Assembly (NCBI GenBank): GCA_963814585.1
Contig: CAWFDF010000008.1
Coordinates: forward strand, 224,001 to 288,000
Direction of reading: 5' to 3'
Length of the DNA stretch: 64,000 nt
Source: an uncultured delta proteobacterium
GTDB lineage: Bacteria > Myxococcota > Myxococcia > Myxococcales > Anaeromyxobacteraceae
Shown here: piece by piece, positions 1 through 64,000 of the stretch
How positions within the stretch are numbered: position 1 is the stretch's first letter
Layout of the letters: every line of letters starts with the position of its first letter
Program-made: the position numbers and the translations under genes
The notes under the pieces: model-generated
What the model was told of the DNA's origin: nothing
Databases searched by the model: none
What the model saw: only the letters and a program-made list of their open reading frames with translations

Positions 1-703
1 CCAGCTCGAAGCGCCCCTCCTTCAGGCCGATGGCGCCGGTGAAGGCCCCCTTCTCGTGGCCGAAGAGCTCCGACTCCAGCAGGGTCTCGGAGAGCGCGGC
101 GCAGTTCACCTTGATGAAGGCCTTGTCGGCGCGCGGCGACTCCTCGTGGAGCGCCTGCGCCACCAGCTCCTTGCCCGTCCCCGACTCGCCGAGGATGAGC
201 ACCGTGGCGCGCGTGGGCGCGGCCCGCTTCACCACGTCGAAGACCGCCTGCAGCTCGGGGGCCTCCCCGACGATGTTGTGGAAGCTGTACCGGTCGCGCA
301 CCCGCTCCCGGAGGTTCTGGGCGTCGCGCTGCAGCTTGAGCTTCTCGAGCGCCTTGGCCAGGACCACCTGCACGGCGCTGAAGTCGAGCGGCTTGGTGAG
401 GTAGTTCTCGGCGCCGGCCCGCATCGCCTCGACGGCGGCCTCGACCGAGGCGTACGCGGTCATCATCACGAAGACCGCGTCCGTCCCCTGCTCGCGCGCC
501 CGCCTGAGCAGCGTGATGCCGTCGAGCCGGGGCATCCGGACGTCCGCCAGCACCACCGACGGCCCGAAGCCGGGGATCAGCGCCAGCGCCTCCTCCCCGT
601 CGGCGGCCTCGAGGACCTCGTATCCTTCCTCCGCCAGCATGGTCCGGAGCGCGACGCGGGCGTTCTGCTCGTCGTCGACGACCAGGATCCAATCCTTGGA
701 CAC
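1..703 (-). CDS. Sigma-54-dependent response regulator (NtrC family), 3' end outside window
   Basis: Not in ORF track because truncated. Manual translation from GTG at 703: [16 protein letters not shown] receiver domain, then [11 protein letters not shown]alker A and [15 protein letters not shown]. Confidence 0.92.
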
Positions 704-836
704 CCTCGACACCGTGCTGGGTGTGGTCATTCGGCTCCATCACCATCGGCGCGCAAAGACTGCGTGATGGACCGTTCTATGCCCATTCTGGTGGAAAAGA
801 TCCAGCACTCTCGGCCAAATCGGAGAGGATGGGAGC

Positions 837-1520
837 TCAGGACTTTGCGCGCTCGAGATCCTGGACTGACCCGAACTGGGGATCGTGGTGGCGGCCGATG
901 CGGCCGTACGGGCGCCACTTGAACCTGGCCCCCAGTCCCTCGGCCACCTCGCGGCACTCCGGCTCCGAGAGCCCCTCCACGCCGACGACGCTGGCCGTCA
1001 CCTCGGGCAGGTGAGCCACGGCCGAGCGGATGAACGCCTTCACCGCGTCATGGGCCGCCTCACCGTACCGGCTCGGGCAGAGGCGGGCGTAGGTCTTCGC
1101 GTCGGCGGCGTTGAGGGAGACCGAGGCCGCGTCGAGGCCGGCGGCGGCCAGCTCCGGCACCACGTCGCGCCCCTCGCGCAGGCTGGCCAGGCCGTCGGTG
1201 TCCAGCCGGACCCGCTTCACCCCGGCCGCCTTGAGGCGGCGCGTGATCTCCAGCACCACCTCGAGCCGGCGCGTCGGCTCGCCGAAGCCCGTGAAGACCA
1301 CCTCGCTGCGCCCGGCCAGGCCCGCCGCCAGCGCCGCCGTCCAGACCTCCTCGAGGCCTGGATGACCCTGGAGCCGGAGGTCGAAGGGGCCGACGGTGAA
1401 GTCGTCGTCGCTGATCTTGGGGCAGAAGACGCAGGCCAGCGTGCAGGCGCTGGTGACGTTGAGGTAGAGCGCATCGCCGAGCGGATAGGCGAGGACGGGA
1501 GGTGGGGCGGGCGAGCTCAT
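837..1520 (-). CDS. TatD-associated-type radical SAM protein
   Basis: LYLNVTSACTLACVFCPK (CX3CX2C), EVVFTGFGEPT, SVSLNA; 227 aa, typical of this short radical SAM family. Confidence 0.8.
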   Translation of the reverse strand: MSSPAPPPVLAYPLGDALYLNVTSACTLACVFCPKISDDDFTVGPFDLRLQGHPGLEEVWTAALAAGLAGRSEVVFTGFGEPTRRLEVVLEITRRLKAAGVKRVRLDTDGLASLREGRDVVPELAAAGLDAASVSLNAADAKTYARLCPSRYGEAAHDAVKAFIRSAVAHLPEVTASVVGVEGLSEPECREVAEGLGARFKWRPYGRIGRHHDPQFGSVQDLERAKS

Positions 1521-1559
1521 GGTGGGCCCGCGGGTGATATCAGGGGCTCGACGCCGGCG

Positions 1560-1877
1560 CTACTCGACCGCCGGAACCTGGCCGCTGCAGCCGACGCAGT
1601 AGCGCGCCTCGGGGATCGCCCGCATCCGCTGCAGCCCCATCGGCCCCCCGCAGGCCAGGCAGCTGCCGTAGGAGCCCTGATCGATCCTCAGCAGCGCGGC
1701 GTCGATCTCGGCCAGCTCGCGGCGGGCCTCGTCGTCGGCCGGCTCCGGGAGCGCCTCGGCGTCGAACCAGTAGGCCCCCGCGGTCGCGCCCACCGCGCCC
1801 GCGGCGCGTGACTGCCGCCTCAGGCGGTGGCGGCGCGTCAGCAGGGACTCGCGGGCCTCGGATTCGAAGTGGACCAT
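1560..1877 (-). CDS. TraR/DksA family C4 zinc-finger protein
   Basis: EIDAALLRIDQGSYGSCLACG...RMRAIPEARYCVGC; ATG at 1877 chosen as start. Confidence 0.85.
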   Translation of the reverse strand: MVHFESEARESLLTRRHRLRRQSRAAGAVGATAGAYWFDAEALPEPADDEARRELAEIDAALLRIDQGSYGSCLACGGPMGLQRMRAIPEARYCVGCSGQVPAVE

Positions 1878-2023
1878 CGAGGCGAGACCAAGCACGCGGC
1901 GTGCCGCCACTTTCGGCTGCAATTCCGGGCTTCCCGTCGCGAAACCTGCGCCCTGGCATCACCTCGCGCACCGCTTGCGCGATCGCGTCGACCGGCCCGA
2001 GTTGGCCCCGGGGCCAGGCGCGA

Positions 2024-3370
2024 TCAGCCCGGCAGGGCGCGCCGGACCGTGCCGTCGACCGCGGTGTCGACCAGCGGGCCGGTCGCCAGGCGCGTGGCCG
2101 GGTCGAGGCGCCTCACCAGCGGCTTGTCCCAGCGCGCCCGGTCACGCGCCGGCACCGCCACCCGCCCCAGGCCTCCGTCGGCCAGCTCCACCAGCGTGCC
2201 GGGTGGATGGAGTCCCAGGGCGTTGACCAGCGCCTGCGCCAGCGCGGCGTGGTAGAGCCTCCCGCCGGCCTTGAGCATCGCCCCGAGGGCGTCGGCGCGG
2301 GTGACCTTGGCCCCGTAGAGCCGGATGACGTTGGCGTAGTCCTCCGCGAGTCGCAGCGCCGCTCCGCCGCCCGACGGGGGCCCCTGCGGATCGGCCAGGT
2401 CGCGGTGGTGCTCCAGCACCCCGCGCAGCCTGCGAAGCTTGGCCTCCGAGAAGCCGCGCTGGCGCAGCAGGAGCCGCGCCCCCTCGAGGGGATGGCGCGC
2501 CAGGGCCGCCGTCCCCTCCCCGACCGACGGCACCAGGTACCCGACGTCGTGGACCAGGCCGGCGATGCCGACGTCCTGGAGCAGCCCGGCGGGGAACCCG
2601 GCCGCCTTGCCGGCCAGCAGGGCCACCATGGCCACCTCGACGGCGTGGGCCGCGTGCGGCGGGCAGTCGGGGAAGCCGAGCCAGAAGGCGGGCGCCTCGA
2701 GGCCCGCGGCGAGCGCCTCGGCCACGGCTCGCCGGATGGGCAACGGGTTGAGCACCCGGCCGGCGGCGAGGTGATCCCAGCCGTCGCAGGTCAGGTCGAG
2801 CAGCAGCCGGAGGACCTGCTCCGGCGTCCGCGGCGGCGGCGCTTGCTCCGACCGGGCGGCCTGGAACCGGTAGATGCCCAGCAGCTCCACCGCGTCGAGC
2901 CCCTGGTCCAGCAGCCACTGGCCGAGCGTGCCACGCGGCCACTCCTGGGCGGGCGGGCTGGCCAGCCCCTTCACCAGGGTCCGGATCTGCGGCCCGGTGA
3001 GCGGCGAGTGGAACAGGAGCCCGCCGGTGTTGTGGCGCTTCAGCTCGGCCCCCAGGCCGGCCGCGCCCGGCCGGTCGTCGGTGCGGACGCGGATGTCGTT
3101 GAGGTAGACCTGGTCCTCGACCGTCACCAGGGTGACCGGCCCGAGCGCCTCCCCCAGCGCCGCCAGCACCCGCGCCAGCTCGGCCACCGGCGCGTCGAAG
3201 GCTTGGTTGTCCGGGCTGTGGATCCGGGTCAGCTTGAGGAGGCCGGCCACCAGCTGCACCAGGCTCTCGCCCCCCTCGCGGACCCTCTGCGCCAGCTCCC
3301 GGTCCTCTCCGGCGCGGGCGCGGCCGAGGGCACGGCCGAGGCTGGCCTGGGCCCGGGCGAGCTCATCCAT
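2024..3370 (-). CDS. HD-GYP-like domain protein (degenerate) with uncharacterised N-terminal domain
   Basis: Start MDELARAQ overlaps upstream stop; HAVEVA, GLVHDVGY, HPLEG, EHH and LHPPGTLV motifs; canonical GYP absent. Confidence 0.75.
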   Translation of the reverse strand: MDELARAQASLGRALGRARAGEDRELAQRVREGGESLVQLVAGLLKLTRIHSPDNQAFDAPVAELARVLAALGEALGPVTLVTVEDQVYLNDIRVRTDDRPGAAGLGAELKRHNTGGLLFHSPLTGPQIRTLVKGLASPPAQEWPRGTLGQWLLDQGLDAVELLGIYRFQAARSEQAPPPRTPEQVLRLLLDLTCDGWDHLAAGRVLNPLPIRRAVAEALAAGLEAPAFWLGFPDCPPHAAHAVEVAMVALLAGKAAGFPAGLLQDVGIAGLVHDVGYLVPSVGEGTAALARHPLEGARLLLRQRGFSEAKLRRLRGVLEHHRDLADPQGPPSGGGAALRLAEDYANVIRLYGAKVTRADALGAMLKAGGRLYHAALAQALVNALGLHPPGTLVELADGGLGRVAVPARDRARWDKPLVRRLDPATRLATGPLVDTAVDGTVRRALPG

Positions 3371-5048
3371 GGCGGGCCCCCAGGTGGCGGCGGCGCGCCA
3401 GCATGGCGAGGCAGTGGCGCCGGAGGGCGTCGTCGTCGACCTCCTTGACCAGCGCCTCCAGCTGGGCCAGCGCCTCGGGCGCCGGGTGGGAGGCCAGCCC
3501 CGAGGCGCCGGCGGCGCGCAGGGCGTCGTCGTGCCCGGAGCCCGAGAACGCCTTGAGCAGGCCGCGGCGCGGCTTGAGCCACTCGGCGAAGACGGACGAG
3601 GCTCGCCCCGGATCGAGCCGGGCCATGGCCGAGCCGAAGGCATCGGCCTCGGCGAACGAGCACCCCTTGCGACCAGCCAGCGCGTCGTGGACGGACTGGA
3701 AGGCGGCGGCCTTGCCGCTGCGGGCCAGCGCGCGCGCCACGCCGATGCGGACCGGCTCCCGTGGCGACTGGAGGAGTCGCAGCAGCCGCTGCACCGGCAC
3801 CTCCCCCCCGGCCGCCTCGAGCGCCTGGAGCGCGGCCACCTGCAGGCCCTCGTCCGCGTGATCGAGCAGCGCCAGCGCCGCCGGCGTCGCGAAGGCGGGG
3901 GCCCGGGCGCCGATGGCGGTGACCAGCGCGCGCGCCACCCTGGCGTCGAGCGTGGCGAGCCGCTCGACGATGGCGCCGGCGTCGGCGGGAAGCCGGGCCT
4001 CGGCGACGAGGGCGAGGACGTGACGGCGCCCCGGGTCGACCTCGGTGGCCAGCAGATCGAGGGCGGCCTGCGCGGTGACCAGCGGCACCAGGCGCTGCGC
4101 CTCGGGAGGGAGCCTGGCGCTGCCGGCCGGCACCGCCGCCAGCACCGCGTCGAGCAGCCGGGGATCGCCCAGGGTCCGGAGCAGCTCGTCGCGCAGCGGA
4201 CCGGGAGGCATCCGCGCGGCCAGCTCCGCCAGCTCCGCCAGCGGCGCCAGCGCCGCGTCGGCGATGAAGGCGTCGCGCAGCTCGACCAGGAAGAGCTGCG
4301 CCTCCCGCACCGGGACCACGCCGCGCGCGGCCTCGGCGAGCAGGAGCCCGGCCAGGCGGAGGGCGCCGGCCCCCAGCGCCTCGGCCGCCTCGCCGGCGTG
4401 GAGCGAGGCCAGGGCCTCCGCCGGCACGTCGCGCCAGGCGATGGGACCGGGAGGCGGGAGGAGCGGGAACGGCGCGTCGAAGCCGGCCGGCGCGCGGCTC
4501 CCCGCCCCCCGGGACCGGCGGGTCCGCTCGGGCTCCGGGTTGTCCTCCTCCGGCGTGAACCCCTCGACGGCCTCGAAGCCGATCCGCTGGAACTCACCCT
4601 TGCGGAGCAGCGTGATGACGTCCTCCTCCTGCTGCCGGATGCCCACGTAGCGGACGGCGAGGATCTCGAGGAAGGCCAGCAGCTCCTCCCAGGGCACGCC
4701 GGATCGGAAGGTGATGCGGCGAACGCCATCCCGGAAGAGCCGGAAGGCCAGGGACCGCTCCCGGTCCTCCTCGCGATAGACGGCCTCTCCGTCGCGCAGC
4801 AGCTCGAACGGAAGGACCTCGAGCGTCAGGTCGGCGGCGGCCGTGGCCGCCTCGGCGCGGGCCTGGTAGTCGGAGAGGAACTGCCGGACCACGGCGTTGC
4901 CGGGCGCGTAGAGCGTGAAGGAGCGCGCGGCCTTGGAGAGCGCGGAGACGAACTGCGCCGCCACCGCGCCCGGACCGCTGGTGGCCAGCGGCGCGGCGGG
5001 CCCGGCCTCCCTCGGTGAGCCACCTCTCGGCGGCATGGGCAGCGCCAT
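3363..5048 (-). CDS. HEAT-repeat protein
   Basis: C-terminal LLDHADEGLQVAALQAL / LLQSPREPVRIGVARAL helical repeats; overlaps the HD-domain gene. Confidence 0.72.
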   Translation of the reverse strand: MALPMPPRGGSPREAGPAAPLATSGPGAVAAQFVSALSKAARSFTLYAPGNAVVRQFLSDYQARAEAATAAADLTLEVLPFELLRDGEAVYREEDRERSLAFRLFRDGVRRITFRSGVPWEELLAFLEILAVRYVGIRQQEEDVITLLRKGEFQRIGFEAVEGFTPEEDNPEPERTRRSRGAGSRAPAGFDAPFPLLPPPGPIAWRDVPAEALASLHAGEAAEALGAGALRLAGLLLAEAARGVVPVREAQLFLVELRDAFIADAALAPLAELAELAARMPPGPLRDELLRTLGDPRLLDAVLAAVPAGSARLPPEAQRLVPLVTAQAALDLLATEVDPGRRHVLALVAEARLPADAGAIVERLATLDARVARALVTAIGARAPAFATPAALALLDHADEGLQVAALQALEAAGGEVPVQRLLRLLQSPREPVRIGVARALARSGKAAAFQSVHDALAGRKGCSFAEADAFGSAMARLDPGRASSVFAEWLKPRRGLLKAFSGSGHDDALRAAGASGLASHPAPEALAQLEALVKEVDDDALRRHCLAMLARRRHLGARHG

Positions 5049-5161
5049 CCGACCCCCTCCGAGGGAGTGAACCTCCCCGGCACGGGGGCGTCAAGGAAAC
5101 GGGCGTGCCGGCGGACGGGACGTGGCAGAAGCGCGCGTGCGCCAACGTGACGCAAGCGCGG

Positions 5162-5179
5162 GTGTGGAGAAATTGAACG
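5162..5179 (-). promoter_or_regulatory. Single putative binding site for the locus sigma-54 activator
   Basis: Minus strand CGTTCAATTTCTCCACAC matches 15/18 with enhancer unit CGTCGAAGTTCTCCACAC at 11605-11622. Confidence 0.4.
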
Positions 5180-5258
5180 ATGATGCCGGGCGCCGGTCGC
5201 GTGGGGTGGAGCCCAGCGCCGCGGGTCGGGGACGATCACGCTTCAGGGGGGGGGCCAC

Positions 5259-6899
5259 ATGAAGTCCACCGAAACGCCTCCCGGCCCCTCGGCCGATCTC
5301 GGGTACGAGCTCCGCTGGCGCGATCGCCTCTCCTCCAAGCTCCTGCTCTTCACCACCATGGCCGGGCTGGTGATCGTGGCGGCGTTCTTCGTCGCCGAGC
5401 TCCGCTTCGAGCGGTTCGTGGTCCAGCAGGCTGCCGAGGAGTCGGACCTGGTGGCCCAGACCGCGGCCAGCGCCATCTACCGGGCCATGCTCCTCGACCG
5501 GCGCGAGGACGCCTACCGCATCCTCGAAGACATCGGGCGGCAGCCGGGCGTCGATCGGATCCGCCTCCTCGACCACGGCGGCCGCGTCGCCTTCTCGACC
5601 GACGCCACCGAGACCGGCCGGACGCTGGACCCTCGCGGCCCGCACTGCGTGGTCTGCCACGCCGCCGGGGCGGATCGGGCCCCGGGGCTCGAGGGGCGCC
5701 GGCGCGTCGAGGAGGTCGGGGGGCAGCGCGTGCTCCAGCTGGTCGCGCCCATGCCCAACCAGCCGGCCTGCGCCGCCGCCGGCTGCCACGTCCACCCCAC
5801 CGCGGCGAGGCTCCTCGGGCTGCTCGCCGTCGATCGCTCCCTGGCCGCGGCCGATGCCCGGCTGGCTGGCTTCCGCTGGAGCTCGCTGGTGGTCGCCGCC
5901 GTGGTCGCCGCCGCCCTGGGGCTGGCCTTCTGGTGGCTGACCCACCGCCGCCTGGTCCAGCCGGTGGCTGCCCTGGTGGCGGCCACCCGCCGCGTCGCCC
6001 ATCAGGACCTGGAGCAGCCTGCGGCGCCCGACTTCGGCGGGGAGCTCGGGCTGCTGGCGGCCTCCTTCGGCGAGATGGTCCGCTCCCTGCGGGCCACCCG
6101 CGCCGAGCTGGATGCGCTCAACCAGGACCTCGAGCGCCAGGTCGAGGACCGCACCCGGGCGCTGGTCGAGACCCGCGAGCAGCTGGCGCGGGGCGAGACG
6201 CTGGCCGCCCTGGGCCGGCTCTCCGCCGCCGTCGGACACCGGCTGGGCAGCCCGCTCTCCGGCATCCTCACCATCGCCCGGAACGGCGCCCGCTCGCTCG
6301 AGGCCGGCCCCCTTCCCGACCCCGAGCGCGCCCGGCTGGCCCACGATCTCCGGCTCGTCGAGCGGGAGGCCGATCGCGCCGGCGAGGTGGTGGTGCGGCT
6401 CCTCGACTTCTCGCGCGAGCGCCCCTTCTCGGCGCAGCTCCTCGGAGCCGACTCGGTGGTCGACGAGGCGCTGGAGCTGGCCACGTCCGAGGCGAGGCTG
6501 CAGGGCATCGCCGTCACCCGGCGCAGCACGCCGACCTCTCCGCTCCTGGCCGACCGCAGCCAGCTCCGGCAGGCCGTGCTCGACACGCTGCTCCGGGCCT
6601 TCGGCGCCATGCCGGACGGCGGGCAGCTCACCGTCGAGACCGGCCCGGCCGCGAGCGGCCGCGAGGTCGAGATCGCCGTCACCGACTCGGGCCCGATGCT
6701 CCCGGCCGGGGAGCTGGGCCGCGTCTTCGAGCCCGACTTCTCGGCCACGGCGGGCGCCGGCCTCGGGCTGGCGCAGGCCCACGCCATCGCCGTCCGCCAC
6801 GGCGGGCGGCTCGAGGTCACCAGCGAGCCGGGACGAGGCACCCGGATCGCCATCCGCCTGCCGGCACCACCTGCGGCCGACGAGGGCGCCGGGCGGTGA
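5259..6899 (+). CDS. Membrane sensor histidine kinase-like protein with periplasmic c-heme motifs; degenerate kinase core
   Basis: Two TM segments, CVVCH and CAAAGCH, HAMP, H-box GHRLGSPL, DSGPM, GAGLGL. Confidence 0.85.
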   Translation: MKSTETPPGPSADLGYELRWRDRLSSKLLLFTTMAGLVIVAAFFVAELRFERFVVQQAAEESDLVAQTAASAIYRAMLLDRREDAYRILEDIGRQPGVDRIRLLDHGGRVAFSTDATETGRTLDPRGPHCVVCHAAGADRAPGLEGRRRVEEVGGQRVLQLVAPMPNQPACAAAGCHVHPTAARLLGLLAVDRSLAAADARLAGFRWSSLVVAAVVAAALGLAFWWLTHRRLVQPVAALVAATRRVAHQDLEQPAAPDFGGELGLLAASFGEMVRSLRATRAELDALNQDLERQVEDRTRALVETREQLARGETLAALGRLSAAVGHRLGSPLSGILTIARNGARSLEAGPLPDPERARLAHDLRLVEREADRAGEVVVRLLDFSRERPFSAQLLGADSVVDEALELATSEARLQGIAVTRRSTPTSPLLADRSQLRQAVLDTLLRAFGAMPDGGQLTVETGPAASGREVEIAVTDSGPMLPAGELGRVFEPDFSATAGAGLGLAQAHAIAVRHGGRLEVTSEPGRGTRIAIRLPAPPAADEGAGR

Positions 6900-6906
6900 C
6901 TCCGCG

Positions 6907-7455
6907 ATGGACCCCATCTCCATCTGCTGGATCGGGGAGCACGAGGCGGTCCCGGCGGTGATCGAGCGCGTGCGCCACGAGCTGGAGCGCGCCTACGGCG
7001 TGCCGGCGGTCCTCTGGGACCCGGCCGACCGGCCGCGCGACACCCTCGACCCGAAGCGGCGCCAGCACGCCTCCGGCAAGCTGCTGGCCTGGCTGCTCCA
7101 GGCCGCTCCACCCGGCCGGAAGGTCCTGGGGCTCACCGACCAGGACCTGTTCATCCCCATCCTCACCTACGTGTTCGGCGAGGCCCAGCTCGGCGGCCGC
7201 GTGGCGGTGGCCTCCACCGCCCGGCTCTCCGAGGACCTCGACCGCCGGGGCGAGCGACGCTTCACCGAGCGGGTCGTCAAGGAGGCGGTCCACGAGGTGG
7301 GCCACGCCTACGGCCTGGTGCACTGCAACGTCCCTCGCTGCGTCATGAGCCGCGCCGCCGGCGTCCGCGACGTCGACGAGAAGTCCGTCGAGCTCTGTCC
7401 ACGCTGTCGCCGCCGGCTCTCCGAGCCGGGGAGGAGTCCTCATGGCCTCGAATGA
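6907..7455 (+). CDS. Archaemetzincin (peptidase M54) zinc metalloprotease
   Basis: HEVGHAYGLVH zinc motif followed by CX4CXM...CPRC; DLFIPILTYVFGEAQ; ATG at 6907. Confidence 0.9.
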   Translation: MDPISICWIGEHEAVPAVIERVRHELERAYGVPAVLWDPADRPRDTLDPKRRQHASGKLLAWLLQAAPPGRKVLGLTDQDLFIPILTYVFGEAQLGGRVAVASTARLSEDLDRRGERRFTERVVKEAVHEVGHAYGLVHCNVPRCVMSRAAGVRDVDEKSVELCPRCRRRLSEPGRSPHGLE

Positions 7456-8851
7456 GCGCGTCCGCATCCTGGTGGTCGACGACGAGGAGATCGTCCGGGA
7501 GTCGCTGGCCGGCTGGCTGGACAAGGACGGCTACGCGGTCGACCAGGCGGCCGACGGGCCCTCGGCGCTGGAGAAGCTGCGCGCCCGGCCCTACTCCATC
7601 CTCATCGCCGACCTGAAGATGCCGGGCATGGACGGCCTCACCGTCCAGGTCGAGGCCCGGAAGCTGCAGCCCGCCCTGGCGGTGGTGATCATGACCGCCT
7701 ACGCCACCGTCGACACCGCCGTGACGGCCATGAAGCAGGGCGCCTTCGACTACCTCGTGAAGCCGTTCGATCCCGAGGAGTTGACGATGATGATGCAGAA
7801 GATCGTCGCCCAGCAGGAGCTGCTGCGCGAGAACGCCGTGCTCCGCAAGGCGCTGAAGAAGGAGCACCGGCTCCACGATCTCGCCTCCAAGGCCCCGGCG
7901 ATGCAGGCGGTCTTCGACCTGGCCCGCAGCGCGGCCCGCTCCAGCTCCACCATCCTCGTCCTCGGCGAGTCCGGCTCGGGCAAGGAGGTCCTGGCCCGCG
8001 CCATCCATGCCGAGAGCCCGCGCGCCGAGGGCCCGTTCGTGGAGGTCTCGTGCGCCGCGCTCACCGAGACGCTGCTGGAGTCCGAGCTCTTCGGCCACGA
8101 GAAGGGGTCCTTCACCGGCGCCACCGCGCGACGCAAGGGCAAGTTCGAGGCCGCCCACAAGGGCACCCTCTTCCTCGACGAGGTCGGCGACATCGGCCCC
8201 AAGCTCCAGCTCGACCTGCTGCGGGTGCTGGAGGAGCGCCGCTTCCAGCGGATCGGCGGCAACGAGACGGTCGAGGTGGACGTCCGCATCGTCGCCGCGA
8301 CCAACAAGGACCTGCAGCGGGCCGTGGCGGCCGGGAGCTTCCGGGAGGACCTCTTCTACCGGCTCAACGTCATCCCCATCCGCCTGCCCCCGCTCCGGGA
8401 ACGGCGCGAGGACATCCCGCTGCTGGTCGACCACTTCATCGAGCGGCTCTCGGCCGAGCTGGGACGGCCCATCGAGGGGATCTCGGCCGAGGCCATGAAC
8501 GCGCTGATGATCCAGCCCTGGCCAGGGAACGTGCGCGAGCTGCGCAACGTCCTCGAACGGGGCGCGGTCGTTGCGCGCGGGCCGCTCATCGAGCTGGAGG
8601 ACCTCGGCCTCACCACTCGAGCGGGCCCCGCCCCGGCAGGGCCACCGCCCGCAGCCGTGACCTCGCCCGATGAGTCGCTCGACGAGGTGGAGCGGCGGCA
8701 CATCGCCAGCGTGCTGGCCCACACCGGGTTCAACGTCAGCCAGTCGGCCCGGGTCCTCGGCGTCGACCGGGTCACGCTCTACAACAAGATGCGAAAGTAT
8801 GGGCTGCGGCGGGAGGGCGAGGAGGAGCCTGGCCCGCCGAGCGCCCGTTGA
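7442..8851 (+). CDS. Sigma-54-dependent response regulator (NtrC/AtoC family)
   Basis: Receiver (VVDDE, DLKMPG), GESGSGKE, GSFTGA, FREDLFYRLNV, WPGNVRELRN, C-terminal HTH. Confidence 0.95.
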   Translation: MASNERVRILVVDDEEIVRESLAGWLDKDGYAVDQAADGPSALEKLRARPYSILIADLKMPGMDGLTVQVEARKLQPALAVVIMTAYATVDTAVTAMKQGAFDYLVKPFDPEELTMMMQKIVAQQELLRENAVLRKALKKEHRLHDLASKAPAMQAVFDLARSAARSSSTILVLGESGSGKEVLARAIHAESPRAEGPFVEVSCAALTETLLESELFGHEKGSFTGATARRKGKFEAAHKGTLFLDEVGDIGPKLQLDLLRVLEERRFQRIGGNETVEVDVRIVAATNKDLQRAVAAGSFREDLFYRLNVIPIRLPPLRERREDIPLLVDHFIERLSAELGRPIEGISAEAMNALMIQPWPGNVRELRNVLERGAVVARGPLIELEDLGLTTRAGPAPAGPPPAAVTSPDESLDEVERRHIASVLAHTGFNVSQSARVLGVDRVTLYNKMRKYGLRREGEEEPGPPSAR

Positions 8852-8915
8852 GCACCGACGAAGTTCTCCACACCTTCCCCATCCGACTGTAGAGCGCCGT
8901 TGAGTTCTTCCACGC
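8843..8915 (+). promoter_or_regulatory. Upstream activator sequence, copy 1 (tandem GTAGAG-N-CTCCAC sites)
   Basis: 73-bp block repeated at 11592-11664; ends 94 bp before a -24/-12 box. Confidence 0.75.
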
Positions 8916-9008
8916 CCGCTGGCGCGCGGCGGGCGTGCGCCGGCGCGCGGCCAGCGACATCTCCCAGTGAATCCGGTCGATTCCGCGGCGGCGCCGCGCC
9001 GGGGCCGC

Positions 9009-9025
9009 TTGGCCCCATCCTTGCT
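9009..9025 (+). promoter_or_regulatory. Sigma-54 -24/-12 promoter
   Basis: TTGGCCCCATCCTTGCT (GG-N10-GC). Confidence 0.8.
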
Positions 9026-9048
9026 GAACGTCTCCCCCGGAGGCGCGA

Positions 9049-9258
9049 ATGACTTGCCCGTATCGGAAAGAGGTCTCGATGGTCTTCTGCCGGGCCTACC
9101 CGGTGAAGAAGCTGGTCCCGATCGATCGAGTCACCACCGCGAGCACCTGCGAAGGCGAGGGCTTCCGGACCTGCGCGGCCTACGCCGAGGCGGCGGGACG
9201 CAGCTGGCGAGGGAACGTGGACGAAGACGACACCCTGGAGGGGGCGGGCCATTCCTGA
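9049..9258 (+). CDS. Small 4-Cys protein (CX10CX19CX7C), putative metal/FeS-binding
   Basis: GGAGG at 9039-9043; first ORF after the sigma-54 box; MTCPYRKEVSMVFC...TCEGEGFRTC. Confidence 0.65.
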   Translation: MTCPYRKEVSMVFCRAYPVKKLVPIDRVTTASTCEGEGFRTCAAYAEAAGRSWRGNVDEDDTLEGAGHS

Positions 9259-9279
9259 ATGGACCCGAGGGAGACAGCC

Positions 9280-10158
9280 ATGAGGATGACGAGGCGAGCG
9301 TTCTTCAAGGTGGCGGGCGTCACGGCCGGCACCGGTCTTGCCGTGGCGGCCACGGCGCGGGCGGCGGACCCGGCCCCGGCCGACGAGTCGCTCCCCGGCG
9401 TGCTGGTCGACACCACCCGCTGCGCCGGCTGCCGGGCCTGCGAGGCGGCCTGCGCCGAGACCAACAAGAACCCGGCCCCCGCCGAGAGCGCCGACATGTC
9501 GGTGCGCCGCGACACCAGCCAGCACGTCTTCACGGTGATCAACCGGGCCGAGGGCCCGGGTGGCGTGGAGCGCTTCGCGAAGAAGCAGTGCATGCACTGC
9601 CTCGCCCCGGCCTGCGCCTCGGCCTGCCCGGTCCGGGCCATGGACAAGCTCCCCACCGGCCCGGTGGTCTACGACGCGTCCAAGTGCATGGGCTGCCGCT
9701 ACTGCATGGTGGCCTGCGCCTTCGACATCCCCAAGTACGAGTACGAGCGGGCCGCGCCGCGCGTGCGCAAGTGCACCTTCTGCGCCGAGCGCCAGGCCGA
9801 GGGCCTCGAGCCGGCCTGCACCTCGGTCTGCCCCACCGGCGCGCTCACCTTCGGCAAGCGGGCCGCGCTGCTCGAGGAGGCCAAGCGGCGCATCTACGCC
9901 GAGGGCTCCAGGTACGTGCGCCGCGTCTACGGCGAGCGCGAGGCCGGCGGCACCAGCTGGCTCTACATCTCGGACATCCCCTTCGAGCAGCTGGCGCTCA
10001 ACACCGGGATGCCGGAGCGCCCGTACACCGAGCTGGTGGCCGGCGCGCTGGGCGCTCCCCCCTTCGTCATGACGCTCTGGCCGCCGCTGCTGATGGGGCT
10101 CTACACGTTCTCGAAGCGCCGTGAAGAGGTCGAGGAGAAGGAGGAGCACCATGGCTAA
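9280..10158 (+). CDS. Tat-exported 4x[4Fe-4S] ferredoxin subunit (HybA/HmcB-like) with C-terminal anchor
   Basis: TRRAFFK Tat motif; CAGCRACEAAC, CMHCLAPACASACP, CMGCRYCMVAC, KCTFC..PACTSVCP; YGEREAGGTSWLY. Confidence 0.9.
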   Translation: MRMTRRAFFKVAGVTAGTGLAVAATARAADPAPADESLPGVLVDTTRCAGCRACEAACAETNKNPAPAESADMSVRRDTSQHVFTVINRAEGPGGVERFAKKQCMHCLAPACASACPVRAMDKLPTGPVVYDASKCMGCRYCMVACAFDIPKYEYERAAPRVRKCTFCAERQAEGLEPACTSVCPTGALTFGKRAALLEEAKRRIYAEGSRYVRRVYGEREAGGTSWLYISDIPFEQLALNTGMPERPYTELVAGALGAPPFVMTLWPPLLMGLYTFSKRREEVEEKEEHHG

Positions 10159-11374
10159 CGCCACCGCCGCTTCGCTGGCCGGCAGCTCGTCGTTCTTCCG
10201 CGAGAAGATCTTGCTGGGCATGGGCTGGGGCGAGTACCTCCGCTCCCTGCTCACTCCGGGCAACGCCGTGGCCGCCGTCATCCTGGTGGTCGGCCTCCCG
10301 CTGCTCGCCTACCGGTTCGCGGCCGGCCTGGGCGCCACCACGGCCCTGTCCCAGGCCTACCCCTGGGGCCTCTGGATCGGCTTCGACATGATGACCGGCA
10401 TCGTCCTCGCCGCCGGGGGCTTCACCGTCGGGGCCACGGTCCAGCTGCTCGGCCTGAAGGACTACCACGCCATCGAGCGGTCGGCGATCCTCACCGCCTT
10501 CCTCGGCTACCTGATGGCGATCTTCGGCCTGCTGGCCGACCTGGGCCGGCCCTGGAACATCGTCCAGGCCATCTTCAACTACGGCACCGCCTCGGCCCTC
10601 TTCGAGGTCGCCTGGTGCGTGATGTGCTACTCGACCGTCCTCTTCCTGGAGTTCACCCTGCCCTTCTTCGAGTGGCTCGGCTGGCGGCGCATCCACGCCG
10701 TCCTCAAGAAGGCGCTCATCGCCCTCACCGTGATGTCGGTGGTCTTCTCCACCATGCACCAGTCGGCGCTCGGGTCGCTCTTCCTGCTGGCGCCCACCAA
10801 GCTCCACCCGCTCTGGTACTCGCCCTTCATCTTCATCTTCTTCTTCATCTCGGCGATCCTGGCCGGGATCGCCATGGCCATCATCGAGAGCTCCATCTCG
10901 CACCGGGTCTTCGCCCGCCAGCTGGGTGGGCAGCACGTCGACGTGGACAAGCTGGTGGTCGGCCTCGGCAAGGCCGGCGCGGTGGTGTCCTTCGCCTACT
11001 TCTTCATCAAGCTGCAGGGCGTCATCGACGGACACGCCTGGGGTCACCTGGCCACCGGGTGGGGCGCGCTCTTCCTCGTCGAGACCGTCGGCCTGGTGCT
11101 GGTCCCCTCCTTCCTCTTCGCCTACGGTGCCCGCAACGGCCAGGCCGGGCCCGTCAAGCTGGCGGCGGTGCTGACGGTGTGCGGCATCATCCTCAACCGG
11201 CTCAACGTCGCGGTCATCGCCTTCAACTGGACCAACCCCGTCCGGTACGCGCCGAGCTGGATGGAGGTCTGGGTCTCGATCACGCTGGTCACGCTCGGCG
11301 TCGTCGCCTTCCGGTGGATCGTCAACCGCATGCCGATCCTCCGTGAGGACCCGGCCTTCCCGCAGGAACACTGA
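10151..11374 (+). CDS. NrfD/PsrC-family membrane quinol-interacting subunit (HybB/HmcC-like)
   Basis: YPWGLWIGFD, DLGRPW, SALFEVAWC, STMHQSALGSLF, KLHPLWYS; about 10 TM helices. Confidence 0.9.
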   Translation: MANATAASLAGSSSFFREKILLGMGWGEYLRSLLTPGNAVAAVILVVGLPLLAYRFAAGLGATTALSQAYPWGLWIGFDMMTGIVLAAGGFTVGATVQLLGLKDYHAIERSAILTAFLGYLMAIFGLLADLGRPWNIVQAIFNYGTASALFEVAWCVMCYSTVLFLEFTLPFFEWLGWRRIHAVLKKALIALTVMSVVFSTMHQSALGSLFLLAPTKLHPLWYSPFIFIFFFISAILAGIAMAIIESSISHRVFARQLGGQHVDVDKLVVGLGKAGAVVSFAYFFIKLQGVIDGHAWGHLATGWGALFLVETVGLVLVPSFLFAYGARNGQAGPVKLAAVLTVCGIILNRLNVAVIAFNWTNPVRYAPSWMEVWVSITLVTLGVVAFRWIVNRMPILREDPAFPQEH

Positions 11375-11394
11375 GCGGGCCATCCAGGGGGGCT

Positions 11395-11422
11395 GCGGCG
11401 CCGCGCTCATGCGCGGCGCCGC
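11395..11422 (+). terminator. Hairpin after NrfD-like gene (putative terminator)
   Basis: Perfect 12-bp stem GCGGCGCCGCGC-TCAT-GCGCGGCGCCGC followed by only a short T run. Confidence 0.45.
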
Positions 11423-11591
11423 GTCATTTCCGGGCCGCCCGGGACCCTTCCGCCTCCTCACCCCCTCGGACCAGGCCCGGGACCGGCCCGCACCGGACTC
11501 GACGCCAGCCAGGCGGCGCGCGCCCCCGCGGCCGGCCGGGTCCAGCCCGGCGAGGAGCTGCCTGGGCGCCGTGCGCCACCGTGGACCTGGT

Positions 11592-11664
11592 GCCCGTAGA
11601 GCGCCGTCGAAGTTCTCCACACATCCCCTCCACGACTGTAGAGCGCCGTTGAGTTCCTCCACGC
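11592..11664 (+). promoter_or_regulatory. Upstream activator sequence, copy 2
   Basis: GTAGAGCGCCGTCGAAGTTCTCCACA...TGTAGAGCGCCGTTGAGTTCCTCCACG; repeat of 8843-8915. Confidence 0.75.
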
Positions 11665-11757
11665 TTCCCTGCGGGAGCCCGTCCCCACCGGACGCGGTGG
11701 CACCTTCACCTACCTGGAAGTACGGGCCATTTGGCGTCGCCGCCGGGCCGAGCCGAC

Positions 11758-11774
11758 TTGGCCGCATCCTTGCT
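11758..11774 (+). promoter_or_regulatory. Sigma-54 -24/-12 promoter
   Basis: TTGGCCGCATCCTTGCT, 16/17 identical to 9009-9025. Confidence 0.8.
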
Positions 11775-11822
11775 ACTGCTCTCCATGGAGTCGCGAAGTA
11801 CCCGCCCGCAACGGAGACGGCA

Positions 11823-12563
11823 ATGACCCACGAATTCCTCAGCATCTACCCGGCCAAGCTCATGGAGTACGGCCTGGCGATCACCTACCTGCTGCTCTTC
11901 ATCCCCATGTGGCGCTACGTGCAGGGTGGCCGCCGCCAGGCCGCGGAGGCCGTGGTGCGCGGGCGCCGCGACGCCGAGCGCTGGCCTGCCGTCGCGGTGG
12001 CGGCCCCGTGGCCGAGCCTCGGCTGGTTCCAGGTCCCGGCAGGCGTGGCCCTCCACCCGGGTCACACCTGGGCCCGGCTCGACGCCGACGGCACCGTGGC
12101 GGTGGGCGTGGATGACTTCGCCCAGCGGCTGGTGGCGCCGACCCGCATCGAGCTGCCGCGCGCCGGCGCCGTGGTGGCGCAGGGTGAGTCGGCCGTGGCG
12201 CTGGGCGACGGCCACCGCACCGTGCCGCTGGTCTCCCCGGTCAACGGGACGGTGGTGGCGGTGAACCGCGCCGTGGCCGAGACCCCGGACCTGCTCCAGG
12301 ACCCCTACGGCGCCGGCTGGCTCTTCAAGGTGAAGGCCCCGCGGCTCGAGGCCGACCAGCGGCAGCTGCTCCACGCCCAGTCGGCGCGCCACTTCCTGGA
12401 TGGCGAGGCGGAGGCCCTGGCGATGCGGGCCAGCCCGGAGGTCGGACAGGTGCTGCAGGACGGCGGCGTGCCGGTCCACGGGCTGGCCCGGGCGCTGGCC
12501 GGGGACGCCGGCTGGGACGCGCTGGCCCGCGAGTTCTTCCACACCGAGAAGGGGACGCCATGA
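11823..12563 (+). CDS. Membrane-anchored glycine cleavage H (GcvH)-fold protein lacking the lipoyl-Lys
   Basis: N-terminal TM helix; HPGHTWA, VGVDDFA, SPVNGTVVAVN, DPYGAGWL; GGAG RBS. Confidence 0.82.
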   Translation: MTHEFLSIYPAKLMEYGLAITYLLLFIPMWRYVQGGRRQAAEAVVRGRRDAERWPAVAVAAPWPSLGWFQVPAGVALHPGHTWARLDADGTVAVGVDDFAQRLVAPTRIELPRAGAVVAQGESAVALGDGHRTVPLVSPVNGTVVAVNRAVAETPDLLQDPYGAGWLFKVKAPRLEADQRQLLHAQSARHFLDGEAEALAMRASPEVGQVLQDGGVPVHGLARALAGDAGWDALAREFFHTEKGTP

Positions 12564-12907
12564 CCACCACGCTCCGTCGGGCCCTGCGGATGACCAGCGC
12601 CGTCGTGCTGCTGGGCGCCGGCCTGGCCCTGGCCTACGAGCTGCCCCGCCTTCCCGGGCCCGTCGCCCTGAAGCGAGGCGCCGACAGCCCCGGCCTGGTG
12701 ACCTTCCGGCACGAGAGCCACGTCGACTCGGCCAAGCCCACCTGCCTGGCCTGCCACCCGGAGCGGTTCAGCCTGCTCGGCCGCACCGCCACCGAGAAGC
12801 GGCCGGACATCACCCACGATCGCATGACCGGGGGGCGCGACTGCGGCGCCTGCCACGGGAAGGAGGCCTTCGGCCTGGACGACTGCACCAACTGTCACGC
12901 GGAGTGA
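12560..12907 (+). CDS. Periplasmic triheme cytochrome c (c7-like)
   Basis: Signal peptide; VTFRHESH, CLACH, ITHDRM, CGACHGKEAF, CTNCH. Confidence 0.9.
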   Translation: MTTTLRRALRMTSAVVLLGAGLALAYELPRLPGPVALKRGADSPGLVTFRHESHVDSAKPTCLACHPERFSLLGRTATEKRPDITHDRMTGGRDCGACHGKEAFGLDDCTNCHAE

Positions 12908-12958
12908 GCGTAGCGTCACGGATGACCGCATCATGCTGAAAGGAAGAAGGAGACTGTC

Positions 12959-13660
12959 ATGACCACCATCTACGGAGCCATCGAACTGGTTGCGGTGTTC
13001 CTCGTCGGGCTGGCCGCGCGCGCCGGCATCGTCCTCGCCCTCGTCGTCTTGCTGGCCATCCCGGTCCTGCTCATCGCCGCCATGATGCGCGGCGCCGGCG
13101 AGCTGAAGAAGAGGTCGCTCGGCCTCCGCGAGGTGGCTGGGCTCATCTTCCGGCCCGACGCCTGGTACAGCGCCGGCCACACCTGGATGACCCGGCTCGC
13201 CGGTGGCTCGCTCCGCATCGGCCTCGATGCCCTCGCCCTCCGGCTCATGCCCACCGTCAACGGCGTCGAGCTGAAGCCGGCCGGGACCCGCGTCACCAGG
13301 GGCGCGACCATCGCCACCATCCACGCCGGCGCCCGCTCGCTGGCGATCCGCTCCCCGGTCGACGGCGTGGTGGTGGCCGCCAACGCCGCCGCGCTCCGCG
13401 ACCCGTCACTGGTCAAGAGCGACGGCTATGGCCGCGGCTGGCTGGTCACCGTGGCTCCCGCCAACATGGCCTTCGCCGACCTGCCCAGCGGCCGCTCCGC
13501 CGAGAAGTTCCTCCGCGAGGAGGCGGCGCGCTGGAACCACTTCGTCGAGGGTCGGCTCGGCTACGCGGCCGCCGACGGCGGCGAGCTGACGGCGCCGGCG
13601 CCCTGGCTGCTCGGCGACGAGGGCTGGCGCGAGCTGGCCGACGCCTTCGTCGACCGCTGA
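12959..13660 (+). CDS. Second membrane-anchored GcvH-fold protein lacking the lipoyl-Lys
   Basis: Hydrophobic N-terminus; GHTWM, RIGLD, SPVDGVVVAAN, DGYGRGWL, AADGG. Confidence 0.82.
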   Translation: MTTIYGAIELVAVFLVGLAARAGIVLALVVLLAIPVLLIAAMMRGAGELKKRSLGLREVAGLIFRPDAWYSAGHTWMTRLAGGSLRIGLDALALRLMPTVNGVELKPAGTRVTRGATIATIHAGARSLAIRSPVDGVVVAANAAALRDPSLVKSDGYGRGWLVTVAPANMAFADLPSGRSAEKFLREEAARWNHFVEGRLGYAAADGGELTAPAPWLLGDEGWRELADAFVDR

Positions 13661-13787
13661 GCTCAGCGGCCGGGTCCCGCCTCGCGGCGGTCCAGGCGCG
13701 GCTCCCGGCGGCCCGGTCCAGGGTCGCCGGCGGGCCGCGCCGGCGTTTCCGGGTGCCGGCGGGCCAGCCCCCAAGCCGATGGTGACC

Positions 13788-13966
13788 CGTGCCGCGCCCC
13801 AGGCAAGATGACGTGACGAGAGAGCCGAGACCGAAGCGAGGCTGGCGCCCGAGGAGGGAGCAGCGGAAGCGTAGCAGCGCTACGCTGAGCAGCGGACCGA
13901 CGAGGCCGCCTGCCGCAGCGAGAGGATCGGCTCTCGCAGTAGGCATCTTGCCTGGGGCGCGGCACG
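13788..13966. mobile_element. MITE/REPIN-like non-autonomous element, copy 1
   Basis: 23-bp perfect terminal inverted repeat CGTGCCGCGCCCCAGGCAAGATG; 159-bp core differs by 1 nt from the inverted copy at 24686-24844. Confidence 0.8.
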
Positions 13967-14102
13967 AGCCCCGGGAGCGGCAGCGCCGCCACGAAGAGGA
14001 GGCCGAGCACCGGCGCGGCGACGAGGAGCAGCGGCGTCGGGACGAGGCGCCGGGGCCGCCGGGGTGGCGAGGCCGGCCGGGCGGCTCCTCGAGGGCCCGG
14101 CC

Positions 14103-15755
14103 TCACTCGGCGACCAGCTCGCCACCACCCGTCCCCGGCTCGACGGCCGGGAGCCGGATGACGAAGCGCGCCCCGTGGCCCGGTGCGCGCTCCACGTCGA
14201 TGCGCCCACCGTGCCGTGTCACGATGCCGTAGACCACGGAGAGGCCGAGGCCGGTGCCCTTCTCCTTGGTGGTGAAGAACGGGTCGAAGATCTTGCGGAG
14301 GTTCTCGGGTGAGATGCCCGGCCCGGTGTCCTCGACGGCGATCTCGACGGTCCGGCCCCCGTCGGCGACCCGGGTCTCCAGCAGCAGCGTGCCGCCCTCC
14401 CCCATGGCCTCCATGGCGTTGAGGGCGAGGTTGACCACGGCCTGCCGCAGCTCGCCGAAGTCGGCCAGGACCGGCGGAAGCGGCTGGAGCCTGCGGTCGA
14501 GCCGGAGGCCGGCGATGCTGAGCTTGTGGCCGACGAGCTGGATCGACTCCTCGATGGCGGCGTTGGCGTCGACCGGCTCGAGCTTGAGCGGCCGCTCGCG
14601 GGCGAAGTCGAGCAGGTTGCGGACGATGGCCGAGCAGCGCCCGGCCTCCCGCTCCACCAGCGACAGGTTCCGGGTGAGCGTGGCGCGGCTGGCCGGGTCG
14701 GGGACGGCGGTCTCGAGCTGGCGCGTGACCAGCTTGGCGAAGGTGAGGATGCCGGCCAGGGGGTTGTTGATCTCGTGGGCGATCGACGCCGAGAGCTGGC
14801 CGAGCGAGGAGAGCTTCTCGGTCTGGACCAGCGCCGCCTGGGCCCTGCGCAGGTCGGCGGTCCGATCCTCGACCTTCTGCTCCAGCTCGACGTTGAGCGA
14901 CCTCAGGTCACCCTCGACGCGGCGCAGCGAATGGGTCATCTCGTTGAACGACCTGGCCAGGACCCCCAGCTCGCCGCGGTCGTCGACCTGGATCTCCTGG
15001 TCGAGCTGATCACGGGCGATCCGGCGGGTGCCCTCGAGGATGGCGGAGACCGGCTGGACCACCCTGCGGCGCGCGAAGGTGACCAGGGTCCCGCCGAGCA
15101 GCGTCACGCCGAGCACGGCCGCGGCCAGCCCGAACACCCGGGCCATGGACTGCCGGCGATCGGCCTCCTCGAGCGAGACCAGCACCTCCTGGATGCCCAG
15201 CACCTGGTCGCCGCGCGCATGGTGGTGGCAGGTCGAGGAGGAGCAGCGGGCCTCGTTGTGGATGGGGGTGATGACGTGGAGGGCGCGGTGCCCTTCCATC
15301 TCCACGACCCGGCTGGCCCGGTCGACGCTGAGCCGGGCGAGCGGCTGGGGGCCCTGGTGGCAGGGGCGGCACGACTCCTCGGTGCGATCGAGGATCAGCC
15401 CCTCCTCGCCGGAGACCGTGGAGAAGGTGATGGTGCCGTCCTTGTTGAAGACGCGGACCAGGTCGATGCCGGGCTGGCGCCCGATGGCCCGCATGATCTC
15501 GTAGGCGTCGGACCGGCGGTCCTCCAGCATGGCCCGCCGCGTGGCGCTGGAGATGGTCTCGCCGAAGAGGACCGCCCCGGAGAGGGCCTGCTCCATGAGC
15601 GCCTGGCGCATGGTCCGCTCGAAGGCGCCGTAGGCGATGAGCGAGCCGACGAAGAGGATGGCGGTCAGCGAGAGGAGCTGCGTGGAGAGCCGGTGGCGCC
15701 ACGGGATCCTCGCCGTGGGGTCCTGCTGCGGACCGGAGGTGGGTCCCCGCCTCAT
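14103..15755 (-). CDS. Sensor histidine kinase with periplasmic c-heme motifs (intact catalytic core)
   Basis: CRPCH, CSSSTCH, HAMP, AHEINNPL, NLALNAMEAM, DTGPGI, FDPFFTTKEKGTGLGL; start uncertain. Confidence 0.92.
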   Translation of the reverse strand: MRRGPTSGPQQDPTARIPWRHRLSTQLLSLTAILFVGSLIAYGAFERTMRQALMEQALSGAVLFGETISSATRRAMLEDRRSDAYEIMRAIGRQPGIDLVRVFNKDGTITFSTVSGEEGLILDRTEESCRPCHQGPQPLARLSVDRASRVVEMEGHRALHVITPIHNEARCSSSTCHHHARGDQVLGIQEVLVSLEEADRRQSMARVFGLAAAVLGVTLLGGTLVTFARRRVVQPVSAILEGTRRIARDQLDQEIQVDDRGELGVLARSFNEMTHSLRRVEGDLRSLNVELEQKVEDRTADLRRAQAALVQTEKLSSLGQLSASIAHEINNPLAGILTFAKLVTRQLETAVPDPASRATLTRNLSLVEREAGRCSAIVRNLLDFARERPLKLEPVDANAAIEESIQLVGHKLSIAGLRLDRRLQPLPPVLADFGELRQAVVNLALNAMEAMGEGGTLLLETRVADGGRTVEIAVEDTGPGISPENLRKIFDPFFTTKEKGTGLGLSVVYGIVTRHGGRIDVERAPGHGARFVIRLPAVEPGTGGGELVAE

Positions 15756-15829
15756 GGTTCGCCGCGCCTGGGCATGGTCCTGGATGTCATCATCCCCCTT
15801 GGAGGCACGCGCGCGCCGTCGAGACGTCG

Positions 15830-15909
15830 GTGCCCAGACCCCGGCAAGGTGCCTGCAGCGAGAGGATCGGCCCTCTCGTCGCGTCATCCTGCCTGGGTCA
15901 CGGCACTAG
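15830..15909. repeat. Internally deleted, degenerate copy of the MITE-like element
   Basis: GTGCCCAGACCCCGGCAAGGTGCCT...GCAGCGAGAGGATCGGC...CTCTCGTCGCGTCATCCTGCCTGGGTCACGGCACTAG keeps both arms and the terminal CTAG. Confidence 0.7.
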
Positions 15910-16064
15910 CATGCACCGGGCCGGACCCGGACCGTCGCAGGGGGGGCGAGACATTCGGGCGCGTGGCGAATCGCCGCGGGCGCCTGGCGCCAGGGGATGC
16001 GGGTCGGGCCGCCGGCGGCGAGGAGGTCCTTTCCGCCGCGCCCGGTCGGTGGTGGGATACCGGC

Positions 16065-16853
16065 ATGACGCCAGCCCAGCACCGTTCCTTCACCGAGTCG
16101 GTCCTCGCCCGGGTCGCCGCCGATCACGACGTCCTGGGCCTGGTCGGGCTCGGCTCGACCTCGGGCCTGCCGCCCGGGCCCGACGACTTCTCGGACCACG
16201 ATCTCTTCGTGATCACCCGCCCCGGAGCCCAGGAGCGCTACCGCCGGGACCTGGGCTGGCTCCCGGGCTCCGCGGGGCCGGTGGCGCTCTCGCTCCGCGA
16301 GACGGCCCACGGGGTGAAGGTGCTGTTCCAGGATGGCCACCTCGTCGAGTTCGCCGCCTTCGACCTCGAGGAGCTGGCGCTGGCGAAGGTCAACCGGTAC
16401 GCCGTGCTCCTCGACCGGGCCGACGTGGCGGCCCGGCTCTCGAGGGTGCGTGAGGCCACCGCCGCCGCGGTCGCCGGCCAGCACGTGGACGAGGCCTGGC
16501 AGGCCGGCCAGCTCCTCACCACGCTGGTCGCCGGGGCGGGGCGGGCCGCTCGAGGCGAGCGCCTCTCGGCTCACCAGCTGATCCGGGTGGCGGCGCTCGG
16601 CCACCTGGTCGCGCTCCTGCGCGCCGCCCTGCCCCCGGGGGCCACGGAGGTGCTCGACGACCTGGATCCGTACCGCCGCCTGGAGCGGGCCCTCCCCGAG
16701 GCGGCGCGACGGATCGAGGAGGCCCTGCGCCTGACCGCGGTCGGCGCCGCGGGCGCGCTGCTGGCGATCCTGCTCGACGAGCGGCCGGGGCTGGTCGGCC
16801 CGCTGGCCCGGTCGGCGGTCGAGCGGGCCCTGGAGCGGGCCTCGGCGGCCTGA
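16065..16853 (+). CDS. Pol-beta superfamily nucleotidyltransferase (lincosamide/aminoglycoside NTase-like architecture)
   Basis: VLGLVGLGS...DDFSDHDLFV (hG[GS]-DXD), GHLVEF, helical C-terminal domain RGERLSA. Confidence 0.6.
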   Translation: MTPAQHRSFTESVLARVAADHDVLGLVGLGSTSGLPPGPDDFSDHDLFVITRPGAQERYRRDLGWLPGSAGPVALSLRETAHGVKVLFQDGHLVEFAAFDLEELALAKVNRYAVLLDRADVAARLSRVREATAAAVAGQHVDEAWQAGQLLTTLVAGAGRAARGERLSAHQLIRVAALGHLVALLRAALPPGATEVLDDLDPYRRLERALPEAARRIEEALRLTAVGAAGALLAILLDERPGLVGPLARSAVERALERASAA

Positions 16854-17130
16854 GCCCGCCACCTTGAGGCGCGTGGCCCCGCCCACCGGCGGCGAGCTGC
16901 CGCCGAGCGCGTGGTGGGAGCACGGGGTGCCGGCCGGCCTGGCCCGACCCGCTGCGTCGCGGGGCTGCGACGAATTGTCCTCGCACTCCCGGTCATGGTC
17001 CCGGGCCCGGATCCGGCGCGGCCCTGGACCCCGCTGCCGAGGGCCTCGCGACGTGGATTCCCCGTGGTCAGGGCCCGCCGCAAGCGCCATTTCTGGCCCG
17101 GACGGGTCCAGTATGAGCGAATCCAATGCC

Positions 17131-17160
17131 TTGACAGGTGCGCCCACTCTTGATGTTTAG
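17131..17160 (+). promoter_or_regulatory. Possible sigma-70 promoter of icd-mdh
   Basis: Perfect TTGACA at 17131 in an AT-richer patch; the -10 box is weak. Confidence 0.35.
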
Positions 17161-20421
<3,261 letters not shown>

Positions 20422-20447
20422 CTCCCGGCTCCTCGAGCCGAAGTCCG

Positions 20448-20479
20448 GAGGCCCCGGCCGCGATCGCGACCGGGGCCTC
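20448..20479 (+). terminator. Hairpin downstream of mdh
   Basis: GAGGCCCCGG...CCGGGGCCTC 10-bp perfect stem; no U-tract. Confidence 0.45.
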
Positions 20480-20585
20480 GCCGTGTCCGGGGTGGTGGCG
20501 TGGACCGACGCGGCGCTGCCGCCGAGCCCCATCTCGCCGCCGTGGCGATGCAGCGGTGCCCCCACCGAGGAGGTAGAGTCTTGCC

Positions 20586-21620
20586 ATGCCTGACCCGACT
20601 GGGGCCGAGGTCGTGGTGGTGGGAGCCGGCGTCTCGGGGCTCACCTGTGCGCGTCGGCTGGTCTCGGCCGGCCGCGAGGTGGTGCTGCTGGACCGGGCCC
20701 GAGGCGTGGGTGGCCGCTGCGCCACCCGCCTCCTGGAGGGGCAGGCCATCGACCACGGCGTCGCCTTCCTCCACGGGCGGCACCCGGGCTTCCTCGCGGA
20801 GCTGCGACAGGTCCCGGCCACGGTCCTGCCTGGCTGGCCCACCGCCGTGAGCGGCCTCGGCCAGCCCTGCCAGCCGGAGGCCTTCACGCCGGGCGAGCAG
20901 CGGCTGGCCTTCGCCGAGGGGGTGGCCGCCTTCCCCCGTCACCTGGCGTCGGGGCTCGACGTCCGGCTGCAGGTGACGGTGTCGGCGCTGGAAGCTGGCC
21001 CGGGCGGCCTGCTGCTGCGCACCGAGGGAGGTGAGCCTCACCGGGCCGGCGAGGTGGTGCTGGCGCTGGCCGCCGAGCAGACCCTGCGGCTGCTCGCCAC
21101 CTGGCCGGCGCCGCCGCCGGAGATCGCCTCCGCCGTGGCGCTGCTCGGCTTCTCGAGGAGCCAGGCCTGCCTGGCCCTGCTGGCCCTCTACGCGGACGAT
21201 GCACCGCGCCCGGCCTGGCAGGTCTGCTACCCGGAGTCCTCCAGGGTGATCCAGCTGATCTCGCACGACTCCACGAAGCGGCCAGCGCCGGCCCGGCTGG
21301 CGCTGCTGCTGCAGGCGCGACCGGCCTGGTCGCGGGCCCACCTCGAGGACCCGGACTGGTCGGCGGCCCTGCTGGAGGAGGCGGCGCGACTGCTGGGGCC
21401 GTGGGCCGGCCGGCCCGCCAGCAGCCACGCCCACCGCTGGAGCTTCGCCCGCTCGGACCGCGCCTCCGAGCTGGCGGGGCCCATGCTCCTGGCTCTGCCG
21501 GGCGGTGCACGGATCGGGATCTGCGGAGATCGCTTCGCGCCGGGCGGCGGGGTCGAGGGGGCCTGGCGGTCGGGCCTCATGCTGGCGGAGCGGCTGCTGG
21601 CCGCGGGAGGAGGACGGTGA
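20586..21620 (+). CDS. Renalase-like NAD(P)/FAD-dependent oxidoreductase
   Basis: VVGAGVSGL, GVGGRCATR, DHGVAF, AHRWSFAR, CGD...VEGAWRSG. Confidence 0.85.
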   Translation: MPDPTGAEVVVVGAGVSGLTCARRLVSAGREVVLLDRARGVGGRCATRLLEGQAIDHGVAFLHGRHPGFLAELRQVPATVLPGWPTAVSGLGQPCQPEAFTPGEQRLAFAEGVAAFPRHLASGLDVRLQVTVSALEAGPGGLLLRTEGGEPHRAGEVVLALAAEQTLRLLATWPAPPPEIASAVALLGFSRSQACLALLALYADDAPRPAWQVCYPESSRVIQLISHDSTKRPAPARLALLLQARPAWSRAHLEDPDWSAALLEEAARLLGPWAGRPASSHAHRWSFARSDRASELAGPMLLALPGGARIGICGDRFAPGGGVEGAWRSGLMLAERLLAAGGGR

Positions 21621-22366
21621 TGGCGGACGATTCGCTGCGCGAGCTGGTGGCGAGGGATCAGGACCACGAGTGCGAGGGGTTCGGACCGGCCAGGGTCTGC
21701 GTCCGGGTGGTGGCGGTGGCCGATCTCCCGACCCGCTTCGGTCCCTTCCGGCTGGTCGGCTTCTGGAACAACCGGGACGGCAAGGAGCACGTCGCCCTGG
21801 TGCTCGGTGAGGTGGTGGGTGGCCAGGAGGTGCCGGTGCGGCTCCACTCCGAGTGCCTGACCGGCGACGTCATGGGCTCGCTCCGCTGTGACTGCCGCGA
21901 CCAGCTCACCGGCGGGCTGGAGGCCATCCAGCGCCTCGGGCGCGGTGTCCTGCTCTACTTGCGGCAGGAAGGGCGCGGCATCGGCCTGATCAACAAGATC
22001 CGGGCCTACGCCCTGCAGGAGCAGGGGCTCGACACCGTGGAGGCCAACCTCGCGCTGGGCTTCCGCGACGACGAGCGTGACTACGCCGTCGCCGCGCACA
22101 TGCTCCTGAGCATGGGGCTCGGCTCGGTGCGGCTGATCACCAACAACCCGGAGAAGATCCGACAGCTGACGCAGCACCGGGTGAAGGTGGCCGGGCGCAT
22201 CCCGCACGTCATCCAGCCTAACCAGTACAACCGGTTCTACCTGGAGACCAAGGCGCGTCGCAGCGGCCACTTCATCGACTTCTCGGGGAAGGCCCGGCAC
22301 GGGGAGCAGAGCGACCCGGTCCGGGTGGAAGGGATGCCCGAGCCGGAGGGCGAGACCGGGAGCTGA
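21620..22366 (+). CDS. ribA: GTP cyclohydrolase II
   Basis: VRLHSECLTGD, SLRCDC, QEGRGIGLINKIRAY, TNNPEK. Confidence 0.95.
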   Translation: MADDSLRELVARDQDHECEGFGPARVCVRVVAVADLPTRFGPFRLVGFWNNRDGKEHVALVLGEVVGGQEVPVRLHSECLTGDVMGSLRCDCRDQLTGGLEAIQRLGRGVLLYLRQEGRGIGLINKIRAYALQEQGLDTVEANLALGFRDDERDYAVAAHMLLSMGLGSVRLITNNPEKIRQLTQHRVKVAGRIPHVIQPNQYNRFYLETKARRSGHFIDFSGKARHGEQSDPVRVEGMPEPEGETGS

Positions 22367-23880
22367 GCTCCTGGATCCTCTCGGGGCGGCACGCCCGTGC
22401 GCCGAGGAGGCTCCCGGGTTGCACGACCCTGGGACGGGGGTGCATGACTCTGGGTCGGGCGAGGGGGTTCACGACCCTGGGACGGGCGCGGAGGCGGGAA
22501 GTGGCAGCGGCCAGCGTCGTCCGGGCCGCCCACGCCGCCCTGGCGGAGCAGCCCCAGGTTGATCTCGGCGCGGAAGTGGCCGGGGTCGGCCTGCAGCGCC
22601 CGCTCGAAGGCCCGCTCGGCCTCACGCGATCGGCAGGCCTCGGCCAGCGCGACGCCGAGGTTGTTCCACGCCCTCGCGCTCCACGGCGACTTGGCCGCGG
22701 CGTCGGCCCAGAAGGAGAGCTCGTCCCGGTAGACGAGGCTCCGGGCCGCGAAGCCCCCGCCCAGCGCGACCAGCAGCGCCACCACCGCGGCCCGGCGGGC
22801 GGCCCCCGCACCGGCCCATGCGGCGAGCGCCCGGGCGGCCAGCCAGGCTGGCCCGACCAGCGCGAGGTAGAGCTGCCGCTCGCTGGCCGGGTCACGCCTC
22901 GGGACCACCCACCCGGTCGGCGCCAGCCAGAGCAGGAACCAGAGGATGGCCAGACCCACCGCAGGCCGGCTCCGGAGCCAGGCCACGCCGGCCACGGCTG
23001 CGGAGACCAGGGCCAGCCCCGACGCTGCCGCGGCGGGCGTGACGGACGCCAGCGCCGGCAGCCCGGGCTCGGCGCTGAGGCTCCAGGGGCGGAGCAGCTG
23101 CCCGCTCAGCCAGGCCACCGCCACCGCCTGGGTGGGCAGGTTGTCCCCCGGCGGGCGCAGCGACAGCCCGGTGCCGGCCAGCCAGCGATAGGTGGGGGAG
23201 GCCAGCACCAGCCCGGCGGCGCCGGCCAGCACCACGCCATGCGGCGCCACGGCGCCGAGCGCGGCCCGCCAGGAGAAGGAGCGGCGGACCTCGCCGGCCT
23301 CCAGGAGCAGCAGCGCCGCCGGCAGCACGGCCACGTACTCCTTGACGCCCAGGGCGGCGGCGAAGAGGGCCACCGAGAGGAGCGGGAGCCGCCAGCCGCC
23401 CCGCTCCCGGCCATCGAGCCAAGCCACGGCGCTCCCCAGCGCCAGGGCCCCGGCCAGCGCCGCCGGCCGGCCGGAGACGTAGGTGACCGCCTCGGTCTGC
23501 ACCGGGTGCAGCGCGAAGAGCAGCGCGCCGATCAGCGCCGCCCCGTGAGCCGGCGCCGCCGGGTCGAGCCGGCGCTCCAGCCGGAGGAGCAGCGCGTGGA
23601 CCAGCAGCGCGGCGGCGGCGTGGGACAGCAGGTTGACGGCGTGGAAGCCGGCCAGGCCGAGGCCGGAGGCGTGGTTGAGCGCGTAGCTCAGCTTGAGCAG
23701 CGGCCGGATGCCCGGCATGGCGCTCCACCATGCCGCCAGCGACTGGACGCGCGGATCCTGCACCACCACCCGCCAGTCGTCGTGGACGAAGCCGCCGGCG
23801 AACGAGGTGGCGCCCGCCGCCGCCACCGCCGCGACCAGGATCCAGCCGGCCCTGGCGCCGGCTCGCCGGGCCTCATCCAT
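22237..23880 (-). CDS. TMTC-like membrane protein (GT-C fold) with C-terminal TPR
   Basis: FVHDD, RPLLKLSYALN, LFALHPVQTEAVTYVSGR, KE, ERQLYL, RAWNNLG TPR; C-terminal extension doubtful. Confidence 0.78.
   Translation of the reverse strand: MDEARRAGARAGWILVAAVAAAGATSFAGGFVHDDWRVVVQDPRVQSLAAWWSAMPGIRPLLKLSYALNHASGLGLAGFHAVNLLSHAAAALLVHALLLRLERRLDPAAPAHGAALIGALLFALHPVQTEAVTYVSGRPAALAGALALGSAVAWLDGRERGGWRLPLLSVALFAAALGVKEYVAVLPAALLLLEAGEVRRSFSWRAALGAVAPHGVVLAGAAGLVLASPTYRWLAGTGLSLRPPGDNLPTQAVAVAWLSGQLLRPWSLSAEPGLPALASVTPAAAASGLALVSAAVAGVAWLRSRPAVGLAILWFLLWLAPTGWVVPRRDPASERQLYLALVGPAWLAARALAAWAGAGAARRAAVVALLVALGGGFAARSLVYRDELSFWADAAAKSPWSARAWNNLGVALAEACRSREAERAFERALQADPGHFRAEINLGLLRQGGVGGPDDAGRCHFPPPRPSQGREPPRPTQSHAPPSQGRATREPPRRTGVPPREDPGAQLPVSPSGSGIPSTRTGSLCSPCRAFPEKSMKWPLRRALVSR
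22422..22486 (+). repeat. Three copies of a 17-bp unit CACGACCCTGGGACGGG
   Basis: Units at 22422, 22443 (degenerate) and 22470; a 15-bp match recurs at 40050-40064. Confidence 0.6.
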
Positions 23881-24667
23881 CGCCGGGCTCGAAGGCGAGC
23901 TCGACCAGCCCGGCGGCGTTCCAGAAGCGGTCCGGGGCACCGAGCAGCACCACCACCACCTCCCGCCCGCTCCGCTCGGCCAGCACCACCAGGCACTTGC
24001 CGGCGCCCGGCGTGTACCCGGTCTTCACGCCCCGCACGCCGTCGACCCGGCCGACCAGGGGATTGTGGCTGGGCAGGTCGAAGACGCGTCCCCCGCGCGT
24101 CGACAGCCGCACCCGGACCGCTCCCACCGTGAGCCTGAACTCGGGCCGCTCCAGGGCGGCCCGGGTGAGCCGGACCAGGTCTCGCGCCGAGGTGTGCTGG
24201 GCCGCTCCATCGTGACCGCAAGGGTTGTCGAAGCGGGTGGCCCCGAGTCCCAGGTCGGCGGCGCGCCGGTTCATCCGCTCCACGAAGGCCGCCTCGGATC
24301 CCGCCGCGTGCTCGGCCAGCGCCAGACAGGCGTCATTGGCCGAGGCGATGAGCATGGCGCGCAGGGCGTCGCGGGCCGCCAGCTGCTCCCCGGCCCGCAG
24401 GCCGAGCCGCGTGCCGCTCTCGCGCGCGGCCCTGGCGCTCACCGTGATGGTCGCGGCGGGATCCCAGCGCTCCTCCAGGAGCAGGAGCGCGGTCATGATC
24501 TTGGTGAGCGAGGCCGGCGGACGGGGCGAGTCGGGCGCCCGGCCCCACCGCTCGCGGCCATCCACCGTCACCAGGTAGGCGGACGCCGCGACGGCCGGAT
24601 AGGGATCCTGCAGCGCCGCCGCCGGCGTCGCCGCGACCAGGGCCAGCGCCAGGAGCAGGGCCGCCAC
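23873..24667 (-). CDS. D-alanyl-D-alanine carboxypeptidase (peptidase S11)
   Basis: Signal peptide; PASLTKIMT (SXXK), SAN, KTGYT. Confidence 0.9.
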   Translation of the reverse strand: MAALLLALALVAATPAAALQDPYPAVAASAYLVTVDGRERWGRAPDSPRPPASLTKIMTALLLLEERWDPAATITVSARAARESGTRLGLRAGEQLAARDALRAMLIASANDACLALAEHAAGSEAAFVERMNRRAADLGLGATRFDNPCGHDGAAQHTSARDLVRLTRAALERPEFRLTVGAVRVRLSTRGGRVFDLPSHNPLVGRVDGVRGVKTGYTPGAGKCLVVLAERSGREVVVVLLGAPDRFWNAAGLVELAFEPGDG

Positions 24668-24673
24668 CGCGAG

Positions 24674-24856
24674 CTAGCGCCCCGACCCAGGCAAGATGCC
24701 TACTGCGAGAGCCGATCCTCTCGCTGCGGCAGGCGGCCTCGTCGGTCCGCTGCTCAACGTAGCGCTGCTACGCTTCCGCTGCTCCCTCCTCGGGCGCCAG
24801 CCTCGCTTCGGTCTCGGCTCTCTCGTCACGTCATCTTGCCTGGGTCGGGGCACTAG
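24674..24856. mobile_element. MITE/REPIN-like element, copy 2 (inverted), bounded by CTAG at both ends
   Basis: CTAGCGCCCCGACCCAGGCAAGATG...CATCTTGCCTGGGTCGGGGCACTAG; the right CTAG supplies the TAG stop of the upstream gene. Confidence 0.82.
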
Positions 24857-25857
24857 AACCCGAAGATGCCTTTCAGGGCCTTCTTGCCCTGGTCCACCGC
24901 GCCCTCCTTCGGCTCCCCCTCCGGCTCCGCCGGCGCACCCTTCTTCTTCTTCGCCTTCGGGTCCTGGACCAGCAGCTCCTTGCCGTAGGCCAGGCAGAAG
25001 TCGCGGATCCCGGGCGCCAGGTTGGAGTCCTCCTTGCCGGCGCACTCCTTCTGCGCCAGGGCCTTGCGCTCCGCCGGGCAGCTCGAGCCCAGGAAGGCCA
25101 GGTCCTTGCGCTGGGCCGCCTCGGAGCAGAAGCGGCCGCGCAGGGCCACCAGATCGACCTGGCAGAGCCCGGCCGCCTTCTCCAGGGTCTCCTCGCCCGC
25201 CTTGCCGGCCTTCTGGAAGCCCTCCACGGTCTGCAGGCGCTTGCAGAACTCGGCCTGATGAGGCGTTCCCTTGCAGGTGACGGCGCCCGTCATGAGGAAC
25301 AGCGCCGGCTCCACGTTGCGGGCCGCCTTCCGGCACTCCTTGTCGATTCCCTTGGCGGTGTCCTGCTTCGACTGCTCCATCAGGGCCATGATCTCGGCCT
25401 GCCGGCTGTCCCCGGGCAGCGGCTGGCCCATCACGCAGGCGCCCCCGACCTTGCGGCCGCTCAGCTTCATGCGCCCGCTGCCGCTCGTGCTGGAGAAGGT
25501 CATGGTCCCACGATAGGCGTCGCCGTCGCGGGTCATGGTCCCCTGCCCGCTCATCTTCTCCGGACCGTCGCAGGCCATCTTCCAGCTGGTGGTCTTCCCG
25601 CTCTGCTTCAGGTCGGTCATCCGGCATTTCGAGTCACCGGGCTGGGTCGGGGGCGGCTCCCGCCACTCGCCCTCGGGGGCGCAGTGGCGGGCGGTCTGTG
25701 GCGGCAGGACCATGCCGGAGGCCTCCATCTCGGTGGTCGACTCCCAGACGACCCCCTTCTTGCCGGCCTGGTCCGCCGGCGCGGCCACGGCGTCCGCGAG
25801 CGCGAAGACGACCAGCAGGGTGGTGCTGGCGAAGGACAGGGCGTGGCGCGTCGTCAT
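24853..25857 (-). CDS. Secreted Cys-rich protein with DUF3617-like N-terminal domain
   Basis: Signal peptide; WESTTEM...C...C...WKMAC...GRKVGGAC; many further Cys; ends LKGIFGF. Confidence 0.65.
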   Translation of the reverse strand: MTTRHALSFASTTLLVVFALADAVAAPADQAGKKGVVWESTTEMEASGMVLPPQTARHCAPEGEWREPPPTQPGDSKCRMTDLKQSGKTTSWKMACDGPEKMSGQGTMTRDGDAYRGTMTFSSTSGSGRMKLSGRKVGGACVMGQPLPGDSRQAEIMALMEQSKQDTAKGIDKECRKAARNVEPALFLMTGAVTCKGTPHQAEFCKRLQTVEGFQKAGKAGEETLEKAAGLCQVDLVALRGRFCSEAAQRKDLAFLGSSCPAERKALAQKECAGKEDSNLAPGIRDFCLAYGKELLVQDPKAKKKKGAPAEPEGEPKEGAVDQGKKALKGIFGF

Positions 25858-25990
25858 GGCGGTTTCTCCGTGCCCCGGGCCTCGCCGCGGCGTCGCGACG
25901 GCCGGCGGCCGACCCGAGGTCTGGAGGACAACCTACTTCAGGGCCACCCCCCCCGTCACGGGGCCGGCGGGGGGTCCCCTGGCCAGGCGC

Positions 25991-27214
25991 TCAGCCCGCC
26001 GCCACCTCGGCGGCCGGGGCCTCGGGCGGCTCCCCGTGATGCGCCACCGGGGCGTGGGCGTCGTCGCCGAAGATGGGCAGCACCTTGTTGAAGAGCCAGA
26101 GCAGCACGAAGGGCATGACCACCAGGGCGATGGCCATGAGGATCCCCTCGCGGCCGAACACCTCCGGGCTGTAGTGGGAGCGCAGGCCCCGGAAGGACTT
26201 GGAGAGGAGCTGGCCGCCGATGACGATGTTCCAGCGCATCGAGAAGACCTGGATGAGCAGGAGGATCGAGGAGGCGATGCAGAGCGTGTTGCGGAGCCGC
26301 TCGTGGAGGTAGCGGTCCATCAGCACCACCACGCCCAGCAGGATGAGCGGGATGAGGCCACCCACCACCATCTGCATGGTGATGAAGGAGAACTCGAGCC
26401 GGGTGGTGAGGAGCTGCGAGATGATGTGCCAGGCCTCCGACTTCTCGTACGCCAGCATGATGATCTCGAGGAGCTCGAGGGTGATGGTGAGGATGAGGAA
26501 GAACCAGAGCCAGCGCGCCAGGGCCGCCACCGTCCGCCCCTCGATGGCCCGGCGGTTCAGCTTGGCCACCACCTGGTAGAGGATGGAGAGCAGCGCGATG
26601 CCGGAGACGGCCGCCGAGAGCAGGAAGATGACCGGCATGAGCGGCGTCGACCACCAGGGGTTGGCCTTGATGCCGCCGAAGATGAAGCCGACGTAGCCGT
26701 GGAGCATGCAGGCGCCGGGCAGGCCGATGGCGGCGAGGAGGGTGGCGGCCCGGTGATCGATGGCCACCGCCTCCGCCGACTGGTCGTAGGTGCCGAGCGC
26801 CAGGGCCGCGTAGAGGGTGCGCTTCCAGCCCCGGCTCTGTCGGGCCGCCTGGATGATCTCCTGGCGCCAGACGAACCAGACCTCGAGCACCAGGATGAGC
26901 AGGTAGCCCGAGTAGAGCATGCCGAAGCCGGCCATGGCCGACGACAGGTTGGGCGTCACCATCACCAGCCAGCTGCGCTCGGGGTGGCCCAGGTGGAGGT
27001 TGAGCGGCAGCGTCGCCACCGCCATGAAGCAGAGGGAGGTGGCCATGGCCAGCCGCGCCACCGGCCGGAACTCCTCCCGGCCGAAGACGTGGAAGAGCGC
27101 CGAGACGATGAAGGCGCCGGCCACGAACCCGGTGATGTACGGGTACATCACGATCATCAGCGACCAGTGGACGTGGATGTCGTTGGGGAAGGCATACCCC
27201 GTGATCTCGGGCAT
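25991..27214 (-). CDS. NrfD/PsrC-family membrane subunit
   Basis: WSLMIVMYPYITG, HLGHPER, SSAMAGFG, HGYVGFIFG, RWNIVIGGQ; ATG at 27214. Confidence 0.9.
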   Translation of the reverse strand: MPEITGYAFPNDIHVHWSLMIVMYPYITGFVAGAFIVSALFHVFGREEFRPVARLAMATSLCFMAVATLPLNLHLGHPERSWLVMVTPNLSSAMAGFGMLYSGYLLILVLEVWFVWRQEIIQAARQSRGWKRTLYAALALGTYDQSAEAVAIDHRAATLLAAIGLPGACMLHGYVGFIFGGIKANPWWSTPLMPVIFLLSAAVSGIALLSILYQVVAKLNRRAIEGRTVAALARWLWFFLILTITLELLEIIMLAYEKSEAWHIISQLLTTRLEFSFITMQMVVGGLIPLILLGVVVLMDRYLHERLRNTLCIASSILLLIQVFSMRWNIVIGGQLLSKSFRGLRSHYSPEVFGREGILMAIALVVMPFVLLWLFNKVLPIFGDDAHAPVAHHGEPPEAPAAEVAAG

Positions 27215-28050
27215 CACCGCACCTCCATGTCGAGGTTGAGGTAGAAGCACTGCGGCTGGGTGAGCAGGTGCCCCTGCATGATCGAGACCCGCTCGCGATC
27301 GATGGTCTGCCGCACCGGATCGTCCTCCCGGAGCATGTCGCCGAAGGCGCGGGTGGCCGTGGGGCAGACCTCCACGCAGGCCGGCTTCAGCCCCTTGGTG
27401 ATGCGGTGGTAGCACCAGGTGCACTTCTCGGCGGTGTGGGTCTCCGGGTGGAGGAAGCGGCTCCCGTACGGGCAGGCCTGCACGCAGTAGCCGCAGCCGA
27501 TGCAGGACTTCCCGTCGACCATCACCACCCCGTCCTTGGTCCGGTAGGAGGCGCCCACCGGGCAGACCTGCACGCAGGGGGTCTCCTTGCAGTGGTTGCA
27601 CATCTTGGGGACGAAGAAGGCCTTGGTGGGCGTGAAGGCGGTCGGCACCGGCGGGAAGCCGTCGAGGCCGCCCTTGGGCGAGTCCACGTACGAGCCTCCG
27701 GGGCCCACGATGTAGCGCTCCACCCAGGTGCGGACGAAGCCGTCCGGCACGTTGTTCTCCTGCTTGCAGGCGCGGACGCAGGAGCCACAGCCGATGCACT
27801 TGGCGGTGTCGATGACGTAGGCCCAGCGGTGCTCCTCCCAGTTGTAGGCGTCGCCACCGGGAGGCGGCGCGTGGTGCGTCTCGCCCGAGGCGGCGGCCTC
27901 GAGGCCGGCCAGGGCGACGGCGGCGCCCCCAGTGAGCTTGAGGGCGGTGCCGAGGAACTCCCGGCGATCGGTGACGGCGGGCGCGGCGCCGGCCGGCTGG
28001 TCGGCCGCCGGGGACGGGGTCGAGGCCCGGGGGCTGGTGGCGTGGTCCAT
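27214..28050 (-). CDS. Tat-exported 4Fe-4S subunit (NrfC/TtrB-like)
   Basis: DRREFL; CIGCGSCVRAC, CNHCKETPCVQVCP, CIGCGYCVQACP, KCTWC..PACVEVCP. Confidence 0.92.
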   Translation of the reverse strand: MDHATSPRASTPSPAADQPAGAAPAVTDRREFLGTALKLTGGAAVALAGLEAAASGETHHAPPPGGDAYNWEEHRWAYVIDTAKCIGCGSCVRACKQENNVPDGFVRTWVERYIVGPGGSYVDSPKGGLDGFPPVPTAFTPTKAFFVPKMCNHCKETPCVQVCPVGASYRTKDGVVMVDGKSCIGCGYCVQACPYGSRFLHPETHTAEKCTWCYHRITKGLKPACVEVCPTATRAFGDMLREDDPVRQTIDRERVSIMQGHLLTQPQCFYLNLDMEVR

Positions 28051-28058
28051 GGCGGCTC

Positions 28059-28523
28059 CTAGGGCTTCGGCGAGTGAGGGTCGTGGCATTCGAGGCAGAC
28101 CGCGCCCTCGAGCTTGGCGGTGACGTGCTGCTCCAGCACCACCTGCGGGAACTTCTCCGGGCGGCCCTGGACGCGGCGGTGGCAGCGGGCGCAGAGCCCG
28201 AAGGCCTTGTCGACGGGCATCGGCCCGGTCTTCTTGCCGTCGGCGACGTGGCGCAGGAGCGGCGCGTGGCAGACCTCGCAGCTGACCGTCCTGTGGCCAC
28301 CGGCGGCCCGTGCCGCGGCCTGCTTCTTGTGGCATGGCGTGCAGCTGGCGGCACCGGCATGGGCCGGCGGCCGGATCTTCATCTGCTCGGCCACGTTGTC
28401 GGCGCGGTACGAGCCGAAGGTGCCGTAGGACCCTGGCACCAGGAACCCCCTGCCGATGAGGATGGCGGCGAGGCCCCCGACGACGACCAGGACCACTCGA
28501 AACACATGCCGTGCGTGCTCCAT
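28059..28523 (-). CDS. Membrane-anchored tetraheme cytochrome c
   Basis: N-terminal TM; CTPCH, CEVCH, CARCH, CLECH. Confidence 0.92.
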   Translation of the reverse strand: MEHARHVFRVVLVVVGGLAAILIGRGFLVPGSYGTFGSYRADNVAEQMKIRPPAHAGAASCTPCHKKQAAARAAGGHRTVSCEVCHAPLLRHVADGKKTGPMPVDKAFGLCARCHRRVQGRPEKFPQVVLEQHVTAKLEGAVCLECHDPHSPKP

Positions 28524-28547
28524 CCGTCTCCTCCAGTGCGGCGTTCT

Positions 28548-28844
28548 TCAGTCGTCGAGGTGCTCTGGGCGAAAGAGCAGGTTGAGCCAGCGGGTGCGGT
28601 GGCGTGGCGGCTCGGGGGCGTCATGGCCGAGCGCCTCCCGGCCGAAGATGGTGGCGAGGACCCCGCGGGTGGACGGCGCCTCCGGCTCGGGATCGAGCGG
28701 GAGGCGCTCGGGCGCGAAGATGGCGCGGAGCAGCTCGTTGCCGGTTCCGGGCCGGGCCGGGGTGGAGAGAGGCGGCGGCAGCTCTTCTCGCCGGAGCGCG
28801 GCGCGGAAGCCCTCGAGGAATGCCCTGACGCGATCGCCAATCAC
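28548..28844 (-). CDS. Small hypothetical protein with internal [IL]F-x-[PR]E-x-L repeats
   Basis: LLRAIFAPERLP / VLATIFGREALG / WLNLLFRPEHLD; directly upstream of the cytochrome gene. Confidence 0.55.
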   Translation of the reverse strand: MIGDRVRAFLEGFRAALRREELPPPLSTPARPGTGNELLRAIFAPERLPLDPEPEAPSTRGVLATIFGREALGHDAPEPPRHRTRWLNLLFRPEHLDD

Positions 28845-28992
28845 CGTGCGTCACGCTGCCACAACCCGAACGCAGGTGAACAGCACAATCGCCCCGACCC
28901 GCGGGAAAACACGCCTGGGCTCATGACACGACGCTCCAACCCGTATCGCGAGACGACGTCTCGATGAGACATCGAATCACCGCCGCGCGATC

Positions 28993-30784
28993 TCATCCGA
29001 CTGCTCCCTTCGCCGGCGGCGGCGCGGCAGGCTGCTTCGCCGGGCTCCTGGCGCGAAGCCGCGGCACCAGGATGAGCGCCAGCCCGTAGAGGCCGAACGA
29101 CACGAACAGCGTCGCCGGCCGCCCGCTCGGCAGGTCCTCCAGCAGGACCTTGAGCCCGGTCGCGACCAGCACCGGGTAGGCCAGCCAGCCAGCCTCGCGC
29201 CAGGCTTCCCGCCGTCCCGCCCACGCCAGCAGCAGCGTCCCGGCCACCAGCACCATGGTCCGCACCGCCGCCACCTCGCCGCGGCCGGCCTCGACGCCCC
29301 GTCCTCCCGTCACCAGGGGGACCAGCAGCCAGATGAGCAAGCCGGCGGCGCCCACCGCCGCCACGGCCACCACCGCGAGCTGCGGGAGGCGCGAGGCCGG
29401 CGTGCGACGGTCGCCGGCCGGGCCGCGCGAACCGAGCCAGGCACAGGCGCCGGCCGCGAGCATGGCGACGGAGGTGGCGCCGATCGGCGCCGTCCAGGCC
29501 TGCGCCGCCGGGGTGAAGAGGGCGTCGGAGGCCACCGGGAGCAGTCGGGCCATCACGGCGGCGCCGACCGCGTAGGTCGCGGCGTGGGCGGCCACCGTGC
29601 GCCGGCCGAGCGGTCCGGCCAGCACCGCGGCGACGACGGCCAGCACGCTCCAGGTGAGCCCGAGCTGGGGACCGTCGAGCAGGATGATGGTCCCCGACGC
29701 GACCAGCAACAGGGCCACGGCGGCGTAGAACGGGAAGTTGGCCCGATCCTGCTCCCGCTTCTCGCGGAAGGCGAAGGCGACGCCGTAGGCGGCCAGGCCG
29801 AGCACCGTCGCCGCGGCGCCGAAGGCGATGGCGCTGGCGACTGCCACCCGGGGTGCGCGCCGCCACGTAGGCCGCGCCGCCCAGCCCCGCCGCCACGCTG
29901 CCCACGGTCTGGACCACCTCGAACGGCACCACGGCGCGGTGCATGAGCAGCGTCCGGGCGGCGAAGCTGGCCTGGTAGGCCGCCAGGATGAGCGCCTGGA
30001 TCAGCAGGGCCATGCCCGGCCCCTCCACGGCGTCCGGCGCGACGGCCCGGATGGCCAGCCCCAGCACCGCCAGGTCGACGATCACCGCGGTGGGCCAGCG
30101 AAGCCCGTGCCAGTCGAGGACGTAGGCCAGCCAGAGCGTCTCGAAGCCGAGCAGGAGGAGGAAGAGCGTGCCGGGGACCATGCGGCCTGCCAGCAGCATC
30201 AGGGCCAGGGCGGTGAAGATGCTCCCCACCGTGGCCATCCACGCCAGCGGCTGCATCCGCCGTCGCGCGGCGACGGCGAGCAGCGCCGTGGTGACCAGCG
30301 CCAGCGCGGCGCCAGCGGCCGCGGGGCCGAGGAGCTTGAACTTCGACGCCGCCTCGAAGAGGAGCGGGAAGGCGATGATCAGCGCCGAGAAGCCGTGGAC
30401 GCCGGCGCTCAGCGCGTGGCCGGCCCGGGCGGAGCGGTCGGCCACGGCGATCCAGGTGGCGGCGTAGGCGAAGCCGAGCGCCACGCCGAGCCAGCCCGGG
30501 ATGGCGCCAGAGTCGGTCACCGCCCGCAGCACGAAGGCGCCGGCCAGCACGAGGAGCGTGCGGCCACCGAGGGAGAGGGAGGCCCCGACCAGGCCGCCCT
30601 CGGGAACCGGCAGGGCCATCCCCTCTCCGCCGGCCGCCTCCTCGGCGCGCCGGACCCGCCTCACGGCCGGGGCCGCCACCGCGGGCCGGTGCGCCTCGAG
30701 CGCCGCGAGGCGGCCGCCGAGACGAGCCACCTCCTCCGAGAGTGCCGCCACCTTCGCCTCGAGTTCAGCCGTCCGATCGGACAC
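28993..30784 (-). pseudogene. Polytopic membrane protein (DUF2339-like), frameshifted near 29850
   Basis: GTG at 30784 with GGAGG; coiled-coil N-terminus, then TM helices continue across two frames; total length 3n+1. Confidence 0.65.
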
Positions 30785-31089
30785 GAGTTCCTCCCCGCCA
30801 CGAGACCGAAGCCCTTGATGGTGCGGCAGCAGACCACACGTGGCGGGATGTCGCAGCAGCGAAGTTCCAGCCGGAGGGGCCGGCGGAGCTCGTCGAGGCC
30901 CGTCCGGATGCGATGAAAGGCCCTGTTCATGCGGTATCCCGTGGCCAGGGCGGGCTCGCCACGACCCGGTCGATACCAGCCCCGGTCCACCGGCGGCCGG
31001 AACCGGAACTTGCTCTACGTCAATCGCCGTGACGGCCGGGCCTGCCGATTCACCGGCGGTCAGGTGGCCGGCGAGGCGCACGCCGCCCG

Positions 31090-33727
31090 TCAGCCGCCGA
31101 GGAGCTTCTTCAGCGCCTTCTTGGCGTCCTGCTCGAGCTTCCTCTTCGCGGCGTCGGCCTCCTCCTTGGCCCGCTGCTTCGCCGCGGCGGCCTCCTCCTC
31201 CACGCCCTCCCTGGCGGCCGGCTGCGGGTCGCGCTGGTGCCCGAACACCCTCCCGATGGCCTGGGCCCCCATGCTCTGCGCCAGCGACTTCACCGCCGGC
31301 CCCACGTCGAGCCCGGCGAGGCGCGGGCTCCAGGCCTTGCCCACCAGCCTGAAGGCGAAGGGGAGCGGGGCGCCGGGCCGGGCCTTGCCGCCGGTGAGCT
31401 CGGCGACCACGTCCGGAGCGAGCGAGAGGGTCGCCGGCATGTCGAGCTCGCCGTCGAAGGAGAAGGTTCCCTGCACCGTCAAGGTGGAGCCGCGGTCCAC
31501 CACCTCGATCGGCCGCTGGAGCAGCGCCTTCCCACCCTGGATCCGGAGGGAGAACGGCAGGACCTTCCCCAGCGAGGTGGTCCCACCCCTGGTGACGCGC
31601 CCCTGGATCGACGGGATGGCCTTCACCACGGGGTCCATGACCGAGGCGACCAGGTCCTTGCCGCGGAAGACGCCGTCGAGGAGCTTCCCGTCGAGCGTGC
31701 CATCGAGCGCCTTCAGGATGGCGTCGGTCCCCTCCCCCTTCCCGGTGAGCTGCACCTCGGCGTCGAGCCGGGCCTCGGCGACCTTCTGGTCGGTGAAGGC
31801 GGCCAGCAGGTCGGCGAGCTGCACCTGGGCGGCGCGCGCCTTCAGCCGGAACGGGTGGTCGGCGGGCGCCAGGCGGACCTGCGTGCCGGCCAGGTCGATG
31901 GTCCCCGCCCAGATCCCGAAGCGCGCCTCCTCCAGGTCGATCTGGTCCTCCTTCACCACCGCCCGGGCGCGCACGTCGCCGAGGCGCTGCCTCCGGGCGG
32001 ACACCTCCCCGACGCGGAGCGCGCAGGACCCCGAGAGGCCCGCGTACGGCGAAGGTCCGCCCCGGGCCGCCGCCGCGGGCGCCGGGCGCTCCCCGGGCGC
32101 GCGCCGGGGATGCCGGCAGGAGCAGGCGGTCGACGTCGACCCGATCGACGTCCACCACGACGTCGAAGCGGGTGGCCTTCGGCTGCCGATCGACGGTGCC
32201 ACGCGCCTTCAGGTCCATGTCGAGGAGGCCCAGGGAGAACGCCGACACCTCCAGGCGGCTGGCCTGGCCCGCGGACGCGCGCGAGCCCGTGGCCGCCAGC
32301 GTGAGGCGATCGCCCGGCTTCTTGGCGAGGGAGCCGCCGGGGCGCAGGTCGAGGCCGGCCAGGTCGCCCTTCGCGTCGAAGCGAAGCGCCCCGCCCGCGC
32401 CGCCGCGGACGCGGGCGGAGAGGGAGGCCACCCCGCCGGCCGCCTTCTGGAGCTGCCCGGTGAAGTCGAGCCGGACCGGCGTCAGGTCGACGCGGAGCTC
32501 GACCACCGGCTGCTCGGCCGTCCCCGCCACCTGCAGCGAGAGGCCGATGGGGCCGGCCACCGTGCCCCCGAGGAGCCCGGGGAGCGGCGGATAGTAGGCG
32601 GCCAGCGCGGCGAGGTCGAGGTCTCGCGACACCACCCGCAGCCCCTCGAGGCGCGGGTGCTCGGAGCGGAGCCCGGTCACCTTCCCCCTCCCCTCCAGCG
32701 AGGCCGGTCCGAAGGCCAGCCGCAGGCGGGCGATGTCGAGATCGCCCCGCTCGGCGTCGGCGGTGAGGTCGGCGTCGAGCGTGACGTCGAGCGCCTTCCC
32801 GCCCTCCTGCCCGGCGAAGCGGAGCCCGGTGGCGCTGAAGCCGCCGCGCACCGAGGTGGGGCCGGTGCCGCCCTGGACGGCCGCCCCCAGCCGGACGTCG
32901 AGGTCGGCCGCGAAGCGGCCGCCCCGGAAGCCGGCCTCCCTGGGCGCGAAGGCGGCGAACGGCGTGAGGTCCACCGGCTTCACCCGGAGCGTCATCCGGT
33001 CGGGAGCCGGGACCAGGTTCCCCGGCAGCGGCGGGGCGTGGACCCTCAGCTCGAAGTCCTGCGCCTTGGACAGGATGCCGGCGGTGAGCACGACCTCGAG
33101 CGGCGCCCCCGCGGCCAGCCCGTCCACCGTCAGGTCGATGCCGTCGATGAAGAGCTCCTGGCCGCCCGCCGCCACGTCGACGAAGGCGACCCGGGCCCCG
33201 CGCACCGCCGCGTGCTCGACGCGGACCATGGAGAGATCGACCGGCCTGGCCTCTCCGGCCGCGGGAGCAGGTGGCTGCGCCTCGTCCTTCATCGCCGCGC
33301 CCAGCCGCTGGACGTTGGTCGAGCCGTCCTCGAGCCGGAGCACGGCGACTCGCAGCCCCTCCAGCTCGGCGCTGCGAACCCGCACCTCCTGGCCCCCGGA
33401 GCGCAGGGCGCGGAGGAGCTCGAGCCTCACCTCGGCCCGGTCGAGCTCGAGGATGGGCCGCGGCTCGCCAGGCCCGGCGCCGATCCGGACGCCCTCGGCG
33501 CGGATGCCGAACCCGGTCAGGAGGGTGAGCTTCACCGCGCCGATCTCCACGGGACGCCGCCACTGGGCCGAGAGCTGCGCGGCCATGCCCCGCGCGGCCG
33601 AGGTCAGGACCCGGTCGATGGTGAAGGCGGCGACGGCACCCAGCAGGACCAGCACGGCGGCGACGGCCGCCAGGAACCTGGGCCAGCGGCGGGACTTCGG
33701 GCGCGGAGCGGAGTCTGGGGCGGTCAT
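31090..33727 (-). pseudogene. AsmA-family protein, frameshifted near 32100
   Basis: N-terminal TM plus beta-rich AsmA-like sequence; C-terminal ILKALDG...GVFRGKDL in another frame; total length 3n+1. Confidence 0.7.
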
Positions 33728-33842
33728 GTCGCGGCGGATTCTAGACCTGCACGCCCGGCGATTCGAGACGGCGAGAGGGGGCGTGGCGGACCGCCGTTCC
33801 GCTGGCGTGGCGGGGTTCCATCGGAGGGGTTAGATCGCCCGG

Positions 33843-34475
33843 ATGGCCCTGCTCGCCCTCCGCCCCGGACCTGACGGACTGCCGCGTTGCTCCTGGTGCC
33901 TCGGCGCGCCCGACTACCTCGCCTACCACGACGAGGAGTGGGGCCGGCCCGTGGTCGACGACACCCGGCTGCTCGAGAAGCTCTGCCTGGAGGGCTTCCA
34001 GTCCGGCCTCTCCTGGCTCACCATCCTGCGCAAGCGGGAGGCCTTCCGCCGCGCCTTCGCCGGCTTCGACCGGGATCGGCTGGCCCGGTTCGGCGCCCGG
34101 GACGTGGCCCGGCTCCTCGGCGACGCCGGCATCGTCCGCCACCGCGGCAAGATCGAGGCGGCCATCGCCAACGCCCGGGCCGCCCGAGCCGTGGCCGACG
34201 CGGAGGGTTCGCTGGCCGCCCTGGTCTGGCGCTTCGAGCCTGCTCCCGAGGCCCGGCCCCGCCGCCTGACCGGTGCGGCGCTGGCCCGGCTCACCGAGAC
34301 CTCCGAGTCGCGCGCGCTCTCGATGGAGCTGAAGCGGCGGGGGTTCCGCTTCGTGGGGCCGACCACCGCCCAGGCCTTCATGCAGGCCACCGGGCTGGTG
34401 AACCATCATCTCCACGGTTGCCACGCCCGGGAGCCGATCGAGCGGACCCGGGCCAGGCTCCGCCGCCCTCGCTGA
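33843..34475 (+). CDS. tag: DNA-3-methyladenine glycosylase I
   Basis: RCSW, YHDEEWG, LEGFQSGLSWLTILRKRE, GFRFVGPTT, NHHLHGC. Confidence 0.95.
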   Translation: MALLALRPGPDGLPRCSWCLGAPDYLAYHDEEWGRPVVDDTRLLEKLCLEGFQSGLSWLTILRKREAFRRAFAGFDRDRLARFGARDVARLLGDAGIVRHRGKIEAAIANARAARAVADAEGSLAALVWRFEPAPEARPRRLTGAALARLTETSESRALSMELKRRGFRFVGPTTAQAFMQATGLVNHHLHGCHAREPIERTRARLRRPR

Positions 34476-34494
34476 CTCGCCCCGTGCGACCCGC

Positions 34495-35583
34495 TCAGCC
34501 GAGCGCCGCCGACACCAGCCTCTCCACCGGCGCGGGGATGGCCGCGCCCAGCGAGATCACGCCACGCCGCAGGCGGGCACGCCGGGCCAGCAGCAGCAGC
34601 GCCGTCCAGGCCGCCGCGCGGCGCTGGCGCGGGCGCCAGGCCCGCTCCCAGCCGAGGAGTGCCCGGATCCCGCCACCCGCCGCGATCGCCGCGGGCAGCA
34701 GCGCGGCCAGGTCGAGCGCCCCGGCCAGCCCCAGCGACACCCCCTCGCCCGACAGGGGGTCGATCGAACCTGCCGCGTCGCCGAGGAGCACCAGCCGGTC
34801 CCGGACCCGCGCCGTGGAGCCGCGAGCCAGCGGCCCGGCGCCCCGGTCCTCCGAGAGCGGATCGGCACGGGCGAGCCGCTCCGCCAGCGCGGGGAAGCGG
34901 GCCAGCAGCGCCGGCCAGCCCCCAGGCGCGCTCCCCTCGAAGAGGAAGGCGACGCCGACGCGTCCGCTGCCGGCCGGCGTGAGGTAGGCCTCGACCCCGT
35001 CGCCGAGGTGGACCTCCACGACGCTCGACGACGCCGCCACCGTGACGTGCCGTCGGACCCCGAAGCGGGGCCGGCGCGAGGGCCCGGCGTCGAGCCCCTC
35101 GCGCGCGCGGATGGCGGAATGGCGCCCGTCGGCGGCCACCAGCACCCGCCCCCGCACCGGCCCGGCCGTGGTCGTCAGCTCGACCGACTCGTCTCGCCGG
35201 CGGTGTCCCGAGACCTCCCCCTCGAGGAGCTGCGCCCCGGCCTCCGTCGCCGCGCCCAGGAGCGCGGCCGAGAGGGCCGTGCGCCGCACCCCGAGCCCTC
35301 CCGGTGCCGGCAGCGCCACCTCCATGGACGGTCCGGCCGCGTCGATCCATCGGAGGCCGGTGAGGGGGGTGGCGTCGGCGGCGCCAAGCTTCGAGCGGAT
35401 CCCGAGCGCCTCGAGGGCCCGGAGTCCGGCCGGCAGCAGCCCTTCGCCACAGGGCTGGTCGATCGGGAAGGGTCGGGCCTCGACCAGCAGGACGTCGAGC
35501 CCTCGCCGTGCCGCCCCGGCCGCCACGGCCAGCCCGGCAGGGCCTCCACCCACCACCACGACGTCGTGGAGGCGCCCGCTCAC
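34495..35583 (-). CDS. FAD-dependent oxidoreductase/monooxygenase of the T3PKS cluster
   Basis: VVGGGPAG, CGEGL, AADG, GDAAGSIDPLSGEG. Confidence 0.85.
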   Translation of the reverse strand: MSGRLHDVVVVGGGPAGLAVAAGAARRGLDVLLVEARPFPIDQPCGEGLLPAGLRALEALGIRSKLGAADATPLTGLRWIDAAGPSMEVALPAPGGLGVRRTALSAALLGAATEAGAQLLEGEVSGHRRRDESVELTTTAGPVRGRVLVAADGRHSAIRAREGLDAGPSRRPRFGVRRHVTVAASSSVVEVHLGDGVEAYLTPAGSGRVGVAFLFEGSAPGGWPALLARFPALAERLARADPLSEDRGAGPLARGSTARVRDRLVLLGDAAGSIDPLSGEGVSLGLAGALDLAALLPAAIAAGGGIRALLGWERAWRPRQRRAAAWTALLLLARRARLRRGVISLGAAIPAPVERLVSAALG

Positions 35584-37374
35584 CTCGGCCCCCGACGCAC
35601 CCAGTCCTGGAGGGTCGCGAGCTGCGAGCGGGCGACCCAGGCCGCCAGCCGGACTGGCCCGGCCGCCGCCGGCGGCGTCAGCCTGCCGGCCAGGAAGCGG
35701 CGCAGCGCCTCCTGGCGGCGCAGCTTGCCCGAGCTGGTGCGTGGCAGCGTCCCGGCGCCGAGGAGGCGCACCTGTCCGGGGGCGATCCCGGTCCGCTCCA
35801 GCACCGCGCTGGCGACGCGCGCCGCCAGCACCAGGTCATCGGTCCGTCCGCCCGGCGCCACCTCGGCGAGGAGGAGCAGCCGCTCCTCGTCCGCCCCGGG
35901 GAGGGCGGCGCCGACCGCCACGGCGCAGCCGGGGCGCAGGCCCCTCATCCCGGCCAGCGCCGCCTCGAACTCCTCCGGGGCGTGGTTGGCGCCGCGGACG
36001 ATCACCAGGTCCTTGGCCCGGCCATGGACGTGGAGCTCTCCCCCGCGCACGAAGCCGAGATCGCCGGTGTCGAGCCATCCATCGACGAGCGTCCTGGCGG
36101 TGGCCTCGGGATCACCGAGCAGCTCGCGGAGCAGCGACGGGCCTCGCACCCAGATGCGGCCGAGCCGGTCCTCCCCCACCACCTCACCCTCCTCGCCACG
36201 CACCTCGAGCTCGAAGCCGGGCACCGGCACGCCGACGCTGGCCACCTCGCGATGGCCGGGGCACGCCACCCCGTCGCGGGCCAGGCGCGCCGCGTCCACC
36301 AGCGCCCCGGCCGGCCGGCGGCCACCCGGCGAGAAGGTCACCGCCAGGGCGGCCTCGGAGAGACCGTAGACCGGTCGCAGGGCCCGCTCGTCGAAGCCGT
36401 GCGGGGCGAGCCGCGCCGCGAAGCGGCGCATCGCCTCGCATGAGACTTGCTCGGCGCCATCGAGGGCGAATCGCCAGCCAGAGAGGTCGAGCCCGGCGAG
36501 GTCGGCGTCGGCGACGCGCTCGGCCACGTAGGCGTAGGCGAAGCTCGGGGCTGGCGAGATGCTCCCCCGGTGGCGGGCCATGGCGCGCGGCCAGAGCGCC
36601 GGCCTGGCCAGGAAGTGCTCGGGGGCGATCAGCACCAGCGGCCCCGGGTAGCTCATCGCCCCGAGCAGGCCGCCGATCAGACCCATGTCGTGGTACAGCG
36701 GCAGCCAGGAGACCAGGACGTCGGCCGAGGTCGGAGCGACCAGGTCGGTGAGGGCGTCGGACTGGGCCTGGAGCGCGCGCGTGGGTGAGCGCCACGGCCT
36801 TGGGGGCCACCGTCGATCCCGAGGAGAACTGCACCAGGCCGAGCGACTCCGGCGACGTGGCCGGGTGCGGTGCCGTCGCCTGGCCGTCGAGGAGCGCCGC
36901 GGCGTCGCGCCTGCCCAGCGGCGGCCGGGCCCGGACCACCGCCTCGCCGAGGAGCCGCGCCGCCCCGCCGCCGGCCACCAGCAGCCGGGCCCCCGAGACG
37001 CCCAGCATGCGCGCCGTCGCGTCGAGGTACTCCTCCCGCCGGCCGAGCCGGACCGGCGGGTAGAGCGGCACCGGGACCGCCCCCGCCCACCAGGCGCCGA
37101 AGAAGGCGTCGAGGAAGGCGACCTCGGTCCTCAACACGATGGCGACCCGGTCGCCGGGCTGCACGCCCCAGGCCCGGTAGGTCGCCGCGGCCCTGGCCGC
37201 CCGAGCCACCACCTCGCGCCACGGCACGTGCGTCTCGCGCTCGGCGAGATCGACGAAGGTGACGCCTCCCGGGTGCCCGGCCGCGGCGGCGAGGGCGTGG
37301 ACCAGCGTCGGGTGGCGCGGCGAGGAGGCCGTCGACCCCTTCAGCCTGGAGAGCGGTGCCAGGGCCGGCTTCAC
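35580..37374 (-). pseudogene. Fatty acyl-AMP ligase (FAAL), frameshifted near 36775
   Basis: VQFSSGSTVAPK in frame 1; SWLPLYHDMGLIG, YGLSEA, GWLDTGDLG, PRTSSGK in frame 2; total length 3n+1. Confidence 0.82.
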
Positions 37375-37652
37375 GGCGGCCCCTGTCCGGGTGTCGCGGG
37401 GAGCCGCGCCGGGTCGGCCCGGGCGATGACCAGCCGCGCCACCTCGAGGAGCGTGCTCGCCTCCGCCGCCTCGTCGTCGGTGAGGATGACGTGGAACCGA
37501 TCCTCCACCGCCACCGCCAGGGTGAGGAGCTGGAGGGAGTCGAGCCGCCCGGCCAGGGGCTCGTCGGGTGCGGGCGGCGGACCGTCGAGCACCAGCTGAT
37601 CGCAGGCCAGCCGCAGCAGCTCGCCGACCACCGCCCCCTCGCCCGCCGTCAT
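37371..37652 (-). CDS. Acyl carrier protein
   Basis: LDSLQLLTLAVAVEDRF phosphopantetheine motif; overlaps both neighbours by 4 bp. Confidence 0.85.
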   Translation of the reverse strand: MTAGEGAVVGELLRLACDQLVLDGPPPAPDEPLAGRLDSLQLLTLAVAVEDRFHVILTDDEAAEASTLLEVARLVIARADPARLPATPGQGPP

Positions 37653-38218
37653 CGGCCACCCCGCGATCCCGGGCGTGCCCCGACGATGGCGGTGGTCCCT
37701 GGCCGGATCCCGAGCGCCACCTCCTCGGCGCGGATCCGCACCGAGAGGAGGACGAGGTTGCCGGCCGTGGCGGCCGCGGCGGTCAGCAGCGCCCCGCCGA
37801 TGAGCGGAACGGCCAGCAGCTCGAGCACCACCGCCAGGTAGTTGGGATGCTTGAGGATCCGGTAGGGTCCCCCGCTCACCAGCGGCAGGCCCGGGTGGAT
37901 GATGATCCGCGTCGACCAGCGCGGGCCCAGCGTGGCCACCGCCCACCAGCGCAGCGCCATGGCCAGCAGCGCCACCGCGAGCGCACCCAGCGACGCGGCG
38001 GCCGGCCAGGCGCGCGGCCAGAGGAGCGGCTCGGCGGCGCAGGCGGCCAGGAACCCGGCGTGGAAGAGGACCATGGCCGGATGGTGGCCCCTCCCGGCCT
38101 CGATGCCGCCGGCGGCGAGGGCCCGGCGGGCGTTGCGCGTCGAGAGCAGCAGCTCGGCGCCCCGCTCCACCAGCAGGACGACGAGGTAGGCCTGGAGCAG
38201 CGTGACCGGGCCGGGCAT
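37649..38218 (-). CDS. Isoprenylcysteine carboxyl methyltransferase family protein (SrsB-like)
   Basis: ELLLSTRN, LGPRWSTRI, GPYRILKHPNY, RIRAEE. Confidence 0.9.
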   Translation of the reverse strand: MPGPVTLLQAYLVVLLVERGAELLLSTRNARRALAAGGIEAGRGHHPAMVLFHAGFLAACAAEPLLWPRAWPAAASLGALAVALLAMALRWWAVATLGPRWSTRIIIHPGLPLVSGGPYRILKHPNYLAVVLELLAVPLIGGALLTAAAATAGNLVLLSVRIRAEEVALGIRPGTTAIVGARPGSRGGR

Positions 38219-38221
38219 CGC

Positions 38222-39295
38222 TCACCAGGCCAGGAGAAGGAGCTCGGTGGCGAAGCCCGGGCCCATGGCCGCCACCAGGCCGAAGTCGCCGGGGCCGGCC
38301 TCGCCGCCCTCGAGGTGATCGCCGAGGACGAAGAGGACCGACGCCGAGGAGAGGTTCCCGACCTCCCGCAGCGATCGGTGGCTCCGCTCCAGGGCGGCCG
38401 CCGGCAGCCCGAGCGCTGCACGGAAGGCCTCGATCACCTTCGGCCCACCGGTGTGCGCGACCCAGTGGCGGATGCGACCGCGGTCGAGGCCGTGATCGGC
38501 GAGGAAGCGGTCGACGTCGCCGGCGATGTTGGCCTCGATCACCTCCGGGACCCTGGCCGAGAGCACCACCTTGAAGCCGCTGTCGACCACGTCCCAGCCC
38601 ATCACCCACTCGGTCCCCGGGTAGAAGACCGAGCGCGTGGCCACGATCCGGGGGGCGGCGGGTGGCGCCGGTCGCGCGCCCCCGCCCAGCACGACCGCCG
38701 CGGCGCCGTCGCCGAAGAGGCCGGTGGCCACCACGTTGGGGACGGAGAGGTCGTCGGGCTGGAGGGTGAGCGAGCAGAGCTCGACCGAGAGGAGCACGGC
38801 CACCTCCTCCGGGAAGGCGCGCAGCGCGTCCGAGGCCCGGGCCAGGCCGGCCGCTCCGCCCAGGCAGCCCAGGCCGAAGATGGGCGTCCGCTTCACCGAC
38901 GACTTCAGCGAGAGCCGGTTGGCGAGGCGGGCGTCGAGCGATGGCGTCGCCAGGCCGGTCACGGTGACGAAGTAGAGGTGGTCGACGTCGCCCGGGGTGA
39001 GCCCTGCGCGGGAGAGGCCGTCCCGGATGGCGGCCTCGCCGACCTCGAGGCCGACGCGGATGAAGGCGTCGTTCTTCTTGCCGAAGCCGTCGGTGGTGGC
39101 GTAGTCGGCGAGCGGGAGGGCGAGGTGCCGCCCGCTCACCAGCGCGGAGCCGTGGATCTGCGCCAGCCGGTCTGCGTTGAAGTGCTGCCGCGACCAGTGC
39201 ACGGCGAGGGCGGCGGTGAGGGTCTCCTGGTCTGCGTAGTTCGGCGGAAGAGCCCGTCCGACGGAGAGGATTCGAGGTTGAGGCGGCGGGGACAG
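38222..39295 (-). CDS. Type III polyketide synthase (chalcone synthase-like)
   Basis: GLGCLGG (Cys), HTGG (His), GNLSS (Asn), LFGDGAAA, AMGPG; start uncertain (CTG at 39295 or GTG at 39361). Confidence 0.92.
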   Translation of the reverse strand: MSPPPQPRILSVGRALPPNYADQETLTAALAVHWSRQHFNADRLAQIHGSALVSGRHLALPLADYATTDGFGKKNDAFIRVGLEVGEAAIRDGLSRAGLTPGDVDHLYFVTVTGLATPSLDARLANRLSLKSSVKRTPIFGLGCLGGAAGLARASDALRAFPEEVAVLLSVELCSLTLQPDDLSVPNVVATGLFGDGAAAVVLGGGARPAPPAAPRIVATRSVFYPGTEWVMGWDVVDSGFKVVLSARVPEVIEANIAGDVDRFLADHGLDRGRIRHWVAHTGGPKVIEAFRAALGLPAAALERSHRSLREVGNLSSASVLFVLGDHLEGGEAGPGDFGLVAAMGPGFATELLLLAW

Positions 39296-39560
39296 GGAGC
39301 CTCCCGGAAGGCGAACCCTCAGGTTGTAGGCAGGCCTCCGGCGGCACGCAAGGGACGCCACCTGGAGCTCGCCGAGGCCTCCTCGAGGAGTCGTCCGGGT
39401 TCTCCGGCCGGCGAAGCGCCCGCTTGCGCCCCGCCCGGCTCGGTCGCCGCCGTGCCGACACCCCATCTGCCCGTCGCCTGCGACCCGGGTGTCGATCAGA
39501 TGGAGATGGCCGGGTCCGTCGCCGCGGCGGCCGCGGCCGCTCGTTCGGAGGAAGGCCCAC

Positions 39561-40004
39561 ATGAAGCTCGCACCCGTTCTCCCGCTCTCCGCCCTGCTCG
39601 GGCTGGCCGCCTGTGGTGGCGCCAGCGACCCGCCGGGCCCGGTGCTCCCGCAGAATGCCTTCACCGGCACCATCACGGTCTCCGGCACGTTGCCGGGCGG
39701 GACCACCAGCTGTGCCGCACGCTCGCAGGTGGTCTTCACCGCCACCACCGTCGACCAGCACACCGTGCCCATCAACGCCGGCGGCTGCGTCGCCTTCGTC
39801 AACAACGACACCGCCGTGCACACGGTGGCCAACAACCTCCAGTCCTCCTGCGGCGAGCTCACCGCCGGCACCCCGATCGCGGCGGGCAACACCTTCGAGG
39901 CCGGGCCCTTCACCGGACCGAAGACCTGCCACTGGCAGGACACCAACAATCCCCCGCCCATCGGCGGTGGAGGCGGTGGCGGCGGCGGTGGCGGCGGCTA
40001 CTGA
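39561..40004 (+). CDS. Lipoprotein, possible cupredoxin-like fold, poly-Gly-Tyr C-terminus
   Basis: GGAGG RBS; lipobox LAAC; FVNNDTAVHTV; ends PPPI-G12-Y. Confidence 0.65.
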   Translation: MKLAPVLPLSALLGLAACGGASDPPGPVLPQNAFTGTITVSGTLPGGTTSCAARSQVVFTATTVDQHTVPINAGGCVAFVNNDTAVHTVANNLQSSCGELTAGTPIAAGNTFEAGPFTGPKTCHWQDTNNPPPIGGGGGGGGGGGGY

Positions 40005-40079
40005 GCCGTCCCTGTTCGAGCCGAGTCGATCCGGACCCGCCTCCTCCCTCGACCCTGGGACGGGCTGCTCCGCGTCTGC

Positions 40080-40865
40080 TCAGGGGGCTGGATCGCGCTC
40101 GCCGAGGCTCGGCACCCAGCTGAGCGCGAAGCCCGGATGGACCAGGACGCCGGGCCACCCCACCAGCTCGGCGACCAGCTCGAACTGCCGGAAGGCCAGG
40201 ATCCGGACGCCGGCAGCCAGCGACAGGTTGGTGGTGGTGCTGGTCAGCTGGTAGCCGTCGCTGGTGACCGTGAACGTCCCATCCACCCTGGCCGCGCCGA
40301 GGCCGGCGTAGGGCGTGAGGGAGACGGAGCCGAGGTCGAAGCGCCACCCGGCCGCCAGGTCGGCCCCGCCGATCCGCGTGATGAGCTGGTCGCGCGTGGT
40401 CGGGTCGGTGACCGGGCTCCTCGAGTCGGCCCACTCGCCGTGCAGGCGCAGCCCCGCCGAGAAGGGGCCGCGGCTCCAGGCCGCGCCGGCCTCGACGCCG
40501 ATCATGCTGGAGCTGACCTGGTTCACCTCGACCGGCGGGATCCAGGCCAGGCCGGCGAAGGCCCGCCAGTCACCGCCGAGCGGGAGCCCGATGCCCGCCC
40601 GAAGCCGCGGAAAGGCGCTGGCGAAGTCGGAGGCCGTCAGCTGGGTCTTGCCGCCCGTGGTGCCGTCGATGACGGGGATGGTGATGACCTCCAGGCCGAG
40701 GCGTAGCTGCAGCGGCGCCAGCCCGGCGGGGGCCTGGAGGGCCGGCAGGGCCACCAGCAGGGAGTGGATCTCGATGAGCCGTTGCTCCTGGTCGAGCATG
40801 GTCTGGGCCCGCGCCGATCCGGCCAGGGCCCCGAGCAGCAGCGCCAGCGACGCCCTGGAGCTCAC
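40080..40865 (-). CDS. Secreted protein, putative outer-membrane beta-barrel
   Basis: Signal peptide ending ARA; alternating aromatic/hydrophobic strands, LTPYAGLG. Confidence 0.55.
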   Translation of the reverse strand: MSSRASLALLLGALAGSARAQTMLDQEQRLIEIHSLLVALPALQAPAGLAPLQLRLGLEVITIPVIDGTTGGKTQLTASDFASAFPRLRAGIGLPLGGDWRAFAGLAWIPPVEVNQVSSSMIGVEAGAAWSRGPFSAGLRLHGEWADSRSPVTDPTTRDQLITRIGGADLAAGWRFDLGSVSLTPYAGLGAARVDGTFTVTSDGYQLTSTTTNLSLAAGVRILAFRQFELVAELVGWPGVLVHPGFALSWVPSLGERDPAP

Positions 40866-41992
40866 GGCGCCGCCCGGGCCAGGCCGGCCGAGTACTGCCC
40901 CAGGGTGTCGAAGCCGGCGTAGTACATGCTCCAGCCGGCGGCATCGAGGAAGACCGAGGGCGTGGTCAGGCCCCCCGAGTCGAAGGCCGGGGCCGGGCTC
41001 ACCCCGAGCGCCGCGCCGTCCGGGCCGGGCTGGGGCAGCTTGATCCAGGTGATGCCGTCGTTCGACTCGGCGTAGCCGATGGTCCCGCGGCTCGGACCGT
41101 TGGCGGCGCCGCGTGCGACGCAGCCGCGGTACCACATGCGGTAGAGCTGCTCACGCTCCTTCACCACGCTGGGCTGGTAGGCGCAGGCGAAGTCGAAGCT
41201 CCCGGCCGGACCGGTGTCGAGGATGGCCCCACCGGCCAGCTTCCCGGGCACCTTGGTCCAGTGGCGCGCGTCGCTCGAGGTGGCCAGGGCCACGCGCCAG
41301 GTGTTGGTGGCGTCGTTGGCCGAGTAGTACATCTTGTACTCCGCACCATCCTTGATCACCCAGGCGTAGCCGACCTGCTGGGAGTCGATGGCCCCGGCGG
41401 GCCCGAGGGGGAGGACGCTGCCACCCGGCCCGTCGCCATCGTAGTGCTTGGACCAGCTGGTGCCATCGTCCGACTCGGCGTAGCCGATGCGCCGGTTCAG
41501 GGCGAGTGTCCCGTCCGGGCAGTTGAACGGCTCGGTGCTGCCGTTGAACCACATCCGGTAGGTGGCTCCGTCCTTGAGCACGACGGGGCGATAGGTGAGC
41601 TGGGAGTCGAACTGGCCCGGCGCCCCGTTGTCGAGCAGGGCGCCGCCGGTGGCGGCTCCCTGGACCCGGGTGAAGCTCACGCCGTCGGTCGACTCGGCCA
41701 GGCCGATGCGCCAGCGCGTGCCGGTGATGCCGGCGCACGAGCCGGTGGCGTCGCTGCCACCATAGTAGAGGCGGATCCGGTCCCCGTCCCGGAAGGCGAA
41801 GGTGGTGAAGTTGGCGCGCTCGTCAAAGGCGGCGAGGGGGCCTGGGCCGAGCAGCGCGCCATTCGGACCGGATCCGGGCACCTTGGCCCACTGGAGCGGC
41901 GTGAGGGGGGCGGTCTCCGCCTGGCACGCGGCGAGGACCATCGCTGTGGCCGCCGCGAGCAGCGGCGTCGCCATGAACCGGTCGTCACGCAT
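40862..41992 (-). CDS. Lipoprotein with five-bladed beta-propeller glycoside hydrolase-like repeats (GH32/43/130-like)
   Basis: Lipobox LAAC; repeated FD...P.V.K.G..Y.MYY.G....IG.AES.DG..W blades. Confidence 0.72.
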   Translation of the reverse strand: MRDDRFMATPLLAAATAMVLAACQAETAPLTPLQWAKVPGSGPNGALLGPGPLAAFDERANFTTFAFRDGDRIRLYYGGSDATGSCAGITGTRWRIGLAESTDGVSFTRVQGAATGGALLDNGAPGQFDSQLTYRPVVLKDGATYRMWFNGSTEPFNCPDGTLALNRRIGYAESDDGTSWSKHYDGDGPGGSVLPLGPAGAIDSQQVGYAWVIKDGAEYKMYYSANDATNTWRVALATSSDARHWTKVPGKLAGGAILDTGPAGSFDFACAYQPSVVKEREQLYRMWYRGCVARGAANGPSRGTIGYAESNDGITWIKLPQPGPDGAALGVSPAPAFDSGGLTTPSVFLDAAGWSMYYAGFDTLGQYSAGLARAAP

Positions 41993-42306
41993 GTTCCCTC
42001 CACGGGTCGCCTGTGATCGATCCCCTAACGGGAGCGCCTCCGGTGCGCCCACGCCGGGAGGGGCCCTCTGGGGGACCTCTTCCCGCCCGGTGCCATCACC
42101 GGAGGGGTCGCCCGTCCCTCCTCCTGGACACCCGAGGGGCGATCGGCGCGCCATGGTCCGGGAAGTTCCGAGGCGCCGCCGCCGACGGCCTCGCCGGGCC
42201 CGTCACCGGCCCTGGGCCACCATGGCTCCGGGACGGGATCAAACCCCCGTGCTCGCGGGGGTTTCCGGTTGTCTCGGCCGCGCGCATGGGCTAGCTTCCG
42301 CGCCCT

Positions 42307-43839
42307 ATGGAAAAGACCTGGATCAAGGACGTCAAGGAAGGCGAGAAGGTCAAGAGCGTCTTCCTGGTCGCCAAGAAGGCCACCCCGACCTCCAAGAGCG
42401 GCAAGACCTACCTGGCGGTCACGCTCCACGACAAGACCGGCGAGCTGGAGGCTCGGGCCTTCGACCGGCTCGACGAGCTGGTCCCGCTCTTCGAGGAGAG
42501 GGACTTCGTCGAGGCCGAGGGGCTCATCGGCACCTTCCAGGGCAAGCCACAGCTCCGCATCGAGACGCTGGTCAAGGCCGACGCCGCGGCGCTCGATGCC
42601 GCCGAGTTCGTCTTCGTCCCGGCCCCCGAGCCCAAGAAGCCGGAGGCCGCGGCCTCCCCCCCGGGCGACGAGCAGGCCTGGACCGAGCTGCTGGCGCTGG
42701 CCGACGCCGTCACCGACCAGCACATCAAGGCGCTCATCGCGTCCTTCCTCGGCGACGAGGACTTCGCCGCCCGGCTGCGACGCTCCCCGGCCGCCAAGTC
42801 GGTCCACCACGCCTACGCCGGCGGCCTGCTGGAGCACACCGTCGCCGTCATGAAGCTGGCCCACCGCCTGGCCGACCAGTACCCCCAGGTCGACCGCGAC
42901 CTGCTGGTGGCCGGCGCCTTCCTGCACGATCTCGGCAAGGTCCGCGAGCTCTCCGGCGATCGGAACGCCGAGTACACCGACGAGGGGAGGCTGGTCGGCC
43001 ACCTGGTGATGGCCGCCCAGTGGATCCACGACAAGGCCCGCCGCGTCGGCATGCCGCGCGACCTCGAGCACCACGTCGTCCACCTGGTGCTGGCCCACCA
43101 CGGCAAGCTGGAGTACGGCTCGCCCAAGGTGCCGATGACCCTCGAGGCCCTGCTCACCCACCACCTCGACGAGATCGACAGCCGCATCAACAGCTGGCTC
43201 AACCTGATGGGTCGCGAGAGCGGGCACCGCCGCTGGACCGACACCAACAACATCTACGAGCAGATGATCTGGCGCGGCGCGCTCCCCACCGAGCAAGCCG
43301 AGAAGAAGGGGCCTCCCGCCGAGGTGATGACGCCGGTCATCTACGTGCCGCGCGGGGCGGGGGGCGGCCAGCCGCAGGGGCAGCCGAAGCGGAAGCAGGA
43401 AAAGAAGCCCCGGCCGCAGCAGCCCCCGCGCCCGGAGCGCAAGCCCGCCGAGCGGGTCACCGAGGCCGGCGCCGAGGCGGCGCCGACCCCGGCGGCTCCG
43501 CGCCCGGAGCGGACCGAGCGCACCGACCGTCCGCCCGATCGTGGCTCGCGCGGTTCGTTCGGCGGTCCCGGCGATCGGAAGAAGGGCTACACCGGTCCGC
43601 GCCTGCCCGGCGACAAGGGTCCACACCGCCCGCCCGGCGACAAGAAGAGCCTCACCCACAGCCCGTTCGCGGCGCTCGCCGCCAAGCTGGGTGACGCCGC
43701 CAGGCCGGCCGAGCCGGCCGTCGAGCCGGCCGAGCCGGCAGCCCCGGCCGAGGCGACCGGGCCGGTGGCGCCGGCCGAGCCGGCGGCTCCCCCCGCCGCC
43801 CCGGAGGCGCCTCCCACCGAGGGGACGCAGCCGGAGTAG
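42307..43839 (+). CDS. yhaM: YhaM/Cbf1-family 3'-5' exoribonuclease (OB + HD) with long low-complexity tail
   Basis: GKTYLAVTLHDKTG, PAAKSVHHAYAGGLLEH, LHDLGK, AHHGKLEYGSPK. Confidence 0.85.
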   Translation: MEKTWIKDVKEGEKVKSVFLVAKKATPTSKSGKTYLAVTLHDKTGELEARAFDRLDELVPLFEERDFVEAEGLIGTFQGKPQLRIETLVKADAAALDAAEFVFVPAPEPKKPEAAASPPGDEQAWTELLALADAVTDQHIKALIASFLGDEDFAARLRRSPAAKSVHHAYAGGLLEHTVAVMKLAHRLADQYPQVDRDLLVAGAFLHDLGKVRELSGDRNAEYTDEGRLVGHLVMAAQWIHDKARRVGMPRDLEHHVVHLVLAHHGKLEYGSPKVPMTLEALLTHHLDEIDSRINSWLNLMGRESGHRRWTDTNNIYEQMIWRGALPTEQAEKKGPPAEVMTPVIYVPRGAGGGQPQGQPKRKQEKKPRPQQPPRPERKPAERVTEAGAEAAPTPAAPRPERTERTDRPPDRGSRGSFGGPGDRKKGYTGPRLPGDKGPHRPPGDKKSLTHSPFAALAAKLGDAARPAEPAVEPAEPAAPAEATGPVAPAEPAAPPAAPEAPPTEGTQPE

Positions 43840-43890
43840 CCCGCCTCCGCCCGGCGGGCACCGCTCGCCGGGCCGTGTTACTGATGCATC

Positions 43891-44622
43891 ATGGTCCCGT
43901 TTGGACGGACGGCAGCGGTCTTCGACGTCGACGACTCCCTCCTCGACGGCAACGCCGGGACCATCTTCACCTGGTACCTCTACCGGCAGAAGGTGATGCG
44001 CCCCGAGGTCCGGGCTCGCATCCCGCGCATCATCTACGAGTACGCCAGGGGCCGCCTCACCGAGCAGGACATGGTCGAGGTGGGCTCCAGCTGCCACGCC
44101 GGGCTCCGCGCCGACGAGCTGAAGGAGCACGCCAGGACCTGCTTCGAGAGGCACCTCCGGAAGCGGATCACCTCCGGCGCCCTCCGTCAGGTCCGCCGCC
44201 ACCTGCTCTCCGGCCACTTCGTGCTGCTGGCCTCCGGGTCACCCCAGTACATCATCGACGAGCTGGCCGCCCACCTGCGCGTCCACGCCGCCATCGGCTC
44301 CCGCGCCGCCATCGTCGGCGGCCACTTCACCGAGCAGCTGATCAAGCCGGTGGTCTTCCGGGAGGGGAAGCGGGAGGCGGTGGAGAAGCTGCTGGAGCGC
44401 TGGGACCTCGACCTGGCGAGGAGCTGGCTCTACTCCGACTCGGCCGCCGACGTGGCGCTCTTCGAGTCGGTCGGACACCCGGTGGTGGTCAACCCCAAGG
44501 AGCCCTTCCGCGAGGAGGCCGAGCGCCGCGGCTGGCCGGTGGTCCGCTGGGCCGACCGGCGCCAGCCCGGCGTCGACCCCGACGCCGACCGGGAGGACGA
44601 ATGGGGCAGCTGGGACGGCTGA
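43891..44622 (+). CDS. HAD-IB family hydrolase
   Basis: FDVDDSL, LASGS, GK, YSDSAAD, VVVNP. Confidence 0.88.
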   Translation: MVPFGRTAAVFDVDDSLLDGNAGTIFTWYLYRQKVMRPEVRARIPRIIYEYARGRLTEQDMVEVGSSCHAGLRADELKEHARTCFERHLRKRITSGALRQVRRHLLSGHFVLLASGSPQYIIDELAAHLRVHAAIGSRAAIVGGHFTEQLIKPVVFREGKREAVEKLLERWDLDLARSWLYSDSAADVALFESVGHPVVVNPKEPFREEAERRGWPVVRWADRRQPGVDPDADREDEWGSWDG

Positions 44623-44634
44623 CCCGCCCTCGCC

Positions 44635-45441
44635 TCAGTCCTGGCCGCCGGACCGCTGCAGGGCCGGAAGCCCGAACAGCCGCCGGGCGTTCTCGGTGGT
44701 CCGCTCGGCCACCACGGCGAGCGGCTGTCCGCGCACCTCGGCCACCTTCTCGGCCACCAGACGGACGTGGGCGGGCTCGTTGCGCCGCCCGCGGAACGGG
44801 ACGGGGGCGAGGAACGGCGCATCGGTCTCCACCAGCAGCCGTTCGTCGGGCACCAGGCGCACCGCCTCGCGGATCGGCTCGGCCGTCCTGAAGGTGACGA
44901 TGCCGGCCACCGAGACGTGCAGGCCGAGGTCGAGGTAGGCGCGCGCCGCTCTCGAGTCGCCGGTGAAGCAGTGGATGACGCCGCCCGCCCTCGGGAGCCC
45001 CTCCTCGCGCAGCACCCGGACGCAGGCCTCCTCCGCCTCGCGAACGTGGATGACCAGCGGCTTCCCGACCCGGTGCGCCAGCCGGATGGAGCGGCGGAAG
45101 CAGGCCTCCTGGACCTCGCGCGGCGACAGGTCGTAGTGGAAGTCCAGCCCGGTCTCCCCCACCCCGACCACCCGCGGGTCCGCAGCCAGCTCGGCCGAGC
45201 GGGCCCAGTCGGCCTCGCTCACCCGGGCGCACTCGTGCGGGTGGACGCCGATGGTGGCGGAGAAGAAGCCGGGCCAGCGCTCCGCCAGCTCCAGCGCGTT
45301 GCCGAAGTCGCCCTCCCTTCGCCACAGGCCGATCGTCACCACCCGCCCCACGCCGCCGCCCCGGGCCCTGGACATCACCCCGTCGAGGTCCCCCTCGAAG
45401 TCCTCGAAGTCCAGGTGGGCGTGGGAGTCGACGAGCACCAC
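44635..45441 (-). CDS. tatD: TatD family nuclease
   Basis: DSHAH, GVHPH, GETGLD, HCFTG, ETDAPFLAP. Confidence 0.93.
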   Translation of the reverse strand: MVLVDSHAHLDFEDFEGDLDGVMSRARGGGVGRVVTIGLWRREGDFGNALELAERWPGFFSATIGVHPHECARVSEADWARSAELAADPRVVGVGETGLDFHYDLSPREVQEACFRRSIRLAHRVGKPLVIHVREAEEACVRVLREEGLPRAGGVIHCFTGDSRAARAYLDLGLHVSVAGIVTFRTAEPIREAVRLVPDERLLVETDAPFLAPVPFRGRRNEPAHVRLVAEKVAEVRGQPLAVVAERTTENARRLFGLPALQRSGGQD

Positions 45442-45442
45442 G

Positions 45443-47539
45443 TCACTTCACCCGCGTGCCCGGAGCGATGCCGTCGCCGACGGTGACCAGCTGCAGATCG
45501 GGGGCCTCGCCGGCCGCCAGCAGCATCCCCTGCGAGGTGATCCCGCGCAGCGGCCGCGGCGCCAGGTTGGCCACCACCACGATCCGCTTCCCCACCAGCA
45601 GCGAGGGATCCGGGTAGGCCTGGGCGATGCCGGCCACGATGGTTCGAGGCTCGGGCTCGCCGAGGTCGACCGTCAGCTGGAGCAGCTTGTCGGCCTTCGC
45701 CACCGGGGCGGCCGCCCGGATGGCGCCGACGCGCAGCTCCACCCTGGCGAAGTCCTCGTACTGGATGACGCCGAAGACGGCCGCCGCAGCCGGCGTGGTG
45801 CTGGCCCGGGCGGCGCCCTCGGCCGGGCTGGACGACCTGGCCCCCTTCCTCGGCGCCGGCGGCTCCACCGGGGCGGCGATCAGCCGCTCGACCTGACCGG
45901 CCTCGAGCCGGGCGATCTGGGGCGGCTTGCCGGCCACCCGGAACGGTCCGTGGAACGGATCGAGCCCCACGTCCCATGGCGGCAACGCCTCGCCGAAGGC
46001 CTCCGCCAGCCGGCCGGCGAACCTCGGCATGATCGGCCGGAGCATGACGGCCACCGCCACCAGCGCCTTGCCGACGTCCCACAGCAGCGCCCGCGAGGCC
46101 GCGGAGCTCGGCGCCTCCCAGGGCTTCCCGTCCTGGATCCGCTTGTTGCAGAGGCTGGCCACCTCGCTGACGTGCCGGACCACCTCGCGGAGCTGGAGCT
46201 CCTGGTAGCGGTCGCGGGCAGCGCCCAGCGCCGCCAGCGTGGCCGCCTGGATCCCCGCCGCCGCGGCGCCCGGGGTCTCGCTGGCCCTCTCGACGACCCC
46301 ACCGCCGCGCTCGACGAGCGCCGCCACCCGGCTGGCCAGGTTGGCGACGTTGTTGGAGAGGTCGGCGTTGATGCGGTTGCGGAACTCCTCGAGCGAGAGG
46401 TCGAGGTCGCTGACGCCAGCCCCGAGGCTGGCCGCGAAGAAGTAGCGGAGCAGCTCCGGGTCCAGCCCCGACTCGAGGTAGGTGCTGGCGTTGATGAAGG
46501 TCCCACGCGACTTGGACATCTTCTCACCGTTCACGGTGAGGTGGCCGTGGACCACCATCCGGTCCGGCCGCTTGACCCCGGCCGCCCAGAGCATGGCCGG
46601 CCAGAAGACGGCGTGGAAGCGGAGGATGTCCTTGCCGATGACGTGCTCCAGCCGCGACGGCGCCCCCTCGGCCAGGTACCTGGCGCGGTAAGCCTCGGGC
46701 GTCAGCCGCCGATCGGCCGGCGCCTCGACGGCGAAGTAGTGCTCGCCGCTGGAGAGGTAGCCGATGGGCGCGTCCAGCCAGACGTAGAGGAACTTCCCGG
46801 GGAAGTCGGGGTCCTTCACCGGGAAGCCGAAGTAGGGGGCGTCGCGGGTGATGCACCAGTCCTGCAGGTCGGCCAGCCAGCCCTTCACCTGCTGGCGAAC
46901 CCCCGGCTCGAGGTGCCCCTCCGCCTCCACCCATCCCTGGATGAGCGCGGCCACCTCGGGCCGGCGCAGGTTGACGTAGGCGTGATCGCTCTGCCGCACC
47001 ACCGGGGGGCGGCCGCAGAGGGCGCAGGCCGGCGCGTCCAGCTCGCGCGGATCGTAGGTGGTTCCGCACTTCTCGCAGACGTCGCCGTACTGGTCGGGCG
47101 TGGCGCACTTCGGGCAGGTGCCCTTCACGAACCGGTCGGGCAGGAAGCGCTGGTCGTGCTCGCAGTAGAGCTGCTCGACCGACTTCTTGTAGATCAGCCC
47201 GCGCGTCTTGAGCCCGTCGTAGATCGCGTAGGCCCAGGCCTGGTTCTCCGGCGAGTGGGTCGTGTAGTAGGTGTCGTGGTCGATGCCGAACTGGCGGAAG
47301 GTCTGGTGCTGGTCCTTCCGGTACATCTCGGCGAAGTCGGCCGGCGCCATCCCGACCTTGCCGGCGTTCACCTCGATGGGCGTGCCGTGGGCGTCGGCGG
47401 CGCAGATCCAGGTGACGTCGTCCCCGATGGACCGCAGGAAGCGGACGTAGACGTCGGTCTGCACGTGCTCGACCATGTGGCCGAGGTGGATGGGGCCGTT
47501 GGCGTACGGCAGGGCGCTGGTCACCAGACGCGTCGTCAT
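45443..47539 (-). CDS. metG: Methionine--tRNA ligase with C-terminal tRNA-binding domain
   Basis: ALPYANGPIHLGH, Zn knuckle, GKDILRFH, KMSKS. Confidence 0.97.
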   Translation of the reverse strand: MTTRLVTSALPYANGPIHLGHMVEHVQTDVYVRFLRSIGDDVTWICAADAHGTPIEVNAGKVGMAPADFAEMYRKDQHQTFRQFGIDHDTYYTTHSPENQAWAYAIYDGLKTRGLIYKKSVEQLYCEHDQRFLPDRFVKGTCPKCATPDQYGDVCEKCGTTYDPRELDAPACALCGRPPVVRQSDHAYVNLRRPEVAALIQGWVEAEGHLEPGVRQQVKGWLADLQDWCITRDAPYFGFPVKDPDFPGKFLYVWLDAPIGYLSSGEHYFAVEAPADRRLTPEAYRARYLAEGAPSRLEHVIGKDILRFHAVFWPAMLWAAGVKRPDRMVVHGHLTVNGEKMSKSRGTFINASTYLESGLDPELLRYFFAASLGAGVSDLDLSLEEFRNRINADLSNNVANLASRVAALVERGGGVVERASETPGAAAAGIQAATLAALGAARDRYQELQLREVVRHVSEVASLCNKRIQDGKPWEAPSSAASRALLWDVGKALVAVAVMLRPIMPRFAGRLAEAFGEALPPWDVGLDPFHGPFRVAGKPPQIARLEAGQVERLIAAPVEPPAPRKGARSSSPAEGAARASTTPAAAAVFGVIQYEDFARVELRVGAIRAAAPVAKADKLLQLTVDLGEPEPRTIVAGIAQAYPDPSLLVGKRIVVVANLAPRPLRGITSQGMLLAAGEAPDLQLVTVGDGIAPGTRVK

Positions 47540-48927
47540 GCAGGTCTCCGCTCCGATCCGCTCGAGCCGAGCAGGCCGAGGAGGACGCGCTCCAGCTGCA
47601 GGCGCGGATCCTGGCCGCTCTTCATGGCCACGTCGGCCTCGTGCAGCGCCACGAGCCCGTCGAGCAGCTCGCCGCGCCCGAACCGGGTCGAGGCCTGGTA
47701 CTTCATCCAGAATCCATAGGGCTTCTTCTTGCCGACTTCCTCGGATGGGATGGTGGGGAAGACCTGCGCTTCCCAGTCCCGCGACGTGCGCAGCACCCGG
47801 TCCCCCACCACGGCCCGCGCCCGCTCCTTCTCCACCACCAGCCGCCGCACCGTCCCGGCCAGGGTGGCCAGCAGCATGTGCGGGCTGCCGCCGTCGCCCA
47901 CCGTGCGGTCCACCACGTCGATCGACGCCGCCAGGTCTCGGGCCTCGACGGCGTTGCCGAGCGCGAAGAAGGGGTCCTCGGCGCTGCGCGTCACCACCTC
48001 GTCGACGTCGTCGGCGCCGATCACCTTGCGGTCCCCGACGAAGGCCACCAGCTTCTGCAGCTCGGAGGCGAGCGTCCGGGCGTCGGCGCCCACCAGCGCC
48101 TCCAGGCGCTCCACCGCACCGGGATCGGCCTTCCTGCCGGTGCCGGCCAGCAGCGTCTGGATCACCGGCCCGAGCACCACGCGGGCGTCGAAGGTCCCCT
48201 CCCTGGGGATGGCCACCTCGACCCGGCGCCCGGCCGCGGCCAGCCGCTTCACGAGCGGCAGCTTGCCGTCCACCTTGCCGGAGGCCACCACCAGCACGTG
48301 GCCCGGCGGCAGGCCTCGCTCCAGCGCCGCGTCGAGCGCGCCCGAGTCGTCCTTGGCGGCCTTCATCTCCCGCTCCACGGCGTAGCCGGCCGCCTCGACC
48401 ACGAAGTCCAGCCCGGCCTCCCCGGGGGCGAAGCCGAACTCCCGCTTCAGCTCCCTGGCGAGCTTCGCCTTGAACCTGGCCGGGTCATCGCCCGGCTCCG
48501 GCCGGAGGTCGGAGGCGCCGAGCCCGGCCTTGGCGCAGAGGGCCAGAAGCCGCCGGGCCGCCTCGCGCTGCCGACCCTCGCTCCACTGGACGCGGGCCTT
48601 CTCGAACGAGTCCTCGACGTCCTCCTTGGAGGTGAGGAAGGCGGGCTCCTGCAGCAGCACCACCTTGTGCCCGGAGGCGAAGAGGCCGCGCGTTCGCAGC
48701 TCGGTGGCCACCTCGGCGGGAGACGCCGCGGCGTCCAGCTCCACCAGGTTGAGGCTCCGCTCCTGCTCGCCGACCAGGGCGAAGGCCAGCTCGCGGCCGG
48801 CTCGCTGCGCCAGGAAGGCGTCGCCGTCGAAGAGGTAGACCGCCGCCGGCCGGCCGGCGGCCGCCTCCGCGAGGCAGTCCTCCAGCGTCGGCCCCGCGGC
48901 CCGGGGCGGCCTGAAGCTACCGGCCAT
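47536..48927 (-). CDS. holA: DNA polymerase III subunit delta
   Basis: VYLFDGD, LASELQKL, ADVAMKSG; follows holB. Confidence 0.8.
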   Translation of the reverse strand: MAGSFRPPRAAGPTLEDCLAEAAAGRPAAVYLFDGDAFLAQRAGRELAFALVGEQERSLNLVELDAAASPAEVATELRTRGLFASGHKVVLLQEPAFLTSKEDVEDSFEKARVQWSEGRQREAARRLLALCAKAGLGASDLRPEPGDDPARFKAKLARELKREFGFAPGEAGLDFVVEAAGYAVEREMKAAKDDSGALDAALERGLPPGHVLVVASGKVDGKLPLVKRLAAAGRRVEVAIPREGTFDARVVLGPVIQTLLAGTGRKADPGAVERLEALVGADARTLASELQKLVAFVGDRKVIGADDVDEVVTRSAEDPFFALGNAVEARDLAASIDVVDRTVGDGGSPHMLLATLAGTVRRLVVEKERARAVVGDRVLRTSRDWEAQVFPTIPSEEVGKKKPYGFWMKYQASTRFGRGELLDGLVALHEADVAMKSGQDPRLQLERVLLGLLGSSGSERRPA

Positions 48928-49954
48928 GGAACCACCCGATGAGCATCCGCTCGATGGCCAGCGGCGCCGTGGCGTTCTGCCGGAGCGCAGCCAGCAGCCG
49001 CTCCACGAATCCGCGGCGCCGCAGCGCCTCGGCCGGCGTGAGCGCCCCGGCGGCGCGGCGGGTGACCGCCTCGAGCTCGGCCAGCGCCAGCGCCTCGCCG
49101 CCCGCCTGAGCCACCAGCACGTCGCGCCACCAGACCAGCAGGAGCTCGCCCAGGCCACCCGCCGCCTCGCGGTCCTGGCCGTGCGCGCGCGCGAAGGCGA
49201 CCCAGCGGCCGGCGTCGTCGGCGGTGAGCGAGGCCGCCCCTTCCAGCGCCGCGCGCCGCTCGGCCAGCGACTCGGCGTCGAGCGCGAGCGCCCGTGACAG
49301 CGAGCCGCCGGAGACCGCCGCCGCCAGCCGCGCCGCCTCGGCCGGTTGCCCGGCCGACTCCAGGCGCGCGCGGATGACCGTCTCCGGCAAGGGCGAGAAG
49401 GCCACTCGCAGGCAGCGGCTCTTGATGGTCGGCAGGAGTGCGTCCGGGCTCGAGGAGACCAGCACCAGGGTGGTGGCGTCGGGGGGCTCCTCCAGCGTCT
49501 TGAGCAGCGCGTTCTGGGCCTGGACGTTCATGGCGTCGGCGGGGTCGATCACCACCACGCGGCGGCGCCCCTCGAACCGGCGCATCGAGAGGCGGTGGTC
49601 GACGAGATCGCGAACCTGGTCCACCACGATCTCGCGCGACGGGGTCCGCCCGCTCCGGGGCTCCCAGCGGCCGGCCTTGGCCATGACCCGCTCCTCGGCG
49701 AGGAGGTAGACGTCGGGGTGGGTGCCGTGGGCGATCTTGCGGCACGGGCCGCACTGGCCACAGGGATTGTCGAGCGCCCCCTCCCCCGGGGCCGCCTCGC
49801 AGTTGGCGGCCTGGGCCAGCAGCCGGGCCGCCGTCCCCTTCCCCACCCCCTCCGGTCCGCCCAGCAGGTAGGCGTGGTGGAGGCGGCCGCGCCGGAGCGC
49901 GGCCCGGAGGACGCCGACGGCGCGATCCTGCGCCTGGAGCTCGGAGAAGGGCAT
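48917..49954 (-). CDS. holB: DNA polymerase III subunit delta'
   Basis: HAYLLGGPEGVGK, CGQCGPC, HPD, NALLKTLEEPP, PTIKSRC. Confidence 0.93.
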   Translation of the reverse strand: MPFSELQAQDRAVGVLRAALRRGRLHHAYLLGGPEGVGKGTAARLLAQAANCEAAPGEGALDNPCGQCGPCRKIAHGTHPDVYLLAEERVMAKAGRWEPRSGRTPSREIVVDQVRDLVDHRLSMRRFEGRRRVVVIDPADAMNVQAQNALLKTLEEPPDATTLVLVSSSPDALLPTIKSRCLRVAFSPLPETVIRARLESAGQPAEAARLAAAVSGGSLSRALALDAESLAERRAALEGAASLTADDAGRWVAFARAHGQDREAAGGLGELLLVWWRDVLVAQAGGEALALAELEAVTRRAAGALTPAEALRRRGFVERLLAALRQNATAPLAIERMLIGWFHGR

Positions 49955-50026
49955 CGGGCTGCGGAAGATATCACGGGGCCCCCTCGACGGGCCCGACCCG
50001 CGGCACGCCCGCGGACGGCGCCGGAA

Positions 50027-50054
50027 TGGACAGGTGGCTCGCGGGGTCTACAAT
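50027..50054 (+). promoter_or_regulatory. Sigma-70-type promoter of divIVA
   Basis: TGGACA-16 bp-TACAAT. Confidence 0.6.
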
Positions 50055-50073
50055 TCCGGCTCCGGAGCCGACC

Positions 50074-50586
50074 ATGAACATCACGCCCCTCGACATCACC
50101 CAGAAGTCCTTCCGCCGATCCTTCCGCGGCCTCGATTCCGAGGAGGTGGCCGCCTTCCTGGCCCTGGTCGCCAGCGAGTTCGAGGGGCTGGTCAGGGACC
50201 TGAACACCCTGCGCGAGGAGAACCGGCGCTCCTCCGACGAGCTGGTCGAGCACCGGGGACGGGAGCGGGCGCTGCAGGAAACCCTGGTGGCGGCGCAACG
50301 GGCCTCCGAGGACATCCGCGACTCGGCCCGCAAGGAGGCCGAGATCACCATCGCCGACGCCGAGCTGCAGGCCGAGAAGATCATCCAGGGCGCCCACCAG
50401 CGCTTCCTGCGAATCGTCGACGACATCAACGAGCTGAAGCGGCAGCGGGTCCAGTTCGAGGCCGGGCTGAAGTCCCTGGCCGAGGGGCACCTCAGGCTGC
50501 TCGAGGCCTTTCGCGAGCCGGCCGCCAAGGACGAGGCCGTCCCCTTCGCCGCCGGCCGCAAGAGGCTGGCGGGCGACGAGCCGTAG
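50074..50586 (+). CDS. divIVA: DivIVA domain protein
   Basis: MNITPLDITQKSFRRSFRGLDSEEV followed by coiled coil. Confidence 0.9.
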   Translation: MNITPLDITQKSFRRSFRGLDSEEVAAFLALVASEFEGLVRDLNTLREENRRSSDELVEHRGRERALQETLVAAQRASEDIRDSARKEAEITIADAELQAEKIIQGAHQRFLRIVDDINELKRQRVQFEAGLKSLAEGHLRLLEAFREPAAKDEAVPFAAGRKRLAGDEP

Positions 50587-50671
50587 CGGCGCCCGGGGCG
50601 CCGTCGCCCCAAGCTTGGCTCCCCTGAAGGGAGCGCCAGGGGGCGGTCCTTCCATTCGGGGAACTGGCGCC

Positions 50672-53461
50672 TCAGTGGGCCTCGGCCCAGCTCCGGCCGT
50701 GCCCCACCTCGACCAGCAGCGGCACGGCCAGGCTGGCCGAGGCCTCCATCTCGCGCCGGAGCAGGGTCGAGACCCCGGGCACCGCCCCCTCGGCCGCCTC
50801 GACCACCAGCTCGTCGTGGACCTGCAGCAGCATCCGGGCGTCGAGCCGCTCCCGGGCCAGCGCCGCGTACACCCTGAGCATCGCCACCTTCACCACGTCG
50901 GCCGCCGTGCCCTGGATGGGCGTGTTGACCGCGGTCCGCTCCGCCGCCTGCCGCAGCGCCGGGTTGCGGGCCGAGATCTCCGGCATGGGGCGGAGCCGTC
51001 CGAACACGGTCCGGACCTCCCCGGTGCGTCGCGCCTCGGCCACGATCGCCTCCAGCCAGCGCTTCACCCCGGCGTACCGGGCGAAGTAGCGATCGATGAT
51101 CCCCTGGGCCTCTCGTGGCGGCATGTCGAGCCGCTGGGAGAGTCCGAACGCCGAGAGGCCATAGGCGATGCCGAAGTTGAGCACCTTGGCCACGCGCCGC
51201 TGCTCGGGGGTCACCGCGCTGGCCGCCACCCCGAAGGTCTCGGCGGCGGTGCGGGTGTGGACGTCCTCCCCGGTCCGGAACGACTCGAGCAGCGCCGGAT
51301 CAGCCGAGTAGTGGGCCAGGATCCGCAGCTCGATCTGCGAGTAGTCGGCCGAGACCAGCCGCCGCCCCGCCGGCGCCACGAAGGCGGCGCGGATGCGGCG
51401 CGACAGCTCGGTCCGGACCGGGATGTTCTGCAGGTTGGGATCGACCGAGGAGAGCCTTCCGGTGGCCGCTCCCGCCTGGTGGAAGGTGGTGTGGATGCGC
51501 CCGTCGGCCGGATCGACCAGCAGCGGCAGGGCGTCGACGTAGGTCCCCTTGAGCTTGGCGAGCGAGCGGTGCTCCAGCACCAGCCTGGGGAGCGGGTGCT
51601 GCTCGGCGAGCTTCTCCAGCACCTCCACGTCGGTCGAGGGTCCGGTCTTGAGCTTCTTGAGCACCGGGAGCCCCAGCTCCTCGAAGAGCACCTTTCCCAG
51701 CTCGCGGGTCGAGGCCACGTTGAAGGGGTGGCCGGCCGCCTCGGTGAGCCGGCGCGTGAGCTCGTCCATGGCGGCGCCGAACTCGGCGCTCATGGCCTCC
51801 ATGGCCGCCGAGTCGACGGCGATCCCGGCCCGCTCCATGTCCAGCAGCACCGGGACCAGCGGCCGCTCGACGTCGCGGTAGAGCGGTGACAGCTTCACCG
51901 CCCCCAGCTCACGCACCAGCGCGGCCGCCAGCGCCGGCAGCACCGCCGCGCCGGGCCCCGCCCAGGCCGCGATCCGTTCCACCTCGGCGCCCTCGTGGCC
52001 TCCGGCGCCCCGCTTCTCCCCGTCGGTCGGATCCGGCGGCAGCTCCAGGCCCAGCCGCTCGCGCGCCACGTCGGACAGCGCGTGCTCCCTCCGCGTCGGG
52101 ATCAGCAACCGCGACATCAGCTCGGTGTCGTCGCCTGGTGCCGAGAGCTCCAGCCCGAGGCGCGCCAGGCGATGGGCCACCGCCTTCCGGTCATGGGCGT
52201 GGATGGGCCGCTGGCCCTCGAGGATCGGCCGCAGCGCTCCGGCCACCGCCGCGGCCGGGAGCGCCGCCGGCGAGCCCAGGTAGCGGTGGCCCAGCGGCAG
52301 GTAGAAGGCCCGTCCGCCGCCGGCCAGCGCCAGGCCGACCACCGGATCGGTTCGCGGCGCGTGGCCGTCGCCGAGCACCGACAGCCCGAGCTCCGGGGCC
52401 TGGCCCAGCGCCGCCACCGCGGCCGACAGCGCCGCCTCGTCGCCCACCACCTCGGTCCGGGCCGGGAGCTGGAGGCCACCCGGAGCCATCCCGGCCGGCT
52501 CGACCGGATCCGCCGGTCTCGCTTCCTCGGGCCGGGGCCCCGCCGCCCCGCCGCTCGCCCCTCCACCGCCGCCGGCCGCCAGGCCCGGCAGATCGCGCAG
52601 CAGCCGCGTGAAGTCCAGCTCGGTGAAGAGCGCCCTGGCCTTCTCGGTGTCCACGGGCCGACGCGCCAGCTGCTCGGGATCCCACGGGAGCTCCATGTGG
52701 GCGTCGAGGGTCACCAGCCTCCGGTTGAGCCGGAGGCGATCGGCTCCGGCCACGATCTTCTCCTTGAGCTTCTCTCCGCCCCGCTTCACCGCCGCCGGGA
52801 TCTCCTGCGGGCGCGCCAGCATCGCCTCCACCGAGCCGAAGTGGCGGATGAGGGCCGCCGCCGTCACCTCGCCCACGCCCGGGATGCCGGGAACGTTGTC
52901 CACCTTGTCGCCGAGCAGCGCCTGGTACTCGATCACCTGGGAAGGGGGCACGCCCATCTTCTGCTCCACCTCCGCCGGCCCGCTCCAGCCACCCTGGCCG
53001 CGCGCCTCGGCCATCGGGTCGTAGAGTCGCACCCGGTCGTCCACCAGCTGCCCGAAGTCCTTGTCGCCCGTGACGATCACCACTTCCCAGCCATGGCCGC
53101 GCGCGTGCGTGGCCAGCGTGGCGATGATGTCGTCGGCCTCGAACCCCTCCTGCTCCAGGATGGGCACCGAGAGGGCGCGGGCCACCTCGCGGACCAGCGG
53201 GAACTGAGGGACCAGGTCATCGGGCGGCTCGGGCCGCTGCGCCTTGTAGGTGGGGTCCAGCTCGGTCCGGAAGCTGCGTCGGCCGGCGTCGAAGACCATG
53301 GCCACGTGTGTGGGGGCGTGCTCGCGCAGCGCCTTGAGCACCATGTTGGTGAAGCCGAGGACGGCGTTGGTCGGCACGCCCCGTGCGCTGGTGAGCGGCG
53401 GGATGGCGTGGTAGGCGCGGAAGATGAAGCCCGAGCCGTCGATCAGGGTCAGGGTCGGCAC
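50672..53461 (-). CDS. polA: DNA polymerase I
   Basis: LIDGSGFIFRAYHA, TGRLSS.DPNLQNIP, ADYSQIELR, LQVHDEL; GTG start at 53461. Confidence 0.97.
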   Translation of the reverse strand: MPTLTLIDGSGFIFRAYHAIPPLTSARGVPTNAVLGFTNMVLKALREHAPTHVAMVFDAGRRSFRTELDPTYKAQRPEPPDDLVPQFPLVREVARALSVPILEQEGFEADDIIATLATHARGHGWEVVIVTGDKDFGQLVDDRVRLYDPMAEARGQGGWSGPAEVEQKMGVPPSQVIEYQALLGDKVDNVPGIPGVGEVTAAALIRHFGSVEAMLARPQEIPAAVKRGGEKLKEKIVAGADRLRLNRRLVTLDAHMELPWDPEQLARRPVDTEKARALFTELDFTRLLRDLPGLAAGGGGGASGGAAGPRPEEARPADPVEPAGMAPGGLQLPARTEVVGDEAALSAAVAALGQAPELGLSVLGDGHAPRTDPVVGLALAGGGRAFYLPLGHRYLGSPAALPAAAVAGALRPILEGQRPIHAHDRKAVAHRLARLGLELSAPGDDTELMSRLLIPTRREHALSDVARERLGLELPPDPTDGEKRGAGGHEGAEVERIAAWAGPGAAVLPALAAALVRELGAVKLSPLYRDVERPLVPVLLDMERAGIAVDSAAMEAMSAEFGAAMDELTRRLTEAAGHPFNVASTRELGKVLFEELGLPVLKKLKTGPSTDVEVLEKLAEQHPLPRLVLEHRSLAKLKGTYVDALPLLVDPADGRIHTTFHQAGAATGRLSSVDPNLQNIPVRTELSRRIRAAFVAPAGRRLVSADYSQIELRILAHYSADPALLESFRTGEDVHTRTAAETFGVAASAVTPEQRRVAKVLNFGIAYGLSAFGLSQRLDMPPREAQGIIDRYFARYAGVKRWLEAIVAEARRTGEVRTVFGRLRPMPEISARNPALRQAAERTAVNTPIQGTAADVVKVAMLRVYAALARERLDARMLLQVHDELVVEAAEGAVPGVSTLLRREMEASASLAVPLLVEVGHGRSWAEAH

Positions 53462-53897
53462 GCGGGACCATACCGCCACCCGCCGACGCGCGGCAGGGCG
53501 CGATCATTGGTACCAGCGAGAGGCTCCGGGGAGCGGCAGGGCCTCGCCGGCCGGGAGCGAGCCGCGCAGCCCCTTCACCGATCGCTCGAGCGGACTGGTC
53601 GCTGGCGAGCGGGCGCGCCGCAGGCGGACGAGCTCCCCGGCCCGGCGGGGCCCGGCCGCGACCAGCGGAGCCGATGCGCTCTCTACCCGCGGTTCCGGCG
53701 AGCTGCCCCAAGGACCGGCGGGGCCCGCCGCGACCACCGGACCCGAAGCGCTCCCGGAACCTGAGAGAGTGGCGCAGGTGGGGCGCGCTCCGGCGCGGTG
53801 GACCTGGTCTGGTTCGAGACCGAGGAATCCGTGGGTCGGGCCAGGAGGGGTTCCTCGCGGCTTGCGTCGGCGCCACCAGATGCCGGCGCCGCCGCGG

Positions 53898-54404
53898 TCA
53901 GGGCATGACCTTGACCGTCAGCGTGGTCCGCTTGCCGGCGCCGTCCACCAGCACCACCGAGGCGCGCCCGGCCGCGGTGGCGGTGAGCACCACCGCCTCG
54001 CGTTCGGGCCGGACGGTGACGACGCCGCTCTCCTCGAAGAGGACGCGGGCCAGCCCCGGGGCGGGGACCCTCCGCTCCTCCCCCGCCGCCAGCTCGATCT
54101 CGCCGGGCCCGACCACGGCCGCCGAGCCCGCCTTCCTGGCGGCCACCACCGTGACGTCCCAGGACAGCGCGACGCCGTCGTCGAAGACGACCTCCAGCTG
54201 CGAGCGCCCCGCCTTCAGCGCCGTCACCTTGAGCCGGGATCCGGCCGCCTCCAGCAGGAGGATGTCCGCATCGCTCACGCCGAGCTTCGCCACCGGCCGC
54301 GTGAACTCGAGCGTCACCGCCTGCCGCTCCCCCAGGTTGAGCGGCACCGCCGAGGGGGCCGTGGGGGTCACCAGCAACGCCACGGCCATCAGGAGAGCAG
54401 GCAT
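53898..54404 (-). CDS. Secreted protein with pilus-assembly N-terminal (CpaC/RcpA-N-like) domains
   Basis: Signal peptide; two repeats of the pattern V.D..I....LxxTAxxAGRxxL. Confidence 0.6.
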   Translation of the reverse strand: MPALLMAVALLVTPTAPSAVPLNLGERQAVTLEFTRPVAKLGVSDADILLLEAAGSRLKVTALKAGRSQLEVVFDDGVALSWDVTVVAARKAGSAAVVGPGEIELAAGEERRVPAPGLARVLFEESGVVTVRPEREAVVLTATAAGRASVVLVDGAGKRTTLTVKVMP

Positions 54405-54919
54405 CGGATCCTCTCCGCGCAGATCAGGTACTCGTCGCCGTCCTCGATGCGCCTGCGCTCGATGCGCGCGCGGTGGAACCAGGTGCCGTTGGAGGAGCCG
54501 AGGTCCTCGATCCACCAGCCGTCCGGCTCGCGCTGGATGACGGCGTGCTCCCGCGACACCTTGGCGCTGTCGATGACCAGGTCACAGTGGCGGCCTCGCC
54601 CCACCACGAACCGGTCGGCGGTGACGGTGGCCAGCAGCCCGGCCTGGCCCATCAGCCGCAGCGTCGGGACCGGCCTGGCGGCCGGGATGGCCCGCTCCAG
54701 GTCCCTGGCGGTCTCCAGCACCCGCTTCGCGGTGGCGGCGCGCCCGCCACCCTCCTCCGGCGAGGCCTTCCCCTCGGGGATCGCCCCGTGGAAGCGCAGG
54801 AAGGCGTGGACGGCCTGCCGGACCAGCACGTCCCGGTCGACGCCGAGCCGATCCGCCAGGCCCCCGAGCGCCATCCAGAGGTCCTCGGGGATCTGCAGCT
54901 CCCGGAGCGAGCGCTTCAT
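54389..54919 (-). CDS. FHA domain protein with N-terminal ribbon-helix-helix-like segment
   Basis: VVGRG, KVSREHA, DLGSSNGT. Confidence 0.85.
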   Translation of the reverse strand: MKRSLRELQIPEDLWMALGGLADRLGVDRDVLVRQAVHAFLRFHGAIPEGKASPEEGGGRAATAKRVLETARDLERAIPAARPVPTLRLMGQAGLLATVTADRFVVGRGRHCDLVIDSAKVSREHAVIQREPDGWWIEDLGSSNGTWFHRARIERRRIEDGDEYLICAERIRCLLS

Positions 54920-54952
54920 GGCCTCGACGGTCGCACGCCGCCAGCGCCCCGG

Positions 54953-57460
54953 TCAACGGATGGTGGTGGCGTTCTGCGCCGCCGCCGAGGCGGCGAAGTC
55001 GAGCACCATGTTCCCGGTGAAGGTGGCGAACCCGTGGATCCCGTCGGCGGTGGAGCCGGTCGCCTCGGACCGGTCGTGCAGCAGGACGCCGCCGGGAAGG
55101 ACCGCGCCGCTGGTGACGCCCCCGGTGTAGGGAACCCGGACGGACGGGACGAACCCGCTGGCGGTGCTGAAGGTGACGTAGGCGCCGCGGTCGGGCGGGG
55201 CGTAGCCCCCATTGGGCCGAATCACCCCGACCCTGAACGAGACCAGCGGGCCATTGGGCAGCGGGAACACCAGGCTCGCGGGGGGGACCGCCCAGGTGCC
55301 GTAGCAGGCAGGCTCCTTCGCCTCGCTGCACCGGTTGGTCACGTAGAAGAGCCGGCGGGCACGGCGGGCCAGGACCAGCCGCTCGCAGGTGGCCCGGCAG
55401 CTGATCACGTCGGCCTCGCACGCGGCCACCGCCCCGGCCGGCGGCGGCCAGTCCGCGGGTGCATCGGGCATGATGGGGCACGAGAGCAGGTCCTCGTTCT
55501 CGTATCGAACCTGGAACATGGGGATGGTGGTGTCGGTCGGATCGAAGACCTCGACGGGCCGGCCGACGTAGCCGGCCCGCTGGCCTGCCGCCACGTACCC
55601 CCAGGACCGCACCGTCACCCTCAGCGGAGTCTCGGCGCCCGCCGGCAGGCAGGTGGGATTTGCCGGCTCGGTCTGGCCCGGGTTGATGGGCTGGGTGGCG
55701 GCCGGCGTCAGGGCGATGGCGCCTCCGGGTGCGTCCGCGGTCGGGGGCAGGAGCCCGGTGACCACCATCTCGAACTGCCCGAGCGGGCAGACCCCGGCCG
55801 GGAAGCCGCCGAACTCGACGATGTCGAAGGGCTGGATGGCGAGGCGAGGATCGTAGACCCGGACCACGCTGCGCCAGGCCTCGCTGCCGGGCCCGGTCAA
55901 CCCGGTGGCCTCCTGGAGCGCGACCTGGACCGGCGCCTGGGGCGCGCCGGCCGGGACCCTGGCCAGGGCGAGGCGGCTCCCCAGCCCCGGCAGGACCCCC
56001 TGGTAGGCCACCGACCAGGTGTCGTTCGGGGTGAAGCCGGGCGTCACCACCACGCCGAAGGCGGCCTGGATGTCGACGAGCACGACCCACTCGGTCTGGG
56101 TCCCGCTCGGTGGCAGCAGCTGCCAGAAGCCGACGGTGTTGGAGGTCACGCTGGGCGCGTAGGACGCCGACGAGATCACGCGGGCGCGGCTGCTCCCCGT
56201 CAGCGAGGAGATGTCATTGGCGATCGCGAAGTGGGAGAGGTCGGCGAGGTAGACCCGGCCCGAAGACGAGGAGATGCTCGCGATCGACTGGGTCCAGCGC
56301 TTCCCGCTCCCGGGCGCCAGCTCGAGGTAGCCGGGGACGGTGCTGTGGAGCGGTGCCCCGCTCACGGCCAGGTCGACCACCTCCCCGTCCACCTGGAGGG
56401 GAAACTGGAACGGCAGCTCGCCGGCCGGATCGGGCGCCGGCCCTCCCGCCACCGGATCGAGGACGGCGACGCCACACGGCATCGAGCGGTCGCGCCCGCA
56501 AGCCCGGGTGTCGATGGCCGCCAGCACCCTGGGCACCGCGGGGCCGAACTCGTCGAAGTTGGGGACGGAGGCCTCGTAGTTGCTGTCGACGAAGGGCGCG
56601 ACGTCGAGCGCGGCGACCCGCGTGGTCCCGGCGCGCGCGGCGATGGCCCGCACCGGGAAGGGCCCGGGGGGTGAGGTGGGGGCCAGGTCGAGCTGGGCCA
56701 CCCCGAGGACGCCGCCGGCGCCGGGGATGGGATCGATGGTGGCCGCGTAGAGGTACCGGCCGTCGGGCGAGACGGCCAGGTCGAGCGCGGTGAAGCCGGG
56801 GTCCTGACGGGCCGGCGGCCCGAGCTCGATGGCCTCGCCACCTGCCACCCGGGAGGCCTCGATGGTGACGAGGGCCCCGCCGGTCAGCCCCGCCACGATC
56901 CGCGCCGCCCCGGGCCTGACGCGGAACCCACCGGCCCCATCCGGCTCCAGGACCGGCGTCACCACCAGGGACAGCAGGTCCTCGTCGGGCGCCACGCCGC
57001 CGAGGTCGACGGGAGCCTCGACGCGGGTGGCCTCCTCCCAGGTCACCACCGCCTGGAGCACCGCCGCGTACTGGCCGGGGAAGCCGGGGCGCTGGACCAG
57101 GCCGGACGGCGCCACCACCAGGAGATCGGGGCGCGCCAGGGGGTTGAGCTCGGCGTCGACGTCTCCCAGGCGGCCCGCCGCGATGAGCGAGGGCCGGGGC
57201 TCGGTGGGCACGGACAGGGCGGCGACCAGGGTCGGCCCCAGCTCCCCCTGGTCGGTCACCGCGTCGATGATGCGCAGGTCGTCGCCGCGGGTGTTGGAGA
57301 CGGCCAGCAGGTGCCGCAGCACGCCCGGCTGCGAGGCGCCATAGCCGCGGTAGACGGCGATGCCGGTGGGGCCGTTCATCTTGAGGGTCGGCCGGGCGGT
57401 GTTCTTGGCGCAGCCGGCCACGGCCATGGCGACCAGCACGGACGTCACGAGGCGGCTCAC
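54953..57460 (-). CDS. Large hypothetical lipoprotein (835 aa)
   Basis: GTG start overlapping upstream stop; lipobox VAGC; beta-rich, Cys-rich C-terminal half. Confidence 0.7.
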   Translation of the reverse strand: MSRLVTSVLVAMAVAGCAKNTARPTLKMNGPTGIAVYRGYGASQPGVLRHLLAVSNTRGDDLRIIDAVTDQGELGPTLVAALSVPTEPRPSLIAAGRLGDVDAELNPLARPDLLVVAPSGLVQRPGFPGQYAAVLQAVVTWEEATRVEAPVDLGGVAPDEDLLSLVVTPVLEPDGAGGFRVRPGAARIVAGLTGGALVTIEASRVAGGEAIELGPPARQDPGFTALDLAVSPDGRYLYAATIDPIPGAGGVLGVAQLDLAPTSPPGPFPVRAIAARAGTTRVAALDVAPFVDSNYEASVPNFDEFGPAVPRVLAAIDTRACGRDRSMPCGVAVLDPVAGGPAPDPAGELPFQFPLQVDGEVVDLAVSGAPLHSTVPGYLELAPGSGKRWTQSIASISSSSGRVYLADLSHFAIANDISSLTGSSRARVISSASYAPSVTSNTVGFWQLLPPSGTQTEWVVLVDIQAAFGVVVTPGFTPNDTWSVAYQGVLPGLGSRLALARVPAGAPQAPVQVALQEATGLTGPGSEAWRSVVRVYDPRLAIQPFDIVEFGGFPAGVCPLGQFEMVVTGLLPPTADAPGGAIALTPAATQPINPGQTEPANPTCLPAGAETPLRVTVRSWGYVAAGQRAGYVGRPVEVFDPTDTTIPMFQVRYENEDLLSCPIMPDAPADWPPPAGAVAACEADVISCRATCERLVLARRARRLFYVTNRCSEAKEPACYGTWAVPPASLVFPLPNGPLVSFRVGVIRPNGGYAPPDRGAYVTFSTASGFVPSVRVPYTGGVTSGAVLPGGVLLHDRSEATGSTADGIHGFATFTGNMVLDFAASAAAQNATTIR

Positions 57461-58860
57461 GGCTGGATGCTCCCGATGCGAAGTGGCTTCCCCGCCAGGA
57501 GCGTCCCGGCGGGGTGACGAAGCAGGTCGGCGCTGGCCGGCGAGTCCAGCGGCACGCTCAGGACGCTCACCGTCCAGTCCCGGAAGGCGGCCACGTAGAC
57601 CAGGGCCTCGGCGCCGCGGTCCTCGACCGCCATGGCGGTCGGATAGCGCCCGGCCTCCGGGATCCCGGAGGCCTCGTCGATGGTGAGCACCCGGACCACG
57701 GCCTCGACCTCGCCGTCGTAGACGCGGAGCGTCCCGTCTCCGGGGCTCGGCACGACCACGACGTCGCCCAGGCCGGGGCGCACCGGAAGGACGCGCACCA
57801 ATCCGGCCCCCAGGCCCAGGGGGACGATCTGGCGAACCCGCCCGCTGGGCTCCCCGGCGACGCCCTCGTCCAGCTCGACGACCAGGAGGGCCCCGCCGAT
57901 GTCGTACGGTGGCCGCGAGTAGGTGGCCATGGCGTAGGCCTCGTCGTAGATCCGGGCCGCGACGTAGGCGAGGCGGGGGCGGCCGGGCTGGGGGTTGGAG
58001 AGGGCGATGCCCACCAGCTCGGCGCCACGCGCCGAGGTGTAGAGATCCACGGTCTGGACCCGGGGGGTCGGGCAGCCGGCCGCGTCGTGGACGCAGGCCG
58101 GCAGGTTGAGGATGAAGAGCGGTGCGATCAGGCCGGCGAAGCGGCCCACCGCGTAGAGCCGGTCGGTCTCGGCGTCGTAGGCCATGTCGCTCACCGGCCC
58201 GAGCCCGAGCGCGATGGTCCGTGGGCTGGCGCCCATGTTCCCGGCGTCGAACTCGGAGAGCCAGCCCGTGCCGGGCTTGACCTGCCCGACGTAGGGCGAT
58301 CGCAGGTAGCTGAGCCAGACCGAACGCCGGAGCCCGTCGGTGCGGCAGGCCAGGCCGATGGGCGCCGGGTCGAGCAGATCCGGGTCGAGGGCGAACTGGC
58401 ACAGCTTGTCCACCTCGCACGGCTGCACCGAGCCATCGGCGCCCACGGGGAACCGGTAGAGCTTGCGCGTGTAGCGCGACGCCACGTACGCCTCGGGACT
58501 GGCGGTCCAGCCCGGACAGGTGTCGGCGTTGGCCACCGTCACCGGCCCGGCGTAGCTGCCCAGCCGGACCCCCTCCCCGTACTTGACCAGGGCCCCGTCC
58601 GGCCGCCCGGCCGAGCCGCCCGTTCCCGAGGCCTCGTCGTAGAGGCCGGGGTCGACCGACAGCAGCGTCGCACCGGACTCCTTGTCGTAGCGGAGGTCGA
58701 AGTTGGCCGAGACCACCAGCAGCGCCTGGTTGCCACCCGCCGCCGGCGTGAGCGCCAGCCCGGCCGGTGCGAAGAAGTGGTCCATCGGCGGCGGCGTGTG
58801 CGCCACGTTCTCGCCGCACGCCGCCAGCGCCAGCAGGAGGATCGCGGCCGCCGGCCTCAT
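57457..58860 (-). CDS. Lipoprotein, putative beta-propeller (YncE-like)
   Basis: Lipobox LAAC; FFAPAGLAL, VVSANFDLRY, VYVAAFRDWTV. Confidence 0.7.
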   Translation of the reverse strand: MRPAAAILLLALAACGENVAHTPPPMDHFFAPAGLALTPAAGGNQALLVVSANFDLRYDKESGATLLSVDPGLYDEASGTGGSAGRPDGALVKYGEGVRLGSYAGPVTVANADTCPGWTASPEAYVASRYTRKLYRFPVGADGSVQPCEVDKLCQFALDPDLLDPAPIGLACRTDGLRRSVWLSYLRSPYVGQVKPGTGWLSEFDAGNMGASPRTIALGLGPVSDMAYDAETDRLYAVGRFAGLIAPLFILNLPACVHDAAGCPTPRVQTVDLYTSARGAELVGIALSNPQPGRPRLAYVAARIYDEAYAMATYSRPPYDIGGALLVVELDEGVAGEPSGRVRQIVPLGLGAGLVRVLPVRPGLGDVVVVPSPGDGTLRVYDGEVEAVVRVLTIDEASGIPEAGRYPTAMAVEDRGAEALVYVAAFRDWTVSVLSVPLDSPASADLLRHPAGTLLAGKPLRIGSIQP

Positions 58861-60971
58861 CCCTGGGCCTTCCTCGGGCCGGCGCCCGGGGGCAGCTCGG
58901 CCTGGATCTTCCTGAAGTCGGCGACGTCCGAGAAGATCGAGGCCACCCTGCGCATCAGCGCCAGCCGGTTGGCCCGCAGCCGCGGGTCCTCCGCCATCAC
59001 CATGACCTCGTCGAAGAAGGCGTCGACGGCAGGCTCGAGCGCGGCCACGGCCTGGAGGATGGCCGGGTAGTCGCGCCGCGACCGCAGCGCCGCCGCCTCG
59101 CGCTCGACGCGCTCCAGCTCGGCCCACAGCGCCTTCTCGGCCGGCTCGGACAGCAGGGCCGCGTCCACGCCGGCCCCGCCCGCGGGCGCCTTCTCCTGGA
59201 TGTTGGCGACGCGCTTGAACGCGACCGCCAGCGGCAGGAAGTCCTCTCGCCGCCGCACCACCGCCAGCGCCTGCAGCCGCTGGCGCGCGTCGACGACGTC
59301 GTCGTGGCCGGCGGACAGCACCGCCTCCACCAGGTCCACGTCGAACTCCTCCGACCAGAGCGCCTTGAGCCGGCCGCGGATGAAGTCGAGCACCTGGGCC
59401 GCCACCTGCTGACGATCGGTCGCCAGCCGGACCCCGGACAGCCCATCCAGCGTGGCCTCGACGGCGGCGCGCAGCGAGAGGTGGTAGCCGCGATCGAGCA
59501 GGATCCTGAGGATGCCGATGGCGGCGCGCCGCAGGCCGAAGGGATCGGCCCCGCCGGTGGCCTTCTCCCCGACGCCGATGATGCCGACCAGCTGGTGGAG
59601 CCGGTCCGACAGGCCGATCAGCGCGCCCAGGTCCCCGCGCGGCATCTCCTGGCCGGCACCGATCGGGCGGTAGTGATCCTCGATGGCGTCGGCGACGTCG
59701 GGGGCGAGCCCCTCCAGCCGCGCGTAGTGCCCTCCCATGATCCCCTGCAACTCGGGGAACTCCCCGACCATTCCGGTGCCGAGGTCGGCCTTGCAGAGCC
59801 GGGCCGCCTGGCCGAGGTCGGCGAGCAGCCCCTCCCTGCCCATCGACCGCGCCAGGGCCGCTGCCACCAGCCCGATCCGCTCGACCCGCTGCAGCTCGGT
59901 GCCGAGCCGGGCCTGGTAGGTGCGCCGGCCCAGGTCCGCCACGCGGCTCTCCAGCGTCCGCTTCCGGTCCTCCTCGAAGAAGAACCGGGCGTCGGCCAGC
60001 CGGGCCCGCAGCACCCGCTGGTAGCCGCTGCGCGAGACCCTGGGATCCTTCACCGGCGTGCCGGAGATGGCCACGAACCTGTTGGTGAGGCTCCCTCGCC
60101 CGTCCACCACCGCGAAGTAGCGCTGGTGGTTCCGCATCTCCGTGACCACCACCTCGGGCGGGAGGGCCAGGTTGGACCGCTCGAACTCCCCCAGCACCGC
60201 CGTGGGGTGCTCGACCAGCCAGGTGACCTGCTGGACCAGCTCCGGGTCCGGGCGGACCGTGCCGCCGCCCCGCCTCGCCGCCGCCGCCAGCGCCTTCTCG
60301 ATGGCAGCCTGGCGCTCCGCCGGATCGACCACGACGTGGCCCCTGGCCATCTTCCGCAGGTAGTCCTCGGGCGAGCCCAGGAGCGGGACGGCCCTGGGCG
60401 CGAGGAAGCGGTGACCATGGGTGACGGTGCCGCTCTGCACCTCGCCGTGGCGGACCTTGACCGGCTTCCCGCCGTACAGCGCGGCCAGCCAGCGGACCGG
60501 GCGGGCGAAGGTGACCTCGTCCCAGCGGGAGCGCATCGCCTTCTTGAAGCGCAGGCCCGTGAGCAGGCGGGTGAGGAGCGCGGGGAGAACCTGCTCCGCC
60601 TTCTTCCCCTTCTCCACCCGGGTGACGCCGAGCCGGAGCCCCTTGGGCGACTCGATCCGCTCCAGGGCGGCGACCTCCACGCCCTGGCTCCTGGCGAAGC
60701 CCAGCGCCGCCGCGGTGGGCTTCCCCTCGGCGTCGAAGGCGCTGGCCACCGGGGGCCCCAGCGACTCGCTCCTGGCATCGGACTGCCGGGCGGCGAGGTC
60801 GCGGGCCCAGACCACCAGCCGGCGCGGCGTCCCCATGGCCTTGACCTCGCCGTGGGCGAGGCGGGCCTCGGCGAGCAGCGCGCCCAGGTCCACCTCCAGT
60901 TGCCGCACCGCCAGCGGCGCGAAGCCGGCCGGGATCTCCTCGGCCCCGATCTCGAACAGAAGGTCAGCCAT
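58857..60971 (-). CDS. glyS: Glycine--tRNA ligase beta subunit
   Basis: LLFEIGAEEIP, TPRRL, EFPELQG, DPFGLRR, NRLAL. Confidence 0.96.
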   Translation of the reverse strand: MADLLFEIGAEEIPAGFAPLAVRQLEVDLGALLAEARLAHGEVKAMGTPRRLVVWARDLAARQSDARSESLGPPVASAFDAEGKPTAAALGFARSQGVEVAALERIESPKGLRLGVTRVEKGKKAEQVLPALLTRLLTGLRFKKAMRSRWDEVTFARPVRWLAALYGGKPVKVRHGEVQSGTVTHGHRFLAPRAVPLLGSPEDYLRKMARGHVVVDPAERQAAIEKALAAAARRGGGTVRPDPELVQQVTWLVEHPTAVLGEFERSNLALPPEVVVTEMRNHQRYFAVVDGRGSLTNRFVAISGTPVKDPRVSRSGYQRVLRARLADARFFFEEDRKRTLESRVADLGRRTYQARLGTELQRVERIGLVAAALARSMGREGLLADLGQAARLCKADLGTGMVGEFPELQGIMGGHYARLEGLAPDVADAIEDHYRPIGAGQEMPRGDLGALIGLSDRLHQLVGIIGVGEKATGGADPFGLRRAAIGILRILLDRGYHLSLRAAVEATLDGLSGVRLATDRQQVAAQVLDFIRGRLKALWSEEFDVDLVEAVLSAGHDDVVDARQRLQALAVVRRREDFLPLAVAFKRVANIQEKAPAGGAGVDAALLSEPAEKALWAELERVEREAAALRSRRDYPAILQAVAALEPAVDAFFDEVMVMAEDPRLRANRLALMRRVASIFSDVADFRKIQAELPPGAGPRKAQG

Positions 60972-60989
60972 GGGTCTCTCTCTCGAAGG

Positions 60990-61925
<936 letters not shown>

Positions 61926-62051
61926 GCGATCGCTCCTCGCGACGGGTGGCCGGGGGCCACCGGGACCGTGCAACCTATGGTTCCAACCCCGCGATGTCAA
62001 ACGGTAAGCTGCCCGGACCGCCCCGGCCGGGATCGGTCCACGGGAGCGGCG

Positions 62052-62828
62052 CTACGGGTCGGCCAGCTGCGGCGCGATCTCGTCGAGGAAGCGCCGCGCC
62101 TGCATCCGGTGACCCAGCTGCTGCTCCACGAATCGTCCCAGCGCCTCGCGCAGCTCCCGTCCAACCGGTGCGGAGACCCCCTCGGCGGCCGCTCCGAAGC
62201 CGCCGTGCTGGAGCCGCCGCAGGACCCCCACCGCCGCCGCGGAGAGCCGGGTGATCCCGACCGCCCCCACCTCGCAGCGCTCGCAGAGCACGCCCCCGTC
62301 GGCGGGGGCGAACGCCGCCCCTCGTTCCCCCACCGCGGCGGCCCCGCCGCAGCGCGCGCAGCCGTCGAGCCGTGGCTGGAAGCCGGCGGCCTCCAGCGCC
62401 CAGAGCTCGAAGACCCGCAGCTCGGCCGGCCGGGCCGGCCCGGCGTCGAGCCGGCCGAGGTACTCCACCAGCAGGTCGAAGAGGGCGGCGTGCGGCTCGT
62501 GATCGCGCACCAGCGAGCCGGCCAGCTCCGCGGCGTAGGCGGCGCAGCCGATCCTGGCCAGGTCACCGCGGACGTGGTGGAAGGAGCGCTCGACCGACAC
62601 GGAGTCGAGACGGGCCATGGCGTCGCCCCCGCCTCGTTCGGCCAGCTCGGCGGTGACCAGCGTGAAGGGCTCCAGCCCGCCGCCGAAGCGCCGCTTCGAG
62701 GCGCGGGCACCGCGGGCGAAGGCCACCAGCTTGCCCCGCTCGTGGCTCAGCAGGGTCACCACGCGATCCGACTCCCCGTAGTCGACCGTGCGCAGGACCA
62801 CCGCGGAGAGCTTGAACCTCGCGCTCAC
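62052..62828 (-). CDS. recO: DNA repair protein RecO
   Basis: VLRTVDYGESDRVV, ARGARASKRRFGG.LEPF, CARC...CERC. Confidence 0.93.
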   Translation of the reverse strand: MSARFKLSAVVLRTVDYGESDRVVTLLSHERGKLVAFARGARASKRRFGGGLEPFTLVTAELAERGGGDAMARLDSVSVERSFHHVRGDLARIGCAAYAAELAGSLVRDHEPHAALFDLLVEYLGRLDAGPARPAELRVFELWALEAAGFQPRLDGCARCGGAAAVGERGAAFAPADGGVLCERCEVGAVGITRLSAAAVGVLRRLQHGGFGAAAEGVSAPVGRELREALGRFVEQQLGHRMQARRFLDEIAPQLADP

Positions 62829-63211
62829 CCCGGTGACCTGCACCAGGCCGAGAGCAGCATGGTCGCCACGGCGCCGACCGCCAGCGCCGCCACCACCAGG
62901 GGGAGCCACCGGCGTGCGCGCGGGCGACGCTCCTCCCTCGGCTCCGGGCCGGCCGCCTCCTGCCAGCGCAGCACCACGTCGTCGGGGTCGAGGCCGGCGG
63001 CCGTGGCGTAGCTGCGGAGGTAGCCGACCACGTAGCCGCGCGGCGGCATCCGGGCGTCGTCACCCGCCTCGATGGCCTCGATGACGCCAACCCCCAGCCG
63101 CGTCGCCGCCGCCAGGTCCTCTCGCTCCAGGTCGCGCAGCTCGCGCTCCTGCTTCAGCCAGCGGCCGAAAGCCTCGAGCGATCCGGCCGGGGGCGCCTGG
63201 GCTGCGGGCAT
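62825..63211 (-). CDS. RodZ-like HTH protein with C-terminal TM helix
   Basis: FGRWLKQERELR, AIEAG, YVVGYLRSYA. Confidence 0.82.
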   Translation of the reverse strand: MPAAQAPPAGSLEAFGRWLKQERELRDLEREDLAAATRLGVGVIEAIEAGDDARMPPRGYVVGYLRSYATAAGLDPDDVVLRWQEAAGPEPREERRPRARRWLPLVVAALAVGAVATMLLSAWCRSPG

Positions 63212-63234
63212 CGTCTCGAGCTCCGACCGGGGAC

Positions 63235-63993
63235 CTACTTCAGCAGCTGGAGCGACCTGCGGCACTCGTCGGCCTCGGGGCCCTCGCCGGCCATGGACTG
63301 GCAGGACTCGAAGGCGGCCCGCGCGCCCTCCGCGTCGCCCCCCTTGAGCCGCGCCAGCCCGAGCTGCAGCTGGGCGTCGGCCGTCTTGGGGCATGCCCGG
63401 GCGTAGGCCTCGAGCTCGGCCAGCGCCTCGACCTGCTTCCCCTCGCCGAGCAGGATCCGACCCAGCTCGCGACGTCCCTGGCAGTACCTGGGGGCGATGC
63501 GGATGCAGGTGCGGAGCTCGGCCAGCCCCTCGTCCCTGCGCCCCACCTGGTAGAGCGTCTGGCCCTTGTTGCAGCGGGCCACCCACGGCTCCATGTAGAG
63601 GTTGACGTCGATGGCCTTGTCGAACTCGGCGAGGGCCTCGGTCGGCCGGCCGGTCCTGGCCAGCAGCTGGCCGAGGTTGTTGTGGGCCTCCGGGTAGTTC
63701 GGCCGGATGAGCAGCGCGTGGCGGTAGTCGGCCTCGGCCTGTGCCAGCTTCCCGAAGCCGTACTCCATCACCAGCCCGCGCCCCAGCAGCGCCTCCGGCA
63801 TGTCGGGGTCGGCCGCCAGCGCGATGTCGAACTCCTTCAGCGCCTCCTGCGAGCGGCCGGCGCGCAGGGCCTCGACCGCCAGGTCGTGGTGGATCTCGGC
63901 GGTCTTCTGCTCCTTGGGTGTCGGCCCGTGGGCGCAGGCCCCGAGGAGGAGCAGCAAGGCTGCGGCGAGGCGGCGGGCGCGGAGGTGGGCCAT
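63235..63993 (-). CDS. tgl: TPR lipoprotein Tgl/PilF (type IV pilus secretin pilotin)
   Basis: Lipobox LGAC; multiple TPRs (EAHNNLG); Cys-containing C-terminal TPRs; next to HTH-recO. Confidence 0.8.
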   Translation of the reverse strand: MAHLRARRLAAALLLLLGACAHGPTPKEQKTAEIHHDLAVEALRAGRSQEALKEFDIALAADPDMPEALLGRGLVMEYGFGKLAQAEADYRHALLIRPNYPEAHNNLGQLLARTGRPTEALAEFDKAIDVNLYMEPWVARCNKGQTLYQVGRRDEGLAELRTCIRIAPRYCQGRRELGRILLGEGKQVEALAELEAYARACPKTADAQLQLGLARLKGGDAEGARAAFESCQSMAGEGPEADECRRSLQLLK

Positions 63994-64000
63994 GTCGTTC

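Follow-up and report, generated by a model that had tools for sequence, protein, structure and literature searches.

Closest described systems

Among the systems that most resemble the locus analyzed here, Cbc4 (CbcSTU) is probably a trio of an FeS protein, an NrfD protein and a cytochrome, and GSU0599 probably the kinase of the activator BccR; for the archaemetzincin family, we know of no physiological substrate. At low potential, the Geobacter receiver/sigma-54 activator BccR (GSU0598) is described as inducing a quinone:cytochrome pathway (10.1101/2021.04.15.440034); GSU0599 belongs, according to PMC8396549 and PMC3831638, to the two-component proteins and carries two haem motifs. Nhc is presented as a simplified Hmc without HmcE/F (PMC4215793). 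Two-motif sensors of Anaeromyxobacter, Adeh_2011 and Adeh_3383, are noted in the available part of PMC3831638 without a tie to the operon discussed below.

The window, a 64,000-nucleotide stretch from an uncultured member of the Anaeromyxobacteraceae whose genome is 91.7% complete, contains ten genes named in the initial annotation, all of which are intact and lie where they had been placed. We found no published description of the whole gene set in the literature, and the block is widespread among bacteria and apparently unstudied. It is best explained as two layers, an Nhc/Hmc-type core and a control layer. We hold with moderate confidence a model that combines a quinone:cytochrome output, control by haem sensors and sigma-54, and adaptors of the H-fold/DGG type. 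The originally proposed quinone:cytochrome conduit under haem-sensor/sigma-54 control stands as the best reading because the block is co-conserved, no hydrogenase or molybdoenzyme in the genome carries its promoter signature, and the quinone and proton residues of NrfD are kept.

The Nhc/Hmc-type core

The FeS subunit (9280..10158, + strand) is an HmcB/NhcB-like protein, predicted to be Tat-exported, with 4x[4Fe-4S] and a C-terminal anchor; the NrfD subunit (10151..11374, +) is HmcC/NhcC-like and has 10 TMs. The pair was initially labelled HybAB-like; the homology holds, but both proteins score higher with the Hmc models (FeS subunit, 324 bits with HmcB vs 229 with HybA; NrfD, 442 bits with HmcC vs 254 with HybB), all four scores being below the respective cut-offs (420 and 550 bits for the HmcB and HmcC NCBIfam models, 263 and 450 bits for HybA and HybB). 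In a quick tree, NrfD clusters with HmcC sequences, away from HybB of the same genome; in an unfinished tree, the NrfDs linked to H-folds do not form a single clade. The four cluster motifs are kept in 70/70 FeS proteins tested. NrfD matches 16 of the 18 NhcC residues listed in the available part of PMC8076601 (D130, S148, R350 and 13 more), as judged by position offset from the published list; the quinone-site Asp/Ser, the gate Arg and the proton-path residues appear to be kept.

No HybO or HybC is encoded at the locus. The complex is not the orphan HybAB first described but of a known, Nhc/Hmc(ABCD)-like type, with HmcD concealed in the N-terminus of GcvH-like 1 (11823..12563, +). This protein consists of an HmcD-type membrane helix, a Lys-less H-fold and a C-terminal DGG extension. 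Its residues 3–33 show a 48% match to an HmcD, and an HMM built from such helices finds small genes of true 16-haem Hmc operons. The HmcD model NF045712 is passed by 5 of the 7 peptides scanned; the window's own helix, taken alone, does not match it.

The remaining component is a periplasmic triheme cytochrome c7 (12560..12907, +; TIGR04257, 59.1 bits, cut-off 40), with three CXXCH motifs and a signal peptide recognized by eye. The c7 is restricted to this family, most relatives having no cytochrome at the locus, and a multihaem cytochrome is encoded nearby in only 7 of the 29 fully bracketed cross-phylum loci. Fused cytochrome-HmcD-H-fold proteins occur naturally (P0173, P0240). The loci L192 and L193 consist of FeS-NrfD-HmcD-c7 only, without kinase or H-fold. 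By sequence, the core is homologous to Nhc/Hmc. The FeS protein, NrfD, HmcD helix and c7 would form a quinone:cytochrome c oxidoreductase of the Nhc/Hmc(ABCD) type that would require no catalytic subunit of its own, link the menaquinone pool to the cytochrome pool of the periplasm by electron exchange, and perhaps move protons; both the oxidoreductase activity and the direction of electron flow are putative.

Sensor kinases and sigma-54 control

The c-haem sensor kinases reported at both ends of the block, HK1 (5259..6899, +) and HK2 (14103..15755, -), are present, but each contains both a CXXCH and a CX4CH haem motif. HK1 combines a probable dihaem Cache (sCache_heme-like) sensor with HAMP and kinase domains (Pfam HAMP/HisKA/HATPase) and is a predicted pseudokinase: the acidic residue after the H-box His and the N-box Asn are missing, and the haem motifs are kept. 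HK2, also a probable dihaem Cache sensor kinase, has intact catalytic motifs. The kinase/pseudokinase pair is thus real in this genome but not general, HK1-type degeneration being found in 6 of the 9 genus members examined. Both haem motifs are present in 66/67 kinases and Met76 in 67/67. The sensor profile matches GSU0935/3b42 (E 1.9e-5), and PF21563 is detected in 42 of 56 sensor sequences, the one from the window being under the cut-off; CX4CH occupies the usual haem-motif site of the family, and CXXCH lies at a second place. Haem attachment and ligand binding are predicted for these kinases. Via its two c-haems, HK2 would sense redox conditions in the periplasm or else a ligand of the haems, for instance NO, and phosphorylate NtrC, and HK1 would be a dead partner tuning the response.

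The NtrC-type protein (7442..8851, +; Pfam), whose reading frame overlaps that of the protease gene by 14 nt, has the features of a sigma-54 activator, namely a receiver with the phospho-Asp, an AAA+ domain with a GAFTGA-type loop (GSFTGA in the translation) and a Fis HTH. Two -24/-12 promoters with upstream sites are found at the locus (9010, 11759). Promoter 1 (8856..9024, +) comprises enhancer palindromes at 8856-8872 and 8898-8914 and -24/-12 elements at 9010-9024; promoter 2 (11605..11773, +) comprises enhancers at 11605-11621 and 11647-11663 and -24/-12 elements at 11759-11773. The two represent one 183-nt duplication (72% identity), of which the genome holds no third copy, and promoter 2 is a recent duplicate of promoter 1. 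The palindromic enhancer is conserved across phyla. The two sigma-54 units with duplicated enhancers noted earlier are present but not general, and the second promoter is local to part of the genus (among 9 members, only here and in L024). In a genome-wide scan with a PWM whose training set included sister promoters of the window, the two promoters of the locus alone score clearly above all other sites (54.7 and 51.2; next 39.8; shuffles 35-44). A single enhancer-like palindrome 5' of HK1 (5163..5179, strand unassigned; PWM score 19.1), for which no accompanying sigma-54 site was found, possibly reflects autoregulation. The motif and its placement are clear; NtrC would bind the paired palindromes and drive sigma-54 transcription of the operon.

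H-fold proteins, the microprotein and the protease

GcvH-like 2 (12959..13660, +; Pfam) has a membrane anchor, a Lys-less H-fold and a DGG extension. The lipoyl Lys is indeed absent from both GcvH-like proteins, as first noticed, with His and Ala at that site; among 298 H-fold sequences, the lipoylation motif is found in none and Lys at the site in 19. All GcvH family models are under cut-off for both proteins. The H-fold of GcvH-like 2 is recognized by Pfam alone, and the structural model of GcvH-like 1 resembles H protein (Foldseek E 1.1e-12 to 3ab9; VIA Z 18.4, rmsd 1.7, 129 aligned, to 1dxm), the 45-residue DGG extension falling outside the match. A separate canonical gcv locus is located elsewhere on contig C8 (T and P recognized by eye). 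His78, His81, Asp97 and Asp213 are near-invariant and specific to the H-fold family, two of them differing from canonical GcvH. A total of 1,435 clusters (50% identity), including some canonical H proteins, reach E 1e-10 with GcvH-like 1.

The 4-Cys microprotein (9049..9258, +) aligns with Cys4 domains, and the four Cys are invariant in 39/39 aligned sequences; by this alignment, it is a free, split version of a domain, Cys4, with which soluble H-fold paralogues of other phyla begin. The archaemetzincin (M54; 6907..7455, +; NF033823, 159.5 bits, cut-off 145) has no signal peptide. Its zinc motif HExxHxxGxxH is intact and exact in 52/54 homologues. The protein is a predicted zinc protease.

A search of gene neighborhoods, suggested in the initial annotation, found the gene set co-conserved across several phyla; the query for the cross-phylum loci was an H-fold, and they include many close relatives. 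The 20 loci from Desulfobacterota contain Cys4-H-fold in 18, kinase in 15, sigma-54 ATPase in 13, M54 in 10 and NrfD in only 2 cases, and those scanned adjoin HdrA/L, MvhD, HdrB/C and MetFV genes. Receiver-H-fold fusions occur in loci of Bacteroidota, Ignavibacteria and Calditrichota; locus L042 has the order kinase-M54-NtrC-microprotein-H-fold without FeS/NrfD; and in Syntrophales the second H-fold gene is replaced by a helix and DGG motif alone. Within the family, M54 and full-length GcvH-like 1 are each present in 54 of 66 genomes, with identical per-genus tallies and four discordant, fragmented genomes; both are missing from 10, of which 6 (genus g9) retain the kinase. The co-loss represents two events, in g9 and in part of g6, where every regulator was lost. 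GcvH-like 1 and 2 relocate and duplicate as a pair.

The initial proposal had been "membrane subunits or adaptors". Adaptors are most likely: because of the receiver-domain fusions, the Hdr/MetFV company and the joint loss with the protease, the H-folds appear to be signalling adaptors rather than electron carriers, and the membrane-subunit alternative is weakened by cores that persist without H-fold (L192, L193). Together with the microprotein and the protease, the H-folds behave like a portable regulatory cassette and not like subunits on which electron flow depends. We infer the adaptor layer from fusions, co-movement and co-loss. The H-fold/DGG proteins would be cofactor-free cytoplasmic adaptors: GcvH-like 1 would give the membrane complex a cytoplasmic handle, pair with GcvH-like 2 and probably serve the archaemetzincin as partner or substrate. 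The Cys4 microprotein, probably a switch of the metal or redox kind, would together with the H-folds feed back on kinase and activator.

Alternative readings

A broader reading, which we put forward tentatively, is that Lys-less H-fold/DGG proteins, Cys4 and archaemetzincin together form a portable signalling device, so far undescribed, in anaerobic bacteria. H-folds on redox complexes (with HmcD, with MvhD, or free at Hdr/MetFV loci) would dock with one another via DGG and signal to the kinase/sigma-54 pair whether the complex is there or what its redox state is, and M54 cleavage would reset them. In the strongest form, if true, the dihaem kinase is wired into the FeS chain as well, and a respiratory complex monitors itself on either side of the membrane.

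It is doubtful that FeS/NrfD is a quinone-pool antenna feeding the dihaem domain of the kinase, a stand-in for the cytochrome subunit, the whole block being a sensor. This would fit the 22 of 29 bracketed loci that have no multihaem cytochrome and the 25 of the 29 that have the dihaem kinase; locus L165, where HmcD-FeS-NrfD precedes a kinase-less dihaem sensor; the loss of catalysis in HK1 with its haem motifs kept; and a regulon that comprises, in this genome, just the locus. However, L192 and L193 retain the intact core without a kinase, the proton-path residues of NrfD are conserved, the kinase occurs without FeS/NrfD in L042 and dihaem kinases without the electron-transfer module in L174-L176, and Cache_heme-HAMP receptors without output are described as known signalling partners (10.64898/2026.05.25.727664).

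Also unlikely is a transmembrane redox complex in which the H-folds are true cytoplasmic subunits replacing HmcE/HmcF, with the four conserved residues or Cys4 carrying electrons or a small ligand. Those His and Asp residues could form a metal or catalytic site, which would be superfluous in a pure adaptor, and H-folds are fused to HmcD, cytochromes and MvhD/Fer4 proteins (L134) and repeatedly adjoin Hdr-type enzymes. Against this, the core survives without H-fold at L192, L193 and L165, H-folds are fused to receiver domains and carry no cofactor motif, and in Syntrophales a helix with DGG stands in for the second gene.

Quite improbable is a response to NO or oxidant stress, in which NO is bound, or oxygen exposure detected, at the haems and the complex restores a low-potential niche by discharging or delivering electrons. 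NO binding is reported for sCache_heme domains fused to signalling modules (PMC12889525), NO and CO binding for GSU0582 and GSU0935 (PMC8396549), and, of the four scanned loci of genus g10 with a relocated GcvH pair, two have a rubrerythrin gene 3' of the pair. The latter, however, is a single orthologous arrangement, a pair of haems whose additional Met and His ligands are conserved is well suited to redox chemistry, and no NO reductase or hybrid-cluster gene was recognized among the annotated genes of the locus maps, where many flanking genes are unannotated. This reading alters the input only, not the architecture.

The weakest alternative, an ordinary split operon in which the FeS/NrfD pair works for a hydrogenase or molybdoenzyme from another part of the genome and the other genes are neighbors by chance, is largely refuted and highly improbable: no such enzyme with the promoter signature of the locus is found in the genome; the complete Hyd-2 operon on another contig owns HybA/HybB and has no enhancer; and the gene set is conserved across phyla. 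In its favor, the genome is only 91.7% complete, and an indirect hydrogenase link is expected, since Nhc is described as receiving electrons from periplasmic hydrogenases via a cytochrome (PMC8076601, PMC4215793).

Significance

The two-layer model provides a testable context for three orphan families, bacterial archaemetzincins, Lys-less "glycine cleavage H" proteins and dihaem Cache kinases, and suggests a way in which anaerobes bring electron flow through quinone- and Hdr-linked routes into line with the prevailing redox state. In metabolic reconstructions these genes are misleading, as they pass for gcvH and for hydrogenase subunits. The kinase is present in 61 of 66 Anaeromyxobacteraceae genomes; cultured strains of Anaeromyxobacter are among the 66, which makes knockouts and pull-downs feasible.

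Comparison with known systems

The block shares with the NhcABCD/HmcABCD core of Desulfovibrio and relatives, as described in the available part of PMC8076601, the 4x[4Fe-4S] subunit, the 10-TM NrfD, the small HmcD/NhcD helix and a multihaem cytochrome in place of a catalytic subunit. It differs in having a triheme c7 or no cytochrome where Nhc/Hmc have 9 or 16 haems, in the absence of HmcE/F from the locus, in the fusion of HmcD to an H-fold, and in its occurrence in non-sulfate-reducers with its own regulatory cassette. HybAB of hydrogenase-2 has homologous FeS and NrfD proteins, but the block scores lower with it than with HmcBC and lacks HybO/HybC.

The GSU0599/BccR/CbcBA system resembles the block in its receiver/sigma-54 activator, two-haem-motif protein and quinone:cytochrome output, but the Geobacter output is a b/c-type cytochrome pair, and the available parts of the reports mention no H-fold, Cys4 or M54. 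With the sCache_heme sensors (GSU0582, GSU0935; DUF3365/Tll0287), the block sensors probably share the TM-Cache-TM-HAMP layout; a haem motif lies at the same position, and their N-terminal helix Met aligns with the Met pair of 3b42. In contrast, they have CX4CH at that position, with another His after it, and a second motif, CXXCH.

Glycine cleavage H protein, GcvH-L and GcvH_rel_desulf have the fold in common with the H-folds of the block, which, however, lack the lipoyl Lys, have membrane anchors and the 45-residue DGG extension, and are not accompanied by gcvT/gcvP. Finally, the M54 protein shares the family model and the intact zinc motif with the archaemetzincins (AmzA), but unlike these is embedded in a signalling cassette together with a candidate partner.

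Gene content and promoters

The ten genes of the locus (in order, the kinase HK1, an M54 protease, NtrC, a 4-Cys microprotein, a Tat FeS protein, NrfD, GcvH1, the c7 cytochrome, GcvH2 and the kinase HK2) are all intact and lie where the initial annotation placed them. Both kinases show the HAMP/HisKA/HATPase architecture, the NtrC gene encodes a receiver-sigma54-HTH activator and the FeS gene a 4Fe-4S protein (Pfam, NCBIfam); the M54 protease passes the NF033823 cut-off (NCBIfam), and NrfD, the two GCV_H proteins and c7 are recognised by Pfam/NCBIfam. The microprotein belongs to no family in Pfam or NCBIfam. The two sigma-54 units with duplicated upstream DNA are likewise borne out: their elements, at 9010 and 11759, lie inside a 183-nt duplication (72% identical) of which the genome contains no third copy. 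Promoter 2 is seen only in the window and in locus L024 among the genus members examined; the gene caller used for the compared loci overlooked HK2 there and placed some starts wrongly. A scan for sigma-70 promoters and terminators yielded nothing useful. A sediment RNA library contains contigs from relatives that span the operon (share 0.08; similarity about 87-94% in the pieces listed); they are evidence of neither level, strand nor freedom from DNA.

Two further features were noted. A HEAT-repeat gene followed by an HD-domain gene (2027-4964, minus strand) is divergent from HK1 and keeps this position in close relatives. Next to HK2 lies a hairpin element of 177-179 nt (13788-13966), whose ends form a perfect inverted repeat of 23 nt, with a partial copy near 15831-15905; it has 38 blastn matches of at least 120 nt in the genome, several of them identical, resembles a MITE or REP-type repeat, and does not belong to the system.

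The likeliest model, to which we give slightly better than even chances, is that a kinase reads the periplasmic redox state and NtrC would switch on an Nhc-type quinone:cytochrome conduit, with H-fold adaptors, the Cys4 protein and the protease completing a feedback loop. The homologies, motifs, promoter signature and patterns of fusion and loss that enter this model are direct observations.

Conservation of the locus

The block is syntenic across the family Anaeromyxobacteraceae, to which named homologues assign the genome, and 61 of the 66 family genomes carry the kinase sensor. When one genome per species was searched by pattern, 301 places were confirmed, and the best 80 of them were analysed; the counts are not independent because the search used an H-fold query and the loci include close kin. 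According to the titles of these best 80 of 301, the neighborhood is co-conserved beyond Myxococcota: it occurs in Deferrimicrobia (MBNT15), Syntrophales and other Desulfobacterota, Bacteroidota, Ignavibacteria, Calditrichota, Nitrospinae and Myxococcota. FeS and NrfD are found together in 69/80 of these loci, the Cys4 domain (which matches the microprotein) in 58/80, the activator in 53/80, the haem sensor in 51/80, M54 in 44/80 and a nearby multihaem cytochrome in 15/80; for loci bracketed on both sides, the respective values are 26/29, 28/29, 25/29, 25/29, 21/29 and 7/29. The c7 gene is present in 12 of 100 loci, namely the Anaeromyxobacteraceae ones checked.

The Nhc/Hmc-like core

The FeS/NrfD pair had been described as HybAB-like. 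This identity is rejected. Both proteins obtain better scores with the HmcB/HmcC models than with those of HybA/HybB, staying below all four cut-offs, and NrfD stands apart from HybB in a quick tree; the genome also carries a complete Hyd-2 operon that includes a HybA/HybB pair. In that tree (52 rows), which is the only source of the grouping, the NrfD of the window falls in a 46-row group (SH-aLRT 99) with HmcC of 16-haem operons, the H-fold-linked rows do not form a single clade, and HybB is on a long branch. A PDB sequence search with NrfD found nothing. By offset, 16 of the 18 quinone-site and channel residues of NhcC, as listed in the available part of PMC8076601, are matched in this NrfD.

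An HMM of the N-terminal helices of GcvH1-type proteins matches genes of 38-55 residues beside HmcC; of seven scanned peptides, five pass the HmcD model and one is just short of it, and one HmcD aligns with GcvH1 residues 3-33 at 48%. Thus, GcvH1 combines HmcD with an H-fold. Neither the Anaeromyxobacter peptide of locus L041 nor the helix of GcvH1 itself matches HmcD in NCBIfam. Genus g9 retains the HmcD helix alone. Natural fusions (cytochrome-HmcD-H-fold and HmcD-H-fold-c7) place the cytochrome on the outer and the H-fold on the inner side of the membrane. Nhc is described as a cytochrome c3:quinone oxidoreductase and as a simplified Hmc (portions of PMC8076601 and PMC4215793), and, by sequence, the core is best classified as Nhc/Hmc-like, another representative of an already known type of complex.

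In a different reading, FeS/NrfD would be a quinone antenna feeding the kinase. Loci L192 and L193 consist of FeS-NrfD-HmcD-c7 only, with regulator and H-fold absent from the locus, and we consider the antenna rather unlikely.

Related gene sets were also noted. In locus L165 (5854-10580), a single run of genes encodes a receiver-only protein, HmcD, FeS, NrfD and a dihaem sensor lacking a kinase part (TM-Cache-TM-HAMP), and it faces the genes of a sigma-54 activator and a dihaem kinase; cytochrome, H-fold and M54 are absent from the locus. The window holds a second trio devoid of a catalytic subunit (25994-28505, minus strand), namely a tetrahaem cytochrome, a TtrB/NrfC/DsrO-like FeS protein and an NrfD of another clade, with no enhancer of the locus type. 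The genome of the window (G000) encodes 46 predicted proteins with at least three CXXCH motifs (maximum 58, in one protein of 3,078 residues), which offers c7 many possible downstream partners.

The H-fold proteins and their links to signalling

In the predicted structure of GcvH1 (pLDDT 86.9), residues 69-199 match H proteins. This match does not take in the C-terminal DGG extension, whose most conserved stretch is modelled with less confidence. An Atlas search with a GcvH1 homologue returned only GCV_H clusters. The proposal that these folds are non-lipoylated holds: the lipoylation motif is absent from all 298 family rows (some loci overlap), and lipoylation is rejected. Conserved across the rows are His78, His81, Asp97 and Asp213-Gly-Gly. 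The weak fold matches of GcvH1 include lipoyl domains in complex with pyruvate dehydrogenase kinase (Z 5.0), a resemblance that can be taken as analogy only. For the microprotein, an alignment is obtained with the Cys4 domain at the N-terminus of soluble H-fold paralogues, the four cysteines being invariant in 39 rows; its structure prediction is poor (pLDDT 63) and VIA gave no match at Z of at least 2. A profile comparison of Cys4 types A and B, with side B represented by one sequence, gave no similarity.

Several patterns tie the H-fold layer to signalling. Receiver-H-fold fusions exist, and locus L042 encodes the kinase, M54, NtrC, microprotein and H-fold, FeS/NrfD being absent. M54 and full-length GcvH1 are each present in 54/66 family genomes and both absent from 10/66, of which 6 retain the kinase; their presence is discordant in 4 fragmented genomes, and the co-absence represents two loss events at most. 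GcvH1 and GcvH2 move and duplicate as a pair; in Syntrophales, a helix with the DGG motif alone stands in for the second H-fold. Family-level H-fold matches occur in 69 of 201 sampled Desulfobacterota genomes. Twenty loci hand-picked from these genomes, mostly because they are not beside an HmcC-like match, contain Cys4-H-fold (18), kinase (15), sigma-54 ATPase (13), M54 (10) and NrfD (2), with a haem sensor in 0/20; the loci scanned have cytoplasmic PAS/GAF kinases and HdrA/L-, MvhD-, HdrB/C-, MetFV- and CODH/ACS-type neighbors. One true Hmc operon is flanked as well.

Two observations speak against a purely regulatory role: the H-fold occurs fused to HmcD, to cytochromes and to MvhD/Fer4 proteins, and there is a possible metal site. 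That the H-folds are redox subunits is unlikely in our view, and the signalling associations favor adaptors.

Further H-fold-related proteins include fusions to acetyl-CoA-synthetase-like (by eye) and MvhD/Fer4/molybdopterin-binding-domain proteins (L090:6819-9422, L116:11593-14055, L134:9607-12522) and P0194, in which three tandem H-folds are joined to an FAD-oxidase/Fer4/CCG protein (GlcD/GlcF-like). Cluster c6 (L071, L075, L077, L093, L097 and others) comprises membrane peptides of 70-105 residues ending in a GLTMADGG-type motif, which is that of the H-fold extension, yet they have no H-fold and no NCBIfam family. In genus g10 (L181, L182, L184, L186; two scanned), rubrerythrin directly follows a relocated GcvH1-GcvH2 pair.

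The dihaem kinases

CXXCH and CX4CH are both present in 66 of 67 kinases, and candidate axial ligands are a Met (67/67) and a further His (66/67). The sensor profile matches GSU0935 (3b42; E 1.9e-5). Sensors with two motifs are known from Anaeromyxobacter and Geobacter (PMC3831638, in part). The predicted kinase/pseudokinase pair is confirmed in part: among the 9 genus members examined, 6 have a degenerate HK1 that still bears its two haem motifs, and the other 3 have two intact kinases; most other genera have a single kinase in the locus.

The available text of PMC8396549 describes for GSU0935-type sensors both a redox-dependent switch of Met ligation and binding of NO and CO, and that of PMC12889525 describes signalling-type sCache_heme domains as NO sensors. 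We rate a response to NO or an oxidant as improbable.

The enhancer palindrome and the regulon

A palindrome with the consensus TGTTGA-N5-TCAACA is located mostly 110-180 bases upstream of the -24/-12 element (36 promoters, several lineages). In a genome scan the locus promoters top the list at 54.7 and 51.2, followed by 39.8 in AT-rich DNA (top scores in three shuffled-genome controls, 35-44); sister promoters of the locus were part of the training set. The signature occurs at 10 of 19 loci with dispersed H-fold genes, 4 of these 10 fetched after training, and none of L191-L197 has an enhancer/promoter above the threshold used.

A co-regulated hydrogenase, which would make the locus part of a split operon with its partner encoded elsewhere, is rejected: the Hyd-2 upstream region scores 2.1 for the enhancer, and only the two locus promoters exceed the shuffle range. 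No hydrogenase or molybdoenzyme was recognised inside a module in the locus maps, where many flanking genes carried no annotation; a split operon is very improbable.

Comparison with known systems

For the redox-sensing model, we infer the binding, cleavage and phosphotransfer steps, the signal and the direction of electrons. No description of the cassette was found in the literature searched, which took in few subscription papers, and no known counterpart of the adaptor/protease layer was found. An operon of a nine-haem cytochrome, FdnI-like cytochrome b, HtpX-like peptidase, one-haem Cache kinase and NarL-type regulator (G000:C14:187036-192190) is CbcBA-like; it adjoins the module in many Anaeromyxobacteraceae (L026, L029, L036, L041, L177, L180) and is on a separate contig in G000. 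Judging from the accessible portion of its description (10.1101/2021.04.15.440034), the Geobacter system BccR/CbcBA is, of those already worked out, the one most analogous to the switch.
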